This document shows positions 1 to 64,000 of a DNA stretch of 64,000 nt, in pieces (the first letter of the stretch is position 1; every line of letters begins with the position of its first letter). Both the position numbers and the translations under genes were made by a program. The stretch lies in the NCBI RefSeq assembly GCF_026571515.1, contig NW_026861111.1, forward strand, positions 1 to 64,000, read 5' to 3'. The DNA is from Ruditapes philippinarum (Eukaryota). The notes under the pieces were generated by a model. That model did no database searches and was not told where the DNA came from. It saw only the letters and a list, made by a program, of their open reading frames with translations.

Positions 1-290
1 TTTTTACATTGTGTTCAGTTTATTAGCTGTATTCCTATAGAAACTATTTACATAAATTAACTTCGTTCTTGTTCGTTAATATGAGTGCCTGATATGATAA
101 TGTTGCCCCCTTAAATCAAAGCTAGATGTGATACATGTACAATGGAATAATGTGTTTACTATTTATTTCTTATATATCTTAGGGGTAAACTTTCATTTTC
201 GATAAAGCAGTAAAAATGAAAAAATCGAATTTGATAATGCATACATAAACAAAATCCATGTTGATGTTTCCTCTGTAATTCCCGTCTCAG

Positions 291-510
291 ATACTTATTC
301 GACTAAGTTCTCCAGCTCTGAATATTCAGCACACGATTGCCGGTTTCAAAGTTTGCCCTCTAGATCCAGAGGAACAGAAAAGGGTTCAAGAAGAAATGGA
401 AAAATGGGAGGACGTTATTGATCAATTGAGAGAAGACGTGACAGGTGTAACAGAAAGGGTTACTGTAGTGGAGGAAACCCAAGAGGAGATCAAAAGACGA
501 CTAGATGAAG
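291..510 (+). CDS. NLR-like gene, internal exon: probable C-terminal end of a DZIP3-type HEPN domain plus coiled coil
   Basis: Acceptor cccgtctcag|ata and donor gaag|gtctgt; 220 nt open, phase 0 to 1. Translates ILIRLSSPALNIQHTIAGFKVCPLDPEEQKRVQEEMEKWEDVIDQLREDVTGVTERVTVVEETQEEIKRRLDE. The L-x-RL...PLDPEE...W pattern recalls the end of HEPN_DZIP3 domains (from memory, not searched). Earlier exons lie left of the window. Confidence 0.75.
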
Positions 511-1028
511 GTCTGTTATTCGTTACTTTTGTTCGTATATCAAAGTGAAAATTAAGTAAACGGCATTAGAATGTTGAATGTTAATCCTAAGCAAAATAAT
601 GAGGACATGCTGGAATATATGACATGGTGGCGTGGTGAAATAAAATATCATACTATTCAAAACTGAGCGATTATGACGATGAACTAATGAGATCTATAAT
701 TAATGAGTTACAAAATATCTCTCTTCAATACCTTATCAAATATGTTATTGGAAAATTAAAGAAGTTTTTGCCACTAATATCGCTTACTACAAATTGCTAA
801 AAACGCTAGAGCTTGAATCATCATATTAATCCCATCATATCGAAAATCTGTTTTCATTAATAATCATAAATGGCTTTCAATATCTTGTATCGAAATGTAG
901 AATACTGTTCCTTTCAAAGTTTTGTTAACATGTTTATTTTATTAGTCTCGTACAATTAGAAAATAATAATATCATCAACAATAATCATGGCATAAACGGA
1001 TTACATGATTATCTGTTTGATAACGCAG

Positions 1029-1079
1029 GTGTGTCTTCTATGCAGACAGAGGAGGAAACATATCAAAAACGCAAGAAGG
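1029..1079 (+). CDS. NLR-like gene, 51-nt exon
   Basis: taacgcag|gt...aagaagg|gtatgt; phase 1-1; (G)VSSMQTEEETYQKRKK. Joins in frame to both 291-510 and 17115. Confidence 0.75.
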
Positions 1080-2076
1080 GTATGTACATATAGCTGCACT
1101 TCTATATCAAACAATAAGTGTAAGTAAATATTAATGAATTTATAAATCATCCAAGAAGTGTGAGTAAATATTGATGTACTTCTATGTCAAGCCAGAACGG
1201 TAAGTTAATATCGCTGTTGTTATAAAGCAAGAATTGTAAGAAAATATTGATTTCCTTCCATATCAAGCAAGAAGGGTAAATATATATATTTATATATATA
1301 TGTCCTGTATCAAGCAAGAAGGTTAGCAATTATTCATCTATATCAATCAAGAAGTGTAAATAAATATGAATGTCCTTCTATATCAAGCAAGAAGGTTAGT
1401 AAATATTTATGTTCTTCTATATCAAGCAAGAATAGTAATTATATAAAGATGTGCTTCTTGATCAAGCAAGAAGGATGAGCTAATATTGACGCACTTTGAT
1501 ATGATGGAAAAAGGGTAAGTAAATTTTAATGTACTTCTATATCAAACAAGTAGTGTAAGTTAATATTGATGTACATCTACATCAAGCAAGAAGGGTCAGT
1601 AGATATTGATGTTCTTTCATATGAGGCAAGAAGTTTAAGTAAATATTGGCTAATTTATGACACACAAAACAGGTAAGTTAATAATGTTGTATTTCTATAT
1701 CAAACAGAAAGGGTGAGTTAATATTGATGTACTTCGATATCAAGCAAAAGGGAAAGTAAATTTTAATGTACTTCTATATCAAATAAGTAATGTGAGTAAA
1801 TATTGATGTACATCTACATCAAGCAAGAAGGGTCAGTAGATATTGATGTACTTCCATATCAAACAAGAAGTGTAAGTAAATATTGTCTTATTTATGTCAA
1901 ACAGAAAGGGTGAGTAAATATTGATATCTTCGATATCAAGCAAAAGGGTAAGTAGATTTTAATGAACTTCTATATCAAACAAATAATTTGAGTAAATATT
2001 GATGTACATCTACATCAAGTAAGAAGGGTCAGTAAATACTGTTGTAATTCTATATCAAACAAGAAGGGTGAGAAAA
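1060..2076 (+). repeat. ~40-bp minisatellite (~25 copies) built from the exon 3' end plus splice donor
   Basis: Consensus about cttctatatcaagcaagaagg-gtaagt-aaatattgatgta. The first unit is the real junction tatcaaaaacgcaagaagg|gtatgtacatatagctgcac. About two more degenerate units follow the mariner insertion (3425-3500). Confidence 0.9.
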
Positions 2077-2078
2077 TA

Positions 2079-3422
2079 CGAGGGGTGTCCCAGAATTACG
2101 TGGACTTTTGCTGTAACTTAAAAACTACTGAAAATAAAAACAAACAAAATTAACATGAACAAAATGCAACTTTATTGCATTAGTACAAAAAATTTCAAAG
2201 TTGTCCGTCAACTGGATCAGTGTCTGTGGGCAGGGTAATGAGACAAGGGGTAGCGGGTGCGGGGCAGTCCATTCCGACGTTACGCCGTCATTCCGGTGGC
2301 GTCGCTAGTTGTTAATAAATGCGTGGCGTCGAACGCACAAGATCTCGCGGTAACACCTGACAAATAGACAATTTATCTACTAAGTAAGCGATATTGTACA
2401 TATACTTAATCTGCAAATAATAATAATAATAATAATATAATAATAATAATAAAGCATACTATTAACTTTTGTTACGATAATAGTGTTAAAGACGACGGTG
2501 ATAATGCTGACGCCGTATCATTTTTATTATTCTTTTTATTATTATTATTATCATTATTATTGTGGAGTTTATTTTATAAGCAAAGACAATGTGCGTTAAC
2601 AAGGGAAATAACCTATCATGCGCACTGCTTACTATAGCAGTTTGAGTTCACTTTCTTAAAAGCTGGAGCGGATAAATTGCGTTTAAAATAATAAATTGTG
2701 ATTAGCTTAATTTTCATCAAAGTCATTTTTTTAAACACAAAATTATTGCTTACCCTTCAATAGCACTCAGCAGTGTAACGCCTGTCCCGATCTATGACGT
2801 CCTTGACTTCCTTAATTGACGCCGCAGTCAACGTTGACTTTCTCCCACGACCCTTGCCGTCTTCAATGTCCTCCCGGCCGTCTCGAAAACGCTTATGCCA
2901 CTTGAAAACGAGTGATCGACAAACAGGAGGTCTCACTTTTGCAGTCTCCAACATTTCTTGCGTCTGTGTTGGCGTCTTCCAAAGATTAACACAAAACTTG
3001 ATGATAGTCCTATGTTCCGCGTAATCCGTTGACGTCATTTTTTGTTAAATATCCAAGAGAAACGCTTATCAGTTGTCCGCTGGTAAACAATAACGGAAAC
3101 AGCTATGACATCAAAATTTCAAACGAACGTTCATATGACGTCACTGCATATGCTTACGACGTCGCGTCATTTTTACGTATAAAAACGCAAGATATACGAA
3201 AGTAAAGACAACTTATTAATACAAAATATTGGACTGTCCCGTCCTGCGCATACTGCGTTACTATAGCGACGTAAAATATAGAGAAGCAATGTTAGAAATT
3301 AAAAAATAATGAACATATTCATTAAAGATATGTTAAAGGTATTGTGTACAAATTTGCTAAAAAATGCATTAAAAATAAAAAAAGTTATAGCAAAAGTCCA
3401 TGTAATTCTGGGACACCCCTCG
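2079..3422 (-). mobile_element. Non-autonomous mariner (Tc1/mariner) deletion derivative
   Basis: ~41-bp TIRs (cgaggggtgtcccagaattac[g/a]tggacttttgct[g/a]taactt) with TA target duplications at 2077-78 and 3423-24. Inserted into the minisatellite. Confidence 0.92.
2757..3038 (-). pseudogene. Mariner transposase N-terminal HTH region only (no DDD catalytic domain)
   Basis: R-x-IIKFCVNL-x-KTPTQT...VFKWHKRFRDGREDIED-x-x-GRGRK is the typical mariner DNA-binding region. The ORF stops at 93 aa. Confidence 0.85.
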
Positions 3423-5508
3423 TATTGATCTTTTTTCTATAAATAGCAAGGAGAGTCAGAAAATATTTGTATTTTTAAATCAAGCAAAAAGAGTACTTAA
3501 AACACACTTTGGATGTTTCAATACGAATATTACTTTTCATAACAATGAATTTCCTAAACACATAACATTCTAAAAAGAACAACAAGTTAAGGGAAAGGGG
3601 TGTTGATTTTTTGATAATATCAAACTTTTTATCCGACCTTCTGTTCAGAAATGATCATTTGTTCTGCATTATAATCAACAAAAACAAGAAGCATTGTGAG
3701 AAAATGGGAACATAAAAAAACTAATAATTCTTATAGTCGATATTTAAATATTTTGCTAAATTTTAATACATTTCACAATATTCATCCGAAATAAAGATTT
3801 CCTTGAAATTGAAGCCCCTTTGGTATGGTTTAAAAACTTGTAAGTGTAATAAAGCAATACATGCCCGATAGAACTTGCAACACAATTATGTAATGTGTCA
3901 ATTTTTTTTGTCCATCTGTATTGAATTTCATTTACGAGTTATATCATGAGTCTATTATACATTGTGAGTACAATACTGACTTCTATTAGACAAGTACACA
4001 GCTGTCAAAACTATATTGGACGAGGCGCTGGCCGAGTCTGGTAGAGGTGTTGCTGCTGTGTACGCTTCTATGTAGGCCGGGGTACATCACGTTGTGCACA
4101 AAACGAAATCATATATAAATTATCAATGCGGACGGCACTTGCAACTAACTTTTGGCTTGCGTTCCTGATGCATGCTATTGTTGTTGTCCTTTTTTGGGTG
4201 CATTTCTATTGGTTGTCTTTTACGAAAATCATTAATTTTATTTTGTCAACAATAAGCAGGACTCCATTTAAATTATTTATGCGGACGTCTTTTCAAGTTT
4301 GGCATTATATAGTTTCAATATGTTCCATTTATTTATATCAGTGCAAATACAAAATATCAATCAATAGGTAGTTTATTTTTTTACGAAAAGGTTTGTTAAT
4401 GAAAATACGAATGACCAACATATAACAACTGTCGAAGATCGGACTCATTAAAGCTCAAAATGCGCGCTCAGCTGCCATAATGAAATCTCAGATGTCTAAC
4501 GTGTGTTATTCCTAATATGAGGGCGCCAAATACCAATTTGGACAAAGTAATTTAGATAAAAAGTTCTGAAACCAACCAAATTCGACGTAATTTCATCATG
4601 CAATATGTAAAACCGTACTGTAGTTTCATTTTTACAATGATTGAGGCTGCAATTACACTTAAAGCGTGGCCACGTAATGACCGTCGCGTGGCCACGTGTA
4701 CCTTTCGCGTGCGCATGTTAAAGCTTTTGGGTCATCACGTTATGCTGTAGCTTGGGAACGTATAAAACGTCGCACGCGCAGGTTTTGCTATGTCTCTAAG
4801 TGCCACCGCACCTCTGACAAGGTTAATTTACCATATGTCACACGATAGTCACCTCTGATTCATACAGAGTAGTTGGAATTTATTTGCGGAGAACAGGTCG
4901 AGAATCACTTCCTACCGCTATGAAAACTTTTACAGGTAGTGTTTAAGTAAAAATTAAATAATATATCCCGACAAAACATTTTATTAAAGATACCCCATTG
5001 TGTCTTTTATATAATTTTTCGAGATAAATTTTCAATTTGATTAAAAGTTTATTTGCAAACTTTCAGAAAATTTGTCACTCTGTTTTTTTCAAAGCTGATC
5101 TATGTAAAAGCTTTAATTTCTATGTACTAAAATTTTTGAACCTTAGTAGTCTTAATGATAAAATCACTGCTGGGGATATGCGATTTAGACACGACATCAA
5201 CAAATAATTGCTGCCGATATAGATCTGATATAAAGCTAAATTGTGACTGATTTGTTTCCGTACTGATTTTCAGCACGTCGCATTTTGTAATGAATACGTC
5301 ACATGTTAAAATATTACTTAAGACCGATGGGGTTATTTCAATGAAAAGAATCCCGATTTCAACTTCAAGAATTCACGATTTCAACACAGGGCATTCTTCA
5401 TCTTTTACTTTCTCCGTATAATGAAAATATAATATATCATTTAATTAAAAGGGATACATGTTTCTTCCCCTTTTGATTGCGAATGCCCATGTAAATGAAC
5501 ACGTCTGC

Positions 5509-6114
5509 TTTTAGTGTCGCCTTCAAAAAGCGACATATATGGGTTACTTTGAAGTCGGTGTCGTTGTCGGAGTTGGTGTCGGCGTCGGCGTCCCCCTATG
5601 GCTTGTTCGGAGCATATATCAGTCACTTTAAGTCGGATTGACTCTAAACTTGGTATGGATGCTTCTTTTAATAACCCGAAGTGCAGTGCACAAGAACCGT
5701 TACTCTTAACTTATCAATTTTTGAGTTATTGCCCTTTGTTAATTTTCATACTTGAATTTTGTCTGGACCATTTCTCCTAAGATATTGGAACTTCATAGAA
5801 TGATGGATTTCATTGAGATGAAGTGCAGTGCACAAAAACTGCTACTTCATGATGTTTGTGTCATTGCCCTTTGTTGATTTTCTTACTTTATTTTATCTCG
5901 GCCATTTCACCTAAACTATAAAAGCTATGAATTTGAATCTTCATAGGATGATAGGTCTCATTCAGAAGAAGTGCATTGCACAAGAACTGGTACTCTGCTT
6001 TTCTTATTTTTTTGAGTTATTGTCCTTTATAAATAACCTATATTTAAGAAGAAAATGCCTTAGTGACAACTATACTGTTGAAAGGCGACACATCCGACTC
6101 ATGGAGTTCTAGTT
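5509..6114 (+). mobile_element. Non-autonomous Helentron-type (HINE/pearl-like) element
   Basis: Sub-terminal inverted repeats tgtcgcctt...aaggcgaca, a (gtcggc)-type microsatellite near the 5' end, ~3 internal core repeats (aagtgcagtgcacaagaac...gagttattgccctttg), and a 3' hairpin followed by ctagtt. Confidence 0.7.
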
Positions 6115-9100
6115 CGCTTTTTTTTCCACCTCTGTTCCATAGGTGTTCGGCGCGTTGATTGGACACTACCCCCGGGCCCCCCTCACCCACTTTACAACCC
6201 TCCTACCTGTCAAAGCCATGTAAACTGCAGTATTATTTCATTTGAAACATGGTTTTAAATTTGGTATTTGCTTCAATTTAATTTCCTTCGTTTCCAACAA
6301 AAATAAAAAAAAGATACAAATGTACATATATATTTAGTAAATGTATGCAATTTGCCGCTCATTTTTCAGCACTCATCTTAATATGAACACCATAACTCCA
6401 ATATTTTTACCAATTTCAAAATCTTGGTACCAAATGGTAAGGAATTGATTACTCTTAAAGGAAATAAATCTGTCATTACAATCATTTCAAGTTATAAAAA
6501 GATATGTAATCTCGAAGTCACCGCAAATGTATGTCGACAGAGACCTGACCGCTAGGTTTTTGTCAAAATTACTCTACTAAACGGCAGTTTATTCGAAATG
6601 AATGAATATTTTTTTTGTATTGCCCATTTATATATATATATGATAAAATTATATTGTTGTTTGTAATAACTGTTCAATCAAAACATCATATGAAAGTATA
6701 ACAATTATAATTATTCCCAAGATGACATAACCGTTGTATGTAACTAAGCAATTATTGTTGTGGTTATCTCCCCTTTACCAGCATGCAAAAGTAAATTGAA
6801 TGAAAGATATATCAATGTACTTTAAGACGGATGATCCGATCCAAACAATTGACATTTATCTTGCTTCTTTAAATCTAGCTGGTTAAATACTGTAAAAAAG
6901 GTTATGCAAAGGTTATGCTTAGAAAACAATAATATGTTGAGCAAGAGGCTTTTGTGTCAATTTTTAAAGAGATATACGCCTCAATATTTAAGGTTTTGAA
7001 CGGTTTCTAACGTTTAATCATTAAAAAGTAAAGTCAAATGTTGAACGTCTGCCTTTTTCAAATATCATTATTTTAGTTTTAGTTGTGTTTACTTTCAAAT
7101 TCCATTTTTGACAGAACGTATCTAAATCATTTACCATCGGGTGCATTGGCAAATAAAGCAGTCTCGCAAAAGGTAGCAGAAATAATGTTATGTCATGTAC
7201 GGCAAAAATTCGTCAATGTTACAATTTATGTTATGAATTATGTCGTTAACGAAAAATAAAAATAAAAGACTTGAACTGGGATCACCTTGTTTTGCACATA
7301 TGTTTATGTTAGAATTATATAACTCTTTATTATACCTTACTGCTGAATATATCAATTTAGTTTTTGAAAATGCTCAAGCTTTCAGAACAGTATTGTTTAG
7401 CATTATTGATCTAAGACTGATTCATTTCGGAAGCCTTTTCTTTATTTCCGTAATTAGTTATTACTTACGCGTTGGCTGTAAATTATAGTATAGTGGTCCA
7501 TAATTAAATCAATCATTAGGCACGGTAGCCTAATGGTAAGTACGACATAATCGTAGTTATACAAGTTCGAATCCTCGACAACCCATTTTTACAATTTCTT
7601 TAACAGATCATTTCTTACTTTTTAATTATTTGCGGAACAAAGTAAAATAATATCGGTGTGAAATTATTGAAAGGTCATAACGTTAATTAATACATGTAAA
7701 TGTTTAAATATATAATATATCTTTACAACACATGTGTATGATAATGTAAAGTCTTTCAGTCGTACAATGAGTGATTCGCATGCTCAACCATATAAGTTTA
7801 AAGTTTCGTTAATATATATAAAAGAAATGAAAATATATAAAAAAGAAAATGTAAAAAAAATATTGATTTGATTCGAACCAACAACCTTCATTTTGGGAAA
7901 GACGCTAGTAAGGCAAATGTTTCACAGTAAGTTCAATATTGCCGAACAATAAATAAGTTAACACTTTTAGAAACACTAAATGGAATATTGCTGCGCAAGT
8001 TTAATTATCAAAAGATAGGAATTATCTTAAAATCCTGCCGTTTTGATTACGAATAAATATCTTTACACATTAGAGCTTTGAAATTCCCCGCTTTGTGTGT
8101 TTTTTTTTCTTCAAAAGATTTATTTGTTTGACAGGTTTGAAGTGATGCACTATTTATCAATTTGTCATTTCGCAGTTAATCGCATGCCTATTTCAAGGGA
8201 AAAATACAACGTCCCAAAGCGAATAATGTTCAAAGAGATGAAACACATAAAACCAAATTATAGCGTATTGTCAGCTCATTCAATAGTTATTTTCAAAATA
8301 AATCCCAATCGGTGGGAAGTGCTGGCGAAAAATTGGAGATTCGTACTGCCTGTTTTACGCGCATTATTGCGATGGTTTTTGGCACCCTTTAATGCTATTT
8401 CGAGCCATATGAGTTAAAATCTTTAAATAGAACTAATGGCAGTTGTCGTCTCTTCATATGAAATAGCTATTAAAGTATGTTGGTTGCAGTTCACTTAGTA
8501 CATATGCGAAGCAATACCAATTTGTTTTCAAACTACAGTGTCCCTCTTGTGAAAAAAGTGAATCTCCTTAGTTACTTTTTGTTCGAGGGAGGGGAGAAGC
8601 GTGGGGAGATTTTTTTCAGGAATAGTGAGATAATATATTATCTTTAAAGAGGTGTATACGTTGGCCCTAGAAAGCACTGTTCTTGTACAAAGGGACTTAA
8701 ATTGACATATAATTATACACAGACACTTTGGAAAGAGACCGTGACCCCTTTGATCTGGGTCTTAAACTTAACACATTGTCAACACTATTTAATATCCGCT
8801 TTATGATCTGTTGTTGACATGAAGCAGTGATGTAAGGACATGCAGAACTAATTCAGTAAATAATTTTCCTCCTCTGATTTAACATACATGCAAGTGAATG
8901 TGCCAAAAAATACGATTAAGTTAAGACAAGTAGCATAGTTAAATGTTTACAAATTATGCCCCTAGGGTGGTTAAAACTGGATGCACACCCAAATGGCCAG
9001 TTGTTATGCATGTAGAAATAATTATAAATTCTTTTTTATTATATTAAGAACTACTGCATAACAAAGGATTTTCATTTTTGCCGTCGTAATTTTTTAAATC

Positions 9101-11653
9101 TCAAAGCTAACGGTATTTATAAAGCAGTTCATTTCGGAATTTGTATACAGGTGAGCGACTTAACTTACGATTGTCTATTTTATGTCCGTAAAGTATACAG
9201 ATAACACATATACAGTTACTGTACGTTTAGGATAATTATTTAGTGACGCGGTTGTCAAGTCCATATTACGGTGTAAAAACAGTTATCATATTGTGTTTAT
9301 TATCATAAGGCACGCATGCTTGCTGTATAAATTTAAATATCGGCAAAATAATCAACTGGTAGGTAAGGTTTTCAGTTAATCTTATTTTTGAATATCAATG
9401 CAAGACTAGTTCGGATTGTACTTTTTCCACGAAAATAATCTCTGTAAATAAAAAATCAAATACGAATATAATATTTTTTTGACGTAAAGAAATGTCAAGT
9501 GGTGTTTTAATTTCTATTAACTTCTCATTTTAATATTTTTTTCAAAAGTTATATCTAGAAAGTTGGTACAACCTTATACTGAATACTAAACAGAATAAAT
9601 ACATGTACACAAATTGTTTCAACTATAGTTCAGTTGGCACAAAATACTCGTGCACTGCACTGCACGGCACAAGTACTATGACTACTGCATACTAAACACT
9701 ACACAGGATAAAAAATATTATAACTTAAATTATTTAGATAATATTGTCACGATCTAGGCACGTGACGTTGCTGTCATCACTGTATAATTGGCTATAACAC
9801 CTTGCGCTGTATGTCACAATCTGGGCACGTGAAGTTGCTAACTTAGTCGAATAAATACTAAGTCTTGATTATAAGACTTATTAAATTATGTCACAATTTG
9901 GACATATGTCTCTGCTGCTGCTACGTTGATTATATTAAACTATTCCTATTATTTATAGTAAAACATCACATACAAAGTCGTTGTTAAGTTTATAACTTTT
10001 AATAAAGCACTTAGCTCAACTATTATAGATCAATAGTAAAACATGAAATATTTTTAACGCATTAATATCAATCACAGATTGATAATGTAATCATGCAATT
10101 CACTCAAGAGAAACTTAATTGATAATGTAATCTTGCTATTCACACAAGAGAAATTCACTCTTTAATTATTATATATTACCAAATGTACTTATTATTTAAT
10201 ATAACCAGTTGCTTTGCATCAGAAATATCACTTAAAACTTGTGTTAACAATTCTTAATAATTGCTGCCTTTAAACTTAAATAATTCACAACGCTTTTCTA
10301 ATTGTCAACATAAATCTTTATCACTAACAATTATAAAATATGTATAAATATTTGTTTAAAAATAAACAGCTTATCAAAACTCTGATGTGAATAAAAATGT
10401 CTATTTAGATAAAATAGCCCGCTTACTTTTAGTGTAAACTTAATTTTATTAAAGCTAACGAGAATTTAACCGAGCGTAGCTTTACGTTACAAATTCTAAC
10501 TTATGACTCCCTGAAATGCGGCAATCCCAGCCTATTTACACTAAATCTGCAACCGCAACCAAAATGCACCCCAAAAACTGACTGATCACCCCAGAAAATG
10601 GTTAAAGGTTAATGCACCCCAAAAATAGTCTGAGTCTGCTTGCAACCAAAGTGCACCCAAAGAAATGGTTGATCACCCGTAAAATTGGCTGCAGTCTTAA
10701 AGAATTTCCAGAGACTAATTTACTAGAAATAATGGCCATCTCGGTAAAGTCTACACTACTGGTTTAAAGAAGAAACTATACAACAGTGTCATGTACATTA
10801 GGCAGGTTTAAATTATCGATTTTCTACAGTACATATGTTCAACTGCACTTAGTTACCATAAACAAATACCACAATGCTTTGCAAACAACATGGCGTCAAT
10901 GTAAAAATAGTTAAATGTGTTTACAACAATTACTAACATTTCGAGTTAAGTACAATAATTTAAACCAAGTTATATGGTGCTAAGGAAACATAAACTGTTC
11001 ATTTCACTATTGCAATAAAACTTCGGCACAATGTTAAAGGATTTACGCAAGGAAGTAAACAAACAGTTTAAAATATACATGTCCGGACAATTCGGATACA
11101 GTTCAGCTGAAATCAGGGATCAACAAGGACCTCCACAAGCATGTACAGGCAAACCTAGTTAATAAGCTTCTTGTATGAGTGTATGTTTTGTCATTCTAAA
11201 GCGAAATATGCCTCATCTTGTGTTTTATAGCTGGTTATACCACAAAACATGTTTGTTAAGAATTAATGAAATGCACCTATATGCCAACGTGTCAGACTCA
11301 AGGTAAGTGAAATAATATTAACTTGTAAAACAATATATCATAACTACCCTAATTCTCCAATTCATTTGCATCTTTTGTAAAATTGGAAAAAAGGGGGAAA
11401 ATTAGACAACTTGTGAAGCCCAAGCTCGTAAAAGAATTTCAGATGTAATGCATTCCATGGCAAACTTTGCCATCAGGACATTTAAGATATTAATTTTATC
11501 TTGTATTGTATTGACTTTTGAAAAAAACCTGTTCTACCTATTCAGACAAAGATTGTTAACTTTTGTGTACACTAAAAATGCAACGTGACTTTCACTTTAT
11601 CATAGGGACACAGTATCATTTCATATAAAAAAAACACCATAATAAATTGATAT

Positions 11654-14600
11654 TATAGAACTGTCGCGATCGATTATAAAGGGATTAACAATACAAACAA
11701 TCGACTTACCTTCCACGTCTTGATCGTAACCAAGCTAGGAATTGCCTTGTTCTTCTTAATTATTTTCTACGCTAATATGGCGCCCAACTGTCAAACCTAA
11801 CGCACTACATGTAATTCTGGTTGGCTCGGAACATTCGTTAACTTCCGTCAACTCCTGTAAACATTACCATACGGTTCCTCCCGTCTTATTCTTTAGATGG
11901 GGTCTGTGGCTTTAGCAAGTTAACCAAGCAGTAACGCCTCTCTAATCCAAGGGCAGACAAGAGATTCATACCGGTTCTGGTACGAAAGACCATGATGCCA
12001 GAGGGCTGGACAACATGGCCTATTTGACTGAACCATACCAATTTCAGCCAAGCCTCAAACCAAGATACTCAATGGCTGTCAGATACTTTAGGAAAGCTAT
12101 GGAGTTTGTCCTCCTCAGCTGACAAGCTGAGTATGGCTTTCAGATTGTCTTCCTGATGTCTTTCTAGCATGTAAACCAAAGACATTAGACAGCGCCACTG
12201 CAACAAAACGGTCACAGCATTACCTTTAACCTTTGGAATGAGACCTTTGGGCAATGGCACCCTAAGAACCTCACAGAACTTTTTCACTGCTCTCCTGAGA
12301 TTCCTGGGAACACCAGCACCCTCCAGGTAAGTTACGAGGTCAAACATTGTGCTATTAAACCCAAATAACCACCTGCCACCAGCTTCAAAGCACTAATCCT
12401 TCTTTTCGTAATGCTTTCACCTGTCAAACACATCCAGAATATGCCAGTAAGATGGGCCTCCCAAGCATGTCTCTGGGTAAGATCCTCATAACATCCAGAC
12501 GCTGGGCACCTAGATTCTTGCTGGCCACACGGAATATCCTCTTAAATCTGTGCCAGCAACGGAACATCTACATGATCAGGAATGGCCCTGATATCAGATG
12601 TTTGGTATCTTTCGCAACCTTCACCAACCTTCTCTTCCCCTCCACTGAAGAGTTGACCTTCAGAGAGAGAACATGCTCAACGACCTTATTGGCAAGTACC
12701 GGCTGGCCATCTGCATCTGATTGGTTTTCATGAAAATCAATCCCGTAGATGACAGAAACCCTAGTACTCTGCTGACCACATAATCCGTAATCTGTAGACT
12801 CCAATGGTTTGGTTACCAACGGTACCACCTCATCTACATCTGTGAAGAAATTGACCCAATTGTTATGGGCTTTTTCACATCCATCACAAGGCAACCGATC
12901 CAGCCGAGCTCAAGCAATTCCACCTCGACATGTCCCATTTTGCAGTGGTATTTTTGACATTGCGTTAGCATTGGAATGCTCGCTACCCACACGATGTCTC
13001 TTCCAGCCATCTCCCCAGTTGCCCTTGTGGCTCCCTGAAATTCAGCAACCACAACAGACTTGAATGGTCAATCCTGACCACAAATTGTCTTCGTAGCAAG
13101 TAGTGTCGAAACTGTTTGGCGAACCGAGCTACTACTAGCAGCTCTTTCCTTGTCATACAATAACAATAATGCTCCTTGTTAAGAGCACAGCTACAAAATG
13201 CAATAACTTTATCTTGGCCATCTTGCACCTGCAAGAGTTCCGCTCCAATCGTATGATTGGAGGCGACGGTATTAAAGATAAATTCGTCATGTTGATTTGG
13301 CAACGCTAACACCAGAGGCTGCGTCAACAAGCACTTCAGTGTTCTGAATGCTTCTGTTTGTTCCTCGCCACAGACAAATTTGGCTTTGCCTCTGACGGCA
13401 TACAATGAGACCGCGTTCCTAGATAAGTCCTTTACAAACACTCTATGATTGTTAACCAACCCCATAAACCACTCTACCTGAATCGCACTGTTGGGAAGGA
13501 ACAAGCCAATCCTTCACCACTGCTATGTCATGTTCTGAAATAGCAATGCTGTCCTTTACGACATTAGAACTTTTCTTCAACAAAAGGATTAATTCCTTCG
13601 GCTTAAGCTTGAGCTTATTCCTCCGAAATCTTGAAAGGGCCTCCCGCAAGTTTGAGAGATTGTCCTCAAAATTACGTCCAATCACGATGATGTCATCTAA
13701 AAATGCCAGGACTGTCTTCCACGTCAAGAATCTGAGGACTAAGACCATTTCCCTGGCAACCACACAACCAAAGCCTTCTCTGATGTTCAACTGGATGTAG
13801 GCAGAGTTGGCATCCAATTTTGAAAACCAAACACTGCCACCAAATGTGTCAATGCAATCATCGACTAAAGGCAATGGATACACGTCTTTGACTGAAACCG
13901 TATTCATCTTCCTATAATCTATGCAATAATGCACAGAGCCGTTATGTTTTCAAATCAAACTTGAACAGACGCCCAATCGGATGTTGCATTTTTCCACCAG
14001 CCTTAGGCATTTCCTGAGGCTTGGCCTCTTCTTCCCATGCAAAGCACGCTGCCTTTTTCCTCGGTATCTGTGTCATATTCCTCATCAGTGAAGACACCAA
14101 GGTCAAGTTCACCCTTGATGAAGACATCATGAATTGCGCTATCTGAATTCGTTGTCTTTCATCAAGGTCCCCACAAGAGGTTTTGTACACCTCTTGTAAG
14201 TGTGGTGGCATTTCACCAATCACACTTGATGATATTTCTTCAAACACTTGGCCAAAGATGTTTTAACATCACAATCATTGATAACCTCACTGATAGCATA
14301 TTCCCTTCCTATCTTTGTTCAACTCCTGGCAAGCCAAAAGCTATCTGATGGATTGATCAGATTCAACTCAGGGGTTAAAATGCCTTCATGTAACACCCAG
14401 GGAGCCTTTTGGTTCACTGGTTCTTCGATGTATCTGGGCAGGGGAGAGTGTAGTCTACATCGAACTTTTGCAACAGAGTGTGGGGGAGGGGGCAACCTGT
14501 CTCTTGGATACTGTAACTGTAACCTTAGATACTAAGGGACTATCTGATGAATGGACATCTAGGGAGATGCGCATACAATCAAGGTAGAGCTCTGCCTTGC

Positions 14601-16862
14601 TCATGTCTAGCACAGATTGCCGGGGTCACAAGCAAATCAAAACCTAAGAGCATCTGTTGCTTAATGGGGGCAAAATACATATTGACCTTGTACCACTGGT
14701 GACCAACCTTTAACTGAACCGGACCGGCTACAAAGGCTGCCATAGACAATTCCCTGCCAGCCGTTTGCAGCTTGACATCCCTTAGCTTGGAGGGCTTGTG
14801 CTTCAGTGAATTGTAGACATAATCAGAAATGATGGTCACCTGGGCAGCTGTAACTCGTAGCTCGTACATTCCCTACTTGAACCCTCATGGTAAACTGGGA
14901 AAAGAATTGACCTGACATACAACAATAGGGTCTGGTTCGACTCCCCCATGCTTACTTGGCTGACGTGTGGAGCCAACCGAGATTTTTTAACAGTACAGGT
15001 CTTGTCTGCAGATAGGGACGGAAAATGACCTACTTTTTCACCGTCCCTTTCTAGTTTAACGACTTCTGGCTGTCGTTAAGCTTATGGCAATTTCTTTTAA
15101 AATGCTCAGAATTCGCCACAATTGTAGCACTCGGCTGGTCTGAGTGGTTGGGACAATTCTGACAAAAAAGGGTTTACTTAAATCATCAGTTGACATAGGC
15201 TCTGCCTGCTTCCGTGATGGCTGGGACGCAACAGAAAAACCCTTTTCGGGTTTCTTCTGGTCACTGTACATGGCTGCATAAACCTGCTGGTACTGGCGTA
15301 CCATTTGTATGTTTGCATGCACGGACTCCGGTTGTTGCATGGAAACATGGTGACCCGCTTCTTTGTCAACCATACCCTAACAGAATATGTTCACCGTTTT
15401 GTTAGTGACAGACTCCTCTGGCAGCTTCTTCAAAGCTCTGTAACCAAGAGTGAGCACTCGGTCAACCCATTCATCTAAGTACCCGATTGTCTCTTGTGCT
15501 GCATTCTGAAACCATACCTGTGCAGCAGCTGGTAACTCATGTTGGCCAAATTGCTTTCCAGCCATGTAGGTAAGATGACCTTCGTGTTCATGGATAAGCG
15601 CATAATACTCGAGCACTTTACCATCTAAACACCAGACGAGGCAGTGAACTTGTTCTTCATTAGTCTACTCGCCTTGTTGGACATAGCGAGTGAACTTTTA
15701 AATGAGCGGTCCCCAAGTATTCATACCATCGTATGATAAGTGTTCGGGACAGGCAGATATCAGGCTATGAACCCTAGAACGCCTATGGGCAGATGGTGCC
15801 CTATCAAACATATTGTCATCCATTCAATCACTATCCACTACCTGGTCAAAACGTATGGTACGTTAAGGTGTGGGATATAATGGTTGTGGTAAGGTTTTCG
15901 GGAGTATGGAGTTTGACATTTCGGCAGTAAAATCCGTAGGAGTCATCAACTTCAGATTTTCATTTGGAAAAATCTTAACATATATTGTGAGGGTGCAAAC
16001 AGATGACTGTTGTTGCTGCTTGTGAACGGCCAAGATATCTGTTCACCACTTTCACTATCGCTTGCTGCAATGAGCGCCTAGGCTAGGCTTGGACCCACAT
16101 AAGGTATTGCCTGTAACCCTTCCTCAGATGCAAAGTTGATGGCAACCAAGGGTCGTTGCACAACCTCTGCTTCCTGAGAAAGTATCTATGATTCTCCCTT
16201 TATATTGATTTTCTCCACGGCAACGGAACAGATACCGAGAAATTTTCAAATTAAAATATAAACTCAATATCTATCTTTTCTCCATTTATATGACAAAAGG
16301 GCTAGATAGAGTTTATCAAAATATTACAGTAACTGTACCGGTGGCAGCAGAACGAAAAGGAAATCCAAAAAATAAACAAATTCCAAAGAATGTGGTCCTT
16401 CCAGGCAACGTCTAACCTAAGCGGAATTCCTGCTTATTACGACGATTACGTAAAAAATTCTGGTTTAAATCGTTCAAGCAGATTAGCCCACTATAAACGA
16501 AAGCAAGAATTCAGGTTGCTTTTGTTCTATGAGTGCAGAATTAATTGAGGGCAAATTCGTAATCAATCGATGAATGGCGCTTTCGTTGCGTCTATCTTTC
16601 GTAACGGAATTCGTAACAAATTACTGCTGCCACCAATAGAGAACTGTCGTGATCGATTATTAAGGTATTTACAATATTAACAATCGACTTACCTTCCAAG
16701 TCTGGATCTTGGCCAAGCTAGGAATTGCCTAATTCTTCTTAGTTATTTTTGACGCTAATATACGCCTAACTGTAAAATCTAACACACTAGTTCCAGTTGG
16801 CTCGGAACATTCCGTTAACTTAATTCCGTCAACTCCTGTAACCAGTACCATACGGTACTACA
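11654..16862 (-). mobile_element. Decayed Ty3/Gypsy LTR retrotransposon inside the NLR intron, antisense to the host gene
   Basis: Two ~220-bp diverged LTRs (about 11654-11875 and 16637-16862, the right one ending ...gtactaca). PBS tggtggcagcag on the - strand at 16635-16624. Fragmented gag, protease, RT (CIDYRKMN..KDVYPLP, FSKLDANSAY, AFLDDII) and RNase H (GAELLQVQDG..VIAF, KELL, DHSSL..L, GQLGRWLE) ORFs. Confidence 0.92.
12568..15616 (-). pseudogene. Gypsy gag-pol remnants with frameshifts and stops
   Basis: ORF pieces 15377-15616 and 15056-15373 (gag-like), 14579-14869 (protease-like), 13452-13934 (RT), 12983-13504 (RNase H), 12568-12894 (post-RNase H). Confidence 0.88.
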
Positions 16863-17114
16863 CTATATTACGTCTGTTTCATAGTGCAAATTGTTCAAAA
16901 TCAAAATGTCGGCATTATTGCGTTTATACCACTAGCATAATTTATTATTATCTCTCGCTTTTTATACGTCCGTTTGAAATAATAACATTGAAACAAAGCT
17001 TTATACTAACTGTAATTTGTATTTGATGAGAAATATTTATACAGTTTTCATTCATCATCTTTTTTTAATCGATCTAATTTTTGAGTAACAACATGTTTTT
17101 ATTATATTTTTAAG

Positions 17115-19291
17115 AGCTGAAAGATGGTTTGATAACATTCTACAAAAGAAGACACAGCACAATTTTCCTGTCGCCTCTTTTTGAACAGAAAGACACTCCC
17201 TTGGCTTCTTTTTATATCAGACCGGATCTGATCTCAATAGACTCAACACCGACGAAAAATGAGGACAGATTACCAGTAAAATCATTGTCGGAGATTTTTA
17301 AAACTGAAAATAAGCAAAATCTAGAAATATATGTAATCGCTGATGCTGGAATCGGAAAAACTGCATTTTCAAAGTATCTAGCTACCGTTTGGTGTCAAGC
17401 TCATTGCCAAGACGAAGACATGAATAAATTATTGTTAAAAAATGATATAGAATGTATGAATGAATTTGATTTCTTATTCCTTGTCTTATTGCGAGATTCA
17501 GACGATTTATGCTCTATAGATGAGCTCATATTTGAAAAGATTGTTTCAAATTTGGGTCTGAAAGAAACCTTTTCCAAAGATGCCCTGCTTGAAATTTTAT
17601 ATAATGAGAAATGCATCGTTATACTTGATGGACTGGATGAATGGACTCACCCCGACAAGAAAAGTGACAAGAAATGTTACAGATCGCCAAAATCGATCCC
17701 CCACAAGAATGTACGAGAAAAGTGTACAATACTGACTACCACACGACCATGGAAATTAGGTGTTTTGGGTCTAGACTCGTGTCAATTAGGAAAAAGGGTA
17801 GAACTTACAAAACTAAGTTACGATTCAGCAGTTACACTTACAGAAAGGGTATTACAAAGATGGAAGTCTTCCCGGAATAAGGATGCCTTACAAAGTGACG
17901 TAACACAGTTCATAAAAACAATCAGTAGGAGACACAACGCCGAGCTTGCTTTTGTACCTCTGCTTTTAATATATATAACTTGTTTATGGTGTAATGGTGT
18001 TCAAATAGGAAGTTCAAAATGTGATATCTTTATAAATATAGTCGAGCTTCTTTTATCGAGAACGATTATGGTCCACGGGGAACTTCAACAATCGCGGGAA
18101 CTTCCGTCCAGTGACATCCCAAAATGCTTTGCTGAATATGATAACTGTAGGAAATACTACCCACTCCTGATGCATTTAGGGAAATTAGCTTATTATACGT
18201 TATTTAGTGAAACAAAAGACAATGCGCTAGTTTTTGATAGATCAGTTACTGACGAATACCTCACATTAGACCAGATGGAATTCACACTTCACTCAGGAAT
18301 GTTGTCAGAAGGAACATCTACATCATCAAGAAAAATGTTTAGTAAAGTATCGTTTTCCCACAAAACAGTTCAGGAATTCTTCGCAGCCATATTTATAAGT
18401 TCTCACAGTGACGATCAGAAAATTGTTCTAGAAAAATTCAGAAATATTCAAGACATTCTGGACATGTCAAAAATGTATGAATTTATAATTGAAATGAATG
18501 CTGACTTGATGTATGCAATATCAAATGATTTGATGTCAGTCATAAATAAGGACCAGAAAACGCGCGACTATAGAACTAGGGCAGGTGGCGCGCACTGGTA
18601 CAATAATCCATTGCATAACATACAGGAAATGTTCATGTCCTGTTTACACGAAATGCCTGAAAGTGAAAATATCCAATTATGTTTACAAGATTTCTTCATT
18701 GACTACGACATAGTGAGCAGTAAGCAGTTACAACGTTTGTTAAAACAAAATAAAAACAACATAAAATCACTTTATATAGACATCAAATATTCTACCAGAA
18801 GTTTACCTGAAATTATAGATTTATTCTCTCTCACAGATCTCATTCATATACAGAAACTTGACTATCGTGGTGACGTGGGGACGGAGGCTGAGATAAATCA
18901 GATATTGTTTCCCAGTTTGCAGGCCGTATCTTTGCGGTATGGTAAATGGACAAATGGTGAAGAAAATCTGAGTCAAAATTTGTCACGAGTACAAAACTTA
19001 CAATATTTACATATTGACCAATTCAAGTTATCTCACAAAATACTGGAAACATTATTCAATTTTATCTGCGGTCAAAAATCAATGAAAGAGTTAACATTGG
19101 ACTGGTTAGACTGTAAAGAACATGGCCGCCGTCGTGATTGTGAGAGATGGAACTTGGACTTGTCTCAACATTCAACTCTATCAAAGTTACACTTGCAGGT
19201 GTTACCTGGGAGGCTACAATTAAATATATCAACACCACCATTAGTTAATGTTAAGTTATGGAGAATCAATCTAGATGAAAGTTCATTGTAA
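17115..19291 (+). CDS. NLR-like NACHT NTPase, large exon (NACHT-WH-HD2-LRR-like), ending at a premature stop
   Basis: Acceptor ttttaag|agctg gives (E)LKDGLITFYKRRH. Walker A IADAGIGKT, Walker B IVILDGLDEW, ILTTTRP, VPLLL, WH motif FSHKTVQEFFAA, and LxxLxL repeats (LQYLHID, MKELTLD, LSKLHLQ). Confidence 0.93.
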
Positions 19292-19562
19292 CTGTCACGT
19301 GACAAGTGTGAAGTTGAGGGAGATAGAGATATCTGCAGGAAGTTTACAGAACTTTATTACCGTGCTGGAAAATCTGCCGCAGTCAGTAACAGTAAAGATA
19401 CACGACATTTAACCGAAAACAGAATATGAAATTGTTACAGAAAATATTCGGTGTTCACAAACTTTTCATGTGATACAAGACAACGACTACTCCTGGCGGC
19501 AGGTGATCGAGTTCAAAACAAAATCAAAGTACAAAAGGCACTGCAGTTGGGATGTACTTTAG
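19292..19562 (+). pseudogene. Disrupted C-terminal continuation of the NLR reading frame
   Basis: After TAA the frame reads LSRD. A shifted frame then reads VKLREIEISAGSLQNFITVLENLPQSVTVKIHDI*PKTEYEIVTENIRCSQTFHVIQDNDYSWRQVIEFKTKSK..., which is coding-like, with a second stop. Confidence 0.7.
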
Positions 19563-19617
19563 GATACATGTAATGTAGGTCCATCACAAACTGTTATTGG
19601 CCCTTTTTGACAAGAGA

Positions 19618-20720
19618 AACAAGTGAATTAAGGAAACTGCAAGCTCGACTTTTTAACAAATGGCATAATAAAGGGAGACAAAACTGTCAAAAAAAAATCA
19701 ATTATGATATAAATATATTTCTGTATCAGTATTAAGAAAACACTGAAATGGTCAATATTTTTACATCACATTATATGAATGTGGCCATGTCATTAAAACT
19801 TATGATGGCTTTTGTACACTGCACTTTTCATGCTAATCTCTTTCAGTGTATAAAGTTTCAAATTCCTTCAATATTTTACTCCTTTCTCTGAAAAAGTATC
19901 ATGAAATAATATAAACATAGATAATAAAAACTAAGTGGTGTAGAATTTTGGTTATTTGACAAAGCATTTCTGCTCTTTACTCTCTACAACTGTTTTTAGT
20001 TTGAGTGAGATATCATTGAAAAGATATACTCCAGACAACCAATATGTTAAATTTTGATGCATTATAAAGATGATAATTGTAAAATTAAGCTAGGAAAAAT
20101 GATGGTTCTTTGAAACTGCACTTCCTTTCACTTGAACGTTTCGCTGTGTAAAATCTTAATCAAATTCCATCAACTCTTTTCAAGTATTTCTCTGGACAAG
20201 CATTATTAAGTACATGTATTATAAAGGGAGATAATTAAAAAAAAACTAGGAAATGTAGTTATGATTCTTTGCCACTTTGACATATTCGAGTCTGTACAAC
20301 TGGGTGTTGTTTCAGTGATAGTTTGGAAGTAAAACTCCAAAAAAAACTTATTAACTTAAGGGAGATAATAAAAACATTAAGCAATGTAGAGTTATGTTTC
20401 TTAAACACTGCACTTCCTCTCAAAAGTCTCTATCACTTTGTGAAGTTTACATAAAATTCCTTCAATACTTATACATTTATATTCATATTCTGGACAAGTG
20501 TGTGAAGGACGGACGTCTTCCTAAGTTATAATGTGTTGTTTTTTTTTAATCATCTAAAATCTCAAAAACACGAAACCTTTTTTCCTCCCATGAGCAACCT
20601 TTTCCACCACAAGTACAAGTCTGTACGAAATAAACACGGATATTTATCCATAATATTTCTTGAGTCCATACAGACAGATGATTAAGGCAGCAACTTTATT
20701 ATCTCCCTTTTAGGAGCATA
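19618..20720 (-). mobile_element. Degenerate Helentron-type element with tandem core repeats
   Basis: Repeated cores aagggagataat...actgcacttcct...aaattccttcaa...ctggacaag, ggacggac/cagacaga microsatellite remnants, aacaag terminus. Confidence 0.6.
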
Positions 20721-23062
20721 CATTATAATAATATGCTTAATTTCCATATGGTTCTATATCAGATACCATTATGATGAACCTTCCTTTTGTACCTTTTGAG
20801 TAATATCAGAGTTCAGATTTCATTGACATACAGAAAGGGGTCAGCTTTTAGTAAAAACAGAAGGGGACTATTGACAACAATTTATTCTAGTTTCAATTCT
20901 CAGGTTTATAACTTATAACTTTTCCTTAAATAAACATTACATAATATTTTAATAAATTGGAATGTGCAGTCATTTGTTACTCAGGTCCCAGGAGCTTCAA
21001 TTCATGGACGCTTTTGGGGAAATCAGTCAAAATATCACCATTGATTTAATTTATCACTACCAAGTAAGTGTGATGGTTTTGTTTGAAGCCAAAACAGCTA
21101 GATTTAACATTTTACTTCAACGCAATGTTCTTGACTTGCCCTTTACTATTGACAGGGGATTCAACTGAAGTGCTAACTCTACCCCTCCAAAATCGTCCAA
21201 CTAGTCCCAGGTGTTCAAGGTTGAACAGTTATTTAGCCAATACAGTTATGATCACACGCACTGTACTGTACTACATCTGGATTCCCACAGACTGTGATGC
21301 TAATCTTCATTTGCTTGAAAGTGACACATGGCCACCTTAAAATGCATTAACAATTATATGAAGTTCAATAATTTGCAAAAATGCTTATCTTATTTGTCTG
21401 TTCTTACATTTATAATGCAGAGCACTAGATTTATGTGTCTGTCATACAAAATGACTTTCAATAACACTTTTTAAATGTATTTGAAATACAATTTCTTTCA
21501 TAAATACTCATAGTAATACTAAATTACTTTTTGTGATATTTTTCCTGTCACATAGGTTCAGACTGTTAGACCCCATACAATTTAAAGGTATAATTAATTA
21601 TTGGCTACAGTTGTAAATAATGAATTGTAAATAATGGTTAGTTTAATAACCAATATGAATGTTTCAAAGAGTATCCCTTCAGACTTTAAAAACATCCCGT
21701 CAATTAAGTAGATCTTAGCAACTGTGGCACACTAAGCAGAAAAATGGTCAATCAAAGGGTAGGGAAACATTTTAATACATATTTAAATCATTTGGTGAAG
21801 AAACAATCACTTCACATTTGTGCTATGCTATTGAATGTTTCATTTGTTACAATCTTGAATAATCAAAATGTAAACAATGTTCTGTACTGTCAATTTTGCA
21901 TACATATTGAGGTCTTGTTCAAGGCAACAAAACTATATTGTAAATTTTGCAGTTCCTTGTAATGCCCTGTAGGATTGATTTGTTCCTCCTTAAACCATCA
22001 TACTATGATATTTTATGTAAGTCATCATTTTCAGCAAAGGAAAAAGACTGTCATAGGCAGTATCTTAATGCCAATTGACAGAAATATTTGAAGTATATTC
22101 TTAACTAACACTATAATTATCTGTGAGCATGCACTGACACTCTTTTATGTAAGGCTGTACTATATATGAACAAGACTTGGACTATTTTAGTATGTAGATT
22201 TGAAATGCGAACTAAAAAATTCAGTTTCAAGCCTTTTCCTAGACATTTTGTGTTTTTGAACATCATATGTTTGGTACAATATTGGAATGGAATGAAGCAA
22301 AATTGTCAGCTTTGATAACGGGAATTTCGACTCGATTATGGTTTTTGGAAAAAATAAGCAAATGTGCCACTACGAATGGGTCTGGTAATCTGGCCCGTGG
22401 TGACACTGGTAAAAAGGCATATGTTTTCATGAATAATGTTTTGAGAACAGTTTGATTTGTGAATTATACATCAAATATTATACAAGAACATGCTGTTCGA
22501 AAAAATCTTCTTGTCTTTCTTTAATCTTATCCTTTTTTTCTAGCTTCATGTATGTACTAGCCTTTCCAAGTGAATATTAGAATAAATGATCTTTTATTTC
22601 CCTGAAAATATCAATTAAGAGATTTCATCTTCAAAATTATATAATACTACTCTTAGTGAGTGTATATACACAATGTATATATAATATGATTGTGTACAAC
22701 ATGTCATCACATAAAATTTGAAATAATATATAATATAAATAATTGAAATATATAATAATATTTCTTTATATTACTCAACAATATTACCACTTAAATAGGA
22801 AATGTTCTTATCATTTTATTTTGATATTACATGTATATTAGTGAATAAAATGTGAATATCACTATTATCAAAAATTGTTTAATTTCTTATTAACACTGAT
22901 TAAATTACAACCCCGTAAATATTACACCAGGTATAGATCATTTCCAACAGCCTTGCTGTTGTGATGACCTTTCCGCCACATGGTTGTGTGTCGGCCATGT
23001 AATCAAGAGGTCTGGGGTTCAAATCCCTTTCAGTGACTGAAGATTTTTCAATAATCATGGTG

Positions 23063-23800
23063 TCAGTGATTTTTTTTTTCAATTTTCAAACAACCTGTGG
23101 CTTTCTGGAGGAGAAAATATAGCGTGATAAATCAGAAAAGGGAAAAATCAAATTCCAACCACTGAGAATGGAATTTACCCATACATTTAAAAAACATCAA
23201 ATCTAATTCAACTAGAATTGATGGACTCCACTGATGTATTTTGACATGATGGGACTGAAAATATTTTTTCATGATAGACGTACCATTTGATGTAGGTTAA
23301 GACTACTAATCTGTGTGCAAAAATTCAGATCATTCCCGCACTTCGTTCTTCCAGAATAATTATTCAAATTGTAAAAAATGACCCAAATGAAAAGCGTTTA
23401 AACGCTTTTCTCTCAAATTGGGCTAAAAATGCATAAAAATACGATTTTGTATTTACTTCAAAGAATATTTCTTAACTATCTTTGTATATATTGTTGTTAA
23501 AGTGCCCCAGCTCATTAATGTAAGAAATACAAATGTTATGTTTTTAGGCCTTGAAACCTCAGTGGAGTTCCTATAACATGCATAGTACTAGCAGAGGCTA
23601 TCAGACAGCTTTCGTCTGTCTTCTAGCTGATATAAGTCAGCTGATGTTAAGTCATCTTTCTGATGAAGAATGTGCACAGGGGTTTGAGGGGAAAATATTA
23701 GCATTTTTAGGGGAAAATATACATATTTGGGCTAGGGGAAACAGCCCCTACAGGGAAAAAAACTGGGTGGTGAGGGTAAAATGAAAAAAAATGATAATAC
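23063..23800. mobile_element. MITE of the same family as 55652-55990, interrupted by a second MITE at about 23223-23571
   Basis: Both halves match the reverse complement of 55652-55990. The insert has ggactccactga...tcagtggagttcc ends and matches 43408-43590. Confidence 0.6.
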
Positions 23801-25359
23801 TGTTCGTTTGTCATTTGTGGGTATGAAGAATCAATTAGCAATCAATAAGAGTTTAGTCAGAAATAATAGGACATTGCTTCTAGCTTGTCCTCTAATGCCT
23901 CAATTATACAAGGCCTGCAGTATTTGCAGGGGCTTAACTAAACGGCTAAACAGCTGATAATGAGTGTTAAATCACATTTTTATTATTTCATAGAATCCCT
24001 TTATTCATTGAATTACTTAATGTATAAACATGCAAGATAAAAATAAAATTATATAGGTAGGCGTATAATTTGTAAAATTGGTCGGTTTTGCAGTCCAAAC
24101 AATTGAGACTAGGCCAGGGTCGAATTGTCTTGGGGACGAAATGGCTCGAATTTTCTCAAATTACTTCGATATTATTAACGAAAGTTTTAGTCCTCGGAAA
24201 CGAATTGACATCAATAAATAGACTTATTAATATTATTCATCAAATCCATAATATATATTGCTTTAAAACTTAACTTATGGGCTAAACAAGTAGGTCATAA
24301 AGTAAACCGGAAATTGTCGGATTTATCTAATTATAGGCTATTTCAGAGACATAGATTATCTACGTATCTGGCTAATTCTATTTTAATATTCACTTTGCAA
24401 CTATAAACATTTTTTTTTTCGATAAAAATTGTCTTTTTAAAAAAATTCTGGAATATCATAGAAAAAATATGATGATAAGGTACGAATGAGTAAGTTGAAT
24501 ATTGCGAGCCGTCAATTCATAAAATAATTATGACCCCAATTACTATCTCCATTCATAGAAGTACTCGACTTTTCAAATTATATCCGTTACATTTCTTATA
24601 CCGTAATTTAAGCTATATTGCACATGATTTTCAAAAAATAAATTTCTTATCTCCTCTTCTATTCGCAATAAATCAAAGTTTTCAGAAATACAGAGCACTA
24701 TATTCACTCGCGTCGGTCATGATCGGTTGATCACTATGAATTCAACTTCCTTGAAAAATGTAGGAATACAATAAATCATATATAGTGGTGATGAAACGTC
24801 ACTGCAGTGGGCGTTACCCTGTATGGTTGGAAATTTCGGGTTTGTAAGTACATTAGTTTGGACTACGTCCAAACTAAAATCTAAGTAAATAATAAACAAA
24901 GGAAAAAAATTGTAAAATAAAGTGAAGAAATTACTTTTAATTACTTTTAAATAAAAACAATTTAAATATTGACTCTTAAAAACAGCATGGCCACTTTTTC
25001 AACGTTATATGTACTGTATAGCCCGGTCATTTGATCTACAAAATTAAATGACAGTTGTTTATAAAGAAATAAAACATATTAAGAGGAGAAATAATTCAAG
25101 GAAGATTTTTACTGGAACTAAATGGATAACTTGGAATTAGGATTTGGAAATATTTCACAGGTAAGAGATTTTTTATTGAATTATTTATATGCTTTTTTAA
25201 ATAAATTATAATATGACATTTTCTCTTGATAAATAAAAAACAACTTTATATAATAATTAATACATTCACTTTTAATATTTTCCATAAATGTTTGCTTCTT
25301 AAAATAGATTTTATAGTTAAAATAAAACCTTAAATTAACTCAGTCAATTGTGACACATG

Positions 25360-27225
25360 AATGTATGAAAACTTGTTTAATAACTACCACCCTCAAATAT
25401 TTTCAAAGTTCATTGACATATGGCTTTGATACTTTGCAAACTTGCTCACTATCATGCTCCAACCATGTTGACAGGGAGGTAACCCTATTAAGAATTTTGA
25501 CAGCATTATGCCCCTTTTTCAACTTAAAATTTATGTTAAAGTTTGCGTACCAAGTCAAATATTTTCAAAGTCAATTGACATATGACTTTGAAACGTTGCA
25601 CACTTGTTAACCATTATACCCCCAACCTAAAGGCAGGAGGAGGTTACTCTATTTAAGTATATTGACAGAATTATGCCCCTTTTTCGACTTAGAATAAGTG
25701 TTCAAGTTTGCAAACCACCTTAAATATTTTCAAAGTCCATTGACATATGGCTTTGAAACGTTGCACACTTGTTCACCATTATGCATTCAACCTCTTGACA
25801 GGAAAAGGTAACCCTATTTAGTATTTGGACTGATTTATGCCCCTTTTTCGACTTAGAATTTATGTTAAAGTTTGCATACCACCTCCAATATTTTCAAAGT
25901 CCATCAACATATCGCTTTGTTACTTTGCACACTTTCCCACCACCATGCTCCCAACATGTAGACAGGAGGAGGTAACCCTATTAAACATTTTGACAGAATA
26001 ATGCCCCTTTTTCAACATAAAATTTATGTTGAAGTTTGCATACCGCCTCAGATTTTTTCAAAGTCCATTGACATATGGCTTTGAAACTTTGCACACCTCT
26101 TAACGATCATGCCCCAAACCTTAAGGCAGGTGGGAGTAACTCTTTTACTTATTTTGACAGAATTAAGTCCCTTTTTACTTACAATTTATGTTAAAGTTTG
26201 CGTATCACCTCAAATATTTTCAAAATATATTAGCACATAGATAGCTTTGAAACTCTGCACACTTTTTCACCATCATGCCCCCAGCAAGTATACAAGAGGA
26301 TGTAAATCTATCAAGCACTTTGACATATTTTCCCCTATTTAGCTCGACTATTCGATAAGAATAAGTAGAGTTATTGTAGTCACCCGAACGGCGGCGTCGG
26401 TGTCAGCGTAAGCGTAACCACTAGTGTTAAAAATTTTGTAATACCTCAAATATTTTCAAAGTTAATTGACATATGGCTTTGAAACTTTGCACACTTGTTT
26501 TCCATCAGGACCGCAGCCTGTAGACAGGAGATATTAACTCTATTATGTATTTTGACAGAATTATGCCCTTTTTCGACTAAGAATGTATGTTAAAGTTTGC
26601 AAACCACCTCAAATATTTTCAAAAGACATTAAGTTATGGCTTTGAAACTTTGCACACTTGTTCACCATCATGACCCCAACCTGTTGACAGGAGGAGGTAA
26701 CTGTATCAAGCATTTTGACAGAATTATGCCCCATTTTCTACTTAGAATTTATGTTTAAGTTTGCAAACCACCTCAAATATTTTCAAAAGACATTAATTTA
26801 TGGCTTTGAAACTTTGCACACTTGTTCACCATCATGACCCCAACCTGTTGACAGGAGGAGGTAACTGTATCAAGCATTTTGACAGAATTATGCCCCATTT
26901 TCGACTTAGAATTTATGTTAAAGTTTGCAAACCACCTCAAATATTTTCAAAAGACATTAATTAATGGCTTTGAAACTTTTCACACTTGTTCACCATCATG
27001 ATCTAGCCTGTTGACAGGAGGAGGTAACTGTATCAAGCATTTTGACAGAATTATGCACCTTTTTTTACTTAGAATTTACGTTAATGTTTTCGTTACACCT
27101 CAAATATTTTCAAAGTCCATTGACATATGACTTTGAAATTTAAACAATTGTTCATCATGATGACTCCAACCTGTAGATAGGAGGAAGTAACTTTATGAAA
27201 CATTTGGCAGAATAATGCCCCTTTT
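25360..27225 (+). repeat. ~164-bp tandem array (Helentron core satellite) with an element head at about 26338
   Basis: aaaccacctcaaatattttcaaa recurs at 26601, 26765 and 26929. The head tttagctcgactattc...ggcggcgtcggtgtcagcg lies at 26338-26420. Confidence 0.85.
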
Positions 27226-27900
27226 TAGCTCACCTGAGCTTGCTCAGGATGCTTATCTAGTTAATAGCTCGGATGAGTTCGAACATGGGTCATCTCGGAT
27301 AAATACTAGGTCACAGGAGCTAAAAATAGAAAAACCTTGTTAACACTCTATAGGTCACATTTTGCCTCATTCATCATCAAACTTTGTCAGGATGCTTGTC
27401 TAGTTAATAGCTGGGATGAGTCCGAACATGGTTCATCTCGGATGAAGAACTAGGTCACCGTAGCTAAAATAGAAAAACCTTGTTAACACTCTAGCTGTCA
27501 CATTTTTGCCTCAATCAGCCTCAAACTTGGTCAGGATGCTTATCTAGTTAATAGCTCGGACGAGTTCGAACATATGTTATCTCTGATGAAAATTAGGTCA
27601 CCGGAGCTAAAAACAGAAAAACCTTGTTAACACTCTAGCGGTCACATTCTTGCCTCGATCATCATCAAATTTGGAGGATGCTTGTCTAGGTGATAGCTCA
27701 GATGAGTGTCAACATGGGTCATCCCGGATGAAAAACTCGGTCACCGGAGCTAAAAATAGAAAAACCTTGTGAACACTCTAGCGGTCACATTTTTGAGTCA
27801 ATCATCATCAAACTTGGCCAGGTTGCTTGTCTAGGAGATAGCTCGGATGAGCTCGAACATGGGTCATCCCGGATGAAAAACTAGGTCACAGGATGCTTGT
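27226..27900 (+). repeat. Helentron-type element head with a ~143-bp tandem array
   Basis: Starts ttttagctcacctgagcttgctcagg; ggatgcttRtctag recurs at 27247, 27390 and 27534. Confidence 0.8.
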
Positions 27901-28585
27901 GTAGGGCCTTGGCTATGAAACTTGCTAAAGTCATTGCTCTGGGCTGGTAGGTTATTCCTTTTGATATTTGAATCAAGGGAACAAAGGTAAATGTCATATT
28001 AACCTTGTGTGTCAAAACAGTTTCAAACCAATAATATGGCAACCCATGAGCTCTCAGCCCTCAAATTCAACAGGTGTATTGGTCTTGCTAGGTAAATTAC
28101 ACTTATTGGTTTTGAGATTGCTGGGTCAAAGGTCAAGGACTCTCAAATCTCTAAAACTTCTTAGGTGTTCCTCACAAAAACATTACATTAAAATGCATGT
28201 CTTTAAAAAAGGGAGAATATATGTTTTGCTTTATACATGTCGGTTTGGGGTCACTGGGTCAAAAGTCAATGTGAAAATGACCTGACAACATGACTAATTG
28301 GCTGTTGGTAGGAGACATACTTGCTTTACAAACATCTCTTGTAAAATAGAATCTTGGCGATAATCTCAGTGAAAATATGCAAAGACAAATTGCATCATTC
28401 CAACGATTCCAGAAGGGACTAGGAGGCCCCCGTTGAAGAACTGTAATTAAATCAGTCAAAAGCATATATAAACGATTCTATCGATATTGTAATGATACTA
28501 AATATCAATGACAAATTAATACATCAAGAACAATGTATCCATATTTCACCTTCATACCTTTTTACATGATTTTCCTATGATTGAT

Positions 28586-28940
28586 CAGTGTTTTTTCTCT
28601 ACTTTGGGAATAGTGCCCGGGTACCAGACTGATTTGGGAAAAACTGTTATTTTTACTTAAATTGGGAATTGTTGTAATATGCATTTTTCAGCTACAAATA
28701 AGATAAGTCTTCATGAATAAAGACAGCTAACAGCTTCCACTGTCCATGTAGAACTATTGAGTGGTGATTTATATGAATATGTTGGATTTAAATGATTTCA
28801 GAGAAATCTCTTGGCTTTGTGGGAATTTTAAACAGCCATTTTAAGAGTTTAAACATTGGAAATTGGGAATTTAATGTACATTTTCTATTGGGAACAGTGC
28901 CTTTTTAGGGTAGTAATTATATAAAGAAAAAAAAATACTG
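28586..28940. mobile_element. Possible hAT-like MITE
   Basis: Termini cagtgtttttt...aaaaaatactg with internal ttgggaa motifs; TSD not clean. Confidence 0.4.
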
Positions 28941-29157
28941 TGAATGTCTGTCACTGCTTTAAATTATGATTTGCATTGTATATCAATGTATTCTGCATGC
29001 ATGCTCAGTTTTCTGTCAATCTTTAACTTGACAGCCTAAACTATATTGAGAGCTGCCCTAGTCCTAATCACCCCAGCATTTCATAGCTTCAACTATGTCG
29101 GTATACAGATTTCAAATTAAAGTGTTTTTGCAGTATTTTTTTTTCTATTTGTTCCTT

Positions 29158-31641
29158 TTTTAGCTCGACTATACTAAGTATATGGAGAGCTGTCCTACAC
29201 GCCCCAGCGTCTGCATCCGCGTCCGCGTCCAGATTTCAGATTCAAGTTTTGGTGCAGTAAAATATTTTTCACGGTAACGTTTTCATTTCTTAAGGTACCA
29301 ACTTCAAATATATGATCCTTATCATTAACCACATCTTATGTGACAAGGTTCATAACTCAAGCACCAATATTTTCAGATTTATCTCCCCTTGAACTTAGAA
29401 TTTTCCTTAAAAAAATATTATTTTTTACTGTAACGAGATGGTGAGCTTTTGTGATCGCTTTTTTTCCGGTGTCCGTCCGGCATCCGTCCGTCCGACAGTA
29501 AACTTTTATTATAAACGACATCTCCTCATAATCGGCTTAGGCAATTTCATCCAAACTTCACAGGAATGTTCCTTTGGTAGTTAACTTTAAAAATTGTTCA
29601 AAGAATTTAATTCCATGCAGAACTCTGGTTGCCATGGAAACCGAAAGAAAAAACTAAAAAAAAACTTCTTTAAAAAAAACTGAAAGAGCTAGTGCTTAAA
29701 TATTTGGCATGAAACATCATCTAGTCAGAGTCTACCAAGTTTGTTAAAAAAATAGCCCTGGGATCAAAATTGGCCTGCCCCGGGGGCCATTGATTTTCCT
29801 AACTTGTATATAGTAAAATCTTAAAAAATCTGCTTTTGAAAAATTCAAATACTTACAGCTTTGATTTTTGGCATGAAACATCTTCTGGTAGGTGTGTACC
29901 AAGTTTATTCAAATAAAAGCCCTAGGGTCAAAATTGGCCCCGCACCAGGGGGTCATTGTTTTCCATATATGTATATTGTAAAAAACTTTAAAAAAATCTT
30001 TTGAAAAACCCAAAATAGCAAGAGCTTAGATACTAAGCATGAAATATCTTCTAGTGGATGTCTACCAAGATTTTTCAAATAAAAAACCTAGGGTCAAAAT
30101 TGGCCCCGCCCTGGGGTTCATTGTTTTCCATATATGTATATAATAAAAACTTAAAAATCTTCTTTTAAAATACCCAAATAGCTACAGCTTAGATATTAAG
30201 CATGAAACATCTTCTGGTGGGTTTCTATTAAGTTTATTCAAATAAAAGCCCTCTGGTCAAAATTGGCCCTGTCCTATGGGGGTCATTGTTTTTCCTTTTA
30301 TGTATTTAGTAAAAACTTTAAATCATCTTTTAAAAACCCAAAGAGCTAGAGCTAAGATATTTAGCATGGAACATTTTCTAATGGGTGTCTACCAAGTTTG
30401 TACAAAAAAGGGCTCCGGGGTTGAAATTGGCCCCGCTCCGGGGTTTATTAATTTCTTTATGTGTATAATAAAAACTGAAAAAATATTCTTTTAAAATCCC
30501 AAAGAGCTAGAGTTTAGATACCTAGCATGAAATATCTTTTAGTGTTTGTTTACCAAGTTTGTTAAAAAAAAGCCCTGGGGACAAAATTGGCCCCGCCCGG
30601 GAAGGGGGGGATTATTGTTTTTCCCTATATGTGTATCCCCAAAGCGCTAGAGTTTTTTTTATTTATCATGAAACATCTTCTAATGAGTGTCTACACCAAC
30701 ATTGTTCAAATAAAAGCCCTTGGGTTAAAATTGGCCCTACCCAAGGTGCCTATATACAGGTGAGCGATTTCATGGCCATCATGGCCCCCTTGTATTACTA
30801 AAGGGATCAACTGCATACTTCAAATATATGTTCCTTATCATCAACCACATCTTATGTGACAAGGTTCATAACTCTAACACCAATATTTTCAGATTAATCT
30901 CCCCTTGAACCTCGAACTTTATGCTTCAAATATGTGTTCCTCATCAGCAACCACATCTTATGCGACAAGGTTCATAACACTAGCGCCAATATTTTCAGAT
31001 TAATCTCCCTTGAACCTCGAATTTTCCTTAAAAAAACATTATTTTTTACTAAAACTTCTTTATTACCTAAGAGATCAACTTCATACTTCAAATATATGTT
31101 TCTTATCATTAACCACATCTTATGTGACAAGTTTCATAACACTAGTACCAATGTTGCAAGAATTATCTCCCCGTTAATTTAGACTTGTTTATTTGAAAAA
31201 TGTTATTTTTTACTATAACTTCTTTAGTTTTAAAGGTATCTACCTCAAACTTCAAATACTTATTCCTTTTCATCAACCATATCTTATGTGATAAGGTTCA
31301 TAACTCTTGAAGCAATATTTTCAGATTATCTCCCTTTGTACTTAGAAATTTCTTAAAGAAATATTTTAACTTATTTACTTTTTAAGGTATCTACTTCAAA
31401 CTTCAAAAATATATTTCTTATCATTACACACATGTTGTGTGACAAGGTCCACAACTCTAGTGTGACTATTTCCAGAATTTTTCCCTCTTAAACTTGGAAT
31501 TTATATTAACAACAATACATTTTTGTCATAAGAAGAAGTATATTTATAGCATAATTGATTTTTCTTTTATAGTTTTGTATTCCTTACTGTGTCCAGTATT
31601 TAATTAGTCGAGCTTCGCTGTCTCCTGTGACAGCTCTTGTT
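29158..31641 (+). mobile_element. Helentron-type element (outer) carrying a nested element
   Basis: 5' ttttagctcgacta with (gcgtcc) microsatellite. 3' tagtcgagc, hairpin gctgtc-tcctgt-gacagc, then tcttgtt. The core repeat (atcaaccacatcttatgtgacaaggttcataact) occurs on both sides of the insert. Confidence 0.8.
29440..30795 (+). mobile_element. Nested Helentron-type element with a ~165-bp tandem array
   Basis: ggtgagcttttgtgatcgc plus (gtcc)n head, aaaattggcccc repeats, and 3' caggtgagcga...ggccatcatggcc hairpin...cttgt. Confidence 0.8.
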
Positions 31642-31935
31642 TCTCAGGGTATCAACTTTAAATTTTGAATATATTGTATGGCTCTAACCTTTTTATTTTG
31701 TTCAAGGATTTACTTCAACATTAAATTTAATAAAATTCAGCGATTTAATTCAGATTTAAAAAAAAAGGTTTGTTATCAAAGCATTATCATGTGAAATTAG
31801 AATTCCTGTATAATCTAGAACTATTTCTATTTAAGAAATAATATATCCCAAACTGTGATTTTATTGCTCAATAACATCACTGTTTGGAGTTCGGATGCGG
31901 GGAATTATATCACGAGGTTATATCACGAGGGCGTA

Positions 31936-34805
31936 GCAAGTGCTTCAATTATCGACAGTCTATAGTTATCGACAGTTTTATTATTTTTCATTATTTAAAA
32001 TTTTCAAATTAACTTGTCAAACACATTTGAGGTAATCTTTTCCATGAAACACTATCTGCACATTCTTTTTGCTATTTTGCAAAAGTCCACGGAGTTTGGT
32101 CAAGTTAAATTTGCATGCATTTTACAACCGTTGCATCAATTTGTTTACTAGACAGGACAGCTCACGTCACAGGGTAAGGGGGCAGGGGACATATTCGAAT
32201 GATGGCCCCGGTCAAATTTTTTAATAACTCAGACATGGTGTTTTGAAGGTACTGATAACTTCTGATATTTCTCTGTCATTGTAATTCTTTTTTGTTTGTG
32301 TGTAGGAAATGAGATATATTTTTGGGTTTTTACCCGAAACTAAGCATTTTGGTAGCTTTGTATGTATTTCGGACTCTTCGAATGGAGGTGAAAAAGTTAA
32401 AAATCAAGCTTTGACAGTTGGCGCCAAACAAGTAAGAAATTTCAGATAAATTTTGTGAAAAATCTAAACGTATGACAGACACTTTATTTGTCATTTCTGA
32501 AAATGCCATAGCTTGCACTGCGTGTTACTGATATTTTTAAAGGAATCGTGCGGATTCTGGAGTATGCTGCACCTTCATGAAGATTGCCCATATTGGTATA
32601 TTTTAGGTGTGATTTTGGCTGGGTGGGGGTAAATACAAATTGCTGTCAGTCATTTTTTGAAGGAGCAATGCATGCAAACTATTATTTTCTTCAATGTATG
32701 TCATATATCATTGAATAATGCTGTGCAACTGGTTATCTGCCTGTGAAACAGATTTTGAAATATTTGGAATTGTGTTTCTGGTCACACTGAAATACAAAAT
32801 TTTTCATTTTTAGGTCCCCTGCCCCCTAAGGCAGACAGTTACGTAATATCTTAAAATTGTGATTTTCACTTTATTTTTCCAAGAGTTATTCCACTTTGTT
32901 TAGTCTTATATTAGATGTGTATGGGTTACAGACCACTAAATATGCAATATTAACGGTATTGATACAGTTGTAGGGGGGTGTCGATAACTATGTCCAGTAA
33001 ACAGATAGGTCTACAGTTATCGACACTTTGCAATTTTTAAATAAAAATTTATGTTTTAAAAACAATTTTATTGAAGAGTATAAAAATTATGTAACTATAT
33101 AGAATATCAATGTTTTATTTAATTATCCATTTACATATAATGTTATACAGTAAACATTTAATTCTACCTCAGACTTTTAAACTTTAAAGATGATAGGTTT
33201 CAATACAGTCATGAAAGAATATTACTCCTGTTCTAGACGTCATCTCAAAATCATAAGTGTCCAATACTTGCAACCCAAAATGAGGGGAAGTTGAAGTCAA
33301 CTACGAGATGTAATGGGATGTCGAAGGTAAAAGCTGCCAGGCTATATAGGGTTCCAAGGACCACCCTTTTAGATAACCATTTGGGAAGATTTCCTAAAAT
33401 GCCAACAAGACCCGGACGTCAGTCAGTTTTGACTCCTGCTGAGGAGAAAGCTCAAATAAACTATGCAAATCTGATGGTAAAAGCTTTACCTTGAATTTTG
33501 GAATATACTCTGTTGAAATCAGAAAACAAAAACTATATGCTGAAATACTCTATGAAGTGCACCTTTTAATGATGTTATGGTTCATGTATTTTATACTACA
33601 AATGTATGTAATTTTGATAACTTCTTAAATAAAACATTTCAAATCAAATTTCCTGATATATATTAATAGGTTCTTCATCTATTTTAAACTCATTTGCCAT
33701 GACTATGAATCTTTATTTTATATTTCAGGTTGTTCATTATCCAAGAAAGAGATTTTGACTAAGTTCTTAAGTCATCAGGCCTTTTCCCCTTAATATCTCC
33801 TGAAGGCAAGTGGGTCCATCTGACTCTGAGCTTATAGTAGCAACTACATGTACTTCAACTGTCTCAGACAAGTCTTCTGCCTTCAATAAACTCATTATCC
33901 CTGAAATAAAGAAAAGAAAATCAGTTCCATTAGAAATAAAATCCCAAAAGTGTTGTAAGGTTCTGCTGCTTTGAATTTGTTAATGTGAGAGAAAGTAAGA
34001 GAATAGCAGAAGAAGAGAAGGGTCCTTAGTAAGAAAGACAAAAAGATAAAGCAAGAAAAGTGAGAGACAAAGAGAAAGAAAGAAAGAGGTGTAAAGATAA
34101 TTAAGAAAGAAAATAAAATTGATAGAAAAGAAAAAAAGGTAGAGGCATATATATGCCAGCAATACCTCTTCTGAGGAAAATATACCTTGCATGGATTCAG
34201 ATGATGATGATGATGATGATGGTGGTATTCAAATGCAAATTAACTATGTCAGTATAGTATCTTATACTTACATCAAAGGTATGTTACCTTATACATGTAT
34301 TTACATCACAGTCTATACTATCTCTGCTTGCATCAATATATCTGAATAAAAAATTGAAATTGGTTATTGACTTATCATTTTATTTTTCTTAAAATTTAGG
34401 GGTCTGCAACTTGGGTTCAAAGTTCAATTTAATTTTAAAAAAATAAACTGCAAACACATGCAAATCAGATTTATTAATTTAAGTAAATACTTTTTGCAAT
34501 ATAATAATTGTCATGATATTATAAACCATATTACTTATCAATATGTCCATTAAAAAGGATTAGTGTCCTCAATTAAAAAGTACCTGTCAATAATTGTGTC
34601 CATGTGTCGATAACTACAGCCTTAGAATTAGTAGTTGCTACCGAGTGTCACGCTGTGTAAAAATAATTGGAACCGGGAAATACCCTTCTAAACAACCAAT
34701 CAACGATTGTTTTACATAGTAGAATTCAATCAAATGGAAATAAACAAATCGATAATTGTACGTTAGCTTTTTTAGGTTAACCTGTCGATAACTGTAGCAC
34801 TTGCC
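31936..34805 (+). mobile_element. Pogo-like DNA transposon, internally deleted
   Basis: TIRs gcaagtgcttcaattatcgacag / ctgtcgataactgtagcacttgcc, flanked by TA. ORF 33291-33494 encodes a psq-type HTH (KAARLYRVPRTTL) and the start of a CENP-B-type HTH (LTPAEE). K/E-rich and poly-Asp remnants at 34000-34220. No DDE core seen. Confidence 0.8.
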
Positions 34806-34867
34806 TAAGACTTGATAAAATGGTATCTGTCATTATTCACACCATGTATGACAAGGTTCTTAACTGT

Positions 34868-35130
34868 AGCATCGTGGCCGAGTGGTTAAGGTCTTTGACT
34901 TCAAACCCCTTGTCCCTCACCGCTGTGGGTTCGGGTTCTGACAGGGACTTTGGATTTTTTCATGTGACGAAGCTATCCAGCTAGCTAACGGAACGCCGGT
35001 GGTTCTACTCAGGTGCCTGTTCGTGAAATAATGCAATGGTCTGGTCTTCCTCAACCAGTTAAGCGGGAACGTCGCCAAATGACTTATACTGTGTCGGTGT
35101 GATGTAAAACCCAATCAAATAAACAAACAA
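34868..35130 (+). mobile_element. tRNA-derived SINE resembling bivalve Meta-domain SINEs
   Basis: A box gtggccgagtggttaagg, B-box-like gggttcg, central gaagctatccagctagctaacggaacgccggtggttctactcaggtgcc, and an (aaac)n tail. Family name is from memory. Confidence 0.8.
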
Positions 35131-37889
35131 ATTTATTTCAAGAGTAATAAGAATAATTTCTTCTTTGAACTTATATATTTACTTTAAACATTACTTGCTC
35201 TTATCATTTTTGTTACTGAATGAATAATGACTCAGTAATCCGATTGTTGCCTTTTAATCCAATAGAGCATAGAAATGTATGTTTAACTTTAATTGACATG
35301 GTATTATGCAAATTATGTGGTGGTGCAAATAAATTGTATATATGAGTGTTTGCTTGATAATTTGATACAGTTGATATATTTGTATCATCTGCGTCAATTT
35401 AGTCGAGCGTGCTTTCTATTTGTTAATATCACTGTGCTTTGAAATAAGTAAATTAACAAAATAAATGCATGTAAAATCAAGTCATGGCGGTTACGGCCGG
35501 AATAGTTTTACACGTACTAGTTTTAACGTTTAATTTTAGGCTTATTGTGCTTAGCATTTCTAGACCTTTCATTGATTAGGCAAAAGTATCGATTTTTTTT
35601 TCTATTCTGTATCGCTAATTTTTGACAGAAAAATATCAATGATACATCAATATCATTTCTATAAGTAATCATGTAATTTACAGGCATGACCATACATTAC
35701 AAAACATCAAGTATTATTAGGAAGTCAATTATGCATTGATGCCAATTCATTTTTGTCAAATAATACAATTAGTCGCAAACTCAAAAATATATCGAATGTG
35801 TTTGCAATTCTAATCTTAATTGCAATAACAGTTTTTTTTTCATTTGCGAAACCAGAGGTCAGTGGATCTTCTTGAATTTTTACTGGTTCCTTAACTTTAA
35901 GCCTGTTGGCGTCAACATATTCTACCAATGTGACCATAATGCAGACCATGATCAGCCGGCACATATATTAGTATTTTCAAAGTTGTCCATATGGTAAATT
36001 GTTCTATCCAGATTTAATGATTTACAAGTCTATTAAAGTAAATTGGATTGGTCATCTTGAAAATTGACAACAACACAGTATATTGTTTTAACAATGTTAG
36101 AATAGGAAATTCCTGCTACATAATGTTATAACAATGACCTATTGCTTTCCTTTATTTCAGAAAATCAGCTATAATAAATCTACAGAGACAATGAGGACGG
36201 TCATAACTGTTTGGCTTTTTATCCGTCAATCTCCGGATGATGATAACAACGAGCTATTCCGAATAACAAAGATGTTAAAGTTCTTAAATAGATCTAGTTC
36301 ATTATTATGACTTCACACCTGATACCTGGCTGTACGGGGACAGACATCGAATAAATTTGCAGCAGAAAAGTCCGCCCTTGCCAATACATTGGATAGCATT
36401 CTGGTTCCTGGCCCTATGGAAACATAATAGAAAACGTTTGCATTACACAGTTATCTCGTATCTGTTTTTACAATTAGAATTTGAATCTTAAAAGACAATT
36501 ACACCAAGACCACTGTCAAATATTCCAGTATTCCTTCAAAAAATGTATGTTGAAATAATTTAATTTAATTATATATACATGTATAAATCTGTTTCTTTAA
36601 TTTAAGAATGACATTATATGACAAGAATTGTTAAATTATTTATTATGAAAGGCACATTATGCTTCAGAAATACTATAAGTTTTATTTCTCCAAAACATTT
36701 TTATTTTAGTAAACTTGTTACAGTTTCGAAAAAAATACTTGTTTACCATACACATTAACTATTTTTTGCTGATTTTTGTTTTGTTGCCAATGGGAATAAT
36801 TATAGTGAATTAGAATTTTGTATGGAAGTCAAAATACTACTTTGATTACATTTTGCTATCTTTACAATTCATTACTGCATCTTCAGTGCTATCTATTCAC
36901 TTGTTAAACATGTAACATGCTCTTAAACCATTATCAAAACATTATGAAACAAGTGCTTGACTTTTCTAGAGAATATTGATTTGATTGTGCTTTTTTTAGT
37001 ATAGGGTAATGTTTGTTAATTAGCATTAAGGGAATTAGGTTGCTCTGGCCTGGGGTAGCCAAATGACAGATTTAGTATTGTCCGATAAGTATCGACAGCT
37101 TTAGTATTGACCGATTAAATATTGGTTAAAGTGTAGCTGTTGTCAGCAATGATTAAGGAAACTACATTTGTCTGGCGCGACACATTCGTGCAACCTATTT
37201 AATGGAATGCTGACTTAACAAACACAAGCCTACTAAGTGGTTATATTATGATTTGAATCTTTTCTCAAAGGGAGTATGATACATTGATTTAAATAGATAA
37301 TGCTAAGTAACAAAAAGGTGCCGATAAAATAAACTAAAATTAAAAAGCACCACTAAATTTGAAACAAAAAATAACTATCTCATTAGACAATACATAATTT
37401 CAACCACTAATTCTAGCATTATATGTATTACAAATGTATAGTTTTGTAAATAGTTCTTGAATTGTATTTAATTTTTTACATATTTGTCTTTTACAGCTAA
37501 GCACTTATTTTTAATAATTCAATTTTCTGAACAAAATTGTACAAGTAACCTTTTTTTTATATTGATGATACCTTTTTTGTATCTTTTACACGATATCAAT
37601 GTATAGGAAGTACGTTATAATTAATAAGGTTTTTGGCAGGTTATATTCCCCAGTATAACAATTTAAGCTTTAAGTATATAACCCAAGTTGCCAGGTGATG
37701 GTTATATAGCAAACAACTTTTCATTAGTCTTTATATTCAAATTAAGATATTTCTTTCCTGTCGCCATTATTTTGAAACAAATCAATTTGCACTTGCTACA
37801 ATCATGTTTATTCTTAGATATAAAGATTCTGAATTTGTTACGGCTGTTTGGGTTTATAACCCGAGCTGCTAGGCGAGGATTATATAGAG

Positions 37890-38042
37890 GATATTTGTTT
37901 AGTTCAGTGTAAGATCGAAATATATTTCACAGAGTGAGCACCAAAAGGTATATTTCACGTGTGACACAGCCACGAGTGAAATATGAACTTTTGGTGTTCA
38001 CAAGGTGAAATATATTTCAATCTGACACTAAACTAAACAAAT
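37890..38042. repeat. ~150-bp imperfect palindrome, probably a non-autonomous DNA element
   Basis: atttgttttagttcagtgt...gaaatatatttcac...caccaaaag...atatttcacg / cgagtgaaatat...cttttggtg...gtgaaatatatttc...acactaaactaaacaaat. Confidence 0.6.
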
Positions 38043-41014
38043 TTTCTTTTTACCACATGCAAAGAAACGTTTTATAAAGACAATAAAACCTAATACAAAT
38101 AATAATACAACGTGACGTCAATTACGACGTCACGTCATTAAGTTGGTACCCAGTACTGTGCACGCTGGTATTTCACTGAAACAACGTAAGGGGCTTAAAT
38201 TAAAAACAGTGAAATTATCAAAGTGGTATTTTCACTGTTTCAAACAGTTTTATATCACTGATATATTTCTATAAACCACCGAAAAGCATGTAATAAATTG
38301 CTTACAACCGTTTATATAGAATCTTATAATGAATTTGTTATACAGAAAACTTCCTTCATTACAGAAAAATATATATTTCATACATTGACAGAGCGGTGTA
38401 TTTAGTATACATAAATGTCATGATTATCCTATGAAAAGTGACACATCAAGTATGCAGTATTATAAAGATTAAACATGTATATATTGTTTATTTGAGTTAC
38501 CATTGATTCATTTTTAGTTGGTGAATGTTTTATCTTTTTATAATAACCATTGTTCGGAGTAATATCACACTTTTAAGCTGCATGCCTCATAGATAAGGAC
38601 TACTATAGGATATTGTACAATTTGGAGTTAAATTGATAACAATGTTAGCAGACTTGAGTATTTTAATGACAATACATAGTTCACTTCTGAACAATAGCAT
38701 TCTGCAACATGAAATTGCAAATTTATCCTAAACTGTACGTAATAATTATAATGGATAAATATGATACGAATAGCAACAGATCTTCAGATTCATGCTAATT
38801 TTCATGAAAAATTTGAAAATGTATTTAAAAGTAAAATACATGTATATTGTGAGGTGAACATTGAAAATAATCTACACATTACAAATGTTGCTTTAATACA
38901 ATCCATGTAAATAACCAAAAAGAATTCAAAATATGCTGCAATACACATTCCTGTGTTAGTAACGCAGCAGTAGTATGGTCATGTTTTCAGTAAAATTTAC
39001 CATTAATTATTCAATACATGTAAATTATTAATTGAATCTTAAACTCTTTTAATTTCCTTATAATCTAAGAACATTGTTCTCAAATTTGATTTTATTTGAA
39101 TATTTTAGCTCATTTGGATACGTTACGATGCCTTAAACTCCTGATTTTATATAAGTAAAATCAAAGTATATATACATGTATATTATAATAAATGTTCTAT
39201 AAGTAACTATGTGACATTAACAATGACAATATATTTTCTTTTGCATTAAACATTGTACAAATGTTAGCAACATCAAAACGATGAAAACAGATTCCAATAC
39301 TGTAATATGAAAATATGTTTTATATTAAAAAATGCGAGATGAAAATGTTGACCGTATCGGGTGAATATGCTACGTCGAGTAACATACCTTGTATATATAT
39401 TATAAAGTAAATGGGTGCTGGAAAGTTATTTTGTTCTTGATGATCAAGGGGCGTTTATTCTATGATAATTTGGCCATTGTTGACATGGCAAATGTGCCGC
39501 ATGCCTGTGTTAGATATCTGGTGCTAAAATATATTTGCTGCTTCAGGAAATATTTTGAGTGTTGAATAGTTAGTCTGCGTGTTGTCCTTGTTAGAGTTGA
39601 ATAGAAGTGATAGTTCATTTACAAGTACACAGAAATCTTAGACATCTGGTACTAAAAATACTTTATTGCTTCAGTAAAACCTCTTGGACAAATGTTTTAT
39701 AGGGAATACTTTATTTTGAAGATGTTATTGAAAGGGTTGATTTTTGATTTTTTATTAGAGATAAGAGATTGTTGATTTGAAATATTAAAGTAAGAAATAA
39801 GAGATATGTTTAGGAATATAAATTTTAGTTTGATTGAAAGTAAGTATGAATAAAGTTCCTTCTTGAAATATGTATTTTAGATACTTTAAGAATAAGTTTG
39901 AAATTTTTATTATGCATTTTATAATTTCTGAAATTATTTATTAAGTTGCTATCTAATCAAAGGTTAAGAAACCCCATCAAATGATTATACTTGAATATTT
40001 CAAATCATTCTGAATAAGTATCCCAAGAAAAATTATATATTTATATTTAAGAATATTAAGATTTTATTTTGTAGCACTTGAATAACAATTTACCGCTCGG
40101 TACACGCTACACAAAGAACAGTAACTCAGTCTTGCCTAAGTTTGAAATAATTGCACTTTGATTACAGATAAAATAGTAATTAATTTGAAATTTCATTCAA
40201 GACAAGATATCTAACGATTATGTCTACTCCCCTGTTTATAATTTGAATACTTATTTTTTGTTCACTCAAAACGCTTGGGTTATATTTATGCATGAATATT
40301 TTTCAAAGATTAGAGCAAAATGCCAAAACAGACAAAATTGAAAACAACAAGAACAAAAAAAAAAAACAACAAATGTTGCAGGCTCGGAGCTTTTAAGACT
40401 ATTGCCCATTCATATGTCTTTGTTAATTTACAGTAATTGATAGACATTATTGCACCAAGGGAGATAACAATATTGTGTTATTGTTACTCATAAACATAAT
40501 TTTAACAAGAAAGATAACTATATCATGTCATTGTTGTACATTACTGTAATTATTAGACATTAAATTTTCACAAAGGGAGATAAAAATATTGTGTTATTGT
40601 TGTTCATAAACAATAATTGTCAAGCATAATTCCAACAAGGGAGATACCTATATCATGTCACTTTTTTGTTTAAATGATTAAACTGTTGGCAGTAAACTTA
40701 GCAATTAGGATATTTTAACATTACATTTCCTTGCTTAATGATTAATGTTCAATGCTTATAGAATATTGTTTTCAATGTATTTAATGATAATAAAATTGTG
40801 TAAGAAGAGTCTACTTTTTCTTATCAATAACACATGTACTTACAATGGCGGCCTTGATGTTAAAACGCCTGCAGTTTACCCAGTTATTCTGGGTTTGAGC
40901 TTTACTGGAAGAAATTAATTTTTTTATGACACCAGTACTGGATAGTCCAGGAAATTGAGTCAAGAATTTTATTTATTTTACAATTTTCTTAGCAACGGAG
41001 CTAAAATGATATAG

Positions 41015-42800
41015 ACAATAGCGATCAGTGATCACATGTGTCGCCTCATAATAGCCATAATCATTTATAATCATATTATTTTTATCATAAATCATTTAAC
41101 CTAAAAACATGTGTAATATGCACAATAACTTGAGCTTCAGGTCAATCCTGTAGTTTCATTGAAATTGCATTAGTGGTCTGGACATGTGATAAAAATTAAA
41201 ATCATAAAAGAGACATTACTTTGACAAAATCAATGAACCAAATATGTCAATGAGATGCACAAGTAGACCTGGTATTGGTAATTCCTGTAAAGTTTTGATA
41301 AAATTGCACCAATAGTTTCTGAGGAGTAGTCCTGACAAGCTTCTGTGTAGCTGGCAACACAAAAAACACCATTTTATTCAAGGGCCATAACTCGGCTCGA
41401 ATCATTCAAGCAAAAAACTTGTGTATTATGCACAAGAACTTTACCTTCTAACCAATCTTGTAAAGTTTCAACGAATAAGTGGTATAAGAGAAGTAGTACG
41501 GGCAAAGTTTATTAACACTCTTTTCATTCAAGGGCTACAACCCGGCCAAAAAATCAAGTTGAAAACCCGTGTAATTTGCGCAAATACTAGACCTATCAAT
41601 AAACCCTGTAAAGTTTCATTGATATTGCATTAGTGGTAACAGAGAAGTAGCTCAAAAATGATTAAAGGGCCATAATTCCGACAAAAAACATTGGACCATT
41701 AAAAGCTGATGATATACACAACTACACTTGGTACTGATCATTCCTGTAAAGTTTGTATGAAATGCACCAGTGCTTTGTGAGAAGTAGTCCGGACAAGCTA
41801 CTGTATAGTTGGCAACACACACAAAAACACCATTTTTATTAAAAACCATTCAACCAGACAACTCGAGTTATGTGCGCAAGTACTTGAACTACCAATCAAT
41901 CCGACATTGCAATAGTGGTGTTAGAGGAGTAGTCCCGACAAACGTTAAAAGTAATTATTAACAAAGTGCCATAACAACAAAAAATATTGAATCAGAAAAT
42001 GCCGACTATATGCACAACTAGACTTGGTACTGACCATTCCTGTAAAACTTGAATAAAATTGCAACAGTTTTGAGGAGTAGTCCGGACAAGTAACGTACAG
42101 ACGGACAGACAGGCGACTCAGAAATTATCCCTATATGTCACCACTTCTCTGTAGAAGCGACACAAAAAATGTTATGATAATGTAGATATAATAAGGGAGA
42201 TGTTAATTAGATACTTAAAGAAATTGTGGACAATGACAACAAACAATCGGTCACACCAAAGCTCACCTTTTAGCCCTCGTGTAAGCTTTATTTATGAAAC
42301 ATTTAGTAATAAGATAATTTTCCCCTGCTTAGACAAGAACGATTGGTGATCACATGGCCTTGTGATAGCCAATTACATATTACTGCTACCGTGTAGCAGG
42401 AGACACAAAAATAGTAAAAGGGCAAAACGCGTTTTTTTCAAGGGCCATAACTAAGCCAAAAATCATTCAACTGCAAAATCTGTGTAATATGCACAAGTAT
42501 TTGTACCACTGATCAATCCTGTAAAGTATCATTGAACTTGCATCAATGATATTAGTGGAGTAATCCGGACAAATTAAAAAAAAAACATTAAAGGGCCAGA
42601 AATCTGACAAAATCATTGAACCGGAAAATGCCAACGATATGCACAACTAGACTTAGTACAGATCGTTCCTGTAAAGTTTGGATGAAATTGCAACATTAGT
42701 CTTTGAGGAGTAGTCCGGACAATTTTTTTTACGGACGGACAGACGACGAAGAAGTGATCCCTATATGTCGCCATTACTCTGTAGAGGCGACAAAAAATAC
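41015..42800 (-). mobile_element. Two adjacent Helentron-type elements with tandem cores
   Basis: Repeated tatgcacaactagacttggtactga..ttcctgtaaagttt..gaggagtagtccggacaa cores, (gacg/gaca) microsatellites, and ctatatgtcRcca...gcgaca ends at about 42160 and 42790. Confidence 0.75.
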
Positions 42801-44032
42801 CAAAATCAGAATCAATATTTTCATTTAATACATGCATATTTTAAAATTGCTCCCTGTCAAAAAATACTAACAGCACATGTTTGTTTGGCTCAGTAGTTCA
42901 AAATATTATTTCTACTAATGTTTCCTTATAATAATGATACCATTTTGGTTAGTTCCAGGAAACAGACATTAAGAGAATGGCACGAACAGCTCAAAGCGTT
43001 CATAACAATAGGAAGCTTACTAACAAGAGGACCATGATGGCTTTGGATCGCTCACCTGAGATTCTTGCAGTGCTCAGATGAGCTGCATATGCTGCCATTG
43101 CAATATAGATGAAAGTTTTATTCTGGGACTTGAACACACAACTACAAACACAAGATATAAAACGATAGTGTATAAATTGTACTATAACATACAATATTTG
43201 GTATAGAACGTTATTGGTCATATAAAACAATATTTGAAACTCAAACTCTTCTGAAAACACATCCATAAATCAAAAATTTCTACATTTCTACATTTTATTT
43301 TCAATCAACAGGAAATATTTTATTTTCAATCAACAGGAAATGCTCCCCTTACATTATTTTTCTTTCTTTTCAGCTTGTTCCTTTTTGTGATACATTAAGC
43401 TTGTAAAGGACTCCACAGACAATTTTTGACATTACTGGAAATATTTTTTTGAGATTTATGTTCCATTTGATAAAGGTCTAGACCAATACTCTGAGTGCAA
43501 AATTTCAGAACATTCGACCACTCTGTTTTTCCAGAGTGATTTCTTCCCTAAATGTGAAAAATGAATCAAAATGAAAAGCTGTTAAAGGCATTTTACAGTT
43601 AAGACAATGTTTTATCAATGAAGCAGACAGACTGACCTTAAAATCAACAGGGACCATTTACTTGCCAGTCAAACCTTCACACCAAATCTTTGGACTGTAC
43701 ACTAAAGCGTCAAGTAATCGCCATTAGTGACCTTGACCTTAACAGTTAAATTCAACTAGGTTTAAGTTGTTCAAGTCTCAGGGACTTTAAACAAACAGAC
43801 TGAAATTGACTAAAAACCTTATCAAAATTGAAAATAAAAGTGATCTCAAGTCATATGATGGTTTGTACTCGTAAAAGTCGAAATAGTCGTTTACATTTCT
43901 CCCAGCGTAGTCTTTATTTAAAGTCGATGAAGTACAGTACAGTTTTGGAAGTCGTCTACTTTTGTCACATTCACAAGACATAACAGTTGTATTCGTTGTT
44001 TTTGCTGTTGTAGCCGCAATTGAAGTCATACA

Positions 44033-44340
44033 TACGAAGGACCGCTGGGGGCATTTCAACTTCATGAATTCCAGATTTCAGCTTCATGAATTCTCGATTT
44101 CAACTTCAAGAATTCACGATTTCAACTTCATGAATTCACGATTTCATCTTCACGAATTCACGATACCAAATTCAAATCGTGAATTCGTGAACTTAGTGTC
44201 GTGAATTCATGAAGCTGAATCGTGAATTCGTGAATTCCGTATTTTGAAAACGGGAATTCACGAAGTTTAAATTGTGAATTCATGAAGATGAAATCGGGAA
44301 TTCATGAAATTTAAATGGCCCTACCGGTCTTACTTACATA
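44033..44340. mobile_element. Palindromic MITE made of ~22-bp repeats in inverted arms
   Basis: atttcaacttcatgaattcacg about 5 times forward, then reverse-complement copies. Ends are ggaccgctgggggcattt / aaatggccctaccggtc. A related fragment lies at about 5320-5395. Confidence 0.7.
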
Positions 44341-44395
44341 AACGATAAAACTTGTACATTTTGTATTACAAGTATCTTACATTAAGAATAGAGTT

Positions 44396-44654
44396 TCAAT
44401 ATTTTCTTGGTGGCGGTGGTGTCTGATAATCTGTATTCAATTTGTTGCAATTGACTGACTCATAAAGTGAACCTTGTGCTGAAAAATGTACACTATGATA
44501 TTCATGAATGCTATTCTGGTCACATGATGCGATGTTGTTATTCAATGCTGATTGGCTATTTGTGTCCAGGCACGTGTAAATGTTTTCATTCGCTGATGAC
44601 GTAAAATTGGCGTCTTCGTAATTGTCAGGAGTTGACTTCCGCTTCCGGTATCGT
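44396..44654 (-). CDS. C-type lectin receptor, last exon (cytoplasmic tail)
   Basis: Acceptor gatatgcag|acga, phase 2. RYRKRK stop-transfer, Tyr motifs YEDA, YTCL, YHSV, SLYESV and YQTP, ending PPPPRKY*. Confidence 0.85.
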
Positions 44655-45157
44655 CTGCATATCAAAGAAAAATTAACAAAATTTAACTATGAAAGTTGGG
44701 CAAACAAAACAAATTTTAAAATACCTGATCAATATATGTAATCATAAAACTACATGTATATATTTTTACATTTCTCGCATTAACCCGACGCAAGCTAAAT
44801 ATGGTACAGAAATTTTCAAAATATTAAGACGGACAGACGAACAGAAAACGTGTTTTATACAACTGTCAAACGGTCTTTTTCTTCATTTTATCACATGGGC
44901 TTAATATAAAGCAAGACGGGTTATATCTTAAATACTACAAATTATGATATATCTGCTAGGAAATATGCTGTGCTTATTATTCATGGTTATGTAATTTATA
45001 AAAAATGTAAACTTTTTTGTAGCTAAAGATAAGAAAATACGTTCAACACTAAATGATAAATTGACCGTTTATTGCTTGACCTTTGTTTTTCAAGAAGCAA
45101 TACGTGTACAGTTCATGTACATAGAAACCCCCTCAAATACTGTAGTACTAGCAATAC

Positions 45158-45326
45158 CTTAGATAGATGAAAGAACCGGCAACGAGCAGGGCTATCAAAC
45201 ATATCACCGTCAATGTTGAAACAACTGGTACAGTAAATTTATTCTCATTTTGTCTCAACGTATCAGATTCTGTGGCTACAGTAGTTGCCAAAGTTGTTGT
45301 TGTGGTAGTAGTTGTGGTGGACATAT
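45158..45326 (-). CDS. C-type lectin receptor, Thr-rich stalk and transmembrane exon
   Basis: ttaccag|at...ctaag|gtattg; (D)MSTTTTTTTTTLATTVATESDTLRQNENKFTVPVVSTLTVICLIALLVAGSFIYLR; phase 1 to 2. Confidence 0.88.
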
Positions 45327-45909
45327 CTGGTAAAGTAGAAAATTTAATACAAACAATGCATTCTTTCACATTGATTTTATCTCAGTGCAGGAACACATTA
45401 CTTAATATACCTAATTACAATAATAATTTATTCTTGATTTCAATTTACTTCAGCTTCATTTTACTGTATAATTCGCTAGTCATCATTAACTCTTAACAAA
45501 TCGTTTTTGTTTCGTTACATAAGCATTGATACATAAGTTTCTGGTATATCTGAAATAAGAAGGCCTGAATATAACTTTTTTATGGCCTTTTATAGTATTT
45601 AACCGGTCACATGTGGTGTTAGAACAACCGCACGTTCTCCAAGGACGAAACTTGCGAGTTTCCCGATCCAAATGCTTTAGTTATGATATACCTATTTATC
45701 TGTTTATTCGGTTTGACGTGTGTATTGTGCTTAAAATAAAGCAATGAAATAAGTACTAAAATAACGATCTGGAAGATGCTATTTATAGAGGGGAAAAGAA
45801 CCGCTTTAATCTGCGTGGCTAAGTCGCAATACCAACTCATTTAAGCCTTATATTTTGCCCATTGCCATCTACACAGAGTAAAAACTAAATCACTTTATCA
45901 TTGTAGAAA

Positions 45910-46045
45910 GTTTATGGGTTCGATCCCCGGGAGATGCTTTGGTAGTTTAGCACGGAGGAAGGTAGTCTAGTACTGGTGTAACTCTCCAGGAACGATGGTT
46001 AGGAAACTACCCGCCTATATGACTGAAATACTGTTGGGAAAAGGC
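45910..46045 (+). mobile_element. Truncated SINE
   Basis: B box gggttcgatcccc, ...atgactgaaatactgttg...ggcgtaaaa, and an (aaac)n tail. Confidence 0.55.
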
Positions 46046-46108
46046 GTAAAATGAAACAAACAAACATACAGGAAGTAGATGCGACCTACTAGTCTGCCTT
46101 ATACTTAC

Positions 46109-46258
46109 CTTTCTTCTTACATATAAATGGCATTCTTTCGTCACAACGATAATCATTTAATAGGCCACGATATTTTGATTTAAGACTAATCTCCACACAG
46201 TCTTCCCCAAAGAATGAATCAAAGAACCCATCTTCAACATTGGCATTGTCTGGGTTTC
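46109..46258 (-). CDS. C-type lectin domain exon 3
   Basis: ttttccag|ga...aaag|gtaagt; (G)NPDNANVEDGFFDSFFGEDCVEISLKSKYRGLLNDYRCDERMPFICKKK; 150 nt, phase 1-1. Confidence 0.92.
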
Positions 46259-46419
46259 CTGGAAAAAAAGAGAAACCAGTTGGTTGATAAAGTAAAAAAC
46301 ATTACACCTTAAAAACTGCTGTCTATTAATTACACCACCTGCTTTAAAGTGTATAAAGAATATGGTAAAAATGGACGCTGGTATATATACGTGAAAGGTC
46401 TATATGTATCATTATATTT

Positions 46420-46572
46420 GAGCCGCGTCATGACAAAACCAACATAACGGGTTTGCGACCAGCATGGATCCAGACCAGCCTGCGCATCCGCGCAGTCTGA
46501 TCAGGATCCATGCTGTTCGCTTACAAACCCTATAGCAAGTAGAGAAACTGAAAGCGAATAGCATGGATCCTG
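46420..46572. mobile_element. Truncated copy of the Sola-like MITE
   Basis: Matches the left two-thirds of 50308-50541. Confidence 0.8.
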
Positions 46573-46593
46573 AATTATCTTATGGTATCTTAC

Positions 46594-46719
46594 CTGGCCA
46601 CCACTCGAATCTGTCTATGTCTGCTTGTGAATTATTTACCCATCTCCAGTCACCTTCATCTCCATCATCAGATATTCCTATCCAGACACCATGTGCTCTG
46701 ATTCTTCTTAACAAGTTAT
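46594..46719 (-). CDS. C-type lectin domain exon 2
   Basis: ttttgacag|at...ccag|gtaaga; (D)NLLRRIRAHGVWIGISDDGDEGDWRWVNNSQADIDRFEWWP; WIG and EG-x-WRW motifs; 126 nt. Confidence 0.93.
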
Positions 46720-46721
46720 CT

Positions 46722-47150
46722 GTCAAAATATTTGACATTTAATGAATTGCTAGTAATATTTGACATTTACTGTAATTGCTGTTAATATTTTACATTTAAT
46801 GTAATTGCTAGTAATCATTGACATTTTATAAAATCGCTACTTATTATTTGACATTTAATTTAATTGCTAGTAAATATTTCACATTTAATGGAATTGCCAG
46901 TTAATATTTGACATTTAAAGTAATTGCTAGTAAAATATTAATCATCTTTTGTAATTGCTAGTAAATATTTGGCATTTAATGAAATTGCTAGTACATATTT
47001 GACATTTAATGTAATTTCTTGCAAATATTTGACATTTAATGCAATTGCTAGTAAATAATTCAATGTAATTGCTAGTACATATTTGACATTTAGTGTGATT
47101 GCTATTAAGTATTTGACATTTAATGTAATTGCTAGTACACATTTGACATT
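46722..47150 (-). repeat. ~30-bp minisatellite (~14 copies) abutting the lectin exon acceptor
   Basis: + strand unit tttgacatttaatgtaattgctagtaaata. On the - strand each unit reads aaatgtcaaatatttactag|caattac, in register with the real aaatgtcaaatattttgacag|ataac. Confidence 0.88.
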
Positions 47151-47702
47151 GTGTTAAATATTTGATATTGTATGTTCATATTTGAAATTGGACAAGCAGG
47201 AGACGCTATAGGCATTGGTCAATGTTTTTATATTTTTACAACAACAACAACAACAACAATGATAATAATAACGACGACGACATTAACAAAAATAAGACAT
47301 ACTCGTAACATTACAGGTAATATTCAAATATATATGATATATGAACGAATTAATTGCGACATATTTATGTTAAAGCAACTCAACACAGGTCTAGAAGCTT
47401 AAAAACATAAATTTTAAATCTCCTACATAGATCAACTGGGGCACTTAAAACAAAAAGAAATACAAAACTAAGTAACAAATATACTTAGAAATAGATCGGA
47501 AATCGCATTTTTGTGCTTTTCGTATTCCGATTAAAGCTTTTTCAATTTTGGGACATTTTTTTCACTAGAATGAGCGAATGATCTGAATTTTACACAAGTT
47601 TCTGGTTAAGAACTCCATCAAATGGAGCATTGATTTCGAAAAAATAAATCCCAGTCCCGTCATGTAAAAAAAAACTCAGGGGAGTCACTTTAAGAAGTTT
47701 AC

Positions 47703-47885
47703 CTTTTATGAACATTTGTTCTGTGTAGTCATATAAATCTGTAAGTTCCGCGTCTTGTTTTGAACAAAAGTCTTTAGCGTCTTCCCATTCTAATCTTGGT
47801 GTTGTATATAGTTTGTAGCATACTCCAAATCTGTCGTACGGAACCCATTTCTCCTCGCAGCATTCCGGTGTTTGTATATAAATAC
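47703..47885 (-). CDS. C-type lectin domain exon 1
   Basis: tattccag|gt...aaaag|gtaaac; (G)IYIQTPECCEEKWVPYDRFGVCYKLYTTPRLEWEDAKDFCSKQDAELTDLYDYTEQMFIK; 183 nt, phase 1-1. Confidence 0.93.
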
Positions 47886-48114
47886 CTGGAATATATAATT
47901 ATATAGTTCTTTAATTTTATAATAGAAAAACAAGCCAGGAAAAGTAACCCACGTTATGCATCAGAAACAAATAATTGTTTTCTTCTTTAAAAAGGACGAA
48001 CTGGCGTTTTGTAACATTAAAATGTAATGGTTTTAAAGCATGCTAGCTCGTTTTATTACCTACCTTACGAGTGAAATTATTTCTCATATAGTAGCAAAAT
48101 GTTAAGATAAAAAG

Positions 48115-48230
48115 TCACAATAATTGTACTTATTGCCAAACAGGAAAAGAAGCAAGATATGGTTCAGGTAACTGGCCAGTCAGTAACTCTTTAGAAACTA
48201 TAACGGGACACCAACTTGGACATACAGGAC
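48115..48230 (-). pseudogene. Degenerate signal-peptide-like exon upstream of the lectin
   Basis: Acceptor ttttcaaag|gtcc. Reads (CTG)ASYLNHILLLFL then loses frame; no ATG. Homologous to 61763-61870. Confidence 0.4.
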
Positions 48231-50307
48231 CTTTGAAAAAATAAGTTCACATAGTTTAAAGGCACTCTACGCCCCATAAATAAATATTTCTTTTAATTCT
48301 TTAGAAATGTCAAACATGTGTTTAATAGTGTTTGTATAATGGATTTAGAGCATGTTAGATGTTTAATAACTGAAGAAAGTAGCGCTGAACGTGCAATAAT
48401 GTGTCATAAAGGTAGCAAAATGTAAACTTCCATACAAACTACTGATTCACTATAATTATACAAATTGCCAACAAAACTATAGTAACTGTTGCAAAAAATA
48501 TATGGCAAATAAGTATTACTTTGAAATCTGTAACAAAAAAATAAATGCACCCTTAATGTAAATTATATTTGGCGAACTAAAAGAAATCACGAATACATTT
48601 ATAATGAAAATACGTTAAAACATAAAACTTAGCTAAAAGAATTTAAAACATGTACACACAATTGTGAACACACGCACACTCAGTTGTGTTAATTAGTGTA
48701 CCTTTTCAAAGACGGTGCTTGTGCACGCACACACACTCGCACACTTGTGCGCGCACAATGGCCTAAAAGAAGTTGCCCCTTGTTTTGTCAATGCTGTCTG
48801 GTCATAACAACCAAAACAACATCCTCTCTTTTACGCTAACACATGGATACAAAGAAATAATATTTCCTTTCATTTTTATAACGAACAAATTAAGTGTCAT
48901 AGATTATACACATGCGCATATGTTTCTATATACATGTATCTAAATGTTTTTTGAATATATACTTAGAAAATGAAATTCCTGCTTCATTCGGTTTAAGCTA
49001 TGAGATGTACTATGATATGTACTAACGAAACTATAACTATGTACTAACGAGAGGTTCAGAAAATGCTAGAATTATCGTGAAAAATCGCTAAATATTGTCC
49101 ATTGACGGACCAAAATAAAAACTGATTTTCGTAAAAAACGTTCTTACCTATTACACTTATCCATATTAAGAGATTTACCATTTTGTTTAAGTAAAATTGC
49201 TCTTTGTTACACCATTGAACACTAGTTATTACTAATACCACATTTGGTAAAATGAATGAAAAGTATGGAACACAAAATATGTCATTAGGAGTTTGAAGTG
49301 TCTTCTCTCAAAACGAGGCAAAAACGCGCTTTGTGATTCCCTTTTAACAAAACGAAACATGCTTATGAGATTTATTGCACTTGATTTATCTATAAGAGAC
49401 ATTTTTACCAGTTTAACAGCCTTAGTGTTAGACGCATTAATGCACATATAATACGTGTATAAAACACATTTTGCATTAGGATTGAATTTTTTCTTCTTTA
49501 TGTGTTTCGTTATATTTCAATCATGGATTTAAAGGATGCTTATCATCGGAAGTAAGTAGCTTGGTGTGACTACTTAATCACTTAAATTGTACAAAAAGCA
49601 AGAAAAAAAAGTAATAATACTTTAAAAATATGTTATAAGAAGAAATAACAGTGAATATTTTACATATATGGACTTTTTTGCTGGTGAATATGATGTGATA
49701 TGTACTGAAGAAAAAATATGAAATAATTTGCATTTGACGTTCCATAGAAGTGTACGTGCGTTCTAGTTATTACTTCCGGTTAGTAAGACTTCTGACCGAT
49801 CTGTTAAGTAGTCCCGGAAAGACAATAAGGTCATAAAACTTAGTCATCAACGTTATGATGTTTATAATTTAGGTATATTTGTATCAATTATAGTTGTTTA
49901 ACAATACGTCCATTATGAAATTGGCACTAAAATATTCCAGCCTAGCCCATGGGTTTGGGAAGGCAAGGGTGGATGGGGGGGGGGGGTACATCCCTGAAGC
50001 CAGTGCCTTAATGAGACACTGCCATGTAATTTTAAAACACTAATTGTAAACACATGTTCAAATACTTACAAGCATGTCTAAATATTAAAACCAAACGTTC
50101 AAATGTCTTAACGAATGTGACATGTACATGTATATGGCAAACTTCAAATATGTATTTCGCTACACTAAATTTAGTAAATACATGTGTGTACTCAATATGT
50201 ATAACGTATTAGTTTGACGTAAACATCAAATTCTTTTTACTTAACAAAACGTCAAAATATCTAACAAAAACACACGAACTCACAAATATTCATCCCGACG
50301 TTCAAAT

Positions 50308-50541
50308 GAGCCGCGTCAAGACAAAACCAACATAATGTGTTTGCGACCAGCATGGATCCAGACAAGCCTGCGCATCCGCGCAGTCTGATCAGGTCCATGC
50401 TGTTCGCTTACAGACCCTATAACAAGTAGAGAAACTGATAGCGAACAGCATGGATCCTGATCAGACTGCGCTGATGCGCAGGCTGGTCTGGATCCATGCT
50501 GGTCGCAAACTTATTGTGTTGGTTTTGTCGTGACGCGGCTT
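50308..50541. mobile_element. Palindromic MITE, Sola-like
   Basis: gagccgcgtca...tgacgcggctt with ~100-bp inverted arms and a 4-bp AAAT duplication (50304-07, 50542-45). GAG terminus. Other copies at 46420 and 63831. Confidence 0.85.
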
Positions 50542-50883
50542 AAATGTATTCAAACGTATACACAAACGTATACAAGTAAATGTGGAGATAAAAAATCACT
50601 TCAAATCAGATTCACAACCAACAATATCTAGTGTTAGTCTAAGAACACACATGGAACGAGTCCTTCCAAGGAATCCTATACATGTATTTCATTTTAATCG
50701 CATTACACTTCCTGACTTTTCTCTATTATCACTTTACTTCATTTTGTATGGGATTTTCATGCAGTCATTCATCCTTGAGAAATTCTTTCCGTCATGGGCC
50801 ATATGGATTCTGGTGTGTGCAAAACAAACAATGTGTATCTATGAATGGAATGTCACAAAACTGGCTCAAAATATTTATCAAGT

Positions 50884-53800
50884 TGTGGTGCGGGGTTTAT
50901 TAAGTTACAACGGGGGTGGAGGGTGAGGTTGATTTCCGTGTTCATGCTATTCTTTAAATAAAACACTTCTGTGCCGTAGGTTTCAATGTCCATAATATTT
51001 TTTAACAAATAATTGTGTGTCGTATTTTCTCCGTAGTATAATAATATTCCGTAAACTTGTAATTATCAGTTGTCTATTCATCTTTGGTATTAATTTAAAA
51101 ATCCTTTTGGCATCATAAACACACAACTCAGTAAGTCCTTTTCTTGTTGTTGTTTTTTTTAATTTCCTTTTTTCATATTTACATCAACAGTTCTGACCGG
51201 TCAAAATAACAAATATATATTTACATGTACATTAAAATGCACCGCAGAAAACTGCGGACTTAAACCGTCACATGTTAAGTGTCTGACTGCCTGAACCCTC
51301 TATATAAAAAAAATTCTTCTCTTTTATTAATACAAATATAATTGTTACAAAGGTTTCAATAATTAACCAATGAAAAAATGACCTTAGACGGGAAAATATT
51401 AACCAATGAAAATACATTTTATCAAATATGAAATTATTGATTTGACCAATAAAAATGGTTCGATTAAAACTGATTAACACGTTAGATGTCAAAAGTCAGC
51501 GGCCTGTTAATTCCTTTCTTTAAGTTAAACAGATAATCAGATAAGAAAACTTCAAATAAATGTCGTAGATAAAATTAATGATAATTTATATATTTCTGAA
51601 TTTCAATAATTTAAAAACTTTTTATAACATAAACAAGAAAATATAATAATTTTACGAAAAGTATTTTGAAAGAATCAAATGGAAAAAATACAGCATAACA
51701 TCACCTCCTCCTCTATTTTACTTTATTCCATAAAGTGAGAGGTTCCTTATATATATTAAGACAATAAAAGTGATTACAACAAGTACAATGTATTATGTGC
51801 TTATGTAGAGGGCTATATTAGAGTGGAGTTGATCTCAACACATTGTTCTGTTTTATTAATCAAAGTTACTTTCTTAGTGGAATACCACAAACAATATGTT
51901 TAATGTGCACAGGTTATCCTGAGTTAAATTTAGTGGAAAGCCACAATGTTATCTCTTGGAAATCCAAAATCTAACTTTAATTCAACACAGCATTTGTTAA
52001 ATTCATTGTGCTATTTTCTTTTTGTGAACTCACAAAAATCCTATTTGCTTACTACATTATAGAATCAACTTTAACATAGCTATACCTCAGCATGTAATAA
52101 TTAAGACATAATATATATTAAGCTATTTTGTAATTTTAAAATACCAGTATAAAAACCAGACATTATAGTCTATAAGTATTAATATCACAAAGCAAATTAT
52201 ATTAACAAAGTACATGCTAATTTATAGAAAGTTTACAAGTTTCATCAACATCTAATGATTAGGTCTTTAAAAATATATATTTCATCTTTTCATGATTATA
52301 CAATAATTCAACATCAATTCGTCAACGAATGCCTTATATAGACGATACTTCATAATACTTTCATTTTTTTTTCTACTAAACAATTTTAAGTAGCATCACC
52401 CATCATCAAACATAATGCAATTATCAACACATGCAACTCTTACTAGATACCGAAGTGGCACATAAAATCATGATGAAGAAAATCATTCCGACCAATGACA
52501 CTAAAACACAAGCAAACCACTACTTTAGACACCAACCGAACCAAATACATGTATCGTCGACGCATACACCATTCAGTAACCATAGATAAGACTTAAAAAA
52601 AAGAATTCACACACACTCGATCCACTAACAGAAATTTACATACAAAATCTTATATATAATGATGATGTCCAAAATAAGCAGATGCAAAGTTTGAACCCCA
52701 AAGCCCAGAAATGACACTACAATCATATTTTTCAAAAGAAAATAAATCATACGTCCACATTATCAATAAAATAAAGTCAAATGTTAGGCAAACATACCTT
52801 TAAGACAATACTGATATTAAGTATCTGAGAATTAAAAACATGTGAATTGATAAAACAAAATGTTCTGTAATTTATATGTTTTCCTTTGACCGCTTCATCT
52901 CTCCATACATTTCGTCTGATAATATCCGGTTAAGTCTTCAACTTTAAATTATCCATTTCCGCATTCGTTTATTGAATTTTTAGTTCCTATATTTCGTCTT
53001 GTTTTTTTTTTAATTAAAAATTTGTCATAACCACTTTACAAAAGTTTCTTCTACTTGTCTTGCATTCATGTTCCCTTAAAGCTTAAATTAATTATTACTG
53101 CAAATGTTCCTGGTTCCTAAACGTCCTTGGAATGACGATAATTTTGTCTATCACTTTGTATCGTTTCGTTTCGTGGGGAATAATTAAAAAAATACAGCAT
53201 AACATCTCTTCACTCGCTTGGCTGCTGATTCGAGGTACCGAAATACTCGCCTCTCTTCTTCACCATGTGTGGTGCGGGGTTTATTAAGTTACAACGGGGG
53301 TGGAGGGTGAGGTTGATTTCCGTGTTCATGCTATTCTTTAAATAAAACACTTCTGTGCCGTAGGTTTCAATGTCCATAATATTTTTTAACAAATAATTGT
53401 GTGTCGTATTTTCTCCGTAGTATAATAATATTCCGTAAACTTGTAATTATCAGTTGTCTATTCATCTTTGGTATTAATTTAAAAATCCTTTTGGCATCAT
53501 AAACACACAACTCAGTAAGTCCTTTTCTTGTTGTTGTTTTTTTTAATTTCCTTTTTTCATATTTACATCAACAGTTCTGACCGGTCAAAATAACAAATAT
53601 ATATTTACATGTACATTAAAATGCACCGCAGAAAACTGCGGACTTAAACCGTCACATGTTAAGTGTCTGACTGCCTGAACCTCTATATAAAAAAAATTCT
53701 TCTCTTTTATTAATACAAAATAAATTGTTACAAAGGTTTCAATAATTAACCAATGAAAAAATGACCTTAGACGGGAAAATATTAACCATTGAAAATACAT

Positions 53801-54083
53801 TTTATCAATTATGAAATTATCGATTTGACAAATCAAAATGGATTTATTTAGACTGATTAACACGTTAGATGTCAAAAGACAGCGGCCTGTTAATTCCTTT
53901 CTTTAAGTTAAACAGATAATCAGATAAGAAAACTTCAAATAAATGTCGTAGATAAAATTAATGATAATTTATATATTTCTGAATTTCAATAATTTAAAAA
54001 CTTTTTATAACATAAACAAGAAAATATAATAATTTTACGAAAAGTATTTTGAAAGAATCAAATGGAAAAAATACAGCATAACA
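50884..54083 (-). mobile_element. Non-autonomous (non-coding) LTR retroelement
   Basis: ~817-bp direct repeats at 50884-51700 and 53268-54083 with TG...CA ends and a 4-bp TSD AAGT. On the - strand: PBS-like tggtgaagaagagagg (53265-53250) and PPT agaggaggaggtga just before the 3' LTR. The 1.57-kb interior has no ORF. Confidence 0.9.
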
Positions 54084-54415
54084 AAGTTCTCACGAAATCT
54101 GACTTAACATACATGGAACATTGAGTTGAGCTTTAACGGGTATCAGCAGAAACACGGATTTATATTGTAATATAAATCCGTGGCAGAAAGGAGGTTGATT
54201 AATGTACGGACCCCGAACAGTGCCCGACACAAGATAAAGTAGCAAAGCATGCTCCATCATCAATGATTTATTCTCTTTATCATTTCAAACTTTCTTTTTT
54301 TTCGTCTCGAATTTTTGAAGTTTTATCAGACGAAAGCCATGACTGAATGACTGACCGGCCGGCCAGAGGGCTGGCTGGCTGACTGGCTCACTAAATGGAC
54401 GAATAACAAAACGAA

Positions 54416-54494
54416 CCAATGAAGATAAGACTGTCAGAAAGACATCAGGGTATATTTAAACGGGTCGTGTTTTTTTCCATTTCACAGCAGGAAA
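54416..54494 (+). promoter_or_regulatory. Putative promoter and short non-coding first exon of the LRP-like gene
   Basis: CCAAT at 54416, TATA-like tatatttaaa at 54451, Inr-like ccatttc about 25 nt downstream, donor aaa|gtaaga at 54495. Motif spacing only. Confidence 0.3.
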
Positions 54495-54837
54495 GTAAGA
54501 ATAACTCCGCATTTTGTGTAACAATTAGAAACTGAATACTAGTAAAAACTTATACAAGTAGGTGATTTTGTAAGTTATTGTCACCGGGAAGGTGTATCAA
54601 TTTTGCTATGTTTCCCTTTTCGTATCACGGATTATTTTAATGTTATACGTGTAATAAATACAAAACTCTTTACTTTTATTCGATTAATGGCTGGCAATTC
54701 CAAGTTTAGTTTCCAACATGTATCAAGTTTCAATATTATTTCTACTAATCGTGTATACCTCGACAGCACGAGAAAAGCATGCGTTTCCGTGATTGAATTG
54801 TTCTACACATACGAGCAGACGACAGGGACAGCACAGC

Positions 54838-54895
54838 ATGAAATATACACGTTCACTTATATTTTATGCTCTCATTTTGCAGACTTTGTGTTCAG
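54838..54895 (+). CDS. LDLR/LRP-like gene, signal-peptide exon
   Basis: ATG...MKYTRSLIFYALILQTLCS followed by cag|gtaagt; phase 1, joins in frame to 57600. Confidence 0.75.
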
Positions 54896-55651
54896 GTAAG
54901 TGACATATTATTTTGATAAGCAGACGGTCAATTCGAAGAAGACGGATCTTGTCGCAATAACACTGAAGAAAACATAACAATACGAACAACACACGACTAC
55001 AATCTAGCGGTTCTAGGATATAAAATTATGACAGTATATACGAGGGCGTGTCTGAATTTTTTTTTGGATAATATTTCGGGCAGTTTGTGTTATATGGGTA
55101 TAATTTCATCTATTTAATGATTATTTAATGACTCTGTTGAACTCCCAAGATTAGTGAAACTGAAATTCTGCTCAGGATTTTGTTGAGAATTACCACATAT
55201 AAATAAAATCACTGTACCCTGTCTTGTGAGCCAATATAATTCAATGTGTACCATGTCTTGCAGTAAAGGCACATGTTACTTCTGACCACTGTACCTTTCT
55301 CTGTTACTTGCAGGCCTGTCATCACGATTTTGTGATTGGTGGTTCTAGGGGGGTACGGGGGCATGCTCCCCTTGAAATTCTTTTATTCTAGGATGCTCTC
55401 AGGAGAGTTTTCCCATGTATTTGGCTCAGTATACAGTCTGCTGTGAGTACATTATTATTTTGGCATATGTCACTGATTTTTCGTGGTAAGTTTAAAGAGT
55501 GAAAGGTTGGCTACTGATGGCATGACAGATGGACAGTTGTACATAAAAATATGAATAATTAATATTTAACAAATGAAAAATAAACATTAATTGATGTTGA
55601 TATAATTCTTCATTTTTATCTGATAATTATATATTAACAAATATAAGAAGT

Positions 55652-55990
55652 CAGTGATTTTTTCCCCTGTATTTTACAGCCGAATAAAGGCTGTTTACCC
55701 AGTAGCCCAAAATAGGTATATTTTCCCCTAAAAATGCTAATGAATCCCCCCCCTAAAATGCCCTGTGCACATTCTTCACGAGAGCAGCTTATAAAAGACA
55801 GAAAGCTGTCCCTATAGATAGCCTCTGCTATGAACCAATTATGCATATAAAATTGAACGGAAATTGAAAATTTTATAAAATTTCATAATCTCAGTTGTTT
55901 GAATTTAATTTTCCCCTTTTCTGATTTCAAGCGTTATATTTTCCCTTTCAGAAAGCCCTGGTTGTTTTGAAAATTAGGAAAAAACCACTG
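55652..55990. mobile_element. MITE with cagtg...cactg termini (hAT-like)
   Basis: cagtgattttttccc / ggaaaaaaccactg; a second copy lies at 23063-23800. Confidence 0.6.
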
Positions 55991-56836
55991 GAAATATTAC
56001 TTACAGTTGAAGTTGAACAGTAGTATGCAGATTGTGTTTCACAATGGTTTAATTTAAGTTCTATTATCAATTGGTTAGGGTTTCATTTTGTTATATGAAT
56101 TTTGGAAACAAAAGTAATTTTGGTTGAAGTGGTTCCGACAGAACTGTATTACAATTATAATAATATCTTGATATTTTAAATTTTTGTATAAAAAACTTGT
56201 ATGTGAACAGCAGTAGAATTTCAAGAATTGTGATGTAACTTTTGTACATACACATAATTATGTATAAACGGTAAACTGTCCGAAGCCACGTCGATATAAT
56301 GCCAATTAAGATAACAATTGACTTCGTAGTACCCCTACATGTACGTACCTGGTAAGTTAACAGTATCCAGTTGTATAGCATCATATTTGTATATTAATTA
56401 TTTGCACCTTGCATAAGGGGCCAGTTCAGTGTCAAATTGCAGTGTCAGCGACAAATGTTTTTGTTTTAGATTTTTTTTTTGTTATTTTGTTTTTTACCAC
56501 TAAGGACCAGACATTTTTGGCCTAAATATTGGTCCGGCAAAGGCTGGACTCAGACTGGACCATTGACACGAAAGCCCTTACTTGAGAGCATATACATTTA
56601 AACTTGTACCTTACTTTTGATAACAAGAAGGAGACTTGTTCATATACTGTCCTGGCTTGGGGTATGTTACTGTCTCGGGTATGTAGGTATGGGATTTCAG
56701 GTTTGAGCTCAACTAGGGTCACTTGTGGTCTTATATTGCTAATTCATCTGATCACAAATTGTACAGCATTGTTAAATTACATAATTAATGTATTACATTT
56801 AGTATTTTGAAAAGGTATTTTTTTCATGTTTCTTAA

Positions 56837-57346
56837 AGGGAGACACAGGCAAAATTTTCATTTCTTAGTTTTGAATTTTCATTCATTATTCTGTAAATGC
56901 CCTCAAAATGAATATATTAGGCAGTCAATGGAACAAAACTTTTCTCGATTTGAAGAATAAAATGGTGGTTTCCTAACTTGACCCACGTGGGTCAGGTTAG
57001 AGCGCTATGATTTCGCAATATTTGTCAAAGTGAACTCTGGAAACATTAAAGAACATTTCAAATGAATGACATAGACTTGTTTCAATCATACAATATCCAA
57101 AATATCTGTTATTGTAAGTTAAAAGGTTTGTTCAGGTCACCTTACTTGTTTTAAAACTATTTGGTGATTGTATTGGCGTCTAAATTTTGTTCAACATCAT
57201 ATTGATATATTTACGGTTCAAACCCAAAAAATATAGAATTCAGACAGAAATTCATGTTGAAACTTCAAGAAATGTCATTTTAGCCTGATTCATGAGTACA
57301 TAAGATCATTTACATATTTTTGTCATTATTTTGCCTAAATATCCCT
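56837..57346. mobile_element. Kolobok-like MITE
   Basis: TTAA on both flanks; TIRs agggagacacaggcaaaat / attttgcctaaatatccct. Confidence 0.7.
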
Positions 57347-57469
57347 TTAAGGTGACATGAGCTGGCATTTTCTTGTAAATTTTGTTAAGATACATTTATA
57401 AACAAAATGATTTTGAAAGAAAATGACAGGCACTATTTACCTGGAATATGGTAATTGTTCATCTTGATA

Positions 57470-57603
57470 ACATTTCAACTTAATTATGATAACTTTTCAA
57501 CTTAATTATGATTACTTTTCAACTTGAGTATGAATACTTTTCAACTTGAAATGATAACTGTTCAACTTGAATATTATAACTGTTAAACATAATTTTCAGA
57601 AAC
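57470..57603 (+). repeat. ~22-bp tandem repeat (~6 copies) ending on the EGF-exon acceptor
   Basis: ttttcaacttaattatgataac-type units grade into tgttaaacataattttcag|aaac. Confidence 0.7.
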
Positions 57604-57752
57604 ATCTGACATCCGGAACAAAGCATGTAAAGTCGATACAAAAGGAGTCCCTTCATGTAGCCAGCTGTGTATAAATGGCAGGGGAGGTTACTTGTGTTCT
57701 TGTTACCGTGGATATGTGTTAGCAGATGACAACCGGACATGTTTGGTTACAG
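57600..57752 (+). CDS. LDLR/LRP-like gene, EGF-domain exon
   Basis: ttttcag|aa...acag|gtatat; (E)TSDIRNKACKVDTKGVPSCSQLCINGRGGYLCSCYRGYVLADDNRTCLVT. Six-Cys EGF of the LDLR-family type; phase 1-1. Confidence 0.92.
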
Positions 57753-59340
57753 GTATATCTCACATTGTTTCATGTAAGAAGAAATTGTTTTGATTAATTT
57801 GTTTGTACAGACTAGTAACCTGCTGATGGTTTTAAAGGAACTAAAAAAAAAAGCTTCCATTTTCATACTGGCACCAGATGGGGCTAAAAAATTGCTGGAA
57901 TCACTTTGTCATGTCCGTTGGTCTGTCCGTCTGCACCACTGAAGTAGGTAAAGGGCCCATTTAACTAAACACAGAACAAAAGAAAACAAAAGAGTTCATT
58001 CTGTATCAAAACTGAATAAGGGAATCAATGGCCCTTTATTAAACAAAATAAATAGTCCCCAAATTAATTTTCCCTTTAAGGGGAGACTTTTTGCCCCATA
58101 ATTAGCTGCTTAAAATCCTGTTTTCCCCTTAAAAGGGTTTTTCTTCAACTTTTTTTTCTTTTAATAAAAATATGGGTAAGAAATTTAAATGTTACAAAAT
58201 AATTCAATGCCCCACATATAGGAAGTTTTTTTGACTGAATTTATTTTAAACAGTATATTTTAAAAAATCATTTTAAATTTAAGTTAAAAGAAGGAAAAAA
58301 AAGTAAACCCCTTCTATTATTTAAAATTATCAAAAGGTTTGTAAAACTGGGAAAATATATAAAAAGTTTCTAACCCTTGTTAAAATTTATTCAGATTGGT
58401 CATAAAAAAACAGTTAAAAATTGTTCATACGTGGGGGATTTTAAAAACTGGGGTTGATAAATGTCAACATATTTTTTTTTCCTAATTTTTTTCCAAAAGG
58501 ACTTTTTAAATTTTCCTTTTTTTATAATTTAAAAATAAAAAATTTTTTATACCCTTATCAAAAAATTTACCCTTTTGAGCTTTAGAAAAAAGTTTTTTCC
58601 TAAGCCAAAAATTTTTTAAAAAATAGAGAATGTGTATAAAAGGAAAACCCTTTATTATCTTGTAACACAAAATTTAATGAAAAAATTGTGACTTTTTAAA
58701 TTGTTTTTACATGAATTTATTATTGACAAATATTTGCAAAAGTCAAGGTCACTAAAGCTATAAAATTCCAGAAAATTTCCCCGACATAAAATTTTTTCCC
58801 TACATGATAGAGGGAAATTTTTTTATTACTTAATAGAATTTTTTTTACCCGGGAAATTTTAGCCCCGGGAGGGGGGTTTAAACGTCGGGTAAGGGGACGA
58901 TCCCATCCAAAAACCAAAAGAGTCCCCGCACTTTTTCATTCAACCCAAATCAAACCACAATCTTTTTGGGTTTTCCCAAAAACCCATTTTAAAAATATGA
59001 TGATATTATTTGTCGTTTCTGGGCGTGTTTACACATGTGCCCAATTTTCATCACAATTATTGCTAAGGATAAATGCTGACTTGGTCCAAAACCAGGCATG
59101 TTAACTTGTCAAAATAATGTATACTGCATCTAACATAATCTTTATTAAAAACAACACGCAAGTTCTTCTTTACCAGAATGATTTTATACAAAACACGTGT
59201 TTGTAACTGAGGATAAATGTGCCATTCAATATAAATATCTAAGTGATTTTAATTGTTTTATAAGTTGAATTAAAGTAACCTTGAAATAACTTCATGGTGA
59301 ACCATAATTATTTGCTTTAATACTGGACAATTTTTTACTG

Positions 59341-59378
<38 letters not shown>

Positions 59379-60160
59379 ACAAATGATGCATGAAAGTAAA
59401 ACAGAAACTATTGCAGTGGAGTCATACTCTAATGATAAATGTAAAACCTACATATATAAATGTGTATTTCTGTTAGTGTGTAATCAATTTAAGTGATATT
59501 TAACAATTAGGAACCCTGGCAGGAAGCGACCACTTCCTTGGAGTTTTATATCATTAAAATGTCTCTTAATAAAACTAAATTCTTAGTGTTTAACCTCATT
59601 TGACCCTGCTGGAATGCCTGTCTATAGAAAGTTTGGGTTTGTCTTAATATATTTACTACATGAAATTACAAGCAAAAAACAATACTGCCATAAAAAACGA
59701 AAACCCACTTGAATTTTAGAAGGAACGACTGGGCTACCCTTTTTGCTTAAATATTTTAACCAAGTCACACGTTCTTTTAGCCAGGGTTTTTTCTACTTTT
59801 AGTTTCCTTTATGCTCCAAATTTTTTTCTAAACTATTAAGGTTTTGATTTAAAAGAATAAGTGAAAACCCAAATTTTTCCCCCTTCCTTTATTATTAAAA
59901 ATTAAAAAAAGGCATTTTTTTTCCCAAAAAAAAGGAAAACATGATTTTATTTGGGCGGCCAAAAAAATGTTTTAATGGGAAAATTTAATATTTAAATTTT
60001 AAGGGGGTTATGTTTTTTTTCTGATAAAAAATTTTGTTTATTATTTTTTTGTAAAAGGAAATGAAAACCCGGGTAAATTTTTGGGGAACCAAAACAAGAC
60101 CCGTTAAAGGGGTACTATACTGAAAAAGAGGATATTGACACATTGACAAATCTTTTCCAG

Positions 60161-60182
60161 ATAGTACATGTTACGGCACTAG
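60161..60182 (+). CDS. Putative microexon (consensus 21 nt, DSHVTAL) of the LRP-like gene
   Basis: Good acceptor tcttttccag| and donor ctag|gtaa. As assembled it has 22 nt, one more than the array consensus, and lies next to a low-quality region. Confidence 0.5.
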
Positions 60183-61360
60183 GTAATGATTGTCAGGTAG
60201 TCATGTTAACGGCACTAGGTAAGTGATGTTGTCAGGTAGTCATGTCACGGCACTAGCTAAGTTATATTGTCAGAAAGTCGTGTTTTACACCACTAGGTAA
60301 GTGATATTGTCAGAAAGTCATGTTACAGCACTAGGTAAGTGATGTTGTCAGGTAGTCCATGTCACGGCACTAGCTAAGTTATATTGTCAGATAGTCATGT
60401 TACTGTACTAGGTAAGTGATATTGTCAGATAGTCATGTTACTGTACTAGGTAAGTGATATTGTCAGATAGTCATGTTACTGTACTAGGTAAGTGATATTG
60501 TCAGATAGTCATGTTACTGTACTAGGTAAGTGATATTGTCAGATAGTCATGTTACTGTACTAGGTAAGTGATATTGTCAGATAGTCATGTTACTGTACTA
60601 GGTAAGTGATATTGTCAGATAGTCATGTTACTGTACTAGGTAAGTGATATTGTCAGGTTGTCCTGTTACTGTACTAGGTAAGTGATATTGTCAGGATAGT
60701 CATGTTACTGTACTAGGTAAGTGATATTGTCAGATAGTCATGTTACTGTACTAGGTAAGTGATGTTGTCAGATAGTCATGTTACTGTACTAGGTAAGTGA
60801 TATTGTCAGATAGTCATGTTACTGTACTAGGTAAGTGATATTGTCAGATAGTCATGTTACTGTACTAGGTAAGTGATATTGTCAGATAGTCATGTTACTG
60901 TACTAGGTAAGTGATGTTGTCAGATAGTCATGTTACAGCACTAGTCAGGTAGTCATGTCAAACCACTAGGATAGTGATGTTGTCAGAAAGTCATGTCAAA
61001 CCACTAGGATAGTGATGTTGTCAGGTAGTCATGTCAAACCACTAGGATAGTGATGTTGTCAGAAAGTCATGTCAAACCACTAGGATAGTTATGTTGTCAG
61101 AAGGTCATGTCAAACCACTAGGGTAGTGATGGTGTCAGAAAGTCATGTCAAACCACTAGGGTAGTGATGTTGTCAGATAGTCATGTCACGGCACTAGGTA
61201 AGTGATGCTGTCAGATAGTCATGTCACGGCACTAGGGTAGTGATGTTGTCAGATAGTCATGTTACGGCACTAGGTAAGTTATATTGTCAAGTAGTCTTAT
61301 TAAAGTTCCATATTATTAGGAAAGTATATATTGTCATGTAGTCATATAACACCAATAGGA
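60161..61360 (+). repeat. 38-bp tandem array (~31 copies) of microexon + donor + acceptor-like sequence
   Basis: Unit atagtcatgttactgtactag-gtaagt-gatattgtcag; about 14 near-identical central copies, with variant copies at both ends. Confidence 0.95.
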
Positions 61361-61762
61361 TAGTTATATTATCTTAGCATTGAATAAAATGTCCTTAACA
61401 TAAGTGAAACTCCAAAAGTAGGATTGGTTGCACAATGTCCCCAGAAATTTGTTTTTTAATCTGACATAATTATGTTTCTTTAATAATGATATTTAAGCAC
61501 TGGTTTTGTTTTCCTTTTGTCTTTGTCTATGTAAAAATAAGGCAATTCTGTAGTAGAAAAAGTATTTTTATAAAGGCAACATTAATGCCTCAGAAATGAA
61601 TAGTTTTTTTCCTTCTTTAGAAACATTAAAAAAATCATTTAGAGCATGTAAAAGGTTTATCAATTTATAAAAGTAGCGCTGAGTGTGAAATATTCATAAT
61701 AAATAAGCAAAATGACACTAAATAAAGAATTATTTTAACTTCTACACAAAAACAATAAATAC

Positions 61763-61823
61763 CTGTAATTGAATTTATCGTCAAAGTTAACAGAGGCAAA
61801 AGATGGTCCAGGTAACTGGCCAT
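61763..61823 (-). CDS. Candidate signal-peptide exon on the antisense strand within an LRP intron
   Basis: ATG MASYLDHLLPLLTLTINSIT followed by acag|gtattt, phase 1, compatible with lectin exon 47885. Upstream pyrimidine tract and AG near 61872. Confidence 0.35.
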
Positions 61824-62031
61824 TATAGTATAGTTGTCTTGAGACCTTAACAGGACATCAAACATAGAGGGCTTGTCAGAAATAAAAACAACTAAACAAA
61901 AAAACATTTCTTTTGCATATTGGGCCTTTAAGTTAGTTTTACAATGTACATTATAGATACATTGTAAATAAATAAGGTAACTTTTTTAACTACATTGTAT
62001 ATTAACCAGTTGTAAATTTTTTTTGCTGCAG

Positions 62032-62145
62032 GTTTTGGTCCAGATGACATAATGTTGGTTGTATCTAGACATGGTAAAGCTGTATACAAAACAAAGTTAG
62101 ATGTTAAAAACCAAAAGGAAGAACCCGAAGTGTTAATAGATACAG
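62032..62145 (+). CDS. LDLR/LRP-like gene, first beta-propeller exon
   Basis: ttttgctgcag|gt...acag|gtaatt; (G)FGPDDIMLVVSRHGKAVYKTKLDVKNQKEEPEVLIDT; 114 nt, phase 1-1. Confidence 0.8.
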
Positions 62146-63094
62146 GTAATTTTTGATTTTAAAGTTTTCAAATTAAGGTTTCTATGTTCTTTGTTTGTTG
62201 TTGTTATTAATATTTTGATATTTGTTCAATAAGCTTAAGATACTTTTCAGCAATGTGAATAAACCTGCTAATTAAGGAGTCTCAAATGCCTTAATTATTG
62301 AATTAAAATATTAATATGGAGAATTGAAGACTATATTTTATAAAATTTCACCATAACAATAATTGTTCTCTCACATTGTGTCTCTTTGCCATTGGTCTGT
62401 CCGCAGGCATCTACTGATTTAGAAATCCTGTTGGATTGTTTTTTTTTCAGTCTGTCACTTTTGGAAAAATTTAGTTTTTATTTGATAGTAACATATTAAG
62501 GATTCAAACAGGTGTTAGTGGGGACTGACTGCCAATATATGTAACTTTAAACTGTTGTTTAAATAAATCATAGTTAAAACCAAAATTGAAAAACAAATTT
62601 ATATAGCAGGATATGTATGGGATGATAATTAATTTGTGATATTTTTCTAAAAATAAAGTCATATCAGTTATTGTACATTTTAGAATAGAGACTGCAAAAT
62701 GTATTAAACTAAATGTCAATTTGTCAATACCTACTTGAACAGTTGTTCAAAAGCTTTGCAAAAAATTGTTTGTGATATATATTATTTAAGAATGAAAATT
62801 TAAAAATCTGCATAATTCCATAATAATGTATATATTATATGTCATTAAATAATGTGACTAATGCAATAATGGCTGCTTTTTGTTATTTTCAAAGATTATA
62901 AGTGCTTTTTACAAAAGTGTAAATTACGATCTTTGTTCACTTTACAATATTACTTTACTATTTAATTATACTTATGAAAAATTTGTATGTATCTTTATGA
63001 AAATATTTATGTATTATGTATTATTTATGTATTTATGTATTCTTTATGAAACATTTATGAGAATGTTCATTGAAAGGCACGCTTATCATTTCAG

Positions 63095-63272
63095 GTCTGA
63101 GGCATGTAACTCGGTGTGGGGGCAGTTTGACTGGGTCACGTCTAATATATATATCTGGTTGACAAAGAAGTCGGTCAAATTATCGTATGTTCATGGAAGG
63201 GAGAGATAACTGCTCAATTCTTGTAACAAATCTGGTACGCCCGTGCTCAGTTCTGGTGAACGTAAACTCAAG
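63095..63272 (+). CDS. LDLR/LRP-like gene, YWTD (LDLR class B) exon with apparent frameshifts
   Basis: atttcag|gt...caag|gtaagt. Removing small insertions, mostly in runs, gives GLRHVTGVAVDWVTSNIYLVDKEVGQIIVCSWKGDNCSILVTNLVRPCSVLVNVNSR (AVDW..NIY..D motif). Confidence 0.8.
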
Positions 63273-63830
63273 GTAAGTTTATCATCAATATTGTTTTACC
63301 TTGCATGACTTAATTTGCCTGGTGTTTCATTGTTGAATGATATATGCAGTTAATAAGCAATTCTATTTATCATAGAGTGATATTTTTTTTAGGCTTTTCA
63401 AAGTTTACATTTAGCCCGAAGTCTCCATCCTGGAATCAGGATAGATATATTTTTCCCAATTGTGAATGATGACAGTTCTCCCTTCAGGAGTATATATATA
63501 TTAAAATAGAAATAAAACAATGATAAAGTTATGGACTGAATATTATGATAATTTAGATAAAGGGGGTCAATATGGTGTAAGAAAAAAGTGTTACTTTAAT
63601 AGTAATAATTAAGAATCATCCTTAAATTTAATTTCACACTTTATTTCGTTTATAAGGCTTATAAATATGTCTAGGTACATGCACAGAATTCTGATATACT
63701 AGTAATTTTCTGTCCCTTAAATACTTGTAGTTTAGTTTATATGAACGAATTATAGTTTGATTGTGTTAGAAGCTACAAGTTTATTGAAACACTCTCATGG
63801 TTCAGTGTAACACAGACAATAATGACATAT

Positions 63831-64000
63831 GAGCTGTGCCATAACAAAACCAACATAGTCAGGGTTTGCGACCAGCAAGGATCCAGACCAGCCTGCGCCT
63901 CAGCGCAGTCTGATCAGGATCCCTGCTGTTCATTGTCAGTTTTGTAATAGGGTTTGTAAGCAAACAGCATGGATCCTGATCAGACTGTGCGGAGGCGCAG
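63831..64000. mobile_element. Sola-like MITE copy cut by the window end
   Basis: Matches 50308-50541. Confidence 0.8.

Follow-up and report, generated by a model that had tools for sequence, protein, structure and literature searches.

The window analysed here is a 64,000-nucleotide, AT-rich stretch of Ruditapes philippinarum DNA with a GC content of 28–45% and repeat families that seem bivalve-like. It carries a plus-strand gene resembling those of cell-surface receptors, one intron of which (4,279 nt) contains a 38-bp minisatellite whose units resemble a very small exon together with its splice signals. The features of gene and array, from 5′ to 3′, are:

54838–54895, plus strand: predicted first coding exon (ATG, signal-peptide-like) with a phase-1 donor GTAAGT; identified from sequence, frame open with the next two exons
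57600–57752, plus strand: EGF-domain exon, 153 nt, phase 1-1; Pfam FXa_inhibition/cEGF above cut-off, PDB match LRP2
60141–60160, plus strand: unique acceptor upstream of the array, a 7-pyrimidine run followed by CAG; identified from sequence
60161–60196, plus strand: unit 1, comprising the candidate seed microexon plus donor (22 nt + GTAATG as assembled); identified from sequence, use in mRNA putative
60197–61290, plus strand: units 2–30 of the 38-bp minisatellite, from the repeat parse, in blocks: mixed (2–6), TVL (7–20), truncated unit 21, donor-dead KPL (22–27) and TAL (28–30)
61291–61375, plus strand: two decayed, donorless units, from the repeat parse
62032–62145, plus strand: 114-nt exon with phase 1 at either end, predicted to encode the initial strand of a YWTD-type propeller; open frame and likeness to family junctions
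63095–63272, plus strand: exon with YWTD-repeat-like pieces over three frames; stops in all three frames as assembled

The exons at 54838–54895, 57600–57752 and 62032–62145 join in an open frame through phase 1 introns, and the two exons that flank the array are phase 1 at both ends, in agreement with the original prediction. At the level of sequence the EGF domain is certain (Pfam FXa_inhibition, E 7.6e-11; best PDB match LRP2). Calling the host gene LRP-like, as that prediction did, is a reasonable but thin reading of the sequence, the EGF exon being solid and the propeller represented by a weak, frameshifted match in exon 63095–63272. This exon would read as a YWTD repeat after about three frame switches, and a frameshift-aware comparison matched it weakly to six propeller proteins, five of them above the best of eight shuffles; Pfam gave no match on five pieces of the two downstream exons (62032–62145 and 63095–63272). 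The frame breaks in exon 63095–63272 reflect either indel errors of the assembly or a decaying gene or pseudogene. Upstream of this gene, near-identical direct copies of ~810 bp (50865–51675 and 53267–54081) lie around a 1.6-kb stretch and represent a tandem duplication, element ends or an assembly artefact.

Among proteins of up to 2000 aa there was no candidate orthologue of the EGF exon, and the orthologue search with exon 62032 returned 12 candidates, none scored. A phmmer search against 1.84 billion representatives gave, among the 150 proteins listed, nearly all multi-EGF proteins at 35–50% identity. Nine metagenome loci matched at 43–47% over the EGF part only, with no match to exon 62032 or to the 38-bp unit in these nine loci, and a piece of exon 63095 had one marginal metagenome match (E 0.039). 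A match to plant B-lectins in the ESM Atlas was dropped, recognition being below threshold. In EGF-propeller proteins retrieved for comparison, 7 of 12 parsable junctions have 6–8 residues between the final cysteine of the EGF domain and the first propeller strand, six of these seven being fish pro-EGF and thus not independent. The linker encoded here would have 9–10 residues on a direct join of 57752 to 62032 and 16–17 with one unit included. This argues mildly against a microexon that is always included, the seven extra residues apparently being unnecessary for the protein.

The array comprises 30 units in register on the plus strand (60161–61290), followed by the two decayed units to ~61375, and Tandem Repeats Finder places it at 60158–61296 with 92% matches. 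The consensus unit consists of 21 nt, GTAAGT and 11 nt ending in CAG, which bears out the 38-bp composition originally proposed, and the array starts at 60161, directly at the strong acceptor tcttttccag, as had also been noted. The count of ~31 complete, frame-preserving cassettes, by contrast, was too high. The exon-like part is 21 nt long and phase 1-1 in 25 of the 30 units, with the frame lost in units 1, 2, 4, 6 and 15; the donor GTAAGT occurs in 19 units and is lacking in 11; and the combination of AG, 21 nt and GTAAGT is complete, in frame and stop-free in 16. These 16 intact units encode DSHVTVL (n = 12), DSHVTAL (n = 2), ESHVTAL (n = 1) and GCPVTVL (n = 1), and the KPL-type units are donor-dead in 6 of 6 cases. 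The peptide variants and the in-register donor losses CTAAGT, GATAGT and GGTAGT agree with the earlier description, as does the finding that read-through past a unit donor meets a TGA two codons on. Unit 21 has only 25 nt, 13 nt being missing. The 22-nt length of unit 1 and its donor GTAATG are probably an assembly error, since exon 63095–63272 is interrupted by stops whichever frame is read and four of the first six units carry indels; alternatively, the host gene could be decaying. The DNA upstream of 60161 lies outside the repeat, its 38-mers matching the unit at only 15, 11 and 11 of 38 positions, so the strong acceptor exists once. Elsewhere in the window no further copies of the unit were found, the best matches being 11–15 nt with E above 1.

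The exon-like anatomy of the array is far beyond chance. With the two donor arrays masked, 0.36% of 38-mers drawn at random from the window contain AG/GTAAGT, and 23 of 1,463 CAG are preceded by seven pyrimidines; the succession of seven pyrimidines and CAG, then G/GTAAGT within 51 nt, has no case on either strand of the window outside the two donor arrays. The rough joint chance of acceptor, donor, start register and frame is 2.5e-6, a post hoc product whose terms are assumed to be independent. An anatomy beyond chance indicates that the seed of the array was probably a genuine or former 21-nt exon, and the array at 60161 marks a probable unannotated 21-nt exon; the real splice anatomy of the unit, as originally recognised, is upheld. 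A plain VNTR devoid of exon history, in which the exon look of the seed is accidental and transcripts always run from 57752 to 62032, is unlikely, since acceptor, perfect donor, 21 nt and array start would have to coincide at that rough chance, the window has no second instance of the acceptor–donor pattern, and other arrays of the window are seeded at coding exons. It would nevertheless fit a direct-join linker near the family-typical length and for a unit 1 that is out of frame as assembled.

Whether the copies behave as exons is a separate matter from whether they descend from one. The acceptor of unit 1 has a pyrimidine run of 7, against runs of 2 at the four internal units scored and of 3–8 at seven other acceptors, and the last 20 nt of the acceptor contain 5–7 G in the four internal units against 1–3 at the seven others. 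The internal acceptors also have a donor 17 nt upstream. The weakest comparison acceptor, that of exon 1029, has 5 pyrimidines in 10 positions and a run of 3, which is near the level of the internal units; because this gap is small, the weak internal acceptors make use of the units less likely while leaving it possible. With that qualification, the sequence evidence says that copies 2–30 would not be exon-like in behaviour.

Variation between the units looks neutral. The comparison of columns and alleles covers those 24 units that are 38 nt long, the six indel units being left out, and finds variable columns at 9 of 21 exon positions, 3 of 6 donor positions and 4 of 11 other spacer positions. 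Allele classes divide into 3 synonymous and 8 non-synonymous, against 16 and 44 possible (p = 0.60, 24 units), a test that has little power with just 11 allele classes. Units of the TAL type border the array on either side, with the TVL and KPL blocks between them; the six donor-dead units were amplified as one block, and donor-dead and donor-live units amplify alike. This block arrangement of unit types is ordinary repeat turnover.

The original prediction had offered mutually exclusive microexons as one function of the array, and a working pool, in which several units are spliced in, one or more at once, to vary the EGF-propeller linker, is considered very unlikely. As in Dscam-type clusters (PMC5740500, in the part available), look-alike exons of equal length and phase stand in a row, 16 of 30 units are complete and stop-free, and weak acceptors occur at other exons of the window. 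Unlike members of such clusters, however, the 38-bp units show no selected diversification and do not each have an acceptor and donor of their own that are usable, 11 of 30 being without GTAAGT and the acceptors weak. The low-powered test of synonymous and non-synonymous classes shows no coding constraint, a single peptide is encoded by 12 of the 16 intact units and leaves almost no diversity, and the most divergent variants, of the KPL type, are donor-dead. Donor-to-branch point distances under about 50 nt are described as sterically excluding splicing (PMC5740500, PMC6692369, in the parts available). The gaps here are 17 nt between neighbours, 55 nt between units two apart and 93 nt between units three apart; the 17-nt spacer is far below ~50 nt, but at 93 nt or more mutual exclusion is not built in, so that steric exclusion would span near neighbours only. 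A precedent for such a pool, SmPoMuc of Schistosoma mansoni, likewise carries a complete, small in-frame exon (27 nt) repeated in tandem in the genome in variant types, and uses these tandem exons; its units, however, are ~1 kb long with full, spliceable introns and are present in transcripts, whereas the spacer here is 17 nt (PMC2576457, as far as the available text goes). The mutually exclusive pool thus goes unsupported. Equally doubtful is the idea of a whole-microexon minisatellite that serves as a splicing substrate, in which internal units at spacings of at least 93 nt would be spliced in, one by one or several together, and turnover would rewrite linker length and sequence between alleles.

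Ratchet points, also suggested originally, fare no better, and a ladder of recursive splicing at TAG/GTAAGT is highly improbable. The recursive-splice motif YAG/GTAAGT is indeed present, as TAG/GTAAGT, in 19 of 30 units, but AG/GT is the commonest exon end anyway. Recursive splice sites need a pyrimidine tract, and in the 21 nt before the motif no pyrimidine run exceeds 2. The host intron is moreover merely 4,279 nt long, and recursive splicing is described as rare and mainly a property of very long introns, from searches that are themselves length-biased (PMC13149111, in the part available).

The remaining functional reading is a leaky decoy array, in which unit 1 would be used, later donors would be used sometimes, in 38-nt steps, or skipping would rise with length, and copy number would tune output through NMD. 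By analogy with CBS and ABCA7 a length-dependent leak of this kind is possible, though it is rated quite unlikely. The units do supply GTAAGT in 19 of 30 cases with a stop upon read-through, but donor-dead and donor-live units were amplified without distinction. According to the available text of PMC1557585, the 37-bp VNTR in intron 7 of human F7 repeats a donor of which the first alone is used, the LMNB2 and PDGF minisatellites behave in the same way, and in CBS (intron 13) and 6-16 the two pseudo-donors that follow are used as well. These arrays resemble the present one in unit size, in the repeated donor and in a first element that overlaps exon sequence, which in the present array is putative; their units hold only the last few exon bases, whereas the 38-bp unit holds a whole exon-like 21 nt, and their length polymorphism and first-donor use have been measured, whereas the 38-bp array is known from the sequence of one assembly. 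The 25-bp VNTR in ABCA7 intron 18, as described in the available part of PMC5954066, also has a donor-bearing unit whose later donors cause a frameshift, and its allele length affects exon skipping: one unit is kept in about 2% of transcripts, and longer alleles skip the next exon more, but unit retention is unchanged with length. Its unit lacks exon sequence, and its length effect was demonstrated in alleles, whereas the present array is seen in one allele.

RNA reads were checked over 57596–60240, which covers the EGF exon, intron and units 1–2, in four of five raw same-species runs, about 4–12 in 100 reads of each being sampled. Depth on the EGF exon was 0 in 4 of 4 runs, and the region yielded no splice-junction reads in these samples, which therefore say nothing for or against splicing or silence of the gene. 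Of the 171 reads that aligned there, 169 fit only in part, nearly all at two dispersed-repeat spots, and one run had zero reads.

Arrays at splice sites are a recurrent feature of the window. A 40-bp array at 1063–2080 (plus strand) consists of ~25 decayed copies of the last bases of exon 1029–1079 and its donor; the reading frame stays open when this exon is joined to exon ~289–510 and to a large exon at 17115. Many of these copies carry GTAAGT or GTGAGT, a better consensus than the authentic GTATGT donor of the exon. A 30-bp array of 14 copies at 46726–47150 (minus strand) comes to within 5 nt of the acceptor of a 126-nt minus-strand exon (region 46595–47150) with C-type-lectin-like motifs, which we presume to indicate that family. 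A 22-bp minisatellite of 6 copies at 57465–57594 (plus strand) terminates 4 nt upstream of the EGF exon's acceptor; a short core is common to this repeat and the 22-bp repeats at 44053–44316 and 5335–5385. No exon was found beside the arrays at 37064 and 44053. Contact with a splice site is thus seen in 3 of the 5 other arrays of the window (period 15–45, at least 4 copies), for which the chance is about 1e-5 to 6e-4 for 15–60 assumed splice sites, a figure biased by the fact that exons were sought next to arrays. Growth at splice sites is thus a habit of arrays in this region, one that calls for no microexon function.

Several further observations concern the surroundings of the 40-bp array. 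Directly behind it lies a Mariner/Tc1-like transposon remnant with inverted ends (2082–3423), whose minus strand bears a transposase-like ORF (3044–2760). In the gene formed by 289–510, 1029–1079 and 17115–19400 (plus strand), the large exon has a P-loop-like motif and a leucine-rich tail and shows several frame changes as assembled; we take this exon to be of the NACHT type. An intron of this gene holds a decayed retrotransposon-like element at 11600–16900 (minus strand), with reverse-transcriptase/RNase-H-like pieces and flanked by similar terminal stretches at ~11660–11880 and 16640–16850.

The likely explanation is that the array is a tolerated 'mirage' minisatellite that grew from a genuine or former 21-nt exon and whose copies 2–30 are silent. 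Such mirages are described in amphioxus Adh3, troponin C, the globins BflGb6 and BflGb9, and PGBD5: units measure 10–160 bp, many copies keep AG/GT, array length is unstable, and splicing is normal (PMC3087553, PMC3902484, in the parts available). The 38-bp array would work like a mirage, being a tandem head-to-tail repeat with a unit of minisatellite size (38 bp × 30) inside an intron that keeps a splice signal in many, not all, copies. According to the same sources, amphioxus shares with the present case tandem copies of an exon–intron boundary, here a putative one, in an invertebrate intron, AG/GT likewise in many but not all copies, block-wise turnover, distinct boundary copies and several cases per genome. 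Two differences stand out: the amphioxus unit contains one boundary of a longer exon, whereas here it contains a whole putative exon of 21 nt with donor and AG, and normal splicing was demonstrated by RT-PCR in amphioxus, whereas the 38-bp array is known from sequence alone. In the literature searched, no description of splice-boundary minisatellites in bivalves and none of a whole-microexon repeat unit was found.

What the window shows directly is the anatomy of the array, its blocks of unit types, the losses of donors, variation that looks neutral, and arrays anchored at splice sites of other exons; the steps of duplication and splicing we infer as follows. A short phase 1-1 exon would have stood behind the unique acceptor at 60141–60160, and this exon and 17 intron nt would have been duplicated, perhaps aided by the CAG common to the acceptor and intron positions +15 to +17. 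Variant blocks would then have spread by slippage or unequal exchange, irrespective of donor or codon. The spliceosome would take the single strong acceptor with the 5′-most donor, joining 57752 to unit 1 and unit 1 to 62032, or would skip the array.

The seeded mirage is favoured by an anatomy beyond chance, by the confinement of the pyrimidine run to unit 1 (four internal units scored) and by variation that looks neutral (p = 0.60), with half of the donor columns variable and six donor-dead units in a block. The 40-bp array on the end and donor of exon 1029–1079 provides a precedent within the window. The TAL type at both ends resembles the boundary exclusion of amphioxus mirages (PMC3087553, in the part available), and according to the available texts mirages leave splicing undisturbed (PMC3087553, PMC3902484) and the first donor is used solely or mostly in F7, LMNB2, PDGF, CBS and 6-16 (PMC1557585). 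Against it, the assembled unit 1 breaks the frame and has a weaker donor, seven residues are apparently unneeded, the direct-join linker being closer to that of the family than one with a unit included, and weak real acceptors in this genome, as at exon 1029, suggest that the internal acceptors may be usable. Among the options first put forward, a neutral VNTR is the best fit; the array is real and non-random, but the earlier reading overstated it.

On the likeliest reading the array adds an ordinary case to the splice-boundary minisatellites; its small peculiarity is that the seed exon, being shorter than the unit, would have been copied whole. Together with the 38-bp array, four arrays adjoin splice sites within the 64-kb window, a number that points to such arrays being common in the genome. 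Should unit 1 be spliced, the locus would let first-donor scanning be tested naturally against 18 more donors of identical sequence, and should internal units be spliced, repeat instability would have a new path to variation in a protein.
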